Assembly (NCBI GenBank): GCA_009602735.1
Contig: WELA01001035.1
Span: forward strand, 13,498 to 77,497
DNA from: Mesotaenium endlicherianum
Lineage: Eukaryota
Direction: 5' to 3'
DNA length: 64,000 nt
Positions 1 to 64,000 of the stretch are shown here, piece after piece. Below the pieces are notes generated by a model. The model saw nothing but the letters and a program-made list of their open reading frames with translations, had not been told where the DNA came from and did no database searches. The position numbers were made by a program, and so were the translations under genes. The stretch's first letter is position 1; the number at the start of each line of letters is the position of its first letter.

Positions 1-750
1 ACCACCTGCACCGGTTTGCTGGGATCATACACGGCTAGCACTGGGGCAGAACAAAGGGCATCTTTAAAGGTCTGGAAGGCAGCCTGCTGCTCTTCCCCCC
101 ACACATACCCTATGTCTTTCTTAGTAAGGTCAGTCAGTTTACTGGCCTTTGTGGAATAATTCTCAATAAATCTCCTATAGTATTTAGCCAACCTGAGGAA
201 GGATCTAACTTCAGAGACAGACTGTGGTACTGGCCAGTCCCTTATGGTCTGGACTTTCTTAGGGTCCACACTGATGCCCTCTTTACTGACAACGTGGCCT
301 AAGAATTCAATACTTTCCTTAAAAAAATCACACTTGCTCATTTTAGCATATAACTGATTTCTTCTCGGAATGTCCATGATTGTCTTTAAGTGTTCAGCGT
401 GCTGAGTCTCATCTTTATATAAAATTAAAATATCATCCAGGAAAACTTGCACAAACTTATCCAAATAAGGTGTGAAAATGTCATTCGTAGCACCCATGAA
501 GGTCGCAGGAGCATTAGTCAGTCCAAATGGCATCACGTTGAACTCATAGTGTCCATAACGTGTGCGGAAGGCGGTCTTGTGTTCATCCCCCTCAGCAACT
601 CTGATTTGATGATAACCACTCTTGACATCTATCTTAGTGAACACCTTAGCACCAGACAGGGTATCAAGCAAGTCCCCGATTCTGGGTAAAGCATACTTGT
701 TCTTTACTGTAATTCTGTTCAGGGCTCTATAATCCACACACATCCGCAAG
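1..750 (-). pseudogene. pol: Ty3/gypsy family A reverse transcriptase fragment, inverted relative to the neighbouring copy; runs off the left edge
   Basis: Manual minus-strand translation gives [22 protein letters not shown]...GYHQIR...[12 protein letters not shown]...VFLDDILI...[18 protein letters not shown]. It is closely similar to 751-1430 on the plus strand. Confidence 0.85.
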
Positions 751-3353
751 GAATCAAGGACTTGCTTTAAACCTTGTTTGGTGCTAAGGTGTTCAGTAAG
801 ATAGATCTCAAGAGTGGTTATCATCAAATCAGAATTGTTGAGGAAGATGAACACAAGACGGCCTTCCGCACACGTTATGGACACTATGAGTTCAACGTGA
901 TGCCATTAGGACAGACTAATACTCCTGCGACCTTCATGGGTGCTATGAATGACATTTTCAGACCTTATTTGGATAAGTTTGTGCAAGTTTTCCTGGATGA
1001 TATTTTAATTTTCTCTAAAGATGGAGCTCAGCACACTGAACATTTAAAGACAGTCATGGACACTCTGAGAAAAAATCACTTATATGCTAAAATGAGCAAG
1101 TGTGATTTTCTTTAAAGTATTGAATTCTTAGGCCACGCTGTCAGTAAAGAAGGCATCAGTGTGGATCCTAAGAAAGTCCAGACCATAGGGGACTGGCCTG
1201 TACCACAGTCCGTCTCTGAAGTTAGATCCTTCCTCAGGTTGGCTAACTACTATAGGAGATTTATTGAGAATTATTCTACAAAGGCCAGTAAATCGACTGA
1301 CCTTACTAAGAAAGACTTAAGGTATGTGTGGGGGGAAGAGCAGCAGGCTGCCTTCCAGACCCTTAAAGATGCTCTTTGTTCTACCCCGGTGCTAGCCGTG
1401 TATGACCCCAGCAAATCGGTGCAAGCGGTCACTGATGCCTTTGACTTTGCCATGGGTGCTATTTTGTTGCAGCCTGTAGTGAAACAGATAGATAAAGTAC
1501 TTAGTGAAATATAATACTTTGAACACAAGTGTTAGCTTCTTGAAAGGAGAGATGGCTTCTTGAAAGTTAATATATTTTTGGATTTTGGCAAGTACAAGAG
1601 TGGTTTTGGAATGTCTTTCTATGTTCTAGCTCTTGTTACATAAGTAATTTTTAGGAAGGTGTATGTTGATGTGTTGGCACCCAACACATCCCAAAGCTTG
1701 CCACCTCTTTCTAGAATAATGTACATGTCCTTTTGACCTAAAAATGGCACATTTGACTTTTGCCACGTGGAGTTCTTCTAGGTCTTTTCTCTAACTTTGA
1801 AAATGCCTTAGAAGGTTCAAAGGACATGAACCAAGTCACTAGAGTACCTATTCACACTTGAATCCACACAATACCACTCAAATATATTTGAAAACATTTA
1901 AATATATAAAACTAATATATAATAACTCAAATCACTACACAGCCTGCTGACAAAATCACAAAGGATGGTAAGGTACGGCAGGAGTGACATCCTGTGTTGT
2001 ATGAGTCTATGAAATTTAATCCAGCGGAAATTAATTACTCAGTGCATGATAAAAGCTGCTAGGTGAAATAGTCCTTCCTTGAACAACTTAGGAAAGCTTA
2101 CCTTTCTGACCCAACATTTGAGCCCAGCCCCACTACTGGTGCGTGTCGTGCTACTGCATTCAGGTATAAGCATAAGGGAGGGGTTTGGGTGACTGAAATC
2201 ACTTCAGGCAGGCCGAAGCTGGTCATTCATAAAAACTTGGAAATAAGGTCCCTTTTATTGAGTCAAGCACATGATAGTTTGCTGGGTGGGCATTTGGGGC
2301 AGGCCAAAACTGTTGGCAAACTGGCAAAACATTATCATTGGGAGGGATTACCTCGGGAGGACTTGAAATACGTTAAATCCAGTGACCAGTGTCAAAAGAA
2401 CAAGTCTAGGCACACACCACCAGGTGGCCTCTTACAACCGCTGCCCATCCCAGCTGGCCGCTGGGAAACACTATCCATGAACTGGGTGGTCACACTGCCA
2501 ATGGGCATGATTCGATACTGGTAGTTGTGGATAAACTGATGGGCAGACTGAAAGAACTAACAGAGTTCTGCAAGAGGTGCTGCGAGCGTATATTAACCAA
2601 AAACAAGATAATTGGGATGACCTGTTACCTCAAATCCAGTTTGCGGTCAACAGTGCGGTGCACGCGTCAACGGGCAAGACTCCTTTTGAACTAAGCCTGG
2701 GTAGAGTCCCTAAGTCTCCTTTAGATGTCTTAGGGGAGTCCTTAACTCACCCTGCAAGGATTGACAATCCAATCTCCCTCCAGTTAACTCAAGAGTTTTA
2801 TGACACCCTGTCAGAAGTCCAGCAGAACCTGCACAAAGCCCAAGAAAACCAACAAAAGTACGCTAATCAGCACTGTCGAGAACTGACCTTTTCTAAAGGC
2901 GATTTGGTCAAACTGCATTCTCAGCACCTGTACCTCCCTGGTGTGGTCAAGAAAGAGCTTGGCCCTGTCTGGGTCGGCCCATATTCGGTGGTGCGCCGTG
3001 TCGGTCAAAATGCTTACAAACTGAACATGTCAGCCAAATACAAGGGTCATCCGATCTTTAATGTCTCCTTCCTGGAACCATACATCAAAGGTGATACACT
3101 GTTTACAGGTCGGTTACCTGTCCAACCGGGACCGGTCCCCGCTGTCCGAGACGCCGACCCTGAGGAATATGAGATTGAGGAGATTTTAGACGCGCGCTCA
3201 ATCCGTCAATCATCTAAATATGTCACGAAGGACCTTATTCGATGGAAGGGTTACGATGCCTCTGGGGACACTTGGGAATTTAAAGATCATTTGACTAATG
3301 CCAAAGGGGCGTTGAAACGGTTCTACCTTCGGGCGGTTGGAGCACCTTCCTAA
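751..3353 (+). pseudogene. pol: Degenerate pol (RT, RNase H, integrase, chromodomain) of A1
   Basis: ORFs 774-1115 (VFLDD), 1161-1514, 2189-2524 (zinc-finger region HDSLLGGHLG) and 2577-3353 (GPY motif; chromodomain EYEIEEILDAR...RWKGY...DTWE). Frameshifts and internal deletions relative to A2. Confidence 0.9.
1475..1939. mobile_element. Solo LTR of family C
   Basis: TGTAGTGA...TCACTACA termini and a perfect 5-bp TSD CAGCC (1470-1474, 1940-1944). Homologous to 33170-33689 and 42824-43325. Confidence 0.93.
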
Positions 3354-3621
3354 CAATCATTTCAGTTGACACGGGAAGGTGACAGGAGTTGGAAGGGGAA
3401 ATACATGACAATTAGTGTGCGAGAGCGAGGAAGGGACAGTTATGTGAACCCTAAGTCATACGTTTATGTCTAGCGCACCGCAACTACGTCAACTCCTAGC
3501 AATCACCCTGTAAGGTAAACAGGAACGAATATACCATACTAATTCAAACTTACTCCCTTCCTGCAACTCCTATGACAAAGGTCGATATCCTACTAACTTG
3601 TGCCCTGGTTACATGTGCAGA

Positions 3622-4626
3622 ATGGCTCCCACCACACAAAAAGAGGACAGAAAGCGCAAGGCAGAAGAAGTCAGGAGGACAATGGAGCAATACCAGAAGG
3701 AGTTGGTGGCAACGTCCCTCACCAGAAGAGAACAAGAAAGGGTCCGCAAACAACAAGAGGCGACAGAAGAAGCACAGAGGAAGAAGGATCAGGAAGCGGA
3801 AAACCTCAGGAAAGCTGAGGAGGAGAGACAGAAGAAACAACAAGAAGAAGCGGCAGCGGCAGAGGAGGAGAGAAGGAAAAAGGCTGAAGCGGACAGGCAG
3901 AAGAGCTTGGCCACTTACAGGTATACTGTGGTGGATGGCCAAAACTTTGATAACCTGAAGAAAGCATTGCTGGCAGCCCACGAGATCAACAAGCTGGAAC
4001 AGACAACACTGCTACAGAAAGAAGGAGCTGCAGCACTGGATAGGTACATTGAGACACACACTGGTGTGGTCCTCTACGAAGATTATGCCAAGATGGTGGG
4101 CTATGCAGCAGAGCAGGCCCGGTACCTTGCAGATGATTCAGAGAACAAGCCGGTCCCAATATCGGGAATAGTGGGAGATCAGAGACTCATCAGGATGGTG
4201 AGCATGCGGCCCGATAGCTTTAAGGATGCGGTATTCTACCTCACACTATTGCCAGCTTACAATGAAGTTGAGAGAAGGAGCTGGGAGTACTTGGCCAGGG
4301 AAGCANAAGGAGGCAGGACAGCAGATGTTCTCTCCCCATTGGTTCCCATGTAAATTGAGAAAGGCTGAGCATGGATCCCAATATTACCAGAAGCCAACAG
4401 ACTGGAGGTGGATGACCGTCACAAACAAAAAGCAGGAGTGTGACCGAGCCCAACCAGACGATTTCCACTATGGCCTAGACGGCTACCTCATCCTACCACC
4501 TCACATTGCCCCTTGGGACCCCAGGCTGAATGGCTGCCTGAGCAATATGAATGCAGAGACCAAAGAGCACAGGAGGAGGGGGTCTGAGGGAAAGCATGCC
4601 TTTGTCAAATGGGCAAAGCATGCAAG
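3622..4626 (+). CDS. Accessory ORF of family A (coiled-coil N-terminus plus unknown globular domain), 5' part
   Basis: ORFs 3598-4353 and 4226-4639 are joined at the N at 4306. Homologous to 23561-24428 plus 30298 onward (YNEVERRSWE, TDWRWMT, PPHIAxWDPRLNG, GKHAxxKWA). Confidence 0.7.
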
Positions 4627-4772
4627 TGTCGTGCGTTAAGAGATCGGGTGCGCCTTGTAGGCATAAGCAGCACACAATAGACAAGCAGGCTTTGCTGCAA
4701 TGAAGTCTATAAAATGGCTTTATAGCCAAAGAGGGAGTCAAGCGTCAAATGTTTTAATTCCCCCCCCAGCTC

Positions 4773-5618
4773 TCAGCCTCTAGCTGATGGGCTGTGTACG
4801 CTGCCTAAGGCTAGCTCAGAGCAGTCTTTGCAGAACCAGTCGTCAGCGGGCACGCGGGCCAGCGGCGGGTCGAGGCAGCCGATGTGGAAGCCGAGGTTGC
4901 AGCTGTCGCAAAGCAGCATCTTGGCCTCCTGGCCAGGGCTGTGACAGATCTGGCACGCCCAGTCCTTGGGCGGCCGCGCGTCGCGGGGACGGACCTGCAA
5001 GTCCAGGTTAGGAAGATGGCACGGCCCACAGTTCTTCGTGTGGTCCCTGTGAAGACGGCCATCTGCGCCTTCCAGCTCCAGGACGCCTGACGCCAAGGCA
5101 CGCTTGACGCGCAGGATGACCGGCGAGCTGCTGGTGTCGAGGGTGTTCTTCGTCTGGCGTCGCAGGTACACAAAGTCGCCTGCGGAAAACTGCAACACCC
5201 ACGGATGATAGGCTCCTCCACGAGTCATGGCGTACCTCAGTGTGTCGCGATGTTGTGCGATGCTGAGGTTATCCATGGCCATGGGCATCAGGCGCCGAAA
5301 GAGCTGAGCACGTTGCCCGATAAGAGCACTCCATGTGTCGGGACTGTCCAAGTCCAAGACGTTCTCGGCCACCGTTCTGGCTGCTGCTGGCAGGATGGGC
5401 TGTCGGCCGTAGAGAAGGAAGTAGGGAGAGTGCGAGGCCAGGGAGGCCTGCTTACTGAACCTGTACCCCATCGCCAGCCAAGGGAGGGCGTCGTCCCAGT
5501 AGGTACGGTCGTGGGCAAGGCAGTACTTCTGCAGCCCTAGCTTGACGGTCTGCACCATGCGCTCGGCGAGGCCGTCAGCCTGAGGATGATCGCGGGAGGT
5601 GGTGCAGTGGTCGATCAT
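4773..5618 (-). CDS. Integrase C-terminal half with terminal PHD finger (4821-4955)
   Basis: HPQADGLAERMVQTVK integrase motif; C4HC3 pattern CQIC...LLCDSC...FHIGC...WFCKDC. Confidence 0.9.
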   Translation of the reverse strand: MIDHCTTSRDHPQADGLAERMVQTVKLGLQKYCLAHDRTYWDDALPWLAMGYRFSKQASLASHSPYFLLYGRQPILPAAARTVAENVLDLDSPDTWSALIGQRAQLFRRLMPMAMDNLSIAQHRDTLRYAMTRGGAYHPWVLQFSAGDFVYLRRQTKNTLDTSSSPVILRVKRALASGVLELEGADGRLHRDHTKNCGPCHLPNLDLQVRPRDARPPKDWACQICHSPGQEAKMLLCDSCNLGFHIGCLDPPLARVPADDWFCKDCSELALGSVHSPSARG

Positions 5619-5626
5619 AGAGCGCT

Positions 5627-8338
5627 CTACTCCTTGCCCTGGTCGGTCAGCACCTCAGCGCAGCCGCCAAAGCGGCTAAGGACCTGATTGAGGAAGGCCT
5701 GCGCGATCCCCTCACTGGCCTTGCTGGGCAAGGGCACGAGCTCGATCCACTTGGACATGTGCTCAATCATCACCAAGACGTAGAGGTTGCCCTGGCGGGA
5801 CTTGGGCAGCTCTCCAGCCAAGTCAAGCAACCACCTGTAGAACAGCCCCTGAATAGGAAGAGGGCTGAGGGCAACGGTGCGCGCTGTGAAGCTCGAGCGC
5901 ACACGGTCGCAGAGAGTGCAGCTGCTGACGACAGCGGCGACGACCTTAGTCATGCCGTGCCACCAGTACTCGGCCTGAAGAAGACTGAGGGTGCGCTTGA
6001 CACCGAAGTGCCCGAGGGACTCGTGCACTCGGCGCACCAGCTGACTGCGTATGGGAGGCTCAGGGACCACCAGGATGGAGCCGTCCGCCATCACGCGCCT
6101 CACGTGCCCCTCCATGAAAATGAAGTCGCGGCTGCGTCTGAGGATGCGGTCGCGCTCGCGTGCGCTGACATCGGATGCCAAATCCTTGGCCGTGACGTAC
6201 TGCAGTACTGGGGCGTCGTCCCACACGTCCTCGGGACCGCGCTGCCAGCTGTCCTGGTCCTCTGCCGCTGCCAGGGCCAATCGCCGAGTGGTGACGGTGA
6301 CCTTGTCCAGGCTAGTGAGCCTTGCGGGTCGTACATCGCCGTCCACGGTGAAGGCCAGGAAGGCCGCCGCATGCCAGGCTACCGGCTCATCCTCATCGTG
6401 GTGAGCCACAGTGAGATCCCTCGAGGAGGGCAGCGGGTTACGGCTGAGACCGTCAGCGTCCAGGTTGGTCGAGCCTGGACGGTGGTGCACGTCGAAGGTG
6501 TACTCCTGCAAGATAAGCGCCCACCGTGCGTACTTGCCGGTCAAGCGCTCCGACATCATGAGCCACTTAAGTGGCTGATGGTCGGTGACCAGGCTGAAGT
6601 GCGTGCCGTCGAGATAGTGCCTGAAGTGCACGATTGCCCAGACTGCTGCCAGGCACTCCCCCTCGTAGGAGCCATAGTTGCCTTCCGCGCGGTTGTTGCT
6701 GCGGCTGGCGTAGGCCACCACATGCTCGAAGCCGTCATGCTCCTGCACCAGCACAGCGCCCAGCCCTGCCTGCGACCAGTCGGTGTGGAGGATGAAGGGC
6801 TTCGCGTAGTCAGGACGACAAAGCACAGGAGCGCTCACCAGCAGCTCCTTGAGCTTATCGAATGCTGCCTGCTGCTCTGGTCCCCATACGTAGGCAACGC
6901 CCTTGCGGAGCAAATCGTTGAGCGGCTTGGCTAGCTCACTGAATCCTGGCACGAAGCGGCGGTAGTAGTTGGCGATGCCGAGGAAGGCCCGTAGCTGCGC
7001 AAGATCTGTAGGAGGTGGGATGCCTGTGATGGCCGAGATCTTCGCCAGCTGGGGTGCCAAGCCGCTGGAGGAGAGCAGGTGGCCAAGGTACTCCACCTCG
7101 CGGGTCCCAAAGGTGCACTTGCCTGGGTGGCACTTGAGCCCAGCGGCCTCCAAGCGGTCCAGGACGGTAGTGATGTGCACCACGTGCTCCTCAAACGTCT
7201 GACTGAAGACAAGCACGTCATCGATGTAGCATCGGGCAAAGGACAGCCCAACCAACTCCTTATCCATCACCCTCTGAAAGGTAGCTGGCGCGTTCTTCAA
7301 CCCGAACGGCATCACCACCCACTCGTAGAGCCGCTGTGCTCCCCAGAACGCCGTCTTATGCTGGTCCTCCTCGGCGATGGGAATCTGGTTGAAGCCCTGA
7401 CGCAGATCCAGCACTGAGAACCAAGTGCACATGCCAATGTCGTCAAAGATCTCGTCAGGCGTCGGCATAGGGTATCTGTCCTGCTCGGTGACCTCGTTCA
7501 GCCTACGATAGTCACTGCACATCCTCTTCTCGGACCAGTTGCCCGAGGCATCCTTCTTGGCTGGCATGACCGTGGGTGCGGCATAACGAGAGGAGGACTC
7601 CCAAATGAGCCGGTTGTCCTCCAGCTTGCCTGTCTGCGCGCTGATCAAGCCATCCTCGAAGTGGCTGTAGCGATAACGCTTCAGGAAAATGGGCTCCTGC
7701 AACGTGAGAGTAATCCGCATGGGGTCCCCCCGATAGCGCCCGAGATCGTGCATGCCGCTGGCAAAGCTGGTGCGACGCCTCTCGTCCAGCAGTGCCGTCA
7801 ACTGTGCAGCCTCTGCCGTGGTGAGTGTCCCCCCCAGCTTCCATGTCGGTGGAGCTGGTGGCGTCGCCTGGCCTGCTGGAGTCTCCTGTCTTGCCGCTGG
7901 GGTAGACTCTGGTGCTGCAGGTGTCACTTGCCCTGCAGCGGCTGGCGCTCGGCCTGCCGCGGGTACCTGCACTGTGGCAGTTGCGACCGGCTGCCTGGCA
8001 CCATCTGCCTGCGAGCGATCGTCTGCCTGCAAGCGAGGAAAAAGAAAAGGTGAGTGGGACTCCCTGGGTTGCTGTGAGGACTCCTCTCTCCGCCGGGACT
8101 CCCTGGGTCGCTGTGAGGACTCCTCTCTCCGCCGGCCCCCCCCCAGCAAACCAGAGTCCTCCCCGCGCGGCGGCGGAGAGGGGGGGCGGGTGCGCGCTTG
8201 CGGTGCAGGCCCTGCACGTCGATGATGCCACGTCGTGCCGGGCGGGGCCTGATTGTTATCATCGGTGGAGTCATCGTCCATATCATCGGCAGGCCGAGGG
8301 AGCTCGGGATGCCGGGCTGCGGCGTAGAGAGGCGCCAA
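5627..8338 (-). CDS. pol: Linker, reverse transcriptase, RNase H and integrase N-terminal half of element X
   Basis: RMCSDYRRLN, LDLRQGFNQI, MPFGLKNAPATFQR, YIDD, LHTDWS, TDHQPL, HESLGH...CTLC, LDLAG, TDQG. Confidence 0.95.
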   Translation of the reverse strand: MAPLYAAARHPELPRPADDMDDDSTDDNNQAPPGTTWHHRRAGPAPQARTRPPSPPPRGEDSGLLGGGRRREESSQRPRESRRREESSQQPRESHSPFLFPRLQADDRSQADGARQPVATATVQVPAAGRAPAAAGQVTPAAPESTPAARQETPAGQATPPAPPTWKLGGTLTTAEAAQLTALLDERRRTSFASGMHDLGRYRGDPMRITLTLQEPIFLKRYRYSHFEDGLISAQTGKLEDNRLIWESSSRYAAPTVMPAKKDASGNWSEKRMCSDYRRLNEVTEQDRYPMPTPDEIFDDIGMCTWFSVLDLRQGFNQIPIAEEDQHKTAFWGAQRLYEWVVMPFGLKNAPATFQRVMDKELVGLSFARCYIDDVLVFSQTFEEHVVHITTVLDRLEAAGLKCHPGKCTFGTREVEYLGHLLSSSGLAPQLAKISAITGIPPPTDLAQLRAFLGIANYYRRFVPGFSELAKPLNDLLRKGVAYVWGPEQQAAFDKLKELLVSAPVLCRPDYAKPFILHTDWSQAGLGAVLVQEHDGFEHVVAYASRSNNRAEGNYGSYEGECLAAVWAIVHFRHYLDGTHFSLVTDHQPLKWLMMSERLTGKYARWALILQEYTFDVHHRPGSTNLDADGLSRNPLPSSRDLTVAHHDEDEPVAWHAAAFLAFTVDGDVRPARLTSLDKVTVTTRRLALAAAEDQDSWQRGPEDVWDDAPVLQYVTAKDLASDVSARERDRILRRSRDFIFMEGHVRRVMADGSILVVPEPPIRSQLVRRVHESLGHFGVKRTLSLLQAEYWWHGMTKVVAAVVSSCTLCDRVRSSFTARTVALSPLPIQGLFYRWLLDLAGELPKSRQGNLYVLVMIEHMSKWIELVPLPSKASEGIAQAFLNQVLSRFGGCAEVLTDQGKE

Positions 8339-8359
8339 GGCTTGCGTCTGCAGCAGAAT

Positions 8360-9305
8360 CCATGTGAGGACGTTGGCGTCGATGGCCTACCCCAAGAGGC
8401 GAATGCGGTTCACCTCAGTGAGACCGTCCACCTGCGTGAGATGCGGCGGAAAGCCCATGGCACGCTCCATCTCTGCAGGGCGTGGCCTGTCAAACATGCC
8501 AGTCTCCAGGTCGATGACCATCCCTCGCTGATCTCCGACGAAGGCGTCGCTGTCATAGCGGCTGACAAAAGTCGGCAGCGCGCGAGTGACGTCATGCAGG
8601 ACCTCACACTGCGCCATGGAGGGATGTGGCAGCGCCGTCACGCGCTGGGCCAGACGAGGGGCATCGAGGATGGAGTCGACGGTGCGTGTGTGACGTGGAT
8701 GAGAGGCGGCCAACGCCTCGAGAGTACCTGGCATCGCCAAGTTTGTGAAGTAGGCGCGGACGCGGTGCGCGAAGGAACCAATCTGGGCAGCGTCGATGAC
8801 GGCCTCGCGGCCAACGTAGCTGCTGCAAAGAGCGAAGTCGGCGCTAACATCGGGACGGCGATCGTGGCGTGCGGCCATGTTCTCCAGGACCCACGCGAGT
8901 GTGTGTGGCGGCTGGCGCTCCTCAACAATGTTGAGGACGCGGAGCAAGTGCCAAAAGAGGGCCGTGCGGGGATCGCTGAGCGCCCTGCCACGCCCGGCTC
9001 TGGAGAAGCCCTGGCACTCCCAGCCGGCGATGACGAGATCAACGGGCCCAAGTCGGGTGACATGCTCGACGGTGATGTCGCGGATGTCCATGGGCTAGTC
9101 TGTCTGAGCGCGGCGGAATGCGTGCGCGGGAAGGAGGTCAAGGAATCGCTCGTGGCCCAACGCCATCTGTCGACGGGCCACCTGCTGGGCCTGTGGATCG
9201 GGATCGACGTAGACGTAGCGGCGCACCGTGATGCCGGCCTGTAAGGTCGCGAGTAACCCGGTGGCGATGCCCGCAAAGAGCTCGACGAGGACGATGCCGC
9301 CAGGT
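8360..9305 (-). pseudogene. DNMT3-like C5 cytosine DNA methyltransferase domain embedded in pol (two in-frame TAG stops)
   Basis: Ordered motifs: I VELFAGIATG, III DIRDIT, IV GPVDLVIAGWECQGFS, VI WVLENM, VIII AHRVRAYFTNL, IX EMERAMGFPPHLT, X RIRLLG*AID. Stops at 9095-9097 and 8387-8389. Same frame as the RT ORF. Confidence 0.92.
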
Positions 9306-9684
9306 CGCTCGTCCAGAGCGTCTGCGCAGATAGGAGTCGGAAGTGGGCGACACCCCACGGCAGAGGTGCCGGGCTGAGCGGGCGGTGAGAAGGTACGCTT
9401 GGCGCTGTGCTGATGTGGCGCCATGCGGAGGGCGGCCACAGCATGGTCTGTGTAGTCACGCGTAAGGTTGGGGATGCGGTCAGTGAGCGGCTGCGGTCGC
9501 TCTCCCCGTGCGTGGTCCTGGTAGGTGCGCCACCGCAGGCGCGCATCCTGCAGGGCTGTGGGAGAGACAGCGCGGGCCTGACGTCGGGCCGAGGCCACGC
9601 ACAGCTGCTGCCACCTGTCGCGCTGGGCGCGGTCAGTCTGGTGCGAGGCCGCGTGGGCCAGCTGGTCGAGAACGGGACGCTGAG

Positions 9685-11037
9685 TCAAGTAGGGGTGCGG
9701 GTCGAAGTAGGCCCGCTGGCGTGCGCGCATGTCTGCAGAAGGGACTGTGCAAACGGAGCGCTCGGAGCTGTCGACCTCCTGCGGGGATCGAACCAGCCGG
9801 CGAGGGGCCAGCTGGACTCGCGGCTGGGGCTGCCCTCGTGGGACGGGCGCGTCCCGGGCTGCCGGAGACTAGACATGAGCCGTGTGCGTGCGGCAGCCGT
9901 AAAGGGGTGACGACTGGGCGGCCTGCTGTTGGTGCGGGCCACCTTGGGAGGAGGTGACCCGGAGGGACCGTCGCCAGCGATGTGGCTGCGAGGGACGCTG
10001 ACGCGCGGAGCTGTAGGGGCCAGCATCGCGAAATGCGCCTCGGAAGAAGACTGAGCGTCGTCGCCAGCTGAGAGGGACCGGAAGGGCGGAGTGCGGCGTC
10101 GGTCTCGAGGGTCGTCGTATGGTGGCGTGTCCCCGTGGGTCCGCGTGTTGTCGTAAGGAGGTGTGCGGTCCCTGTCGTCGTAGGGTGGCGTGACGAAGCG
10201 GGCGCGCGTCTCGCGGAGGGGAGTCACCTCTCGCGCCTCGCAAAGGGGTGTGAGCGATCGGGAGCGGCTCGTCTCGCGGAGAGGAGTGGTCTCTCGAGCG
10301 GGTCCGATGGTCGGCCAAGTGCGATGTGCGTAGGTCAGATGGGCGCAGATAGACGGGGTCGTGCGGCGTGGCTCGCGGACGCTGAGCCTGGGCGCTGGTT
10401 GCTGTATGGAGTGTGTGCCAGCGCTAGAGGAGGCCGCGGCAGCCCGGCTTGTCGGAAACAAATGTGCGATGCGGCGACACTCGTGGCTCGTCGAGCAGTT
10501 GTGTGACACTGGTCGGCTGGGTCCAACGGCATCGGTGCGAGCCCTGTTGGGCCAGTCGTGAGTCATGGGCTGACTGGGTGCGCTGAAGCCAGGCGGACCA
10601 GTAGGTGTGCGCCGCCTGCGTGTTGTAGGCGCAGCTGGCGGGGGCTCCTCGGGTGGCGCCGCGCTGAGGGCCTCGACGGAAGCCTCTGGCAGTCGTTCCC
10701 ACTGCGTCTCCTCCTCACTTGTGTGGGACTGGTCGTCGGATCTGCCAGGACAAGTTGCCTGCCGCATGGCCTCGTCTTCGGATGCCGTGGGGCGAGGCCA
10801 GGTCTCGCCGGTCTGATGCGAGGTGTTGTGCAGGGGCGGCTGAGAGTCCATATTGTACTGAAGGGCCACGCCAACAGGCACATCGTGGCGAACGCGGACG
10901 TCGGTCCTCGCGGACGGTTCGCCTCGAGTGGCTGAGACCCCCCCCTGATGAGTCGTAGGCGCTGCGACTGCACCGCGGGCAAGGGCGGCGGCAGCGATTG
11001 GCTGTGCTGGCCGTGGCAAGGGCCTCAGTGGCATCAT
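9685..11037 (-). CDS. Pro/Arg/Ser/Thr-rich linker between protease and DNMT, with TPLRE and TPPYD repeats
   Basis: 450-aa ORF lying between the protease and DNMT ORFs. Needs frameshifts at both ends to join them. Confidence 0.5.
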   Translation of the reverse strand: MMPLRPLPRPAQPIAAAALARGAVAAPTTHQGGVSATRGEPSARTDVRVRHDVPVGVALQYNMDSQPPLHNTSHQTGETWPRPTASEDEAMRQATCPGRSDDQSHTSEEETQWERLPEASVEALSAAPPEEPPPAAPTTRRRRTPTGPPGFSAPSQPMTHDWPNRARTDAVGPSRPVSHNCSTSHECRRIAHLFPTSRAAAASSSAGTHSIQQPAPRLSVREPRRTTPSICAHLTYAHRTWPTIGPARETTPLRETSRSRSLTPLCEAREVTPLRETRARFVTPPYDDRDRTPPYDNTRTHGDTPPYDDPRDRRRTPPFRSLSAGDDAQSSSEAHFAMLAPTAPRVSVPRSHIAGDGPSGSPPPKVARTNSRPPSRHPFTAAARTRLMSSLRQPGTRPSHEGSPSRESSWPLAGWFDPRRRSTAPSAPFAQSLLQTCAHASGPTSTRTPT

Positions 11038-11269
11038 CCACCATCTGCCGCATCATCGCGCTGTGGGCAGTGCAGATGCGGATCTGCTCCCTGGCCTGGG
11101 CTGCCAGGACATCCGCCTGCTGCTGCGGCGTAAGATGGAGCTCGGCACTAGGTAGGTCCGGCTCCTCGTCCTGAGACTCGAGCAGGTCCACCCCCACAAA
11201 GATCTCCTCGTCCTCGGGCCCGTCCTTATCGGTCTTGACCACTGGCCGGCCATCGTCCAGCCCCATGAA

Positions 11270-11720
11270 GCCATAAAGAGCGGACACTGCTGGGCGGCGA
11301 TCGACAATGTCAAGGGGCAAAGATGCGGTGCGCGTCCCTCCTGTCCTCCATTCGGGGCGATAGAAGTCGCGCTCTGCCCAGTTGTCGACCGCGGCGCCAA
11401 TGGGAAAGAGCACGTCCTGCCCTAGGAGCACATCAAAGGACTCGGAAGGAGTGACGAGTGCGTGCCGATGGATGGTCGTCTCGTCTGCCGTGCCTGGGCG
11501 CAGAGTGAACAGTAGCGCCAACCTCGTGCGGCCGGCAACGGTCTCGGACGTACCGGCGGCGGTGTTAATGCGCGTCGGAGAGTCCTCCAAGTCAGCAGAA
11601 GAGAGTCCCAGCTGACGGAAGTAGCGGAGGGTGATGAGGACCGGCTGTGTCGAACATGATGCGCTGCGGCGCCTGGGTGTTGACGAGCACGATCCCCTGC
11701 GAATTATCCAAAAACGCGGC
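11270..11720 (-). pseudogene. Retroviral-type aspartic protease of element X, frameshifted at the catalytic motif
   Basis: RIMFDT at the end of ORF 11592-12668 continues after a small deletion as QPVLITLRYFRQLGL...INTAAG...FDVLLGQDVLFPIGAAVD (ORF 10715-11590). Confidence 0.8.
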
Positions 11721-11991
11721 GTTAGGAGTGCTGATCATTCTGCGCTCATGCGCAGGGCGCGCGGGCGTGGATCGCACCGCGGTGGCGGCATCGGCCGTCG
11801 GTCTCCTGGCGGCGGTGCGCAGCGTGGCTCTGCGTGACTGGAGCATCAGCTGAGCGGCCTGCCTTGTTGCCTCCATGGAGACGCCGAGCTCTGCGAAGGA
11901 GACCGCCGGCATGCGGTGCAGCGCCAGAGAGATGACCTCCGCGCTGAGCTGTACCGTCGTCATAGGTGAAGCGAGCGCATGAGGCGTCGGC

Positions 11992-14900
11992 TCAGCTGAG
12001 ATCGTGGAGGGATCTAGGATGCGGAAGGAACGGGGCAGCCGCGGTGTCTCCTCCGTCCGGCGTCCTTGGTCTGGCCCGACGCGCTTCTGCGGAACAACGG
12101 GCCGACTGGCCGGTGCGGCGAGCGTGTGCTCGCGGCTCGCGCGCCCGACTGTGGAGCGGTTGCCGAGTGGCTGCGCGCGTGCGCAGCAGGCCAGAATGGC
12201 TGCTGCTGGCGCAGCCGGCAAACTTGCCGCGCATCCGGCCGCGGGGACTGTAACAGTGCCGTCTGCGAAGCCTGCCGCGAGGCCTGCCGCCGCGCCTGCC
12301 GCACAGCTCGCAGCAAGGTCTGCCGCAGCGACTGTTGCGAAGCTTGCCGCGAGGGCTGCCGCGGGACCCCGTCGCAAGGTCTGACGCTGCGCCTGCCGCG
12401 CAGCTGGTGACGGGAACTGCCGTCGCGCCTGCCACGCATTCTGCCGCGCAGACTGTTGTACTGTCTGCCGCAGGACGCGTCGCGAGGCCTGCTGCGCAGC
12501 CTGCCGCGCAGTCTGCCGTACTGTCGGTCGCAGGACCTGTTGCGCAGCCCGCTGCAAGTCCTGCCGCCCAGCCTGTCGCAAGGTCGGTTGCGCAGCCTGC
12601 CGCAGGTTCGGCCGCCAAAATGGCGAACCTCGGCGCGTGTGCGTTCGCGGCTGCAGCAGTAGCTGCATCTGCTGGCGCGGTCGAGGCTGCCAGGAGGCTG
12701 CCAGGTGGCGCCCCCTGGTGGCTGCTGGGGCCGAAGGGCAGGGTCACTGGGCTGGTGGCGCCGTCTATCTCGGCTGCCCCGGGCAAAGATCGCAGCGCCC
12801 TCCCCCCGATGCATGGGCTAACTGGCCCCCCGGCGGCTGGCGTTGGGTTGCTGCCGGGGTTTTGTGCGCAGCCAGGGTTTAGGCCCTGGCTGTGCGCAGC
12901 CGTGAGCGGACCGTCGGCACTGCGATCGGTCATCCGGCCGCGTGGCGCAGTTGGGACAGCCCCCCCCTGACTGAGGGTGGCTGGTCCGACCGCCAGATTT
13001 GTGCTGGCCGGGCCAAGCCATGCGCGTGCGCCAAGTGGCGGCATTTGCGCGACAGGGGCTGAGCCCTGGATGTGCGCAGCTGCGGGTGCGCCGTCGGCGC
13101 TTTTGCCGGCGATCCGGCCGCACAGCGCAGTCAGGACCCCCCCTTGCTGACCGAGGGTGGCGGCCGCTGCGGCCGTCGCTGCGCTGGCCGTGCAGACCTG
13201 CGCGCACGCGCCACTTGGCAGCGCGTGGGTGCAGCTGCTTTGCGCAGCTGCAGCTGCCGCTGTGACGACGGCGTGGCGTCGCCGGGTGTGCCGTGGACCT
13301 GGCAGCGCAGTGCGCTGGGCGCGCGTGTGAGCCAGCGTGCGTGCGTGCATGCTGCTGTCGGCAGAGGCGGCCTCGCCTGCCGTGCACGTGCCATGTGGCG
13401 GGTTCTGCTGGAGCCTGCTGTCTGCAGCAGCCAGCGGGGACCGGCTGTCCCTGCCTGTGCGCAGAGCTGCGCACGGGAGTGCCGCACGAACGAAGAGGGA
13501 GGCTGCGGCCGGCCCAGTTGTAGCCGTGCACGCCGCCAGGTGCCCCCGTCCCTGCCTGCCAGCTGTCGCTACGCGGGCCGACGGGAGGCCTGCTGGTGCC
13601 AGCAGGGAAGCGCAAGCCAGGGGCTCTGTCGGGGCCTTGGCTGGCGCGCGGGCTGGCCCGCGTGCGCGCGAGCTTGCGCCGGGAGATGGCGCAACCGCGC
13701 AGTCGTGCAGCCTTCCATCCGGCAGTCTGTCGGGACTCCGGCTGTCGCTGCTGACAGCTGTCAGAGCGGTGCGCACAAGGCTAGCAGAGCTGCCTGTGCG
13801 AGCGCCTGCAGCTCTGGCAGCGGGCGCTACGTCGTAACGCGGACGTGCGCGGGGCTGCGGCGCTGCCGCTGAGCCTGATGTGTACGCTGAAGCTGTGCGT
13901 GAGCCAGCTGTCAGTTCTGTGGCGTAGGACGGTGGAGCGAACGCGAGGAGTGCTCCGCACGCGTCATAGTCATCGACGTCGATGAGGCCACGGAGTCTAG
14001 CGATCTCCGCGTTGGCCTCCACGAGGGCGTCGCAGACGTCGTCGAAGCTGCAGTAGTCGGCTCCAGGCATCAATGCGGCGTCCGTCGTGGCCGTAGCTGC
14101 TGTCAGCGCGGGGCGGCCACCCGTACGAGGGTTGCGTGCGCCTCGCTGTCCTGCTGAAGGCGTAAGGCCGTCGCGAGCGCGTCCGTTCTTGACGTCGCGC
14201 TTCTTCTGCAGACAGACGATCTGTAGGTGGCCGACCTTGCCACAATGGGTGCACTCGCCGGGCTTGCCATTCTGCGCGAGAGTGCAGTTCTGGCGTGAGT
14301 GGCCCATCTTACCGCAGGACCAGCAGGGATTGCTCGTGGTGGCAGCCATGGAAATGCGGCCACGCGTAGCTCCGCGCTGCTGCGTCTGCTGGGGCAGCTG
14401 AGAGCGCTGAGGCTGCTGCTGCTGCGACTGGGGCTGGCGGGCAGGCGTCGTGCGCGTCGTAGAAGACGGCAGCACTGAGGCCTCCTGGCGCACGCCCGTG
14501 GATGCTAAGCCCACACGATCGCTAATGTTGCTCCGTGCGGCGGCCAAGCTCTGCTTCTCAACGGAGAGGTAGGCCTGCTCCAGAGAATACTCTAAACCGT
14601 GGCGGTCGATGAGGGGGACTACGGCCCTCTCCCTGAGACGCGGCTCGACGGCACGCAAGAAGGTCTCCGCGGCCTCCCGGTCAGTGACGGTGCCGACATC
14701 GCGGCGGAGGTGCACCAAGCGGCGGTACATCATGCGGATAGTCTCGTTCTTGCGTCGGAAGAAATGGTGCAGCTCGTACACCTTCTCTTCAGTTGCAGCC
14801 TGGAACTCTGTCTTCAGGATGTTCCAGAAGGCTGGCACTGGATCAGCAAGCAAGGTCGCCACTGGTGGGTCACCCACAAGCTCAGTGCGGGTTCGGAGCT

Positions 14901-15297
14901 CAGCCTCCTTCTCACGGAAGGTGTCGCGGGCCTCGTGCGAGAGGTAGCGCATAAGCGTGTCGAAGACGTCGCGCTTAGTCAACGTGGGTGTCTTGAGCTT
15001 TGCAGCCGCGAAGTCAGCCTGAAACTCCGAGATGGTATCTTCCAGATCACAGGTGCCTGGCCTACCGCTGAAGCGGTAGGCAGACCTGTCAATCCTGACC
15101 TCGTGGTCACCTGCCATGGGATACCAGAAATCGTAGTGAGCCCACTGGGGAGAAGGCTCAGAAGCAACTGCTGTGTGCTGGAGAGCAGGTCGCTCTTCTT
15201 CAGCGGGTTTTGTGATGGTGCTGAGATCTGAGTCTGAGTCTTCTCCACTGACCCCTTCGTAGTATGGCTGATAAGAAAGCCCACTACGGGTAGGCAT
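11992..15297 (-). CDS. gag: Gag with two CCHC zinc knuckles and a long Ala-rich extension
   Basis: CWSCGKMGHSRQNC and CTHCGKVGHLQIVC; capsid-like segment FRRKNETIRMMYRRL; position upstream of the protease. Confidence 0.85.
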   Translation of the reverse strand: MPTRSGLSYQPYYEGVSGEDSDSDLSTITKPAEEERPALQHTAVASEPSPQWAHYDFWYPMAGDHEVRIDRSAYRFSGRPGTCDLEDTISEFQADFAAAKLKTPTLTKRDVFDTLMRYLSHEARDTFREKEAELRTRTELVGDPPVATLLADPVPAFWNILKTEFQAATEEKVYELHHFFRRKNETIRMMYRRLVHLRRDVGTVTDREAAETFLRAVEPRLRERAVVPLIDRHGLEYSLEQAYLSVEKQSLAAARSNISDRVGLASTGVRQEASVLPSSTTRTTPARQPQSQQQQPQRSQLPQQTQQRGATRGRISMAATTSNPCWSCGKMGHSRQNCTLAQNGKPGECTHCGKVGHLQIVCLQKKRDVKNGRARDGLTPSAGQRGARNPRTGGRPALTAATATTDAALMPGADYCSFDDVCDALVEANAEIARLRGLIDVDDYDACGALLAFAPPSYATELTAGSRTASAYTSGSAAAPQPRARPRYDVAPAARAAGARTGSSASLVRTALTAVSSDSRSPDRLPDGRLHDCAVAPSPGASSRARGPARAPAKAPTEPLACASLLAPAGLPSARVATAGRQGRGHLAACTATTGPAAASLFVRAALPCAALRTGRDSRSPLAAADSRLQQNPPHGTCTAGEAASADSSMHARTLAHTRAQRTALPGPRHTRRRHAVVTAAAAAAQSSCTHALPSGACAQVCTASAATAAAAATLGQQGGVLTALCGRIAGKSADGAPAAAHIQGSAPVAQMPPLGARAWLGPASTNLAVGPATLSQGGAVPTAPRGRMTDRSADGPLTAAHSQGLNPGCAQNPGSNPTPAAGGPVSPCIGGRALRSLPGAAEIDGATSPVTLPFGPSSHQGAPPGSLLAASTAPADAATAAAANAHAPRFAILAAEPAAGCATDLATGWAAGLAAGCATGPATDSTADCAAGCAAGLATRPAADSTTVCAAECVAGATAVPVTSCAAGAASDLATGSRGSPRGKLRNSRCGRPCCELCGRRGGRPRGRLRRRHCYSPRGRMRGKFAGCASSSHSGLLRTRAATRQPLHSRAREPRAHARRTGQSARCSAEARRARPRTPDGGDTAAAPFLPHPRSLHDLS
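12260..12620. repeat. Degenerate 12-bp tandem repeat (GCCTGCCGCGCA-like) encoding a 4-aa periodic A/G/C/T tract
   Basis: Visible periodicity; translation GCATDLATGWAAGLAAGCATG... Confidence 0.7.
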
Positions 15298-15482
15298 ACG
15301 CTGAAGGTTCTAATTGCTTGAAGGCAAAAAGAGATCCTTTAGAAGTAAGGGATGTGTACTCTCCAGAGTGAGCACCTCAAGACTGTAATCTGGTAGGAAA
15401 ACAACTAAAGTATGGCCCAATAGATCACTGGAAGCACATCATGATCTTCAGAGTAGTCCTATGGCAAGGGCTTAAGCTGTGA

Positions 15483-15494
15483 CTTTGCTCACCA
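15483..15494 (-). promoter_or_regulatory. Candidate primer-binding site of element X (TGGTGAGCAAAG)
   Basis: On the minus strand TGG begins 2 nt after ...TTCACA, about 190 bp upstream of the gag ATG. It differs from the initiator-Met-type PBS of families A-C. Confidence 0.55.
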
Positions 15495-15496
15495 CT

Positions 15497-16292
15497 TGTG
15501 AAGTTCTTCAAGTGACTGGAAGCCTGGAGGGCTTGCTCTTCACAAGAGAGTAACTAAGTGGTCCTGAAAACACAAGAGATAAAAGTGTAAGCTTTACTGA
15601 TAATCTCTGTTACTTACACCTGGCATAATGGACTTCTAAAAGATGTCTCTTCTAGGGACATCTCTAGTATTTATACTCCTGGAAATCCGGCGGGTTACGC
15701 GGCGGATCCAATGCATGTAGTCATTCTAGGAGGCTCTCCTATGTCCACTAATGTGTACAAGGCATGTACTAGCACTCCTATAGGCTAGGCATTACTCAAA
15801 CCAATCAAAGCAAGGTGCGTAGGATATGCTACATGTCCCTCATTGGCCGAGCTTACCTTGGGTGGTTCTACCTAGATAGCGCCTCAAAAGTGGATCTGAA
15901 AATTGAGGAAGCTTCCTCTAGGAGTAGGTGATGCAGTCACCAAGTTATAGCCTCAATGATGCACATATACTATGGAAATGCAAAGCTTATGTAGGCTAAG
16001 GGGCTCGCGGATTTGTGCGCACAAGCTAGGGGTTTTAGGGGGTCACGAATAGGCAAGAATGTGCACATCGAAACACACATTGCCCTTTGGTGAGGATCCG
16101 CTAGGGGCCGGTAGGTGACGCGGACTAGATCGCTCATATCTCGGGCGATACATGACCAAATGACGCGAACCCGGTGCCATTCGGAAGGTGACTCGACGCG
16201 CTACACTTTGGTGACTTGGAAATTGAGAAAAGGTCAACATATGGATGCGTAAAGTCTATGCAAAGTCGGCCTTCCTAGGTTGATGGTTCACA
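15497..16292 (-). repeat. Candidate 5' LTR of element X
   Basis: TGTGAA...TTCACA 6-bp inverted termini, minus-strand TATAAATA near 15666-15673, followed by the candidate PBS. No second copy in the window. Confidence 0.5.
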
Positions 16293-16342
16293 CATGTGGA
16301 GCTCGGTTACGTGCGGCAACCTCGACTCAATAAATCATGACA

Positions 16343-17020
16343 CAGGCCGCATAGATATCAGCAGGCTGAAGGCCAAGCAACCTCCAGCGCGTCCTAAGAA
16401 AGGGAAGTCAGTAGACTACTCCATGTCTACCACGGAGCAGGACAACTTAGTTGACGAGACTCCTTCTCTCTCAGAGGAGGAGGATGAGGAGGATGACGAA
16501 GAAGAACAAGGCAGAGGAGAAGCATCGGGAGCTGGTACTCAGGAGACCCAGGGGCAGGCAGGGGCACTTCCTAAGGAACCAAGATCAGGTATATGGAACG
16601 TGATCCCGGTCATGGAGGCAATTGGACCCCGCACGCTCCCCCAGCCCACCTGCCCAAGCAGGGGAAGAAGCTGATCTGACAGTACTTGGCAGCAGACACA
16701 GGCAGAAATCCCTAGAGGATAGGGGTTTCAGAAGAGGGACACGCGGGGTGGTCAGAGGTATGCCGGCCTCCCCCTTTGCTCAGGAACATGTACCTCTTGC
16801 CAATGTATTTCAGCATCCTACTGGAATGCCTGTCTAGGTGGGGATCAACACCCAAGTGGGTGAAGGGCAGGCTACCATTCTTCGTTCTCCTCGAGGCCCA
16901 ACTTTAGAACAAACGGGGTTCTTTAGAAGGCCAGCTGACAGATCTAGAGGGCTGTCCAGATCTAGGTCCAGATCTCAGTCTCCTGATCCTGAAGCCCCAG
17001 GAACAACCCCCTAGGTGACA
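16343..17020 (+). pseudogene. Accessory ORF of A1, 3' part (acidic tract, RS/P-rich tail)
   Basis: QPPARPKKGKSVDYSM and an E/D-rich tract match 30469-30640 (QPPPTPKRGRSVEYSF; EEEEESEAEEEE). Confidence 0.6.
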
Positions 17021-17126
17021 GGCTCAAGAGGCAGTCAGTGGGGGAGGCTGGCCAGGATCAGTTCCCTTGCTTAAGACTTCTGCAGTTTAATGTTGTCGAG
17101 GCGACAACAAGTTAAGTTGGAGGGAT

Positions 17127-17655
17127 AGTAATGAATCAATATATTAGTAGATATAATGTTCATTTAAATGTAATAGTTATATAAATTTAGCCTGCTGAAC
17201 TCTACTTAAAAATCAGTCTGCTGGACTTCATATTTAATATTAGTTTAATGACTCAGCCGGAAGCAGAAGGCTGAAGTCAACTTAAGTCAGCTTGCTGACA
17301 CATTCTTTGACAGCCAGCTGACTTTCGTACTCGGTAGCAGCGAACTGCCTCAATTTGCATCTAAGTGTGATATGCTAGATGAATGGCCAGATGACATAGA
17401 GATGGCCATAGAGAAACCGGACTTCAAGGCAAGAAGCCACTGATACGCACTGCCTTCTAACCTTGCTTATGTGTGAGTTTACCGATTGCATTATTGATGC
17501 TAGTTTACTCGCATTTGACTTACGAGTATTGTTCACTGCTAGTGTGTTGTCCTTTGCCGTTTAACTAGTTAACAAAAAATACCATAAAGATTACTTGCTG
17601 ATATAAAGATCTTTATTAATTGTTAATCACCTATTTGGTAAGACGATTCATTTCA
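17127..17655 (+). repeat. 3' LTR of A1 (internally deleted)
   Basis: Homologous to 17755-18468 and 31290-32007; ends CATTTCA; preceded by a PPT. Confidence 0.88.
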
Positions 17656-17754
17656 ACTGAGAAGCCTGTCACCTATCAAGTTTGTGGAAATTGATACTAT
17701 AAAGATACTCAACACTGAGAGTCTTAACAGTCGCATTAAAACCTCATGGCTGAT

Positions 17755-18468
17755 TATAATGAATCAGTATAATGATGGATATAATATTAATTTAAATATG
17801 ATAGTTAAATAAGTTCACCCTACTGAACTTTAGTTAATATTGAGTTTGCTGGACCTTATACAATATTCAGTTTAATGACTCAGTTGGGGGCAGCAGCAAA
17901 GTCAACTTAGGTCAGCTTGCCGACACATTCTTTGACAGCCAGCTGACTTCCGTACTCGATAGTAGCAAATTGCCTAGATATGCATCCAAGTGTGGTGTGC
18001 TAGATGAATGGCCAGATGACATCCTTAGGATAGATGGCAATTCGGGATGATGGGAGATGGCGGTGGATTCGGTTAACCGAGGTCCTACCAACGTGGTTAA
18101 CTCCCGGGTAGGCGGTGCCATCGCACTGGCCGTTGACCAGTAAACTCATTCCATGTACATATGCTAGGTATTGCTCTCGAGTTCGGCATTCGGAATTGAG
18201 GCCAACTCTCTTGTACAGCGTACGGAGTGATCTGAATCCAAGGCAAGAAGCAATTGATATGCACTGTCTTCTAGCCTTGCTTATGTACGAGTTTACTGAT
18301 TGCATCATTGATTCTAGTTTACTTCCATTTGACTTGCGACTATTGTCCACTCCTAGTGTGTTGTCCTTTGCTGTAGAAAAACTAACAAAAAATACCACAA
18401 AAATTACTTGCTGATATAAAGATCTTCATTAATTGTTAATCGCCTATTTGGTAAGTCGGTTCATTTCA
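17755..18468 (+). repeat. 5' LTR of A2
   Basis: Direct repeat with 31290-32007; followed by an initiator-Met-type PBS. Confidence 0.92.
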
Positions 18469-18502
18469 GTGGTATCAAAGCCGTTATGACAATCTTCTTT
18501 GT

Positions 18503-19554
18503 ATGGTAAAGACAAAGTCTCAAACTAGCAACTCCCGAGCCATGGAGAACCAAGATAACGAGAATGTCAAAAATCAGGCTGAAAGCCATGTAGCGGGAAC
18601 CCGTACCTATTCTGAAGCAGTGGCAGATACTACAGCTAGAGAGGCTGCAGATGAGGTAGCTGCTGTTGCTGCAGTCGCAGCACAGGAGGATGAGGAGGAA
18701 AGAGTCAGACTAGAAGGCGAACGATAAGCAAAGCTGCTGAAGATACAGAACGGAGGGAAGGACAGCCATCGGACGAGCACACTGTCGAAGAACTTATGGC
18801 AGCAAGGGCCAATGTTCTGAATCCCCTCCTGCTGTACAACTCAATGTGCCTCTAGGTCAAATTTGTGACCGGCTGAATGCGGCTAGAATTGTTGCTGCTG
18901 GAGCGAGAGGGATTGCTGAGAACACTACTCAGCGAGTGGATGCCACTGCTGCTGCTGCATTTGCTAGACTCCCACCACAGAGTGTGAATTTGGGAGCATT
19001 ATTTGTGCATATGCAATCGCAAATAGCGAGCATGTATCAATCCCAACAGGAGGACAAAAGAATCATAATCTCTCTGCTGCGAGACAGAGTCCAACTGGGA
19101 TCTCAAACCACTGGTGGTGGTGGTAGAGGGCCTAGTAAGCCTAAGCCGAAATCTACCCAGGACTATGATCCTAAGGGAAACAAAAAGTATTACCTGATCA
19201 AGTTTCTCGCTGATGTTGAGCAGTGGCTGGAGCATTACCCAGAATTGCAGGTTTACGAGAAGGTCCGGCACACTGGTGCTTTATCGAAAGGCAGTGCAGC
19301 AGACTGGTGGCTGTATTGGAAAGGAGAGCGTAAGGCTCAACAACTCGGTGACCCTACTTGAGTAGAGTTTGACGAGAAACTGCATGAGAAATTTGATGTC
19401 ATCAATCTGCCGGACTAAGCCGAGACCAGACTCAGCAAAATTTGTTTGCTTCCATTGCCAGCAGCTGGGTCACTTTAGAGAGCAGTGTCCAGTCAAGCAC
19501 CTTCCAAAGGTCGAGAGAAAAGACCAGCCTTCAAAAGATAGCAACAGTCAGTAA
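18503..19554 (+). pseudogene. gag: Degenerate gag of A2
   Basis: ORF fragments starting right after the PBS; LSKGSAADWW; zinc knuckle CFHCQQLGHFREQC. Confidence 0.8.
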
Positions 19555-19622
19555 TCCAGTCTACTGTCTGTGAGGATGCTAGAGATAGTGAGTCGTCACT
19601 AGTTGCCCTCATAGCAGGTATT

Positions 19623-22600
19623 ATGGGTCCTGCTGAACTGGATTCACTATGCATGTCCAACAAACAGATAAAGGAGACCATCAGCAAAATACACCTCCAG
19701 AGCGTGCACCCTCTGGATGATCTTGTTCCACCTGATGTCCAACATTTCTTTGCTAAGTCAGGAGAAGAATGCGAAAGTCAGGAAAAGTCAATCTCCCCTA
19801 TCTTACTGCATTGCATGATTGCATGTAGGAAGGTGAGGGCATTTGTTGACGGAGGGGCGTCACATACTTTCATCCACAAGGACTTAATTAAGCGGCTAAG
19901 GCTGCCTACTGTCACCCAAGGGAATAGAAAAATATTCCTTGGAGATGCCTCAAGTATCCCGGGAATAGTTATAACCAAGCCTAATGAGGTCCAATTAGGT
20001 TCTGGCAGTGCAATTCTAATTGAAAGGCTTACATTTGAGGTACTCGACACTGGCTTTTATGATCTCGTGCTAGGCAGGTCCTGGCTTAATAGACATCAAG
20101 CTGAAGTGTGTTGGAGCAGAGGTACAGTTAAAGTGAGAGGAGCCGGTGATGGGCAGACTAACTTGGCACCCACCAGTGCTCTTCCTGTTGTCCTGTATGG
20201 ATGGCAAATGCAGGAAATTTAGAGGCTTCTAGGAGGATGCAAATTGCTGAATGCAATGGAGTTCATCAAAAGCTGGGACGGAAAGGAAGACAGAATGTTC
20301 TATCCGTTGCTAATATAAGTACCTCCTCAACCTGAAGAAGTGGTTGAGAAAAAGGCAAGCCCTCCGGAGCACTCTACTACGACAAAAATCGTTGCTCACT
20401 GCTCAGTACACAGATGTATTTAATATGCCTCCAGGACTACCCCCTAAGAGGGAAGTAGATCACAAGATTGATTTCTTACCTGGGACTCAAGCCAACCTGC
20501 CAACGCACTTATGGCTTGTCTTATGTGGAGAGCAAAGAGTTGAAAACACAGATTGCAGAGCTTGAGGAAAATGATTATATTTCTCCCAGTAAATCACCTT
20601 ACGGCGCACCCATCCTATTTGTTAAGAAAAAAGATGGGAGTATGCGGATGTGTGTTGATTACAAAGCTCTTAACAGAATTACAGTAAAGAACAAGTATGC
20701 TTTACCCAAAATCAAGGACTTGCTTGATACCCTATCTGGTGCTATAGTGTTCAGTAAGATAGATCTCAAGAATGGTTATCATCAAATGAGAATTGCTGAG
20801 GGAGATGAACACAAGACTGCCTTCCGCAAACGTTATGGACTCTATGAGCTTAACGTGATGCCATTTGAACTGACTAATGCTCCTGCAACTTTCATGGGTG
20901 CTGTGAATGACATTTTCAAGGAAAGTATTGAATCTTTAGGCCACGTTGTCAGTAAGGAAGGCATCAATGTGGATCCTAAGAAAGTCCAGACCATAAGGGA
21001 CTGGCCTGTACCACAATCTGTCTCTGAAGTTAGATCCTTCCTGGGGTTGGCTAACTACTATAGGAGATTTATTGAGAATGATTCTACAAAGGCCAGTAAA
21101 CTGAATGACCTTACTAAGAAAGACATAGGGTATGTGTGGGGGGAAGAGCAGCAGGCTGCCTTCCAGATCCTTAAAGATGCTCTTTATTCTGCCCCAGTGC
21201 TAGCCGTGTACGACCCCAGCAAACCTGTAAAGGTGATTACTAATGCTTTTGACTTTGCCATGGGTGCTGTTTTGTTGCAGCCTGCTGCCAAAACCACAAA
21301 GAATGGTAAGGTACGGCAGGAGTGGCACCCTGTGCTGTATGAGTATGAAATTCAACCCAGCTGAAATTAAGTATTCCATGCATGATAAAGAGCTGCTAGC
21401 TATCATTCATGTGCTCAAACAGTGGAGAGCATACTTGCATAGTAAAGCTTTCAAAAGTAATTACAGATCATCTAGCTCTGACTGACTTTCAGAATATGTC
21501 CAAGCTGTCGAGGAGGGAGAACCGCTGAAGCCAGATGTTGAAGCAGTTCCAAGTCCAGATTGACTACAAACCAGGGAAGTTGAATCCTGCTGATGCACTC
21601 TCTAGAAGACCTGACTTGCAAGGAAGGAACTTTAGTCGACATGCTGTAGATAAAGTCCATTGTGCACTCACTTCACTAAAGGTGAAAAAGTCCTTTCTTG
21701 AACAACTTAGGAAAACCTGCCTTTATGACCCAACATTTGAGCCCAGCCCCACTGATGGGGTGTGTTTTGCTACTGCACTCGGGTATAGGCTTAAGGGAGG
21801 GGTCTGGGTGACTGACCAGTTCAAGCAGGCTGAAGCTGGTCATTCCTAATAGCTTGAAAATAAGGTCCCTCTTACTGAGTCAAGCTCATGACAGTTTACT
21901 GGGTGGGCATTTGGAGCAGGCCAAAACTGTTGGCAAATTGGCAAAACATTATCATTGGGATAGGTTGCCTCGGGAGGTCCTGAAATATGTTAAGTTTTGT
22001 GATCAGTGTCAAAGAAATAAGTCTAAGCACATACCACCAAGGGGTCTCTTACAACCACTGCCCATCCCAGCCGGACGCTTGGAAACAATATCCGTGGACT
22101 AGGTGGTAACACTACCACGAACTGCCAATGGGCATGATTCGATACTGGTAGTCGTGGATAAACTAATAAAACTGGTAATTTTCATCCCCACAACTGGCAA
22201 AGTAACTGCACTCGAAACAGCGAGACAGTTCTACAACCATGTAGTATGCCAACATGGGCTACCCTCTAATATCATCTCAGACAGAGACTCAAAGTTCACC
22301 TCTAAGTTCTGGAGAGCTTTAATGGGGTTAATGAGAGTCAAACAGCTGCTCAGCACAGCCAACCACCCTCAGACTGATGGGCAGACTGAAAGAACTAACA
22401 GAGTTCTGCAAGAGGTGCTGCAAGCGTATATTTACCAAAAACAAGATAATTGGGATGACCTGTTACCTCAAATCCAGTTTGCGGACAACAGTGCGGTGCA
22501 CGCGTCAACGGGCAAGACTCCTTTTGAACTGAGCTTGGGTAAAGTCTCTAAGTCTCCTTTAGATGTGCTAGCGGAGTCTTCAACTCACCCTAAAGGGATT

Positions 22601-23186
22601 GACAATTTGATCTCCCTACAGTTAACTCAGGAGTTTGCTGACACCCTGTCAGAAGTCCAGCAGAACCTGCACAAAGCCTAAGAAAATCAACAAAAATACG
22701 CTAATCAGCACCGTCGAGAACTGACATTTTCCGAAGGCGATTTGGTCCCATTCTCAACACCTGTATCTGCCTGGTGTGGTCAAGAAAAAGCTTGGTCCGG
22801 TCTGGGTCGGTCCATATTCGGTGGTGCGCCGTGTCGGTCAAAATGCTTACAAACTGAACATGTCAACAGAATACAGGGGTCATCCGATCTTTAATGTCTC
22901 CTTCCTGGAACCGTACATCAAAGGTGACACACTGTCCACAAGTCGGTTACCTGTCCAACCCGGACCGGTCTCCGCTGTCCGAGATGGTGACCCTGAGGAA
23001 TATGAGGTCGAGGAGATTTTAGACGCTCGCTTTGTCCGTCGATCATCTAAATATGTCATGAAGTACCTCGTCATATGGAAGGGTTACATTGCCTCTGGGG
23101 ACACTTGGGAATTTAAAGACCAGCTAACCAATGCCAAAGGGGCGTTAAAGCGATTCCACCTTCGGGCGGCTAGCACACCTCCTTGA
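19623..23186 (+). pseudogene. pol: Degenerate pol of A2 (protease, RT, RNase H, integrase, chromodomain)
   Basis: [49 protein letters not shown]...WKGY. The RT xLDD segment is deleted near 20920. Confidence 0.92.
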
Positions 23187-23560
23187 CTGTCAGTTCAGTC
23201 GCCCTCGACAGGTGACAAGAGGTCCTGTCTCTAAGTAAGTTGGAGGGGAATGTGACAGTTAAACGTGACAGTTAGTGACAAATAGTGACAGTTGCGACAG
23301 GCAGCCCACCTAAAAATTAAGTTGGAGAGAGTGTCTTCCGTCTCGGGATCAGCCGGGCAAATTTTTCTGTAATCATTCTACACACTCAACCTGCGCTTAC
23401 ACTCCCTTTTTCTCCCTGACTCAATTCTCCTCTTCTACTCACTCACACAAGGTATTACACACTTGGAACTCTCCCTACCACGTTCTTCTCCACCAAGGGT
23501 ACTCAGTAGCGGCAAAGTACCATGACTTCACTGATTGCATTGTGTTTATGATTGAGCAGG

Positions 23561-24428
23561 ATGACGCAGAAGTCAGAACTTAAGAGGGAAAGAAGAGCAG
23601 AAGAGGCACATGCAAAATACTTGCAATTCCGTGGCAACATCGAATCATCCTCCATCTCCGCTCGGGAATCACAACGATTCCAACAACAGCGAGAGGCACA
23701 GAAGAAGAAGAAGGAGGAGGAATAGGCCAGGCTGAGGCGGGAAGAACTGGACAGACAAGCTGCAGAGGAGGCCAAGAAGGTAGAGGAGGAGAGGCAAGCT
23801 GAGGAGAGGCGGAAGCAGCAGGCTGAAGAAGAAGAACAGAGGAGAATCAGCAGCTACCGCTACACAATGCTGGGCAAGGGCTTTGATCTACTGGAGGAGG
23901 CCTTCAAGTATGCCCAGAGAAGTCGCAGTGAGTTGCAGAAGGAAATCCTGCAGAGGGAGAAGGAGACATCTGAAAACTTTGACAAGTGTATAGAGGTCAG
24001 CACAGGACTCTTTTTCTACCATGATTATGCCGAGATGGTAGGATATTCGGTCAGAGAGGCCAAGGCAATGGCCCAAGTGAATGAGGAAGGAGCTGTATCG
24101 ATTTCGGGTATCTGGGGGAATATTGGGATCATCAGGATGATCTCCATGGATGCGGACAGCTTCAAGGACTCTACATCACATAACAGGTTCAAGGCCATGT
24201 ATAATGAGGTGGAGAGAAGGAGCTGGGAATTCTACGCCAGGGAAACCAGTCAGCTGGACTTTGCAGGGCACTGGTACCCTTGTACGCTGAAAAGGACAGA
24301 TCTTGCCTTCTTCCAAAAGTCCACCGATTGGCGGTGGATGACTATCAACATGAGGGACCAGCAAAATGACAGGGCAGGGGAGGAAGATTTCCTAACAGAC
24401 CTATAGGGGAACATAGTATTGCCCCCTC
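23561..24428 (+). pseudogene. Accessory ORF of A2, 5' part (continues at 30303 to about 31118 after nested B1)
   Basis: ATG at 23561 is in frame with ORF 23867-24406 across one TAG. Homologous to 3622-4500. Confidence 0.7.
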
Positions 24429-25206
24429 TGTAAGGTCATAGGTTTATAAAGTGCATTTTTGAGTTTCATGAAAGTATGTTTTGATTGTATAGTAGTGTAG
24501 AACGCATTATTGTGATCATTTGATATAAAGTTCATGGAATTTGGTCAAGTATTGAGAAAGTTATGGATTTCCGAAGTTTAATGTGTCGAGGTCGGTTGAC
24601 GACTGTCCTTAATTCACGGTGAGCGCGACCGTCGGATTGACCGACAGCGTCGAGCGATCTGGGCCGTTAGAGTGAATTCGAACCTTCACGTAAGTTTGGC
24701 TGACGCGAAGTGCCGACTAGTTCGATTTACCCAGAAGTTTCGGTTTAGCCTAGTGCGTCTAAGATAGAATATTCTAGTACTATCGATGCATGTATGTGGA
24801 CGTCAATTTGGCCCGACACATCAGATGAGACTGATCTGGCTTATTCACGAATATTTTGGAAGGGACGATTTGACGAACACTTGAGAAAATCTGTAGCTTC
24901 CTCCTAGAGAGGAGCACTTAGGTAGAAATTTATAAATAGGCATAACTTCTTTGTTTTTTATCACTTTTCACTTCTGTAAAATTCTATGGGTTTGTAATGA
25001 CAAGATCTTTCCTCCTACATCATTTGTGAACAGTTTCTTGCCACTCAAAATGTTGAGTAATTTTCCCAAGCTTTCTTAGTGATATGCCGCTGCACTCTTT
25101 AGTATGATTGCAACTAGTTCCTTTCCTCGTGAGTTGCTACGCTTCCACTGGGGCACTCTGCCCCTCTCATCTGGTATCGGAGCTGGGCTAGTTTGCATAT
25201 TATATT

Positions 25207-25982
25207 ATGGAGTCGCAACAGGCAGCTAGAAGAGGCGAACATGTCGAGATTGTTGAGCGCGCGGGCAACAGGCAGCACCAACAATGACTAGAGAGCAACA
25301 GGAGATGCAGGGGATGCTGAGGCAAATGGCGAATGCAATTGGAGGAGAAGTCTACGCCCAATTTCAACAAAATATGCGCGCGGAGGTGGAGAGAATGAAG
25401 AGTGCAGGAGCTTGGTATGAACGAGAGGAGCAGCTATCTGGAGATCCTGCTGCTGTTGATCAGCTATTTGAAGGCTTGAAGAGGCAATCTCAACCTATTG
25501 CACCCGAGGCTACCGCTCGAGACTTGTTGGTGCGCCTTCGTCAACGAGGAAGCGTTCAGGAGTATGTATCGCGCTTCAATGAGCTGGTGCTTCAATGTTC
25601 ATCTATGCACGAGTCGGAGATGATGGACAAGTTCAAGAGGGGACTCAAGCCAACTGTGGCCAAGGAAGTGGCGCTCAAGGACCCTACTAGTCTTGGAGAA
25701 AGGATGGCGTTGGCAACAAAGGTCGACGCTGTGGAATATAGTCAGAGGCAGTGGGGTGGCCACAACTTTGGAGGATATCGACACTTTGGTACTCAAGCGC
25801 CAAGCACGAGTGTTCAAGGTCCAGTACCTATGGAGTTGGGACTTGTTCAGGACCAGCGCAGGCAGCAGAATTTCAAGCCGAGAGGACCCAGCTATAATTG
25901 TGGCAAGCTTGGACATCTGGCTCGAGACTGTCATGTGAAGGCGAAGCAACCTCAACAGCAGGAAAAAGGAGGACGCCAGTAA
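25207..25982 (+). pseudogene. gag: gag of B1 (internal deletion relative to B2)
   Basis: LRQRGSVQEYVSRF, GPVPMELG, (C>S)YNCGKLGHLARDC. Confidence 0.85.
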
Positions 25983-28900
25983 GTCGTTCTGGGGTGTCTA
26001 CTGGCGTGAAGACAAGAATTCACAAGGAGGTTATCCCCAGGAGCCTGCCGAGAAGCGAAAGACGAGACGTTGACAAGCCTATGATCGTGGAAGGAGTGGT
26101 CGACGGCAACAAGGCAAAGTGTATGGTCGACAGTGGCGCTAGTGCAAACTTTGTGCACAAGAAGCTGGTGAAAGAGTGGCGAATCCCCGTGCAGAAGAGT
26201 TATGAGCCTAAGGAGGCAATTTTGGCAAATGGGCATGGTCTCAAGCGTGGTGCACCTACGGAAGCTATTCACGTGGAAGTAGCGAGGCACCGGAGTAAGG
26301 AAGTCATGGAGCAGGCAGATTTAGGTCACCGTGAGTGATATTGGGCCGACCATGGCTGAGAAAAGCCAACCCTCAAGTGCACTGGAGCACAGGACAAGTG
26401 AAGGTCCAAGGGCGTGATGGTCGAATGGAGACAGCGAAACAAGTGGAGGTAGATACGACCACAAGTAACTGTCTTTTGTCGAGCCTGCAAGTTAAGAAGC
26501 TATGCAAGGCGAATCAGGTGAAGGAGATGTACCTTGTTTTGGTGGCCCTGGCCACGTCATCAGATGGAGCAAGCGTGAATCCTAACAGCCTGGGCAAATG
26601 TACATCGCCGGAGGAGCAGGTAGTGGTGTTTGATCCCCTTGCTCAAAAGGAGCAGAGCCCAATTGCTCTAGAGGAGAAGCCTGCTGAGATGCCTGCCCAA
26701 ATTAAGGCGCTGTTGGAGGAGTTCAATTGCGTATTTCCAAAGGAGCTACCTGCAGGATTATCTCCACAGAGAGCTATGGAGCACAAGATGGAGTTGGAAC
26801 CAGGGAGCAAGCCACCAGTGAGACCCGCCTATCGTCAATCGTTTGCGGAATTGGACGACTTGAAGAAGCAGAGTTATTGGAGAAGGGATTCATCCGACCC
26901 AGCGAATCTCCATTTGCAGCGCCAGTCTTATTTGTGAAGAAGAAGGATGGGACTATGAGGATGTGTGTCGACTACCGGGCTTTCAACAAGGTCACCATCA
27001 AGAACAGGTATCCACTTCCACGTGTGGACGAGTTTATTGACAAGCTTGTCGGGGCAAAGTACTTCTCGAAGATCGATTTGAGGAGCGGCTATCACCAGGT
27101 ACGAATTGCGGAAGGAGACATTCAGAAGACTGCTTTCGGGACTCGCTATGGTTCATTTGAGTTCACTGTCATGCCTTTTGGGCTGACTAATGCACCTGCT
27201 ACATTCATGGGACTCATGAATAGTATCTTCAGACCCTACTTGGACCAGTTTGTGGTGGTATTTTTTGACGACATCCTGATCTATTCGAAGACCTTGGAAG
27301 AGCATGTGGAGCATCTGAGGAAGGTGTTAGAGGTCTTCAGAGATCGAGAGTTATATGGGAAGATGAGCAAGTGCAACTTCTGTCTCAAGGAGGTCGACTT
27401 TCTTGGGAACATAGTGGGGGTTGAAGGTGTCAAGGTGGAGCAGAAGAAGGTGCAAGCAGTCAGAGATTGGCCGGTACCTGCTGATATTCATCAACTCAGG
27501 AGTTTCCTCGGCATGGCAAATTATTATCGACGTTTCATTGAAGGATTTGCCAAGGTGTGTGCACCGCTCACGGACATGTTGAAGAAGCAGGAGAAGTGAC
27601 TATGGGGTGACAAGGAGCAGCAAGCTTTTAAGAGGATTAAGGAGTTATTGACACAGGCACCTGTGTTGGCAATCGCCTGTTTAGAACTTCCTTTCACCAT
27701 CATCACGGACGCATCAAACTTTGCAATGGGAGCCATTCTTCTCCAAGACCAGGACAAAGGATTACAACCTGTGGCATATGAGAGCAGGAAGTTGAGTCCT
27801 GCTGAGCAAAACTATGCAGCACACGAGCGGGAGATGTTGGCTATTATCGAGGCTTTGAGGATTTGGCGATGTTATGTGGACGGCCGGAAGGTGTTCATCA
27901 AGATCGACCACAAGAGCTTGGAGAAGTTTATGACGCAGCCAACATTCACACCAAGGCAAGGTGGATGGAGTTTTTGCAACAGTTCGACCACAAGATCGAG
28001 TACTTACCTAAAAAGATCAACCCTGCACATGCTTTATCCAAAAGGTGTGACCTTGCAGCTGTCTCGATCATCAAGGAGACTATGGACTTCAAGGAGAAGC
28101 TTCAGAGAGGTTATGAGGGCGACCCAGAGTTTGCTGATGGTGGAGCAGCTGAGTCCAAATTGAGTATGCGAAAGAAGGACGGCATATGGTATTATGGTGA
28201 TTCCAAGAGAGTGGTGGTACCTGACATCAAGGAGCTACGCGACCTACTACTTGCGGAGCATCATGATTGCTTATATGCTGGACATTTTGGAAGCGAGAAG
28301 ACGGCAAGCGTCCTGAAGCGGGAATACTATTGGAGAAATATGGACAAGGACATCGAGGAGTGGATCAAGATTTGCGATGCGTGCCACAGAAACAAGACAC
28401 CAAATCCAAAGAAGGGAGGTACATTGCAGCCTCTGCCTATTCCAGAGTATCCTTGGGAGCAGATTGCTATGGACTTCATCACATCATTACTAGTGAGTGG
28501 TCAAGGGCATGATGCAATTTGGGTTGTATCTGATAGACTCAGCAAGATGGCTCACTTCATTCCCATGAAGGAGACTTCTACGGCAGCGGATGTGGCACGG
28601 CTATTCTTTGATCATATTTTCAGGCTACATGGGTTGCCGAAGGTGATTGTTTCAGATCGAGATCCAAGGTTTACTAGCAACTTTTGGCGGTCATTGTTTA
28701 CTTTGATGGGGACCAAGCTGAGTATGAGCACTTCCTATCACCCTCAGACAGACGGGCAAAGTGAGAGGCTCAACAGAACTCTGCAAGAGGTGCTCAGGAG
28801 TTTCACTATGAAAGACTCTTCAGAGTGGGACAAGAAGCTGCCAGGGTTGGAGTTTGCCTACAACAACAGCATGCAGGGTTCGACCAAGCAGTCACCATAC

Positions 28901-29554
28901 GCTATGGTTTATGGAAGAGAAGTACATCATTCAGGGTACATCTTGTTGGAGATGGGCAAGGAAACTCAGGTTCCTACTACACAAGCGTTTATGGAGCAGA
29001 TGGCCAAGACTTGGGACATGGCTAAGACGTCTATACGGAAGGCACAGGAAGAGCAGGTCAAGCATGCTAACAAGCACAGGAGGGAAGTGACATTCCATGT
29101 GGGCGACAAAGTACTCTTGTCAACAGAGAACCTACCTTTCACAGGCAAGAGGAAACTGCGGGCACGGTTTACAGGTCCCTTTGTGGTGCTCAAGCAGGTG
29201 AATCTAGTGACACAAGTTGGAACTTCCTTCAGGCTGGCGTATCCATGATGTGCTCCATGTCAGTTGTTTGCGGCCATACGTGGACCCGAATGAAGGACAT
29301 TCAGGACGACTACCTACACCGCCACCATCGGTCGAGATCGATGATGTATTGGAGTATGAAGTGGAGGCGATTGTCGGCGATCGACGAGTCAAGCGAGGTC
29401 AAAGACTTGTTCAAGAGTATCTGGTCAAGTGGAAGGGCTACCATGCGGACGACAATACTCGGGAGCCCGAGGCCAACTTGACTCATTGTAAGAGTAAGTT
29501 GAGACGTTATCTGCAGAATTTGTCGAGGACGTCACATCTTGAGGAGGGGGATGA
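25962..29554 (+). pseudogene. pol: pol of B1 (protease, RT, RNase H, integrase, chromodomain), frameshifted
   Basis: MVDSGASAN, FFDD, TDASN, HDCLYAGH...CDAC, SDRDPRF, GPF, EYEVEAIV...YLVKWKGY. Confidence 0.92.
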
Positions 29555-30302
29555 TGTAAGGTCATAGGTTTATAAAGTGCATTTTTGAGTTTCATGAAAG
29601 TATGTTTTGATTTTATAGTAGTGTTGAATGCATTTTGTGATCATTTTGATATAAAGTTCATCGAATTTGGTCAAGTACAGAGAGAGTTATGGATTTCCGA
29701 ACTTTAATTAGTGTCGAGGTCAATTCACGACTGTCCTTAATTCGCGGTGAGCGCGACCGTCGGATTGACCGACAGCGTCGAGCGGTCTGGGCCGTTAGAG
29801 TGAAATCGAACCTTCACGTAAGTTCGGCTGACGCGCAGTGCCGACTAGGTCGATTTACCCAGAAGTTTCGGTTTAGCCTAGCGCGTCTAAGATAGAATAT
29901 TCTAGTAATGTCGATGCATGTATGTGGACGTCAATTTGGCCCGACACGTCAGATGAGACTGATCTGGCTTACTCACGAATATTCTGGAAGGGACGATTTG
30001 GCGAACACTTGGGAAAATTCGTAGCTTCCTCCTAGAGAGGAGCACTTAGGCAGAAAGTTATGAGTAGGCATAACTTCTTTGTTTCTTATCAGTTTTCACT
30101 TCTGTAAAATTCTACGGGTTTGTAATGACAAGGCCTTTCATCCTACATCATTCGTGAGCAGTTTTTTGCTACTCAAAATGTTGAGTAATTTTCCTAAGCT
30201 TTTTTAGTGATATGCCGCTGCACTCTTTAGGATGATTGCAACTAGTTCCTTTCCTCGTGAGTTACTACGCTTCCACTAGGGCACTCTGCCCCTTTCACCC
30301 TC

Positions 30303-31118
30303 ACATTGCAGCTTGGGACCCAAGATTGAATGGAGTAAGAGACTGCATGAGTCCAGAAATGCAAAAGGACAGGAGCAGGGCCTGAGAGTCATTCTCTAAA
30401 GGGAAGCACGCTTATGCCAAATGGGCAAGCAAGCAGGGAGAGAAAATCCTGTATGCGGTCAAGACTCAACAGCCCCCACCAACACCCAAAAGGGGAAGGT
30501 CAGTGGAGTATTCTTTTTCTTGGGCAAAGCTGGAGCAGCTGACAGAGGAGACCCCAGCAGTCTCAGAGGAGCCAGGGGAAGAAGAGGAGGAGTCAGAGGC
30601 AGAAGAGGAGGAAGGCGAGGAAGAGGACACTAGCCCCGCTGTGACCCAGACACCTACTACATCCTCTGTGATGGAGAAGACTGGGTTGGCCAGGGCAGAC
30701 ATAGCACCAGCTCGCTGAAGAGGAAGATATCACTTGGCTGGGAATCGCCAGAGGACAGAGCCCATCTACAGGCGCCGAGACCCAGTCAGACAGGGCACAC
30801 AGGAGGGCTGCTAGAGAAATAGCCAGAGGCCTACCTGCATCTCCCTCGCAGAGAGGACATGTGCCCTTGGCTCATGTCATGCAACATTCTTCTGGGATGC
30901 CGGAATATGTACCTGTCAATTTGAGGGATGTTCAGGGGAAGGCTGCCTCCCCTCATTTTCATTATGTGCAGGAGGAAACAGCCAAGTTACTGCGTTATGC
31001 CCTTGGTTCCCCCTACTCGGAGCCCCCAGGCTTCAGGAGACTCCAAGACAGAAGGAGGAGGTCTGGCTCCCGGTCTCGCTCCCCTGACCGTAGAGCCCCC
31101 GGAACATCTCCCTCATAA
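30303..31118 (+). pseudogene. Accessory ORF of A2, 3' part
   Basis: HIAAWDPRLNG...GKHAYAKWA...SVEYSF, acidic tract, RSGSRSRSPD tail. Parallels 4500-4626 plus 16343-17020. Confidence 0.6.
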
Positions 31119-31289
31119 GGGCAGTAGGCTGAGGGCGGAGGGACAGCACACTGTTACTAGTGATCCTCACAGTTAGGCATCAATGTTGGAGAAGAAGGCG
31201 GTGGGAGGGAGATCAGTACTTTTAGTTGGGGAAAATCATGTACCAAGTGTTAGTGTTGTCGAGGCAACAACCTGCTAAGTTGGAGGTAT

Positions 31290-32007
31290 TGTAATGAATC
31301 AGTATATTGGTAGATATAAAGTTCATTTAAATATAACGGTTAAAACAATTCAGCCTGCTGAAATTTAGTTAGTATTGAGTCTGCTGGACTTATAAATTAA
31401 TTAGTTTATTGACTCAGGCGGGAGCAGCAGGCTGAAGTTAACTTAGGTCAGCTTGCTGACACATTCTTTGACAGCCAGCTGACTTCCGTGCTTGGTAGCA
31501 GCAAACTGCCTAGCTATGCATCTAAGTGTGGTGTGCTAGATGAATGGCTATATGACATCCTTAGGATAAATGGCGATTCGGGATGATGGGAGATGGCGGT
31601 GGATTTGGTTAACCGAGGTCCTACCAACGTGGTTAACTCCCGGGTAGGCGGTGCCATTGCACTGGCCGTTGAACAGTAAATACATTCCATGTACATATGC
31701 TAGGTGTTGCTCTCGAGTTCGGCATTCGGAAACGAGGCCAATTCTCTTGTACAGCTTACGGAGAGAGATCTGAATCCAAGGCAAGAAGCAATTGATATGC
31801 ACTGTCTTCTAGCCTTGCTTACGTACGAGTTTACTGATTGCATCATTGATTCTAGCTAACTTCCATCTGACTTGCAAGTATTGTCCATTGCTAGTGTGTT
31901 GTCTTTTGCTGTTGAATCAATTAACAGAAATTACCATAAAGATTACTTGCTGATATAAAGATCTTCATAAATTGTTAATCGCCTATTTGGTAAGTCGATT
32001 CATTTCA
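31290..32007 (+). repeat. 3' LTR of A2
   Basis: TGTAATGAATC...GATTCATTTCA; direct repeat of 17755-18468. Confidence 0.92.
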
Positions 32008-32281
32008 CTGACCATGAGAAAAGCACACTATGTGGGCTATGAGAGGGAGACCCAAGGAAAACTACGACTACTTGTGTGAGACCTTAGCTTAAGGCAGGTT
32101 CATCATGGAGTGCTCCTCCTTCTGGTCTAACAGGGAAGTCACCAATCGTAGAGCATGCTTCTTCTCACGTGCAATCATTAAGCTCCCTGATCCAGCAACC
32201 CCTGAGATGTCCAAAAAATAACTGGCAGGGAGCATGCATTGAGAGCCTAAGGGCAGGGGTCTTGGTCTGCCAGTTGGCAAT

Positions 32282-32459
32282 TAAGACGCCCTGAAATTGA
32301 AAAAGAATATCAATAAATTACAACCCCAATTACCCCCCCTCTCAGCTACGAACAGTCAGTTGCAAGTGGGGACTAAGACGCCCTGAAGTTAAAAAAGAAT
32401 ATCAATAACTTACAACCCCAATTACCCCCCCTCCTAGCTACCAACAGTCAATTGCAAGT
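32282..32459. repeat. Tandem duplication (about 92-bp unit) covering the G-rich tract of element D
   Basis: TAAGACGCCCTGAA...CAATTACCCCCCC...GTTGCAAGT-like unit occurs twice. Confidence 0.8.
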
Positions 32460-33164
32460 AAGGAAAAGCCAAGTGCCGACAGGAACGTGACTTACCGGTG
32501 GAGTAAGGCCATAAATGGGAAAGCCGCAATTACATATATCACATTATAGCATCTTTGACGGGCAATTGGATTTTTGACAAATTTGGCATGGATGGTTGGC
32601 AGGTACGCTGGCCAGTGTTAGGATCGAGTTCTCCATTGAGGCTAGGTAAATGACAGGGTGCGCAATTTTGCAAATGATCGCGTGTCGTACGATCGTCATA
32701 GCCGACCAAGGTCAAGACGCCAAAAGGGGCAACAGCGGTGACGCGGAGGCTAAGTGGCTGATTAGACATGTCTAATGTGGATTTTATTTTGGCGTTTGAG
32801 GTAGACAAAGTCATCGACAGCATAGGATGGGATAAGTGGGTAAACTTGACCACTACGCGTGTGAGCATATCGCAGGGTATCTCAATGCTGGGCTATACAA
32901 AGATTCTCCATAGTCATAGGCATGATATGCTCAAAGAGCAGCGAACGAGCGTGAATCTCATCGTGCCGAGCTCGTGCGTCGGTAACAAAAAGGGGAGTGT
33001 CTAGCGGCGATCTAAGAGCGAATGGCACGACAAGGTCGCGACCATACAACAGGTGGTAAGGCAAGAAGATACGTAGGGCAGCCTGACTACTAAAAATTGT
33101 ATCCCATCGGTGGCCATGACAGCGCTAATCCCACTTGGCTACAGTGTGGGTGAGGTTACGCTTA
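32450..33164 (-). pseudogene. Element D: decayed integrase C-terminus plus PHD finger, related to element X
   Basis: PYHLLYGR, MTMENLCIAQH, RDHLQNCAPCHLPSL, CQICQK...KML*CDICNCGF...TPPVSHVPVGTW. Confidence 0.8.
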
Positions 33165-33728
33165 CGGAGTGTAGTGAAACAGATAGATGAAGTACTTAGT
33201 AAAATAGAATACTTTATCTATTCAAGACAAGTATCTTTGAACACAAGTGGTAGCTTCTTGAAAGAGAGATGACTTCTTGAAAGTTAATGTGTTTCTGGAA
33301 TTTGGCACGTACAAGAGTGATTCTGGAATGTCTTTCTATGTTCTAGCTCTTGTTTATATACTTGCTACATAAGTGATTTCTAGGAAGGTGTATGTTGATG
33401 TGTTGGCACCCAACACATCCCAAAACTTGCCACCTCTTCTAGAATAATGTACACANCTAGAATAATGTACACATGTCTTTTTGACCTAAAAATGGCACAT
33501 TTGACTTTTGCCACGAGAAGTTCTTCTAGGTCTTTCCTCTAACTTCGAAAATGCCTTAGAAAGTTCAGGGGACATGAACCAAGTCACTAGAGTCCCTATT
33601 CACACCTGAATTCACACAATACTACTCCAAATATATATGATAACATTTAAATATGTGCAAACTAATATATAATAACTCAAATCACTACATCACCCCCCCG
33701 ACAGAAAAAGCGACGTCTCGGCGCGTCA

Positions 33729-33851
33729 AGTCAGGTCTTACACATGTGGAGCAAACTAGTCAACAGCTTCAAGTCAGATGCCACACATGTGAAGAAGACT
33801 AGTCAAAGGCGCCAAGTCAGGTGCTACACATGTAAGGTAGACTAGGCAAGG
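33729..33851. repeat. Three degenerate ~43-bp tandem repeats in the 3' UTR of C
   Basis: AAGTCAG...ACACATGT...ACTAG unit repeated three times. Confidence 0.7.
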
Positions 33852-34458
33852 TTGTGGGTGGTGTGACCTTATTGGCTAGCCTACTCCTTGATGATGAAGA
33901 AAATTGTACAAGTTGGCCCAGAATCTGCCACAAATTCAGAAATTCATAGCGTCCACAAAACTGCTCCAAATCTAAAAATTCGAGTGCCAAACGGATCGCG
34001 TCAAAGAACTCTACCGGGTCACCAGATTTAAGAGCATTCTAATTTCTGGAGTGTCGTTGAGAGCTGAGAGAGTAGGCACTCCTCCAAATCTGTGCAAAAA
34101 CTTCTGAAAATCATAAGTCCTTCTATACTTCTCCAAATTTTGCAAAATAAGTCTCAAACTGGGCGTTGTAAGATGTTCTACCAGAGCCTTGAGTTTCAAA
34201 GCATTCTAAGTTCAGGGGAGGGCATAATGTCAGAAGGCATATTCTGCCCTAACAATGCCAGCAGCTTGACCCCCTTCTACTTATAGCATCATATCTCTCT
34301 CACCGATGCTCCAAATTGAGCAAACTTGGACTCTAAATGACCAACTACTCATGGAATACAGCTAGGTAAATTTTCAGAATTTATTATGCAGAGACCTATC
34401 ACCAGTAGCAGTTTTAGTTTTCTGTCCAGAAACTGCGAGAAGAGAAGAGTGTCTAATG

Positions 34459-37340
34459 TCAATTTTTCCTCTTTCTTGTTCTTGCAGGCTGCCTCCAAGG
34501 GGTCTTCTGCTGCTTCTTGATGGTGGCAGGCTGCCTCCCTGAAGTCTTCGGGCTTCTAGTAGAGAGACTTGGGGCTGGTCCAAGATGGGGGTTGGCGGCA
34601 TGGAAGCGCTTCAACTTTCTCTGAACTTTGTCAAGGTAGTGCGCCGCCACCCAACTATTCTCCGAATCTGGATATCCTTTCCACTTGATCAAGTATTGCT
34701 GCTGTCTCCTGAAATTTCTCATAGCCACTATGTCTTCCACTTCGTACTCCAAATGATCATCCAGTATTGTTGGGGCTGGTGGGGTTGTCACACGTCCTGG
34801 GAACTTGTTGTCGGGTTGCACATATGGCTTGAAGAGGGAAGCGTGGAATACGGGGTCGATGTGCATAGTCTGGGGAAATTCTAGCTTGAAAGCAACGGGG
34901 TTGACATGCTGGATGATCTTGAAGGGTCCCAAATACTTGGGAGAGAACTTGCTGCCGGCAGGCCTATTGGTTAGAGAAATATTCTTGGACGATAGTAACA
35001 CGTTGTCACCCACTCTGTACGTAATTTCTCTTCTGGACCTGATTGCGACTCTTGCTTGAGCATCTTGCGCCTGTTGTAGAGCTTTCTTCGCTGCTGTAAG
35101 GGCTGCTTCTAATGTCTCCATAAAATCTGTGGCTGCAGGTACTTCATCATGGCCAGCCGTGAAGCTCAGNNNNNNNNNNNNNNNNNNNNNNNNNNNNNNN
35201 NNNNNNNNNNNNNNNNNNNNNNNNNNNNNNNNNATTGTAGGCAAACTCCANAACTCGAGGGGGGTCAAGTACATGTCCCAGTCTTGCTCCACAATAGACA
35301 CGTAGGCCCTTAGAGAGGTCTTGAGGGTACGATTCATACGCTCGGTTTGCCCATCTGATTGCGGGTGGTAGGCAGTGGACATATCCAGCGATGTACCCAA
35401 GTTCTTGAAGAGATTTTTCCAGAAATGGCTTGTGAATCTTGGGTCTCTATCTGACACAATTCTTGATGGTAGTCCATGGAGTCGGAAGATGTTGTCAAAG
35501 ATGAGTCTTGCAAGTTGTGGTGCTGTAGCCTTAGTCGTCGTGGGAATAAAATGAGCCATCTTGGTAAGTCTGTCCACCACCGTGAGTATTGCATTATGGC
35601 CTCGAGGTGTCACGGGCAAGTCCACGATAAGGTCCATTGAGATGTCCGTCCATTGTCTTTCGGGGATTGGTAGTGGTTGGAGGAGTCCTCCCGACTTTTG
35701 CGATGATGGCTTGATTCTTTGGCATGTGTCACAGCTCCTGCAGTACTCCTTGACTTGCTTAGACATGCCTGGCCAGCAATAAGTCCTNTCTAGAACGCCC
35801 GTGGTCCATAGGATTCCGAAGTGTCCTCCAAGAGGGTTGTCGTGTGCTTCTTGTAGAAGCAAGAGCCGGAGGTCTATGTCATTAGGAACACATCTCTGGA
35901 CCGTATCTTGCCTCACCCAATAATTGCCTTCTTGCTTCTTGCATGGGTCCAAGGCTGCTTCTCCGTTCTTGTAGTAAGGGTCTCTTTTATAGGCGGCTGA
36001 AAATCGAGCTTCCAGTTCTGTCTTCAGGGATGTCATCACTGCGTCTAATTCCAGTCTTGAGAGGGGGTCAGCCGGGTTTGTCTTGCCGGGCTGGTACTGA
36101 ATTGTGATGTTGTATTGTTGCAAGTATCCGCTCCATCTTGCTTGTCTCCTTGAGAGATACGGCTGCGTTNCCTTGAGAGATATGGCTGCGTCTGGAGGTG
36201 CTTCAACGCTTCGTGGTCCGTAGTGACCAGCACCTTGCGTCCTTCAACGTAGCAGCGCCGAACCTTCAAGGCATGTACGATCGCCAATGCCTCTCGTTCC
36301 GTGGTTGTATAATTTTGCTCGGCTGGATTGAGCTTCCTTGACTCGTAGGCAATGGGCTGCAGTCCCTTGACGTGGTCTTGAAGCAGGATTGCTCCTATTG
36401 CATAGGAAGATGCATCAGTGATGACGTGAAAGGGCCAATCTGGGTTTGGACTTGGGAGTGTGAGCACTGGGGATGTCGTCAATCTTTGTTTCAATTGTTG
36501 AAAGCTTCCTCCTCTTTCTCGGTCCAAACATATGGCTTGTCCTTCTTGAGTAGATCCGTGAGAGGGGCTGCTATGTGCGAGAAGCTCTGGATGAATCTCC
36601 TGTACCAATTGGCAAATCCCAAGAATGATTGGAGTTCTTTCTCGGTCGTGGGGGTTGGCCATTCCTCCACCACCGTGGTCTTCTTGGGGTCCATCTTGGC
36701 GCCATCAGCAATCACGTGGAGACCTAGGAACTCCACTTCTTGTTTGGCAAACTCGCACTTTGATTCCTTTGCAAATAGCTTCGAGGACTTCTTTCAAGTG
36801 TCTCGCATGCTCTTCAAGGGTCTTGCTGTAGATAAGGATGTCATCAATGAATACCACCACAAATCTGTCCAACATGGGCTGAAATATGGTGTTCATCACA
36901 GTCATGAAAGTTACTGGCGCGTTGGTGAGTCCAAATGGCAGGACCATGAACTCAAAATGTCCATATCTTGTCCTGAACGCCGTTTTCTCTATGTCTGGTT
37001 CTGCGATGCGAATTTGGTGGTCGTCGCTTCTCAAGTCCACCTTTGTGAAGTACTTAGCTCCAACCAACCGGTCCATGAGCTCATCCATGCGCGGCAGCGG
37101 GTATCGATTCTTGATGGTGATCTTGTTGAGGGCGCGATAGTCCACACACATCCTCAAGGTACCATCTTTCTTCTTGACAAATAGCACCGGGGCTCCAAAT
37201 GGCGACTTGCTAGGTGGAATGAAGCCATGCTCCAGTAGCTCCTTGATTTGCTTCTTGACTTCGTCTAGCTCCGTGTATGACATTTTGAACGTAGGCCGAG
37301 AGATGGGCTTGCTTCCGGGCTCCAACTCTATCTTGTGGTC
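34459..37340 (-). pseudogene. pol: pol of C (RT, RNase H, integrase, chromodomain)
   Basis: [28 protein letters not shown]...CDTC, SDRDPRF, GPF, EYEVEDIV...YLIKWKGY. Confidence 0.92.
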
Positions 37341-37341
37341 N

Positions 37342-40300
37342 GGATGTCCTTCATTCGGGTCAACGTATGGCCGTAGACAACTGACATGGAACTGGTCAAG
37401 AGTACGCCAGCCTGAAGGAAGTTCCAACTTGTAGGCCACTGGATTCACCTGCTTGAGCACTACAAAGGGACCTGTAAACCGTGCCCGCAGTTTCCTCTTG
37501 CCTGTGAAAGGTAGGTTCTCTGTGGACAAGAGTACTTTGTCGCCCACATGGAATGTCACTTCCCTCCTGTGCTTGTTAGCATGCTTGACCTGCTCTTCCT
37601 GTGCCTTCCAAATACACGTCTTTGCCATGTGCCAAGTGTTGGCCATCTGCTCCATAAAAATTTGTGTAGTAGGAACTTGAGTCTCCTTGGCCTTCTCCAA
37701 CAAGATGTTCCCTGGATGATATACTTCTTGCCCATAAACCATAGCGAATGGTGACTGCTTGGTGGATCCCTGCATGCTGTTGTTGTAGGCAAACTCCAAC
37801 CCTGGCAGCTTCTTGTCCCACTCTGAAGGGTCCTCCATAGTGAAACTCCTGAGCACCTCTTGCAGAATTCTGTTGAGCCTCTCACTTTGCCCATCTGTCT
37901 GAGGGTGATAGGAAGTGCTCATACTCAGCTTGGTCCCCATCAAAGTAAACAATGACCGCCAAAAGTTGCTAATGAACCTTGGATCCCGATCTGAAACGAT
38001 CACCTTCGGCAACCCATGTAGCTTGAAAATATGATCAAAGAATAGCCGTGCCACATCCGCTGCCGTAGAAGTCTCCTTCATGGGAATGAAGTGAGCCATC
38101 TTGCTGAGTCTGTCAGACACAACCCATACTGCATCGTGCCCTTGACCACTGACTGGTAACGATGTGATGAAGTCCATAGCAATCTGCTCTCAGGGATACT
38201 CTGGAATAGGCAGGGGCTGCAATGTACCTCCCTTCTTTTGATTTGGTGTCTTGTTTCTCTGGCACGCATCGCAACTCCTGATCCACTCCTCGATGTCTTT
38301 GTCCATATTTCTCCAGTAGTATTCCCGCTTCAGCATGCTTGCCGTCTTCTCGTTTCCAAAGTGTCCAGCATATAAGCAGTCATGATGCTCCGCAAGCAGT
38401 AAGTCTCGTAGCTCCTTGATGTCAGGTACCACCACTCTCTNCGCTCTGTTGGAATCACCATAATACCACATGCTGTCCTTCTTCTGCATACTCGCGTTGA
38501 ACTCCGCTGCTCCACCATCAACAAACTGTGGGTCCTCCTCATAACCTCTGTGAAGCTTCTCCTTGAAGTCCATATTCTCCTTGATGACTGAGACAGCTGC
38601 AAGGTCACACCTCCTGGATAAAGCGTCTGCAGGGTTGATCTTCCCAGGTAAGTACTCAATCTTGTGGTCGAACTGTTGCAGAAACTCCATCCACCTTGTC
38701 TGTCTTGGTGTCAACGTTGGTTGCGTCATAAACTTCTCCAAGCTCTTGTGGTCGGTCTTGATAAACACCTTCCGGCCGTCCACATAACATTGCCAAATCC
38801 TCAAAGCCTGGATAATAGCCAACATCTCTCGCTCGTGTCCTGCATAGTTCTGCTCCGCAGGACTCAACTTTCTGCTCTCATATGCCACCGGCTGCAATCC
38901 TTTGCCCTGGTCCTGGAGAAGAATGGCTCCCACTGCAAAGTTTGACGCGTCTGTGATGATGGTGAAAGGAAGCTCTGGATTTGCAATTGCCAACAAAGGT
39001 GCCTGTGTCAACAGCTCCTTAATCTTCTCAAATGCTTGCTGCTCCTTGTCACCCCATAGCCACTTCTCCTGCTTCTTCAACATGTCCGTGAGCGGTGCAC
39101 ACACCTTGGCAAATCCTTCAATGAAACGTCGGTAATAATTCGCCATGCCGAGGAAACTCCTAAGTTGATGAATATCAGCAGGCACCGGCCAATCTCTGAC
39201 TGCTTGCACCTTCTTCTGCTCCACCTTGACTCCTTCAGCTCCCACTAAATGTCCAAGAAATTCGACTTCATTGAGACAGAAGTCGCACTTGCTCATCTTC
39301 CCATACAGCTTCTGATCTCTCAAGATCTCCAACACCTTCCTCAGATGCTCCACATGCTCTTCCAAGGTCTTCGAATAGATGAGGATGTCGTCCAAAAATA
39401 TCACCACAAACTGGTCCAAGTAGGGTCTGAAGATACTATTCATGAGTCCCATGAATGTAGCAGGTGCATTAGTCAATCCAAAAGGCATGACTGTGAACTC
39501 AAACAAACCATAGCGAGTTTTGAAAGCAGTCTTCTGAACGTCTCCTTCCGCAATCCGTACCTGGTGATAGCCACTCCTCAAATCGATCTTCGAGAATTAC
39601 TTCGCCCCGACAAGCCTGTCAATCAACCCGTCCACTCGTGGAAGTGGGTACCTGTTCTTGATGGTGACCTTGTTGAGTGCCCGGTAGTCGACACACATCC
39701 TCATAGTCCCATCCTTCTTCTTCACAAATAAGACTGGCGCTGCAAATGGAGACTCGCTGGGTCGGATGAATCCCTTCTCCAACAACTCTGTCAGTTGCTT
39801 CTTCAACTCATCCAACTCCGTAAACGATTGTCGATAGGCGAGTCTCACTGGTGGCTTGCTCCCTGGTTCCAACTCGATCTTGTGCTCCATAGCTCTCTGT
39901 GGAGGTAATCCTGTAGGTAGCTCCTCAAGAAATACGTTCTTGAACTCCTCCAACAGCGCCTTAATTTGGGCAGGCATCTCAGCAGGCTTCTTCTCTTGAG
40001 CAGTTGGGCTCTGCTCCTTCTGAGCAAGGGGATCAGACACCACTACTTGCTCCTCCGGCGATGTACATTCGCCCAGGCTGTTAGGATTCACGCTTGCTCC
40101 ATCTGATGACCTGGCCAGGGCCACCGAAACAAGGTACATCTCCTTCACCTGATTCGCCCTGCATAGCTTCTTAACTTGCAGGCTCGACAGAAGACAGTTA
40201 CTTGTGGTCGTATCTACCTCCACCTGTTTCGCTGTCTCCATTCGACCATCACGCCCTTGGACTTTCACTTGTCCTGTGCTCCAGTGCACTTGAGGGTTGG

Positions 40301-42533
40301 CTTTCCTTAGCCATGGTCGNCGCTTTCCTCAGCCATGGTCGGCCCAATATCACCTCATGGTGACCCAACTCTGCCTGCTCCATAACTTCCTTACTTCGGT
40401 GCCCCGCTACTTCCACGTGAATAGCTTCCGTAGGTGCACCACACTTGAGTCTCTGCCCATTTGCCAAAATTGCCTCCTTAGGCTCATAATGCTTCTGCAC
40501 AGGGATTCGCCACTTTTTCACCAGCTTCTTGTGCACAAAATTTGCACTTGCGCCACTGTCGACAATACACTTCGCATTATTGCCGTCGACCACTCCTTCC
40601 ACGATGATAGGCTCGTCAACGTCTCGTCCTTTGCTTCTCGGCAGGCTCCTGGGGATAACCTCCTTGTGAGTTCTTGTCTTCACGCTAGTAGACACCCCAA
40701 AACGACTTACTGGCGTCCTCCTTTTTCCTGCTGTTGAGGTTGCTTCGCCTTCACATGACAGTCTCGAGCCAGATGTCCAAGCTTGCCGCAACTATAGCAG
40801 GGTCCTCTCGGCTTGAAATTCTGCTGCCTGCGCTGGTACTGCACAAGTCCCAACTCCATGGGTACTGGACCTTGAACACTCGTGCTTGGCGCTTGAGATC
40901 CAAAGTGTCGATATCCTCCAAAGTTGTGGCTGCCCCACTGCCTCTGACTATACTCCACAGCGTCGACCCTTGTTGCCAATGCCATCATTTCCCCAAGACT
41001 GGTAGGGTCCTTGAGCGCCACTTCCTTGGCCACAGTTGGCTTNNNNNNNNNNNNNNNNNNNNNNNNNNNNNNNNNNNNNNNNTGTGCATGGANCTCGTGC
41101 ATGGATGGGCATTGAAGCACCAGCTCGTTGAAGCGCGAAACATAATCCTGAACGCTTCCTCGCTGACGAAGGCGCACCAATAGATCTCGAGCGGTAGCCT
41201 CGGGTGCAATAGGTTGAGATTGCCTCTTCAAGCCTTCAAATAGCTGATCAACAGTAGCAGGAACTCCAGACAGCTGCTCTTCTCGTTCATACCAAGCTCT
41301 AGCACTCTTCTGCAGCAAGGTTATGACAAAGGCGACTTGCCTGTCGAGCGTAAGCGCAGAATACTCCATAAACTTCTTCACTCCAAAAATCCACTGATGA
41401 ACAGGCGGCGATCCACGCTCTCCAGTATAAACTTCAGGCTTAGGCGCACGCACTCCTGATGCGGGTGGAATAACTGGTTGCACCACTGGGTTAACATGAA
41501 TTGGTGGTACAACGGGTGCAGGTGCCGAACTCGTCGAACGGCGTCCCCATAACAATTCGCACCATTCTCTCCACCTCCGCGCGCATATTTTGTTGAAATT
41601 GGGTGTAGATTTCTCCTCCAATTGCATTTGCCATTTGCCTTAGCATCGCCTGCATTTCTTGTTGCTCTGTAGTCATCGTTGGTGCTGCCTGTTGCCCCAC
41701 GCGCTCAACATGCTCGACATGTTCGCCTCCTCCAGCTGCCGACTGCGCCATAATATAATATGCAAACTAGCCCAGCTCCAATACCAGATGAAAGGGGCAA
41801 AGTGCCCTAGTGGAAGCGTAGTGACTCACGAGGAAAGGAACTAGTTGCCATCATACTAGAGAGTGCAGCGGCATATCACTAACAAAGCTTAGGAAAAATA
41901 CTCAACATTTTGAGTAGCAAGAAATTGCTCACAAATGATGTAGGATGAAAGGCCTTGTCATTACAAGCCCGTCGAAATTTACAGAAGTGAAAACTCCCCA
42001 AGAAACAAAGAAGTTATGCCTATTTATAATTTTCTGCCTAAGTGCTCCTCCCTAGGAGGAAGCTACGGATTTTCCTAAGTGTTCGTCAAATCGTCCCTTC
42101 CAGAATATTCGTGAGTAAGCCAGATCAGTCTAATCTGACGTGTCGGGCCAAATTGACGTCCACATACATGCATCGACATTACTAGAATATTCTATCTTAG
42201 ACGCGCTAGGCTAAACCGAAACTTCTAGGTAAATCGACCTAGTCGGCACTCCGCGTCAGCCGAACTTACGTGAAGGTTCGAGTTCATTCTAACGGGCCAG
42301 ATCGCTCGACGCTGTCGGTCAATCCGACGGTCGCGCTCACCGCGACTTAAGGACAGTCGTCAACCGACCTCAAAACTAATTAAAGTTCGGAAATCCATAA
42401 CTCTCTCAATACTTGACCAAATTCGATGAACTTTATATCAAAATGACCACAAAAATGCACTGAACACTACTATACAATCAAAACATACTTTCATGAAACT
42501 CAAAAATGCACTTTATAAACCTATGACCTTACA
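37342..42533 (-). mobile_element. Family B copy 2 (3' end lost at the N junction 37341)
   Basis: 5' LTR 41789-42533, PBS 41774-41786, gag 40707-41751, pol 37342-40730 (FLDD). Highly similar to B1. Confidence 0.92.
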
Positions 42534-42786
42534 GTGGTGGGGTCAACTTTGCTATAGCGGCTGCCACGGGATTTGACGGTGCTCCTCCTTGTGGTGCTTC
42601 TTGCTGTTGCAGATTTTCTTGAGTTGGCTCTCCCATCGGCGCTGGAGGAGGGTGTGCTCCTCCTTGTGGTGCTTCTTGTTGTTGCAGATTTTCTTGAGTG
42701 GGCTCTCTTATCGGCGCTGGAGGAGGGTGTCTTGGAGAGGAAGGGCTTCCTTCGAAAGCTTGCTGTTGGTCTTGAGGATCGGCCAT
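42534..42786 (-). pseudogene. gag: N-terminus of family C gag with a duplicated PPPAPxxEPTQENLQQQEAPQGGA repeat
   Basis: ATG just downstream of the PBS; truncated by the B2 insertion. Confidence 0.7.
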
Positions 42787-43330
42787 CTTCTTGTGCTACC
42801 AAAGTGCCTAGCTCCGATACCACTGTAGTGAATCAGATAGATGAAGTACTTAATAAAATAGAATACTTTATCTATTCAAGACAAGGATCTTTGAACACAA
42901 GTGGTAGCTTCTTGAAAGAGAGATGGCTTCTTGAAAGTTAATATATTTCTGGAATTTGGCACGTACAAGAGTGATTCTGGAATGTCTTTCTATGTTCTAG
43001 CTCTTGTTTATATACTTGCTCCATAAGTAATTTCTAGGAAGGTGTATGTTGATGTGTTAGCACCCAACACATCCCAAAATTTGCCACCTCTTCTAGAACA
43101 ATGTACACATGTCCTTTTGACCTAAAAATGGCACATTTGACTTTTGCCACTTGGAGTTCTTCTAGGTCTTTCCTCTAACTTCGAAAATGCCTTAGAAGGT
43201 TCAAAGGACATGAACCAAGTCACTAGAGTACCTATTCACACTTGAATCCACACAATACTACTCCAAATATACTTGAAAACATTAAGATATGTGCAAACTA
43301 ATATATAATAACTCAAATCACTACACGGAG

Positions 43331-43895
43331 GATGCGTTTGACTGTTTGTACCAGATGCTCGGTCCATTCGTCGACCCGGGGATAATTGCACCAAGTCAAG
43401 TGGTGATCTATGTAAGAGAGTGCAAGCAAGGCCCGAAAGTCAAGCTGAAACTCGGCACCCTGGTCAGTCAAGACCTCAACGCATGCACCGTAGCAAACTA
43501 GCACTCGATCTCGGAAGACTGTAGCAATGAGAGCACTTGACTTAAATGGAAGAGGAACCAGCTCCACTCATTAAAAAAGTGCTCGATTATGACGAGAACA
43601 TAGAGCTGCCGGTGACCAGGGAGGGTAGTTGGCCAGCGAGGTCGAGCGACCAACAATAGAAGAGGCCACCAAAAGGCAGAGGGTGTAGCTATAGTTCCCG
43701 AGCAGTGAAGCTAGGCTCTAGCGCGCACTCAATCGCAGACGGTGCACTGAACGACCCAACGGCGGACATTAGCATCCATGTGCATCCACCGGTATGAGGT
43801 ATGAAGCAGGCAGTAGGTACGCCGGACTCCAAAGTGACCGTGCTGCTTGTGGGTTTGTTGCACGAGGGCCTCGCGGTTTGTTGGCTTGGGCATTT
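43331..43895 (-). pseudogene. Element D: integrase zinc-finger and core fragment
   Basis: HGHFGVRR, WSLDLAGQLP, ELVPLPFKSS, VEVLTDQGAEF, LVQTVKRILR. Joins 33164 across element C. Confidence 0.8.
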
Positions 43896-45677
43896 TGAGA
43901 CTGTTTTAGTGGAAAAAGTAGATTTCCCCCCTAGAGCGAAGAAGCAGCGGAGAAGTGGTACTTCTCCGCTCTTTGGTCCCTTCGGACGGACCCCCCGCTC
44001 CAAAAAACACCAATGGAAGCCCATTCTCTGCTGCAAAGCGGATATAAGCGGAGTCAGACGCATCTACGGAAGGACTCACCAATCAAAGCACACTATTGAA
44101 TGCAATTGAAAAAGCTCCACCCAATCAGAAAACACAATTTTTAAGCAATAAATGCCAATGCAAGAGTCAAGCTCTCGCCGACGGCTCCCTTTTTTTTGGA
44201 AGCTGCCGGCTTTATTGGCTTTGTGCACACTTAATGCCACATCATGCATCCGCTTTGTGGGCGACAATAGGTGTGCATTGTACGATGACTTCTTTTAGTG
44301 AAAGCTACAATGAAGGTTGAGAGGGTTTGTCTTCGTTAGCAGATTGCGGATAGAGCATGCATGAGAGATGTCTTTGTACTACCTCCTAGTTTGTACTACA
44401 AAGGACAAACATCACACACAAAAGTTGCTTGTACTGCATAAGAAGATATGTGATGCAATGTATCTATCAGTTTTTCATCTGCACTATTGTACTCTTGCAA
44501 CTAGAAACGTGTGCAGACTGACAATCTTGGGTTGTATTAACGTCTACAGATCGCTGACCAGGCCGAATTACACCTAACTTCTTCCACTTCTTGGAAAGGA
44601 GGCCTTTAGTCACCAATGTCGTGCAAAAGAAAGTCGGGCACGTCTCAGCCATAAGTTGTTCACATCATGAGCGTCTAAGTAGGCTTTGGTGCAAATAATT
44701 AACTACAAATTGATAATGCGCAATAGCAATAAAGTACCATAATGGAAGGTTTGAAAATGAGTAGAAAGAGCCAAGTATGCTGGATTCCAAAGGTGCACCA
44801 AGGAAAAGCTAGCTCACAAGCATCTGGCATGTGATAGGTGGCCGAATCTTACCTTGACCATTGTAGGATGTATTTGATGTATTACAACGAATTATCTTCT
44901 TCTCCATATTGTCCCGAGTAATCACAAGATGTGGAATGATATGATCAGATGTAGCTATCTCGACTTCTTATTAGCCTAGACATGCGTATTGCATTTAGCT
45001 TTCAATTACCAAGCAAGGGTGTATGGGTGGGTTGGTAATCAGAGCTGCTAACCTTTGGGTAGACGTGAGCAGGACAAGTCCAGAAAAGGAGGTGGAGGAG
45101 AGTCGAAAAGTGGTTACAAACTGTATGTTCTTCCATACGCAAAGGGAGATTAACGTTAGACAAGTGGCTATGGGACACTTTGGGCAATTGCACAACCAAA
45201 TTGTTGTCCTTCAAAACCTATAATTCTTGCAGAAAGTATTTCTTAAATTGCATCCGAGCCCAGATGCGGAAAGCCTTACACAAACTTATTTCCATCGAAT
45301 CACAAGTTGTTTTGGCTCCCTACAATACGCCACATCAAGCACCACACTACTGGCTATTGAGTGAAGCATGGCTGTGCACACTGCACAAGCTAACGAGGCT
45401 TGTGTTTCACCAAAGGGCTCGCCTTTGTCAGATGATTGTACCTCTTATATCAACCAAATAGAGTCAAGCCAGTCCACAGAGGCCAGAAAGTTACCCATGA
45501 CCTCTGGCTGGGACCCACACAATCACCAAAGGCTAGTATCTTGTGGGTGTACCGGGTACACAAATAGCATCCAATAGCTATCACCTGAAGTGAAGCTCAA
45601 CACAAAAATAGCACCCTCTTTTTCACATACGTAAAATCAAATCCTTTTCTCACACGCAGAGCACCCTCGGGGCTCGC

Positions 45678-48600
45678 TCACACAGGCGGCGGGCCAGGGC
45701 TGCGGCGAGAGGGGCCTCCTCCTCCTCCCACACCACCGGAGGGCTTCCCAGCATACTCCGGTCTCATCCTCGGGGGGCCTTGCGCGCCTCCCATGTTCCC
45801 CTGCGTGCGCCCTCCTGCCCCGGGCGGCCCTCCTCCACGCCCCCCCCTCTGCCCCCCAGCAGGACCGTGCATGTTCGGAGACGAGCCCCTTTGCATGCCA
45901 GCGCCGCGCCCGGGGTTCCTTTGGTCTGCCGGTATGCCGCCCATGCCGTTGCCACTCATGTTGTTCCCACCCATCCCGCCACCGCCTCCTTGCTGCTGCT
46001 GCTGCTGCTGGAGGCCAGGTGGGCCCGCAGGCCCTACAGGGGGGCCAGGAACGCCCCGCATGGGGGGCCCGCCACCACCTCCACCTCCAGCCCCGCCAGC
46101 GGCAGCGCCGGACAACCTGGGTGGCCGTATGCGTCTCTGTTTGCCCATCCCGCCGCTGCCGTTGCCCGCCTGCTGCTGCTGCTGTTGCTGCTGCTGCACA
46201 GAGCCGCCGCCGCCTCCCATGCGGGGCCCGCCCCGCGACCCTCCTTGACCCAGCTGCTGGTGCTGCTGGTGGTGCTGGCGCTGCTGGTGCTGGTGCTGGT
46301 GGTGCTGGTGCTGGTGCTGCTGCTGCTGCCCCCCCCCGCCCATTGGGGGCGGCCCCAGGGAGGTCACAGTGGGCGAGGAGGAGTCCCCAAGGCCGAGCTC
46401 ATCCGGGAACTGGGCGGCAGCGTCGCTGGTGGAGTACGTGTCATTCGCCATCTGGCGCGGGGGGGGCGGCATGTTGCCGCTGTTGCTGCCCATGTTGTTG
46501 TTGTTGGTGCCGCCATTGTTGCTGTTGTTGTAGGGCGACGCTGAGTGCGAGTGCGGCGCATGGAGCGGCCGGCCCCTCGGGCCCACGCCCATGGAGTGCT
46601 GCGGAGGCGCCATGTGGTGCATGGGCTGCATAGGGAAGCCCAGGAGAGGGCCTGACGAAGGGGGCACGCCTCCCCCGTGCTGCGGCAGGCCAGAGATGCG
46701 GCCCCAGGGCGCTGGACCATCCACGCCTCCAACCTGCAGCCTCCCACCATGTTGAGAAGGCGTCAGACAAACGCAGACTCAAGTCTAGAACAAGCAGGTC
46801 AGGATCCAAACGCCGGGCAGGAAAGGGCTGAAGGGTAGGGTAGAGTAGGGTAGGGTTGGGTTGTGCGGTGTGCAGGGGGTGTACCTGGAAGGGGGCAGAC
46901 AGGTTGGGATCGAAGGCACCGTGGGGGCCGGGGCGCCCCAGGGACAGCCCAGCAGGCCCGGGAGCCATCCGCTGCTGCTGCTGCTGCTGCTGTCCCATCA
47001 CGGGCCTCACTCCTCCTCCCCCCCCTCGGTGCTGCTGCTGCTGCTGCTGCTGCTGCATGTCAACAGGGCCGCCGACCATAGATGCGGGGCTGGGGGGGGC
47101 AGGCGAGGGCGTGTGCTTCCAGTCCGGCTGCTTCCCGGTGGGCAGGTATGCGGGGAGATAGCCCATGCCCAGCTGCCCAAAGGGGTTGTTGTACAGCAGC
47201 ACAGGGGGCGGGGGGGGCGCTTGCAGGCCGCCTGCCACGTTGCCAGCAGCTGCCGGGTTGAGGAAGGGGCTGGGGAAGGCAGGCGCGCCGTAAAAGGAAT
47301 CGAGGCCGCCACGCGAGTGGGAGTGCGAGTGCGCCGGGTGCGCCGCCCAGCCGCCCAGGCCCGCGCGGGCCGCGGCCGCGGCTGCGGCGTCGGCCGTCTG
47401 GCCAAGGCTGAAGGGGAACATGGAACCGCCCAGCGCGTCCAGCGAGGGGAACGGCGAGCCGCCATTTGGCATGCCCGGCATGCGCTGCTGACCCAGCGAG
47501 GCAGGCCCCCCCTGCCTGGTGGGCGAGCCGTTGCCGCCCACCGTGGCCGGGGCTGGATCCAGCGAGAGATCCGCTGGCAGCGCTGACGCCATGGAATCCT
47601 CCTCGTGCTCCACTGCCGCCCGCCCTGCCCTGCCTGCCACCCCCCCTGCTCCGCAACCCAGACCCCCAACAATTTCCATTCGATTCAGCACGAACGCCTC
47701 CCTTCGCGCACTAGTGACCGCTCGTAGAACAGCACGTGACTGCCTCGCGCCAGCACTGCCACCACGAGGTCGGATATAAGCGGCAAGAGCAGTGAAGAAG
47801 AATGCGCAGTCTCTCAGCGCGCACACAAGGGCCGCCTCCTTCTGCTGCTCAGGAGGACCCCAGCACCGCGCGCGATGGATGTCTCAGATGGCAAGCGCGA
47901 GCTTGCGCGCGAGGGGCGGCTTCCTGAAAGGTACAATTACACAGCAGACGAGTAAAGGCGACAGGTGGCGTGGGAACAGGAGGCAGGCACCTGGCGAGAT
48001 GCGGGGCTCAGGAAAGGCATCTGCGTCGGACGGCAGCAGGCCCTCGACGCGCGACAGGTCAATCTCGCCCTCGCCCTCGTTCTCACACTCCTCCTTGCCG
48101 GCCTCATGACGCGTGCTCCCCACAGACTCGTCGCTGCTGATGGCGGCGGCGGCCACTGCCGACGCGGCCGCCTCTGCCTGGCGTTCGGCCTCGGCATCCA
48201 GTAGTATGCTGCTTGTGCTGGTGCTATTGCTGGCAGTGGTGGTGGCGGCGGGAGCGAGGGCAGGGGCGCGTGTCTGCGCCTCTTCTGGGCGTGCTCTCTT
48301 GGTCTTGGCAGGGCCGCGGGGCAGAGCCGCCTGCTGCTGCTGGTGGTGGTGAGGCGGTGGAGCAGCCATAGTAGCCGCAGCTGCAGCAGCCAAGACCTCC
48401 ACCTTGCTGCGGCTGCTGCTGTTGCCGCCGCCGCCACCGTCTTTGCCGCCTGTCTTGTGGCCTCCTCCTGCTGCTGCTGCTCCACACCCGCCACACCCAT
48501 CCCCCTCAGCACTGCAGCTGTGCAAAAACACGTTCCGTTGAATTACCCCTCCTCTGTCAAATCATCTCACAGGGGCAGTAAGCCCTCATATGCAAGTGCC

Positions 48601-49128
48601 AATGGGCCCTTCGTTTGTGATGCTGCAGGTAAGTATAGCATCCCTCACACACCATATTCCATGCAAGAGATATCCTGCCAGATGACCCTGAGCTTGCAGA
48701 ATACTTCCCTACCTGATCACAGAGCACAAGAAATGAAAGCAAGGCATCAGCATTGAGATACAGCACAGAGAGGCCAGGGGCGGGAGAAAGAGCACGGCAC
48801 GGCGACATACCAAACTGGATCGGGGCGGCAGAGAAGATGCCAGACATGGCAGCAGGAGCAGCGGCTGCCGGCGCGGAGACTGAGGGGTCCAAGAGAGGGG
48901 CCCCAGCCTGGCTGCCGCCCAAGTGGGGCTTGATGCTCTCCTCCAGCTGGATCTGCGTCAGACTCACCACCTGCTGCCCACGCTCCCCATTGCACCACCA
49001 TGCCAACCATCCGTGACTCAGCTAGGCACGCGTGACACTGCTGTTGGAACACAGGCCTAGAGTGGGCAATAGAGAGGGAGAAAAGCGGCAGAGGGAGGGG
49101 AAGAGGGGTGAGGAGGAGAAAGGTGCAC

Positions 49129-49166
<38 letters not shown>

Positions 49167-51677
49167 AGGAGGAAAGAGAGCACACACCATGGGACGGAGG
49201 CTAAGCCAGGCCCTCAACGTGCACGATGATGACAGTGATGTCATCTGTTCGAGTCTCGTACTGCAGCCACAGACGGTACGACTCCGCAACTATTGCCCTG
49301 CATGCCTCCACCGGATCGGGGTGCTTCGCCACCTGCAGCAAGGAGCAGAGGCCAAGGCCGAAACAGCGCAGGCATAGTTTGAAGGGGAAGGGAGGGCAGA
49401 TGCATAGGAGAAGAATGATTGGATCCTTGCTCCAGTGCAAGGCTGACAGGGCAGGGAGGAGGAGCTAACCCAGCTTGGTGTACCAAATCCCCTGCTGCAG
49501 CAGCAGGCAGCAACAGCCAGCCCACATGGTAGCCCTTGCTAGAGGACTAAGGACAGCGAGGTGCATGCAGTTACGCACGACAGCTGCAGTCAGTCTAGAG
49601 CTACACTGCTCATGGCAGACGGCGCGCACATCCTTCACAGGCACACCTCTTCGTTGCATGCTTCTGCCACACCATTCACTTATATCACTTGCATTCTCTG
49701 GCCCACAGTCGCGGAAAAAGGCTTGCTTGCCAGCACCTAGGTCAGTTCTAAGTAAACAATGAGCGCCAAACAGCAGCCCCTCAACAATACGTTGGTTGGT
49801 GCCTGAGGAAGCAAGTGCTCTCCCTCTCTCCCCCCCAACACGCACACACACTCACCATGTCCACTACGGCTTGACTGGACAGGAACTCGAAGACGCCGTC
49901 GCTAGCAAGGAGAAAGAAGGGATGCTGCGCCGTGAGGTCCAGCACTAGCAGCTCCGGGACAGNGCGACTGCCACGGGAGTGCCCTCGCCGCTCTCATCTG
50001 CCAGTGCTGCCTCTCCAACCCCCCTGCACGATCACACCATATAAATAAGTCAGACGTCAATGAGTTGCAAAAAATAAGAGAAACAGTTTGCAGCAGACCC
50101 AGTATCAGCCTTCAATCAAAACTTTCTTCATCAGAAGCGTAGCTTCCCCGCAGATACATAAGAAGCGCACTCGTCCATACACTGGCCTGAAAGAGGGTGG
50201 AAGAGTCTGGGATGGGAAGTGTGCTTCAAAGCCAGCACCAGAGCATCGGAGGGGTAAAAGCAATCAGTCCAGAGAAGCAGCAGCCACATGTAGTAAGCAG
50301 GTTTACTGAGAAAGGGGGCTCCTGCAGCAGAAGGCAGCGGCCTACCTTGCAGCTTTGGCAGAAGGTGCCGCAGGAGCCCCGATCGGAGCCGGGGCCAACC
50401 CCGGCACAGCCAGGAGGCCGCTGACCTGAGCGGCTGACAAGGCCGGGCCTCCGCCGCCTGCTGATGGGGCCGGCGGGCTGGTGGCACGGGAGTTGTCGTC
50501 CCCCGAGCCTGCGGTGGTGCGGCTCCCCGCCTGGGCCTGCCTGGACTCGGACACCCCGCTGCTGCCCTTGGGACCCCCCGTGCTCGCGCTTGTGACTGCG
50601 CTGCTGGTGCTGGCGGTGCTCTTGTGAGCAGGCCTCTTGCGGCCCGTTAGGTCTCTCCCCTGCAATAACGACAGCGCCGGTGACGCGCACACCCGCAGCA
50701 ACAACGGTGTCAGGGTCAGGCAGACTCACAATAGTGGCAGCGTGGTCGGGAAGCAATCAGATTGCATCCACTCCTCACCCACGGCACACAAGCAGGGCAA
50801 GCTCTCTCAACCCCAGTCGCTCAAGAAGCTTATTTGTTCGTTGCCCGCACACAAGCAAGCTTGGTAATCCAAACAAAAGGAACCAGTACACAAGCAAGCT
50901 TATACGCTCCGCTGCAGGGGTGCTCGAGTGGACGAAAGGGAGGAAAGGGAAGGGAGGGAGAGGGAGAAGAGAAGCGGAGGTGGGGCAGGGGCAGCACCTT
51001 GGGGTCGCGGGTCTTGGCCTTGAGCTCCTTCTCGCGCTGCTCGCGCCGATCGTTCAGCATCTGGCGCTTGGAGCGCACTTCAATGAACTCGCTCTCCACG
51101 CGCCGCCCCTCCTCGTCATACTCCACCGCAGCCTCCAGCAGCACCAGGTGGTTGCTAGCTGCGTCTGCCCCCCGTTCCCGCTCGTCCTCGTCTGCCAGCC
51201 CCCCTCCTCCTCCTCCAGTGCGCTTGTAGGCGGCGGGCGCCCCCACACTGCCCGCACTGCCCCCGGAGCTGATAGTGTTGTTTTCCAGCCTTGACGTCTC
51301 CCCATCCTCTGAGGCAATGCCCACAGACTCTGCACCTGCACCAGCACCAGCACGAGCAGCGACAGCAGCAGCAGCAGCATCTGCAGGACCCACCACAGTA
51401 GCGGTGGCCGGGGCAGCGGCAGATGCAGCAGTGCTCAATGCCGACTGCTCGCTGCCACCGCCTGTGTTGGCCAGGTTGAGGGAGCTCTCCACACTGGAGC
51501 TGCTGGCGCCCCCGTCCAGGCTGCCAGCTGGCGGCACCTCCTCGCGGCGCCGGATGACGCGCCGGCTCGGGCGCGTGCGCACCACCACGCCGTCAGTTCC
51601 AACTTCCGACACAAAAGCAGGCCCCAGGTGGTGGTGGTTCCCGCTAACATCCAGAGCACCAGCAGCAGGGGGAAACC

Positions 51678-51709
<32 letters not shown>

Positions 51710-54700
51710 GTAGAAGCAGCAGATGAGCTGTTGGCTCGGCCCCTCCCTCTACCCACAACGCCAGGACCGCCCGCGCCCATGCCACGCCCTCTGCCAGTGC
51801 CCACAGGCTGCTGCTGCTGCTGCTGCTGCTGCTGGTTGTAACCAGCCATGCCCTGCAGCTCCTGTGGGAGCCCCCCCCCACCAGCAGGCAGAAGCCCATC
51901 CTTGCGGAGGGGCCGGTAGCGTCCTCCTACCCCGGGAAGCCCAGCCGAGGCCTCGCTGCCAGCGCCCAGGCTGCCACGCACGCTCATGCTCCTGTCCCTT
52001 CCTCTGCGCCCCCCTCCTCCCCCACCGGGAGCCCCAGGCCTCATGCCGCCTCGCCACGATGACTCCACGGACTCTCTGCCTCCGCTCCCGCTGCCGGCGC
52101 CGCCACCCTGCTGCTGCTGCTGCAGCTCCGCATTTGCCCCGCCCTCTCCTTCTCCCAGCTTCTTCCATGCATTCCTGCCATTGGGAAGACCCTCAGTCTT
52201 GCCTTGTAGCTCCTCCCCCCCCACACTCTCAGGTTGCGGGCGGGCCTGCTGCTCCTGCTGAGCGGCAGACTGCTGAAGCACAGCAGGTGCAGGAGCTGTT
52301 GCCGCCTGGCCGAGCTGGCCGAAATGCAGCACAGGCTGCTGCTGCTGGGACGAGGACGGAAACTGCCCAAACAGCGGCCCGAACTGCAAAGGCATCTGGA
52401 AAGACCCAATCTGTATGGCTGGCACGGGGCCAGGGAACAGCTGGTTGCCTGCCAGGTGGTTGTCAAAGGGCACACTGAGGGGATTATGCGGTTCTTTGTG
52501 GGTAATGGAGAGGGGGTTGTCCTCCGCTGCCGCCACGGCCGCACCCTTGAGACTGCCAGGAGGGGCAGAGGTACCAGCACTACCGGCCGCACCAGCGGCG
52601 GCGGCCGGGCCGCTTTCCGGCACCAGCTTTGCGCTCTCCCGCTTCTCCGCCGCCCGTCCTCCCTTCTCGTGGTCCCACCCCTGCATGAATCTCTGCTCCT
52701 TTGCAATGCTGGCCTCAGGCTTTCCTGCCACCTGGTTTGCATCCAGCTCCATGCTGCTCTTGTCCTGCAGTCCTACCTCAACTGGAGCGACTGCTGTGGT
52801 CTGCTTCTGCTGCTGCTCTACTGTGGAAAAGAGCGCTGTATTCTTACCCTGCGACTGCGGCTGCGGCTGTGGCTGGGGCTGCTTCTCAGGAGGCCCTGCC
52901 TGCACCTTCGGAGTCGCCTCTCTTTCCAAGACCGGCTGCTCCACTCTCCTCGCGTCTGAGGTCTCCAAGGCAGCCGCTCGACTCGCCACAGGTTTCGCAG
53001 CGACCTGCTCCGCAGCATCCCTGCTCTCCACGCGGGCAACTTCTGCAAAGGGGCGCAGCAGGGGTTTATCCCACGCGGAACCCTCGCTCTTGGGGGCCTC
53101 GTGCGCTCGGGAAGCACCGCCGCCTTGCTCCCCTCCCTTCGCAGGAACCTCCACCTTCCGCTGCTGCTGCTGCTGCTGGTATCGCTGCGGCTCTGGGCCC
53201 TCCCTTCTCTTGTTGTCAAGCCGCCCTCCTGCATCGCCGGGGCGCACCCCCTGGCCTTGTGGCACAGGCGCACGCCACTGGTTCGGAGGAGCCTGAGCCT
53301 GAGCCCCAGCCCCTCTGGGAGCAGGAGCAGGAGCTGCAGCAGGAGGCAACGGCATGACTGCATCAGTCTTGGGGCCGTCGCTGCGCGGGCGGCGCCACTC
53401 GTTCCTGTCCCCCGGGCTGCTGCGGCCCCCAAACCTCTGCTCCCCTGCGGCGTCACCACCTTCCCCCCCCGGGCCACCATCAGCATGCCTGCCACGAGGC
53501 CGGATGCCCGCCTGGCTGCGGGGAGGCTCCGCACTATCAGGGCCCTGCCACCGTCGATCTCGAGCATCTAGCGGCCGTCCAGGCGGAGGCGGAGCTCCTC
53601 CCCGCTCGTGGCCTGCGTTTAGCTGCTGATCGAACGCGCTGCCACGGTCGGGCCTGTTGAGGCCCCGGCGGGAAGGGCCGTTGCTGTCGGCGTAGGGCCT
53701 TCTCCCGAGAAGCGAGGAGTCCGATGCAGCGACCCCAAACAAGTCGTCTTCCTCGTAGAATGCGCGGTAGGAGCCCCGGGGGCCGTAATCTCCATTCTCC
53801 ATAAAGCTGCCCTTAGGCTCTGGGTAGCGGCCCAACCTGCTGTGGTGGTAGGTATCTCCGCCCGAGAAGTTGTCGTGCTGCTGCCTGCCGCTGTGAGGCC
53901 ACTCGTCTGGGCCTGCTGGGCTCAGGGGGCGATGGTCAGGCCCTCCTCCGTCAACCATCCACCTGCTGTTGCTGCTGCTGCTCATATCCCGGTGGCCATC
54001 CAAAGAAGGCCAGGAGGGTGCAACCTGGGAGGCCTTTGCGATCGGCTGTCGCACGTCGAAGGGCGCGGCAGAAAGATCCTCCGCTGGCCTCGACAGGAAG
54101 GGCTCGCCTTTGACCAGGCGGTCGTCGTCCTCCCATGTGCCAGCCTCCTCAGGGGAGCCTTGAGCCTGCTGCTGCTGCTGGCTCTCGTGGTCCGGCAGAG
54201 GCTCAGAGGAGGAGGAGTCGGGCAGCGCCGCTCTCTTCTCGGCCTCGCGGCGGGCGATGCGCTCCTCGAGCTCCACCAGCTTGCGCCGAGCATTCTCCCT
54301 GCGCTGCTCCTCCTCCTCCACCAGCCGCCGCTTCTCCTCCTGCACGGCTCGGCGCTCGTCCTCCTGCTTCCTCACCAGCTCGTCCGCCTCGCGCTGCACG
54401 CGCAGGGCAGCCTCCCTCGCCTCCTGCTCCGCACGCAGACGAGCCTCGGCCTCCTCTCGAGCCTGCCTCTCCCTCGCCTCCTGTTCAAGCCTGGCCATTT
54501 CCACCGCGCGCTCCTCCTCCTCTGCCTTGTGCTGCCTCTCCATCTCCTTCTGTTTTTGCAATCGCTCGAGCTCTGCCTCAAACGCTTCTCTCTCAGCATC
54601 TCGATAAGTTCCTGCTGAAGGCTCCTCCTTCTTCCTACGTACAGGTCTACCTTCATAAGAAAACGTGGGAGGGGGAGGCTCAATGCCTACACGCCGTGCT

Positions 54701-56109
54701 GATGTGAAGGGGATGGGCATAAAGTCCTGAAACAAATCATCCACATACTGGCCCCTGTTCCCCTGGCGAGAAGCTCCAAACTGGTTGCGGCCAGACATAA
54801 ACCCCTGCCCATCATGCCTTCCCATCGGACCCTTTTCAAACCTGGACGAATTGTCCCATCCTCTGGCAGGCCCATATCTGCCTGGCCCATTGCTGTACGC
54901 AAAATCCTGATTCCGACCGCTGCTATATGTACCCTGGCCTCGCGAATCCTCAGGCCCTCGGCGATGGTGGCCATCAAAGCGTCCAGCCATAGCCCCTGAG
55001 AAAGGCGCCCCTTGCCCGCCAGAATGAGGACGACCATGCGCGGATCGTCCAACCGAGCCATCGTCCTGCCTACCATAAGCCCTCTCCTCTCCGCGACCCT
55101 TACCATCGTAATTTCGATCTAATCCAGCATGATCTTGTGACCTAGAAAGGGGTTCAGAATCTCTTTCATCGTCAGCCCAGTTCCTGCTAGGTCTCTTGGG
55201 GGAAACATTGGCAAAAGCCACAGACGGAGCAGCTCTCCAGCTATCACTGACATCTGATGGCCTCTCAGGGCGCTGGTTCGATCTATCTTGCTGTTGAACC
55301 CTCAAGTTACCAGAATCAGCAGCCACTTTACTCTCCCCACTAACCCTTGGACCCACCTGATTCTCTTTGTTTGCCTGGCTATGCGACTGAAACTGCCCAG
55401 TAGAAATGACTTCAGTAGTTACAACTTGTCTCACTTGCACCTGTTGTATTTCATCAACGCCTTCTCTCTCTTTGCTCACTTTCCCCTCCCTGCTCAGAGG
55501 CCTTTGCACACCATCTTTATATCGGCCAACTTGAGGCAAGACAGGGGTCGTAGCTTGGAGAGAAGGGAAGTCTTCTCCACGTAGCACCACTACCCTCTCT
55601 GTAATTGTCACAGAGGTACTTGTAACACCTCTCGCTGCTGGCGGAGTATACACACCAGGCCGCACAGGCTTCTGTTGAGCAAGGGGCACTGGCTGCGGAG
55701 ACGCTTGCTGATACTCGGAGGGACCAAACGTGCCTCCTCCCCACGTGGAACCGGATGTAAGAGCTGACCTGACAAGCGGCACCTCAACCTGCGGAGCTGC
55801 TCCGACTGGAGCCTTCTCTTCAGCCTTTTCTTGTTTACTCCAACCTCCTCCAGATCCTCCGACCAACAAAACCGTGGGATCATTTCCTGCATGTTCACGC
55901 TTTAAGGAAGGCAAATTCACAGGTTTAGGAATGACAAGCCGAGATCCCTTGTGCGGCAGAACCCCACCTGGCCTACCACGGCCAAGAACGAGCATACCAC
56001 CATATGGACCAGGACGCGATTGAGGCCTCGATTGAGAAGCGGGCCTTCCATAGGAATTGTTCAGATTGACACTGGCATACTTACTACGACCTACTGGAGG
56101 CTGAGCCAT
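45678..56109 (-). CDS. Multi-exon PRRC2/BAT2-N-like low-complexity protein (plant At3g50370/MOS1-related type)
   Basis: N-terminal [32 protein letters not shown]; coiled coil; [47 protein letters not shown]. Exons: 56109-50998, 50659-50346, 50023-49964, ~48973-48811, ~48478-47991, ~47611-46886, ~46733-45678 (later boundaries approximate). Confidence 0.8.
49134..49162. repeat. (AG)n microsatellite
   Basis: Direct observation. Confidence 0.95.
49201..49962 (-). CDS. C-terminal two exons of a PP2C protein phosphatase
   Basis: 49962-49856 [39 protein letters not shown] intron; 49332-49201 [43 protein letters not shown]. Begins at the N at 49963. Confidence 0.85.
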
Positions 56110-56871
56110 AGTTTCTACTTTTAAGCGGATCTTTTCCGCGCATGGCAAGATGTCCTGCCACTCTACAGTGACACCATGCCCCAGGGGCAAGCTTTCCCTG
56201 CGTTTTGCAACACCTAGCTAATGATCTACAGTTACAGCACTAATGGCTGCGTTTCCGCTGTGCCGCGCTTGCAACTTCCCTACCTTGTTCAGTTGGCGCC
56301 TTACGTTTAAGCGACCATTGCGTCGCCGAATGATTTGTTGCGACAACTATCTGGCGCCAAACATTCATCGCTAATTTAGAGGGTGGTACGCGATATGAAA
56401 TGAGCCCATGATAACTGGTATGTAACCAAATATCTCGAGTCGTCCTTCTCTGCATGGCCGCACGCCACTATCAATGAGGGTCGCAACTTGTCCCGATGAT
56501 GGGTAGGTGAATATGGTTGGGAGAACATCTATGCAAACCCCTCACATCACCCACCTTCCATGCATGGTGGACCCGTCGACGCGGATGACTTCGAAAGAGT
56601 CGTGCGTTTCAACCTGTTTCAATCAGCCAATCTCCTCCCATGTCCATCGCAACGTTTTTTTGAATGCATGATAATTGAGTGTGCCACCGCAGGGCTAACG
56701 GTTTCTAAATACGTGTAGCTGGTGTGTACATGGAAAATTATATGGATAATGAGGGTGGATGCCCATGATGAAAGTGTGATAGCTGGTTAGTTCTTGAGAA
56801 GGGCTAATAGCTGGTGCATTATTCGCCCTTCGACGTCCCTGTGTTGTTAATGGACGTCCTTGTGCTTAGCC

Positions 56872-59800
56872 ATGTCCCGACTTCCGTCTTCGGCGCAGTT
56901 CCACAAATCCAAAACGCTGAACGATAAATATGTAAGTCGATGTAGAAGCTGCTACCCACTGCAAGGAATTGTATAAGAAGGACAAAAGAGGTTGATTGTG
57001 AGGTACATGCGTTTGTTTTGTTGTGGAGCAGCTGTTGGGTGATGAAATAGGCAAAGGAGCATACGGAAGGGTGTACAAGGGCCTGGACTTGAACAATGGA
57101 GATTTCGTTGCTATTAAGCAGGTTGGGCTGGAAAATATACCAAATGAGGATCTCGCAAGCATCATGGTATGCATTTGCTCCTTTCTCTGGCTGCTTGTTT
57201 CTAACGTATTAGTTCGCAGACAGTCAAGTAGCCTAGGCTTGTGATACATCATTGAAGGTCAATTGGGCAAGTTACTGTGGGCTAGGCAGGAGCTCTGCCA
57301 CTTTTGTGTATTGAGTCTCTTTCTACTTGCCCGTCACTTGTTTGTCTAGGAGGTTTAGCATGTTGACATGGAACTAGCAGCTTCATTCTGTGAGTGGTCT
57401 TTGAAAGCTCAGTGACCTTCACCATTGTTGCTTACTTGAGCTCTGGACAAAGGTGCTCACTATCTTTCCGGTGCTGGTTGGGACATGCTGGGGCATATGC
57501 TTCTCTGGCACCTGTATACAGCAAGAGATTGACCTCTTGAAGGTACATGCTGGCTCCCCCTCACTCTGCTTCCTGCTTGCATCTGTCAGTCAAGTTATGC
57601 ATCTGACGTAGTTGTGAGTGCTTCTTCAGTGGGCTTAATGGAGCATCTTACTTTGAGCTCAGTGGTAGGAGTTCATTGCACAGATGGTATTGACAAAACC
57701 GAGTGTGTTTTTTTACCGTATGCAATCCATGCAGAATTTGAATCACAAAAATATCGTCAAGTACCTTGGCTCCTTCAAGACCAAATCACATCTTTATATT
57801 ATATTGGAGTAAGTCTTTTCTTGAATCCCAGCCTGCGGCACAAGTATAGTATGTGCATTTCAGTGCATTTCTTTTTTTCAAAATATCAATAGCAAAAAGC
57901 TTGAGTTGGTAGGTTAAGAGTCAAGCTTCTAAGTACGCCTTTTGGCTGGCTGTGTACACACTGCTTTCTCATTCATGTAACTTTTCAAATTCATCACTGG
58001 GTGGTCCAGGTTCGTGGAGAATGGCTCGCTCGCAAATATTGTCAAGCCAAACAAATTTGGGGCCTTCCCAGAGTCTCTGTGTGCAGTGTACATCGCACAG
58101 GTCTACCATCCACGCCTGCACCTTCTTATGCTTTTACTTGGTCAACGGTGGGGGTGTATGACTTGATCAATAGTGGGAGTGAAGGTCACTACTCCCCTCT
58201 GCCGATGCTTTGTTGGAGCACTTCAAAAGTTTGTGGCTGCTATGCCCTGCCACCTTTTTACCATGCATGTTGCGTCAATTAAGCACAGGTGCCACATGAG
58301 GTAGAAGGTACGGTAAGTCACAACTAGCCTTAAAGGAGGGGGCGCAATTAAAGGTGCCGCTTTGATGCTAGCGTCCCCTGATGAGGGAACGCTGGTTGAG
58401 TGGCAGGTCCTGGAAGGTCTTGTGTATCTTCATGAGCAAGGAGTTATACACAGGGACATCAAGGGGGCCAACATACTGACCACAAAGGAGGTACATGCTT
58501 GTTATGTGACATGAGTTCCTCATCCTCTTTTTGCGTCCTGTGTAAAGCTGTAGCCCCATAGGGATGCTTCAGTGGGGCTGCAGCATGGTTGCACGCGTGG
58601 AATACCGATTATCGCCGTTGTAGCTAAAAGTAGTTGCAGCTTTTGCTCCCTTGGCAAGTTGCTGCAGAGCAGGAGTTATATACTTCATACACTGGATTGA
58701 TGTACTGGAGGGGCGCTGGGGAAGCAGGGGCTAGTGAAGCTGGCTGATTTTGGAGTGGCCACGAAAATGACTGAGGCCGACACTAAGGCCTCCGTGGTCG
58801 GCACGCCCTACTGGATGGCCCCCGAGGTGCACCTCTCATTCTTCCGTGCTGTCCTGTATCTGATGCTCTCACGTGCGCTCGCTGTCCTCTTTTGATCATA
58901 CCAACATCTCTTGTCAACTGAAATGTATTCTCTGGGACCTTCCTTTACAACAACATCCCGCGGATTTTGACCGCCGCTATGGCGGGCAGCTCAAGCCAAA
59001 CCTCGCTAACAGTCTTATCTTCCGCGAAGCTTGTTAAGAACAACCGCCCAAGGGTTGTTGCTGAAATCTTATTCCACAAACGAAGCCCCTTCTACAGAAC
59101 GGAGGAGGTGGTGGTAGAATGGGTTTCAGCTCTTATTCTTTCATTTGAATTTTGTCAAATTGGTTTCACCCGGGCGTGCCTTGGAGGTGGGTGCAGATCA
59201 TAGAGATGTCGGGGGTGACGGCTGCATCGGACATCTGGAGTGTGGGCTGCACGGTGATAGAGCTGCTGACATGTGTGCCGCCCTACTACGACCTGCAACC
59301 CATGCCTGCGCTCTTTCGCATTGTCCAGGTACAGCCCCTTTCCACAGACAGCCAGCCTCCACCCCCACCGCAGTTGAAAAATCTGCGGTCGCGGTAGCAA
59401 GGCCCGTCAATTCCAGTAATTTCCAGTCACTTCCAGTAATTTCCAGTCACTTCCAGTTAGTTCCAGTGTCTAGGCGCAATGGCATGGCAGACTGAAGAGG
59501 AAGCAGGGCAGTGACACCCAGGGGAGTGATTGTGCTTGTCCGGGTGCTTGCGTTGATGCTGCTGGTGGTGCTGGTGCAGGATGAGGGCCCTCCCATTCCC
59601 GAGGGCCTGTCTCCTGCCATCACCGATTTTCTCGTGCAGTGCTTTCAGAAGGTACGTGCACTCTGCTCGCTGCCTGGCCTTCAGTCAAACTTTGTGTGCT
59701 CTTCACACCTCACTGTGTATGCTGCTAGAGCACAGGGAGTTGAGTCATGTTGGCTGGACTGGGGGCTGGGTGCTGGGGGGGCACAGGATGCCAAGTCAAG

Positions 59801-62625
59801 ACCGGATGCAAAGAAGCTTATGAGCCACGAGTGGATCCGCACGTCTCACCGGATGCTGCAGAGGTCCCTCCAGCGAGATGGTGGCCACATCAGGTGCTGC
59901 TGCTCTCCGTATCTCTACTTCATGACAGGTGCTCTTTCTTGGGGAGTAGCTGGCCCGCTGGGTCGTGGCGTGATGGGTCGTACTAATAGCAGGATAGTGT
60001 GACCCCTGGTTGACTGAGCAGCAACGTACCGGAGGTGTCCACAGTGGTAGAGCGTACAATAGAAGATGTTAAATTGGACGACTGCGCTGCTGGTACTACC
60101 TGCTCGTTGGCGACCCCCTCGTCTGCTCCTCCTTCGCCGCCTGTCAGTTCCATTCCCCTTATCCTCAGTGAACAAATTGAACCCCAATTGAATTCTGAGA
60201 CGTAGTTGGGTTATCATGTGTGGGCACAACTAGCGGACAAGACTGCATTCTGAAAGAGCAGGCAACTGGCGCTGGTGGGGTTGGCAGGTCGGGAGGAATG
60301 AGGACGGGGGTGCGGGTGCAAAAGAAGGGGCAGGGGCGGGGGCGGGGGCGGGAACAGGTGGCAGGCAGGCAGAGCATCCAGGCATGCGTGATCTGCCATG
60401 GGGTGCACATAAATCACTTGCCAAGGTGGCTCGCTCGGCTCGGACAGCTGGCAAGGATAGTGGGGCTGTGGGTGTTACTGGTGGGCCAGGTCCTCCCGAC
60501 GATGCAGCATCACCTCATGGGGGGAGCGCCGCAGCTGAAGAGGTCGTCGTCATCGCTGGGCATAGTAGTGGCATCCCCCGATCATCGAGCTCTCTCCGCT
60601 TGAACGAGGATACACTCGCCGCAGCTCCCGCTGCTCCTACTGGCAATGGTGCTGCTGTCCATCCTGCACCCCAGGTGTGCCCCTGTCTTGGCGACCAACT
60701 CCGTTGGCAACGTGCCTCTCTGCAAAGGTTATACTCCAAAGGGGTTGTAGATGCTACCCCCGACCCACCTTTTGCTAGAGAGTTGACATTATCTAAAATC
60801 TGCAGCTTGGATGTGCCTGCAGAAGGAGAACGGTGCTAGGCCTGCGAGGCGAGGGCGAGATTTGAAGAGCTACGAGGACAAGGAGGGAGACAGGGACGTG
60901 GAGGAGATGTTGGCCTCCTGCAGTATTTCAGGCAGCAGTGTGGACAAGCGGGGAGCAGGGGCTGGCGCTGGTGCGGGCAGCGCAGGCCTCGTCCGTCAGC
61001 TCAGGCGGCGCATGGAGCACCGCAGGGCCGTTGCGCGCGCTGCCCTGGAAGGAAGTCGCGAGGATGACGACCCCTTTGTGCTTGCCATGGAGGCTCTTCC
61101 CAATGACGTGCCTGAGGTATGCCAGGTGGCATCTCCACGTTGTAACTGGGATGGAGCGGTGTAGAGTCCCCCTCCCCGACTATCTCTGGGCCTCAAGGCA
61201 GCCAGCTCTGCATATTGACACAACCGGATAGGAAGCCTCCTATTGGCAACGCTGCTGACTTTCTTGTGTCGCGTCATGACTGGTATTTTGCAAGCGGGAT
61301 GTTGCTTGCTGGCATGCTGTGTGTGCGACACGTGGTCTGTGTGTGCTTCGATGCTGCAACTTAGCGAGTCGTTTCATCTGGAAACGTGGGGTGTAATGCT
61401 GCTGTGTGGTTATTGAGTAATGGGGTGCACTTATGGGCGTGGGAGAGCAGGGTGGCGAGGCAGCTGTGGTGAGCCAAGACCAGCTGCACCGACAGGTCTC
61501 ATCCTCTTCTATATGCTCCAAGATTCTTCTGTCGCACTAGTGCCATCTTTCCTTTTCCTGCCGCCCTTGCGCCGTCCTTCGCAGTTTTTGGCCCACATAT
61601 CCCAAAGAGGGCGAGCTCAAGCATTGCAGGCAGTGGGGATGGGTGCGAGAGGGAGGTGCAGACAGGCGAGGTGGCAAGGTTAATGGCGGACCTGGACCCC
61701 CAGCAGCCGGAGGAGCTCTCGCTGGCCGCGTGCCAGCAGCTGCTGGACATGGGGCGCGACAATCCCCTCCACACGGCCCATGCCATGACGTCGCACTCTG
61801 TGGTCCCTCTGGCAGAGCTCATGGAGGCCTCCAACAGCCATGAGGTAGGCGCTGCCACCACCAAAGCTGCGGCTGTTCGCCACCCTTCCCTCCTCCTCCT
61901 CCTCTTCTCCTTCTTCCTCCCCCTTCGTGACGTGCAGGCTTTGGATTCTGCAGGAGGGGTATGAGTGGAGCACAGTTGCGGGAAAGATAAGCGTGCAGGT
62001 GGGAGGGGGGAGTTTGCGCAGGTGGTGCAAGCTGGCCTGGAGTTGGTGGCCCTCTTGGGAGCCCACCACACTCAGTTCTTGGAAGACCTCTGCATGTCGG
62101 GCTTGGTGCGCGCTCTTCTCACCCTTTTTCTGCCCCCTCCATGTTTCAAGCCCCGCTGCTTTTTGGCGCTGGGAGCCGGGGAGCAGCTTATTTTCCCTAG
62201 TGCTGTTGATGAGGTAAGAATGTTGAGACTTGAGTAACTCTCCTGCTGCAGCTTCTGCTACTCCTGCTCGCTCCTATTTCCAAAATGTTTGAGAAGGACT
62301 AACACCGTGCCGGCGAGCACCTTGTCGTGTGATGTGATGGGCAGATACCCACGGTGCTGGTGCTGGCAGGCGCGGAGAGGTCACGCTCAGAGATCAGAAT
62401 GCAGGCTGCGTCTGTTGTGCACCTGCTCTGCCATACTAGGTGCTTCTTCTTCCCTGTCCCACACTCCACGCGTGCCTCCATGCTGCCGAGCTTGCCCCCC
62501 CCCGTCTTTATTTGGAATAGAGCCCCAGTTTTGGGTCCTGGGAAATACTTCTGGAGTCAGCAAGGGGTTTGCTGGCCCGTCCCTTGCTGAGGATGTATGC
62601 AACTGGGGGGGGGGGGGGGGGGGGN

Positions 62626-62680
<55 letters not shown>

Positions 62681-64000
62681 CGCTGCTGGACCCCACCCCT
62701 TCTTCATTAATGGCTACCAGGCTGCAGCCAGCTGGAGCTGCTTCTGATGTTTGTGGCCTGCCGTGGCGTGCCTCTTTTTGGGTTTTATTTTCTGGCCCTG
62801 TTGGTAGGATAATGAGGGGGCCTACTGACACCTTCCTCTCTGGGGCTGTGTGTGAGTGTTTGTGTGTGCTGACAGCGAGCTGGCGCTGCACATGTTTGTA
62901 GCATGCCGGGGCTTGCCTGTGCTCGTCAGCTTCCTGGAGACCGACACGTCCAAGCACAGGTGCGCTCACTCTCTGGTGCTGCATGGGCATCTTTGGCAGA
63001 CCCCTCTTTGCCCCCCTCTTCTCATCAGGAACTTGATGACTGGCATGCTAGGCCTACGACTCTGTGGAAGAGAGGGAGGCCTGCGGGTGTGACAGAGGGC
63101 TCTGTATGGGTGACGTCAGCCACGCCTGTCTCTGTGAGGGTGCCTTGCCATTCAAGCTCCCCCTTTCATTACGAGAAGGGCACTGCTCAGGCAGAGAGAG
63201 GAGTATGGGGTGGTGGGGAGGTGCAGGGAGCTGGTGCGCATAGGGCTGGAGGGGATGGCGCGCCTAGTGGAGCAGCGTTGCGCGGCCCCCCGCAGCGACC
63301 TGTGCTGCATCCTGGCCAAGAGCGGCGCGCTGTTGCGCCTGGCCAACACGCTGCACTCCCTCTGCTCCCCCGTGGACCCCCTGGGCCTTCCTGGGTTGGG
63401 CTCCAAGTCCAGGACTTTGCGTGAGCAGCCGTGGCCGCACTCCCCCCACATCCTCCAGCCTCCAGCTCTTTCTCTCTTCTTTCTCTCTCACCCACACACA
63501 CTCACCCGCACACTCTTTCTTTCTCCTTTTCTCCCTTTCTGAAATCAACAAACTGGTGCACATACTCTCTCTCTCACGCATATGCATGCACCTAGTATGC
63601 CGCTGAGGGCCTGGCCTCCCCAACCTGCTGCCTCCTGCCTGCCCCTGAGGCAGTTACCCTTTGTGTGGTGTACCCAGCGCTGCTACCCTTTCTTCTCCTC
63701 TGTGCATACAGTGCCATTGTCTTCCTTCGCACAGCTTGCCGCTGCTGAGACATGCGCCTGTTTGTTTGTCTGCCTTTGCCTGTGTCTGCGCAGCAGAAGG
63801 GGGCGAGAAGGGGGCTCCCCTTGTGAGGGGGCTGTCGGTGGATGCGGTGCCGACGCACAGAAGGGGCACCAGGGGCAGCTCTGGCGGCTCTATGGGGGGG
63901 GGGCCTACCGACTTCACTTATCCCATCATGCCTGTTGCACCGCCTCCCTCTTCAAGGAGTGGCAGCGGCGGGTTTGGGGTGGAGCCTGTGCTGAGCGAAG
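56872..64000 (+). CDS. MAP3KE1: MAP3K-epsilon (Cdc7/Cdc15-like) Ser/Thr kinase, multi-exon, probably incomplete at the window end
   Basis: Exons 56872-56931 ([20 protein letters not shown]), 57032-57166 (GKGAYG, VAIK), 57522-57542, 57735-57808, 58010-58100, 58407-58490 (HRDIKGAN), 58728-58826 ([12 protein letters not shown]), 59197-59328, 59580-59651, 59787-59893. Further ARM-like exons to at least 63420 ([35 protein letters not shown]). Confidence 0.9.
59411..59467. repeat. 10-bp tandem repeat TTCCAGT(AAT/CAC) in an intron
   Basis: About six units seen directly. Confidence 0.85.
62605..62680. repeat. Poly-G run containing an N
   Basis: Direct observation; length unreliable. Confidence 0.8.

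What the first reader, a model, noticed from the sequence alone, without database searches (positions are those of the whole stretch)
8360..9305. Ty3/gypsy retrotransposon encoding a DNMT3-like cytosine methyltransferase inside its pol polyprotein
Seen: an ordered set of C5-methyltransferase motifs (ELFAGIATG; GPVDLVIAGWECQ; WVLENM; AHRVRAYFTNL; EMERAMGFP; RLLG) lies between the protease and RT. It is in the same frame as the RT ORF, interrupted only by two TAG codons (9095, 8387). Known: these motifs closely parallel animal DNMT3 (LFDGIATG, GPFDLVIGGSPC, WLFENV, AHRARYFWGNL, EMERVFGFP, RLLG). From memory, DNMT-carrying retrotransposons have been reported in dinoflagellates and the charophyte Klebsormidium, so the class is rare rather than unprecedented; this family and host may be new. 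Inference: the enzyme would be packaged with RT and could methylate the new cDNA or the insertion site, an element-encoded epigenetic system. This copy is disabled.
Basis: partly seen in the sequence, partly recalled or inferred. Interest (0 to 1): 0.92.

Follow-up and report, generated by a model that had tools for sequence, protein, structure and literature searches.

The report
Methyltransferase-carrying retrotransposon with permuted ends
This is a dead copy of a jumping gene from a green-plant-lineage genome that carries a DNMT3-type DNA-methylating domain inside its polyprotein, a kind already reported in one alga, and its family has rearranged ends that suggest it likely inserts from a DNA circle rather than from the usual linear copy.

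Summary
In detail: a C5-methyltransferase domain (PF00145; best solved relatives DNMT3A/B/C) lies between protease and RT of a Ty3/gypsy pol, with two TAG stops.

Three things go beyond the papers I could read. (1) The family is large: 309 protein clusters at E<=1e-10, with named hosts Closterium, Mesostigma and Scenedesmus, and dN/dS 0.07-0.18 on the domain. (2) In a second clade the domain sits between RNase H and integrase. (3) The ends are permuted. The element (4627-16342, TG..CA, 4-bp target duplication) has no LTR pair. A relative reads A-internal-B-GC-A-B. The polypurine tract precedes B and a self-priming site follows A, so the LTR that RT copies is B-GC-A, while insertions end at an internal palindrome (CACGACA-GC-TGTCATG; 11 of 35 loci, 3 of 1750 shuffles).

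Likely mechanism: integrase opens LTR circles at this palindrome, and the methyltransferase marks the new cDNA. Neither step was tested. This copy has several frameshifts, and three RNA runs gave no reads on the domain.

The parts
4627..16342 (-). Whole element, 11,716 bp, TG...CA ends, form A-internal-B, no LTR pair
   Evidence: Empty-site joint 4622->16343 in contigs of X1, X4, X6, X8 and X18; no long repeat between the ends
16343..16346 (-). Target-site duplication, 5' copy (4 bp, one mismatch to the 3' copy)
4623..4626 (-). Target-site duplication, 3' copy
15346..16342 (-). Segment A (997 bp): starts TGTCATGA, holds a TATA box (15668-15675), predicted start site 15644, R and U5
   Evidence: depth about 2-3 times the internal region in 4 DNA runs; sense RNA reads mostly below about 15645
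15334..15346 (-). Predicted self-priming primer-binding site, complementary to 15632-15644 (13 bp, one G-U)
   Evidence: same arrangement with 17 bp in L145
11992..15117 (-). gag (capsid-like 14617-15090, two zinc knuckles about 14210-14330) and long low-complexity linker with 12-nt repeats
   Evidence: tblastn to P0003/P0004; repeats
11270..11713 (-). Aspartic protease, frameshifted at the catalytic motif
   Evidence: gapped contigs of X4 and X8
8354..9300 (-). DNMT3-type C5 methyltransferase domain; catalytic Cys in GWECQ; TAG at 9095-9097 and 8387-8389
7067..7741 (-). Reverse transcriptase (YIDD at 7228)
   Evidence: PF00078 E 1.4e-31
6482..6901 (-). RNase H
   Evidence: PF17917 E 3.1e-36
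4980..6170 (-). DDE integrase (HHCC, core), frameshifted near 5627
   Evidence: PF17921, PF00665
4820..4955 (-). PHD finger at the integrase C-terminus
   Evidence: PF00628 E 7.3e-12; PDB hits KMT2D, KMT2C, CHD4, UHRF1 and others
4759..4767 (-). Polypurine tract, directly before segment B
   Evidence: sequence; same place in 12 loci
4627..4758 (-). Segment B (132 bp): starts after the PPT, ends CGCACGACA
   Evidence: joints 4758->15346 and 16342->4627 with GC between in family contigs

Best explanation
This is a disabled copy of a Ty3/gypsy retrotransposon whose pol carries a conserved DNMT3-type methyltransferase and a PHD finger, and whose family likely integrates from LTR circles opened at a palindrome inside the LTR, with the methyltransferase predicted to mark the new cDNA. 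Shown: domain order; purifying selection on the domain; ends at TG..CA with 4-bp duplications; PPT before B; a self-complementary primer site after A; the forms A-internal-B and A-internal-B-GC-A-B. Inferred: (1) RNA starts in A and primes itself. (2) RT makes linear B-GC-A-internal-B-GC-A. (3) Ends are joined to a 2-LTR circle, or a 1-LTR circle forms. (4) Integrase cuts CA|GC|TG, drops GC and inserts. A 2-LTR circle gives the replicating A-int-B-A-B form. A 1-LTR circle, a cut at both sites of a linear copy, or later B-B recombination gives the dead-end A-int-B form seen here. (5) The protease frees the DNMT in the particle and it methylates cDNA cytosines, probably CG, as camouflage or self-restraint. 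My odds: identity as a KnitGypsy-Dnmt3-type element 0.9; integrase acts at the internal palindrome 0.85; circle route 0.6; cDNA methylation 0.5.
For: Domain. Catalytic Cys invariant in 13 of 13 aligned sequences; G[FW]xC in 136 of 150 best representatives. Selection: dN/dS 0.07-0.18 in 7 of 19 pairs; 4 within-family pairs gave 0.38-0.55, like their RT; 8 were saturated. DNMT and RT share one open frame in 20 of 40 loci. Ends: empty-site joint and both family joints. L145 is a complete A-int-B-GC-A-B with AAGG duplication and the same 8 and 9 terminal bases as the window, at 35-39% DNMT identity. L131 has a CACA duplication. Palindrome 3' of PHD in 11 of 35 loci against 3 of 1750 shuffles, and 58-213 nt after a G-run in 12 of 52 loci of 5 kb or more. 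0 of 8 distinct insertions of the L145 family start with B. The A|B joint varies as end-joined circles would: one base between in L145, part of the primer site kept in L123/L131, a 7-base variant in RNA reads. Precedent for integrase cutting palindromic 2-LTR junctions: PMC1180852 (abstract). Control: an ordinary gypsy element in the window has paired LTRs with TG right after the PPT.
Against: No circle, cut or methylation was observed. The Klebsormidium domain was inactive in yeast (PMC5890265). Motif IV is GW[EP]C, not the usual PC. The window element is not CpG-depleted; most relatives are (0.27-0.78, one 0.95), but without same-host controls. No RNA read fell on DNMT in X22-X24 (6-12% of each run read), and no B-GC-A joint was listed in raw RNA. 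A 2-LTR circle has two palindromes, yet the mirror form A-B-GC-A-int-B was seen in 0 of 8 insertions, which the simple model does not explain. 24 of 35 loci lacked the palindrome, many with short 3' sequence, and L113 has a normal PPT-TG LTR start, so the trait is not universal. Loci are not independent. All 20 open-frame loci are of the second architecture; open PR-DNMT-RT examples are database proteins only.
Confidence: 0.62

Rival explanations
1. The ends are made without a circle: the transcript runs through A2 and B2, and an unusual, DIRS/PAT-like pattern of strand transfers gives linear A-int-B-A-B, which integrase processes normally at TG..CA.
For: The layout equals the split direct repeats of DIRS-type elements (PMC5890265 figure legends). 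It would explain why only A-first insertions are seen (0 of 8 start with B). The A|B joint is mostly precise in the window family, and polyA RNA reads cross A|B.
Against: PPT and primer site sit where a standard B-GC-A LTR predicts. A|B joints differ between copies and one keeps primer-site bases. A conserved palindrome at the internal B|A joint would have no role. The RNA reads over A|B do not continue into gag (depth 0.24 or less at 14926-15326), which fits solo A-B remnants.
Confidence: 0.22
2. The DNMT3-type domain is kept for a role other than methylating cDNA, such as binding DNA or chromatin with the PHD finger, methylating the insertion site, or protecting one of the two att palindromes (which hold CG and CAG/CTG).
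For: No activity in yeast for the Klebsormidium domain. Family-wide W[EP] in place of SP before the catalytic Cys. No CpG loss in this element. In one clade the domain sits directly before integrase. The CG in the att site is conserved across hosts.
Against: Catalytic Cys, the EN motif, the motif VIII Arg and the SAM-binding motif I are all conserved. DIRS-borne Dnmt3 domains methylate CG de novo (PMC5890265). Most relatives are CpG-poor and TpG/CpA-rich.
Confidence: 0.3
3. The domain came from a phage or bacterial DNMT3-like methyltransferase rather than from a host DNMT3.
For: With the single window protein, phage enzymes score up to 66.6 bits against 58.9 for DNMT3C.
Against: With the family profile DNMT3A scores 108 bits and the best phage enzyme 97. 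Motif VIII [AST]HRxR is in 130 of 150 element domains and 0 of 80 phage enzymes. QxRxR is in 10 of 150 and 78 of 80. E[RK]LQ is in 0 of 150 and 45 of 80. No tree with eukaryotic DNMT3 could be built here.
Confidence: 0.15
4. One-off capture of a host gene fragment, or a chance nesting of a gypsy body inside another element's solo LTR.
For: The window copy is degenerate, and A and B are 44-47% GC while the body is 65%.
Against: 93 of the 150 best representatives carry other pol domains in the same protein. The A-internal and internal-B borders are covered in other runs. L145 and L086 repeat the layout in an unrelated family.
Confidence: 0.02

Closest known systems
KnitGypsy-Dnmt3 of Klebsormidium nitens (PMC5890265; main text parts 1-5 of 7 read, figures not seen, supplement text search found no mention)
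   Same: Gypsy pol with a non-rearranged Dnmt3-type domain under purifying selection; repeats arranged like DIRS (A-coding-B-A-B) despite a gypsy domain set.
   Different: That paper's text gives no priming sites, att palindrome, TSD, PHD finger or mechanism for the repeats, and reports one host. Here: a wide clade, two positions of the domain, and an internal att site. No direct sequence comparison with KnitGypsy was possible.
SymbioDIRS-Dnmt3 and SymbioLINE-Dnmt (same paper); EpiLTRs and DAM-LTRs (bioRxiv 10.64898/2026.05.21.726589, passages read)
   Same: Retrotransposons carrying DNA methyltransferases in or beside pol; two domain orders also exist in SymbioDIRS-Dnmt3.
   Different: DIRS use a tyrosine recombinase. 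EpiLTR DNMTs are sister to DNMT4 and come with DAM and a chromodomain. This element has a DDE integrase, 4-bp TSD and PHD.
Foamy virus and HIV-1 integrase cleavage of palindromic 2-LTR circle junctions (PMC1180852 abstract; PMC1905944 search listing)
   Same: A DDE integrase opens a palindromic CA-nn-TG junction.
   Different: There the palindrome is the joined ends of the cDNA and cutting restores the normal provirus. Here it lies inside U3, so integration permutes the genome.
Tf1/sushi self-priming LTR elements (mechanism recalled; mentioned in PMC2864245 passages)
   Same: Primer site right after U5, complementary to the first 11-17 nt of the transcript.
   Different: Tf1-type elements have ordinary paired LTRs and no methyltransferase.
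Gypsy-7a_cRei and REM1 of Chlamydomonas (PMC9940879 passages; REM1 paper not held)
   Same: Green-algal gypsy elements with a PHD finger; the legend mentions LTR subparts and unequal LTR ends.
   Different: No methyltransferase listed; whether their ends are permuted could not be checked.

Membership tests
C5 cytosine methyltransferase, DNMT3 type | Motifs I, IV (catalytic Cys), VI (EN), VIII, IX, X in unrearranged order | tested here: met
   motif IV is GWEC rather than PC, a family-wide trait
C5 cytosine methyltransferase, DNMT3 type | Closer to DNMT3 than to DNMT1, DNMT2, DRM or bacterial restriction methylases | tested here: met
   Profile bits: DNMT3A 108, DRM2 56-57, DNMT2 37-40, M.HhaI 35; Foldseek top hits DNMT3A/B
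C5 cytosine methyltransferase, DNMT3 type | Nested in eukaryotic DNMT3 rather than among phage DNMT3-like enzymes | tested here: inconclusive
   Motif characters and profile favour DNMT3; the single-sequence score favours phage enzymes; no joint tree
C5 cytosine methyltransferase, DNMT3 type | De novo methylation activity | not testable with these tools
   Needs an assay; the Klebsormidium relative was negative in yeast
Ty3/gypsy (Metaviridae) | gag, PR, RT, RH, IN order with DDE integrase | tested here: met
Ty3/gypsy (Metaviridae) | TG..CA ends and 4-6 bp target duplication | tested here: met
   (3 of 3 insertions with both ends)
Ty3/gypsy (Metaviridae) | Two full LTRs, bounded by primer site and PPT, at the ends of the insertion | tested here: not met
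   No LTR pair in the window; permuted A-int-B-A-B in L145; L113 is canonical
KnitGypsy-Dnmt3 group | Dnmt3-type domain inside gypsy Pol under purifying selection | tested here: met
KnitGypsy-Dnmt3 group | DIRS-like repeats A-coding-B-A-B | tested here: met
   L145 complete, L086 and L088 partial; both joints present in the window family; the window copy itself is the reduced A-int-B
KnitGypsy-Dnmt3 group | Same clade as the K. nitens elements by RT and DNMT phylogeny | not tested
   No Klebsormidium-named sequence came up
DIRS/PAT/Ngaro tyrosine-recombinase retrotransposons | Tyrosine recombinase and no target duplication | tested here: not met
   DDE integrase; 4-bp duplications

The most novel reading that the evidence does not exclude
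A green-lineage-wide clade of gypsy elements has moved its integrase attachment site to a palindrome inside the LTR and must integrate through 2-LTR circles, forms usually treated as dead ends, giving DIRS-like split repeats by convergence; its DNMT3 domain, which moved once from before RT to before integrase, methylates the cDNA and may decide which of the two palindromes is cut.
Probability: 0.45. Interest if true: 0.85.

Novelty: new variant of a known kind. Interest (0 to 1): 0.66.

Why it matters
If right, it is a natural LTR retrotransposon lineage in which circles are the integration substrate. That bears on the long-standing question of whether 2-LTR circles can be productive intermediates, and the element supplies a defined 16-bp site for testing it. 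It also turns a single-species curiosity into a large clade with hundreds of divergent DNMT3-type enzymes in streptophyte algae and chlorophytes, so the role of transposon-borne methyltransferases can be tested on many natural open-frame domains. Because these elements lack paired terminal LTRs, standard LTR finders would likely miss or misclassify them.

Tried and rejected
No whole genome is held for the window, so no genomic copy census was possible.

Host: a MOS1/PRRC2-like gene gave only green-lineage hits (prasinophyte, Volvox, liverwort, ferns, lycophyte; 13 hits), and the Atlas was uninformative. The host stays unresolved; a streptophyte alga is my guess from gene style and named relatives.

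No indexed RNA holder was listed. Three raw polyA runs with the same species label gave no reads on DNMT and no B-GC-A joint, so RNA did not test the transcript model. Whether other copies lack the two TAG codons was not visible, because the difference tables were cut.

Viral contigs gave 80 phage-type methyltransferases at 22-33% identity with no RT or integrase nearby.

A DNA fold of the att site was no more stable than shuffles (z 0.01), so no hairpin role is claimed. The RNA folds used start points that I chose from the complementarity and TATA spacing, so they are partly circular.

C-to-T context in the window copy was CG 13, CHG 9, CHH 5 of 27 listed differences (p 0.006). These were a hand-picked subset of the top rows of about 1,146 and fit host silencing, not the element's own enzyme.

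Literature: 'split LTR'+retrotransposon+gypsy gave 0 papers. 'split direct repeats'+gypsy+integrase gave 8, none on this by title or abstract. Searches gave no paper on permuted gypsy ends by title or abstract. The library lacks most subscription papers, Repbase Reports and theses; the REM1 paper was not held, and figures and supplementary figures of PMC5890265 were not seen. Earlier findings of this scan: none.

Full report
Observation. The six motifs are present on the minus strand between 9283 and 8390, in the frame of the RT-RNase H-integrase ORF 5627-8386, with TAG at 9095-9097 and 8387-8389. Pfam gives DNA_methylase for this stretch, and RVT_1, RT_RNaseH, Integrase_H2C2, rve and a PHD finger downstream. 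Homologues place gag at 14617-15090 and the protease at 11270-11713. Contigs of other runs differ from the window at those places.

The domain. PDB sequence search ranks DNMT3C/3A first (58.9 bits; DNMT2, DRM and M.HhaI under 30). A 13-sequence profile gives DNMT3A 108 bits. The AF2 model matches DNMT3A/3B best. Phage DNMT3-like enzymes score slightly higher than DNMT3C against the single protein (66.6 bits) but lower against the profile (97). Motif VIII [AST]HRxR occurs in 130 of 150 element domains and 0 of 80 phage enzymes. A host DNMT3 origin is therefore likely but not shown by a tree. The odd motif IV is a family trait, not decay: GWEC 74, GWPC 39 of 150.

The family. The stop-free piece found 1332 clusters at E<=0.001 and 309 at E<=1e-10; I examined the best 150. 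Of these, 93 carry other pol domains: 18 with DNMT after the protease or before RT, and 75 with it after RT/RNase H or before integrase; 57 showed the domain alone, 51 of them at most 600 aa. Among 80 metagenome loci, 29 are of the first order, 43 of the second and 8 undetermined. Named hosts are Closterium and Mesostigma for the first order and Scenedesmus PABB004 for the second. Trees used 31 elements: 30 kept from 43 after removing near-copies, plus the window. The second order is one branch by RT-RH (94/96) and by DNMT (93/98), and all 31 stand apart from the outgroups. One acquisition followed by one move of the domain is the simplest reading; the outgroups were few. dN/dS on the domain is 0.07-0.18 in 7 between-family pairs with dS above 1.3, 0.38-0.55 in 4 pairs of decayed sister copies (RT 0.40-0.66), and saturated in 8. 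In the window's own family, contigs of 4 DNA runs cover the domain, one spanning 8351-10192.

The ends. Contigs of five runs join 4622 to 16343. This defines an 11,716-bp insertion with TG..CA ends and a 4-bp duplication, yet the two ends share no repeat, while an ordinary gypsy element in the window does have paired LTRs. Family contigs join the end of the 5' segment A to the start of the 3' segment B (4758->15346), and the end of B to the start of A with GC between (16342->4627). Locus L145, from another family with 35-39% DNMT identity, shows the whole layout: duplication AAGG, A1, internal region, B1, GC, A2, B2, AAGG, with the same terminal TGTCATGA and CGCACGACA. The PPT lies directly before B. 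Directly after A lies a stretch complementary to the sequence about 30 nt behind a TATA-like box in A (13 bp in the window, 17 bp in L145; similar pairs in L094, L103, L104/L106 and L108). By the standard scheme of reverse transcription the copied LTR is therefore B-GC-A, but insertions stop and start at the palindrome inside it. The palindrome lies 3' of the PHD in 11 of 35 loci of both architectures against 3 of 1750 shuffles. In the L145 family 0 of 8 distinct insertions begin with B; after the PPT, B is followed by GC-A in L086 and L145, by flank in L097 and L102, and by the contig end in L134. L113 is an exception with a normal PPT-TG start.

Mechanism. A-int-B-GC-A-B is a circular permutation of a 2-LTR circle opened at the first palindrome with loss of GC, and A-int-B is the same for a 1-LTR circle. 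The variable A|B joints, one keeping part of the primer site, fit end-joining. Integrase cleavage of palindromic LTR-LTR junctions is reported for foamy virus (PMC1180852, abstract). This route is inferred; no circle was seen, and the absence of the mirror form A-B-GC-A-int-B is unexplained. The window's form lacks a 3' R region and would be a dead end even without its lesions. For the DNMT, cDNA methylation is the likeliest role: the domain is part of Pol, its catalytic residues are kept, and related DIRS-borne domains methylate CG (PMC5890265). Against this, the Klebsormidium domain was inactive in yeast, and this element keeps its CpGs (o/e 0.86-0.94 against 0.55 and 0.64 for a neighbouring chromovirus and a host exon). 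The PHD finger resembles those of KMT2D, CHD4, UHRF1 and PHF21A; several of these read unmodified H3 tails (recalled), so targeting of silent chromatin is plausible but untested.

Expression. In three polyA runs with the same species label as X2 (166, 610 and 272 reads laid; 6-12% of each run read) no read fell on DNMT. Reads lay mostly on A and B, across the A|B joint and on short integrase pieces, consistent with solo remnants in host transcripts.

Comparison and verdict. The DNMT-in-gypsy class and even the DIRS-like repeat layout were noted for KnitGypsy-Dnmt3 in 2018 (PMC5890265, text and Fig. 4 legend), and a 2026 preprint still cites it as streptophyte Gypsy-DNMT3. What I did not find in the searched library is the internal att palindrome, the self-priming layout, the second domain position or the chlorophyte members; Repbase, theses and most subscription papers were not searchable. 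The finding is real, a new variant of a known kind; interest 0.66.

Noticed in passing
window 1-1429: Large inverted duplication (arms 1-682 and 751-1429, 91-94% complementary) made of a gypsy RT fragment; a fold-back or an assembly feature.
   Followed up: no
window 24422-30297 (+) and 34459-42540 (-): Two related ordinary gypsy elements (91% alike) with paired LTRs; the second holds two RT-integrase sets, the last with a chromodomain.
   Followed up: partly
window 3500-4622 and 16343-17080: The element sits inside another, higher-copy repeat (depth several times higher) with a coiled-coil-like ORF 3514-4353.
   Followed up: no
window 45600-56110 (-): Host MOS1/PRRC2-like gene (BAT2_N) with a 5.3-kb exon; hits only place the host in the green lineage.
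   Followed up: partly
window 59500-63400 (+): Exons of a protein kinase resembling plant MAP3K-epsilon (name recalled, not tested).
   Followed up: no
window 15562-15856 and 5936-5976: RNA reads splice within segment A (GT-AG on the minus strand), and an abundant transcript carries a 41-nt integrase piece; probably exonised remnants elsewhere in the host.
   Followed up: no
window 11992-14100 and 9400-11270: Gag-protease and protease-DNMT linkers are several times longer than in relatives, with 12-nt and TPPYDD-type repeats and uneven depth among copies.
   Followed up: no
L113 9030-9084 and 9855-9909: A DNMT-bearing relative with a canonical LTR start after the PPT and a CA-CT-TG joint between LTR copies; its clade may have kept or regained normal ends.
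   Followed up: partly
L001-L080: Phage contigs encode DNMT3-like methyltransferases (for example VLSLFDGIATG in L003 and L005), useful as an outgroup for DNMT3 origins.
   Followed up: partly
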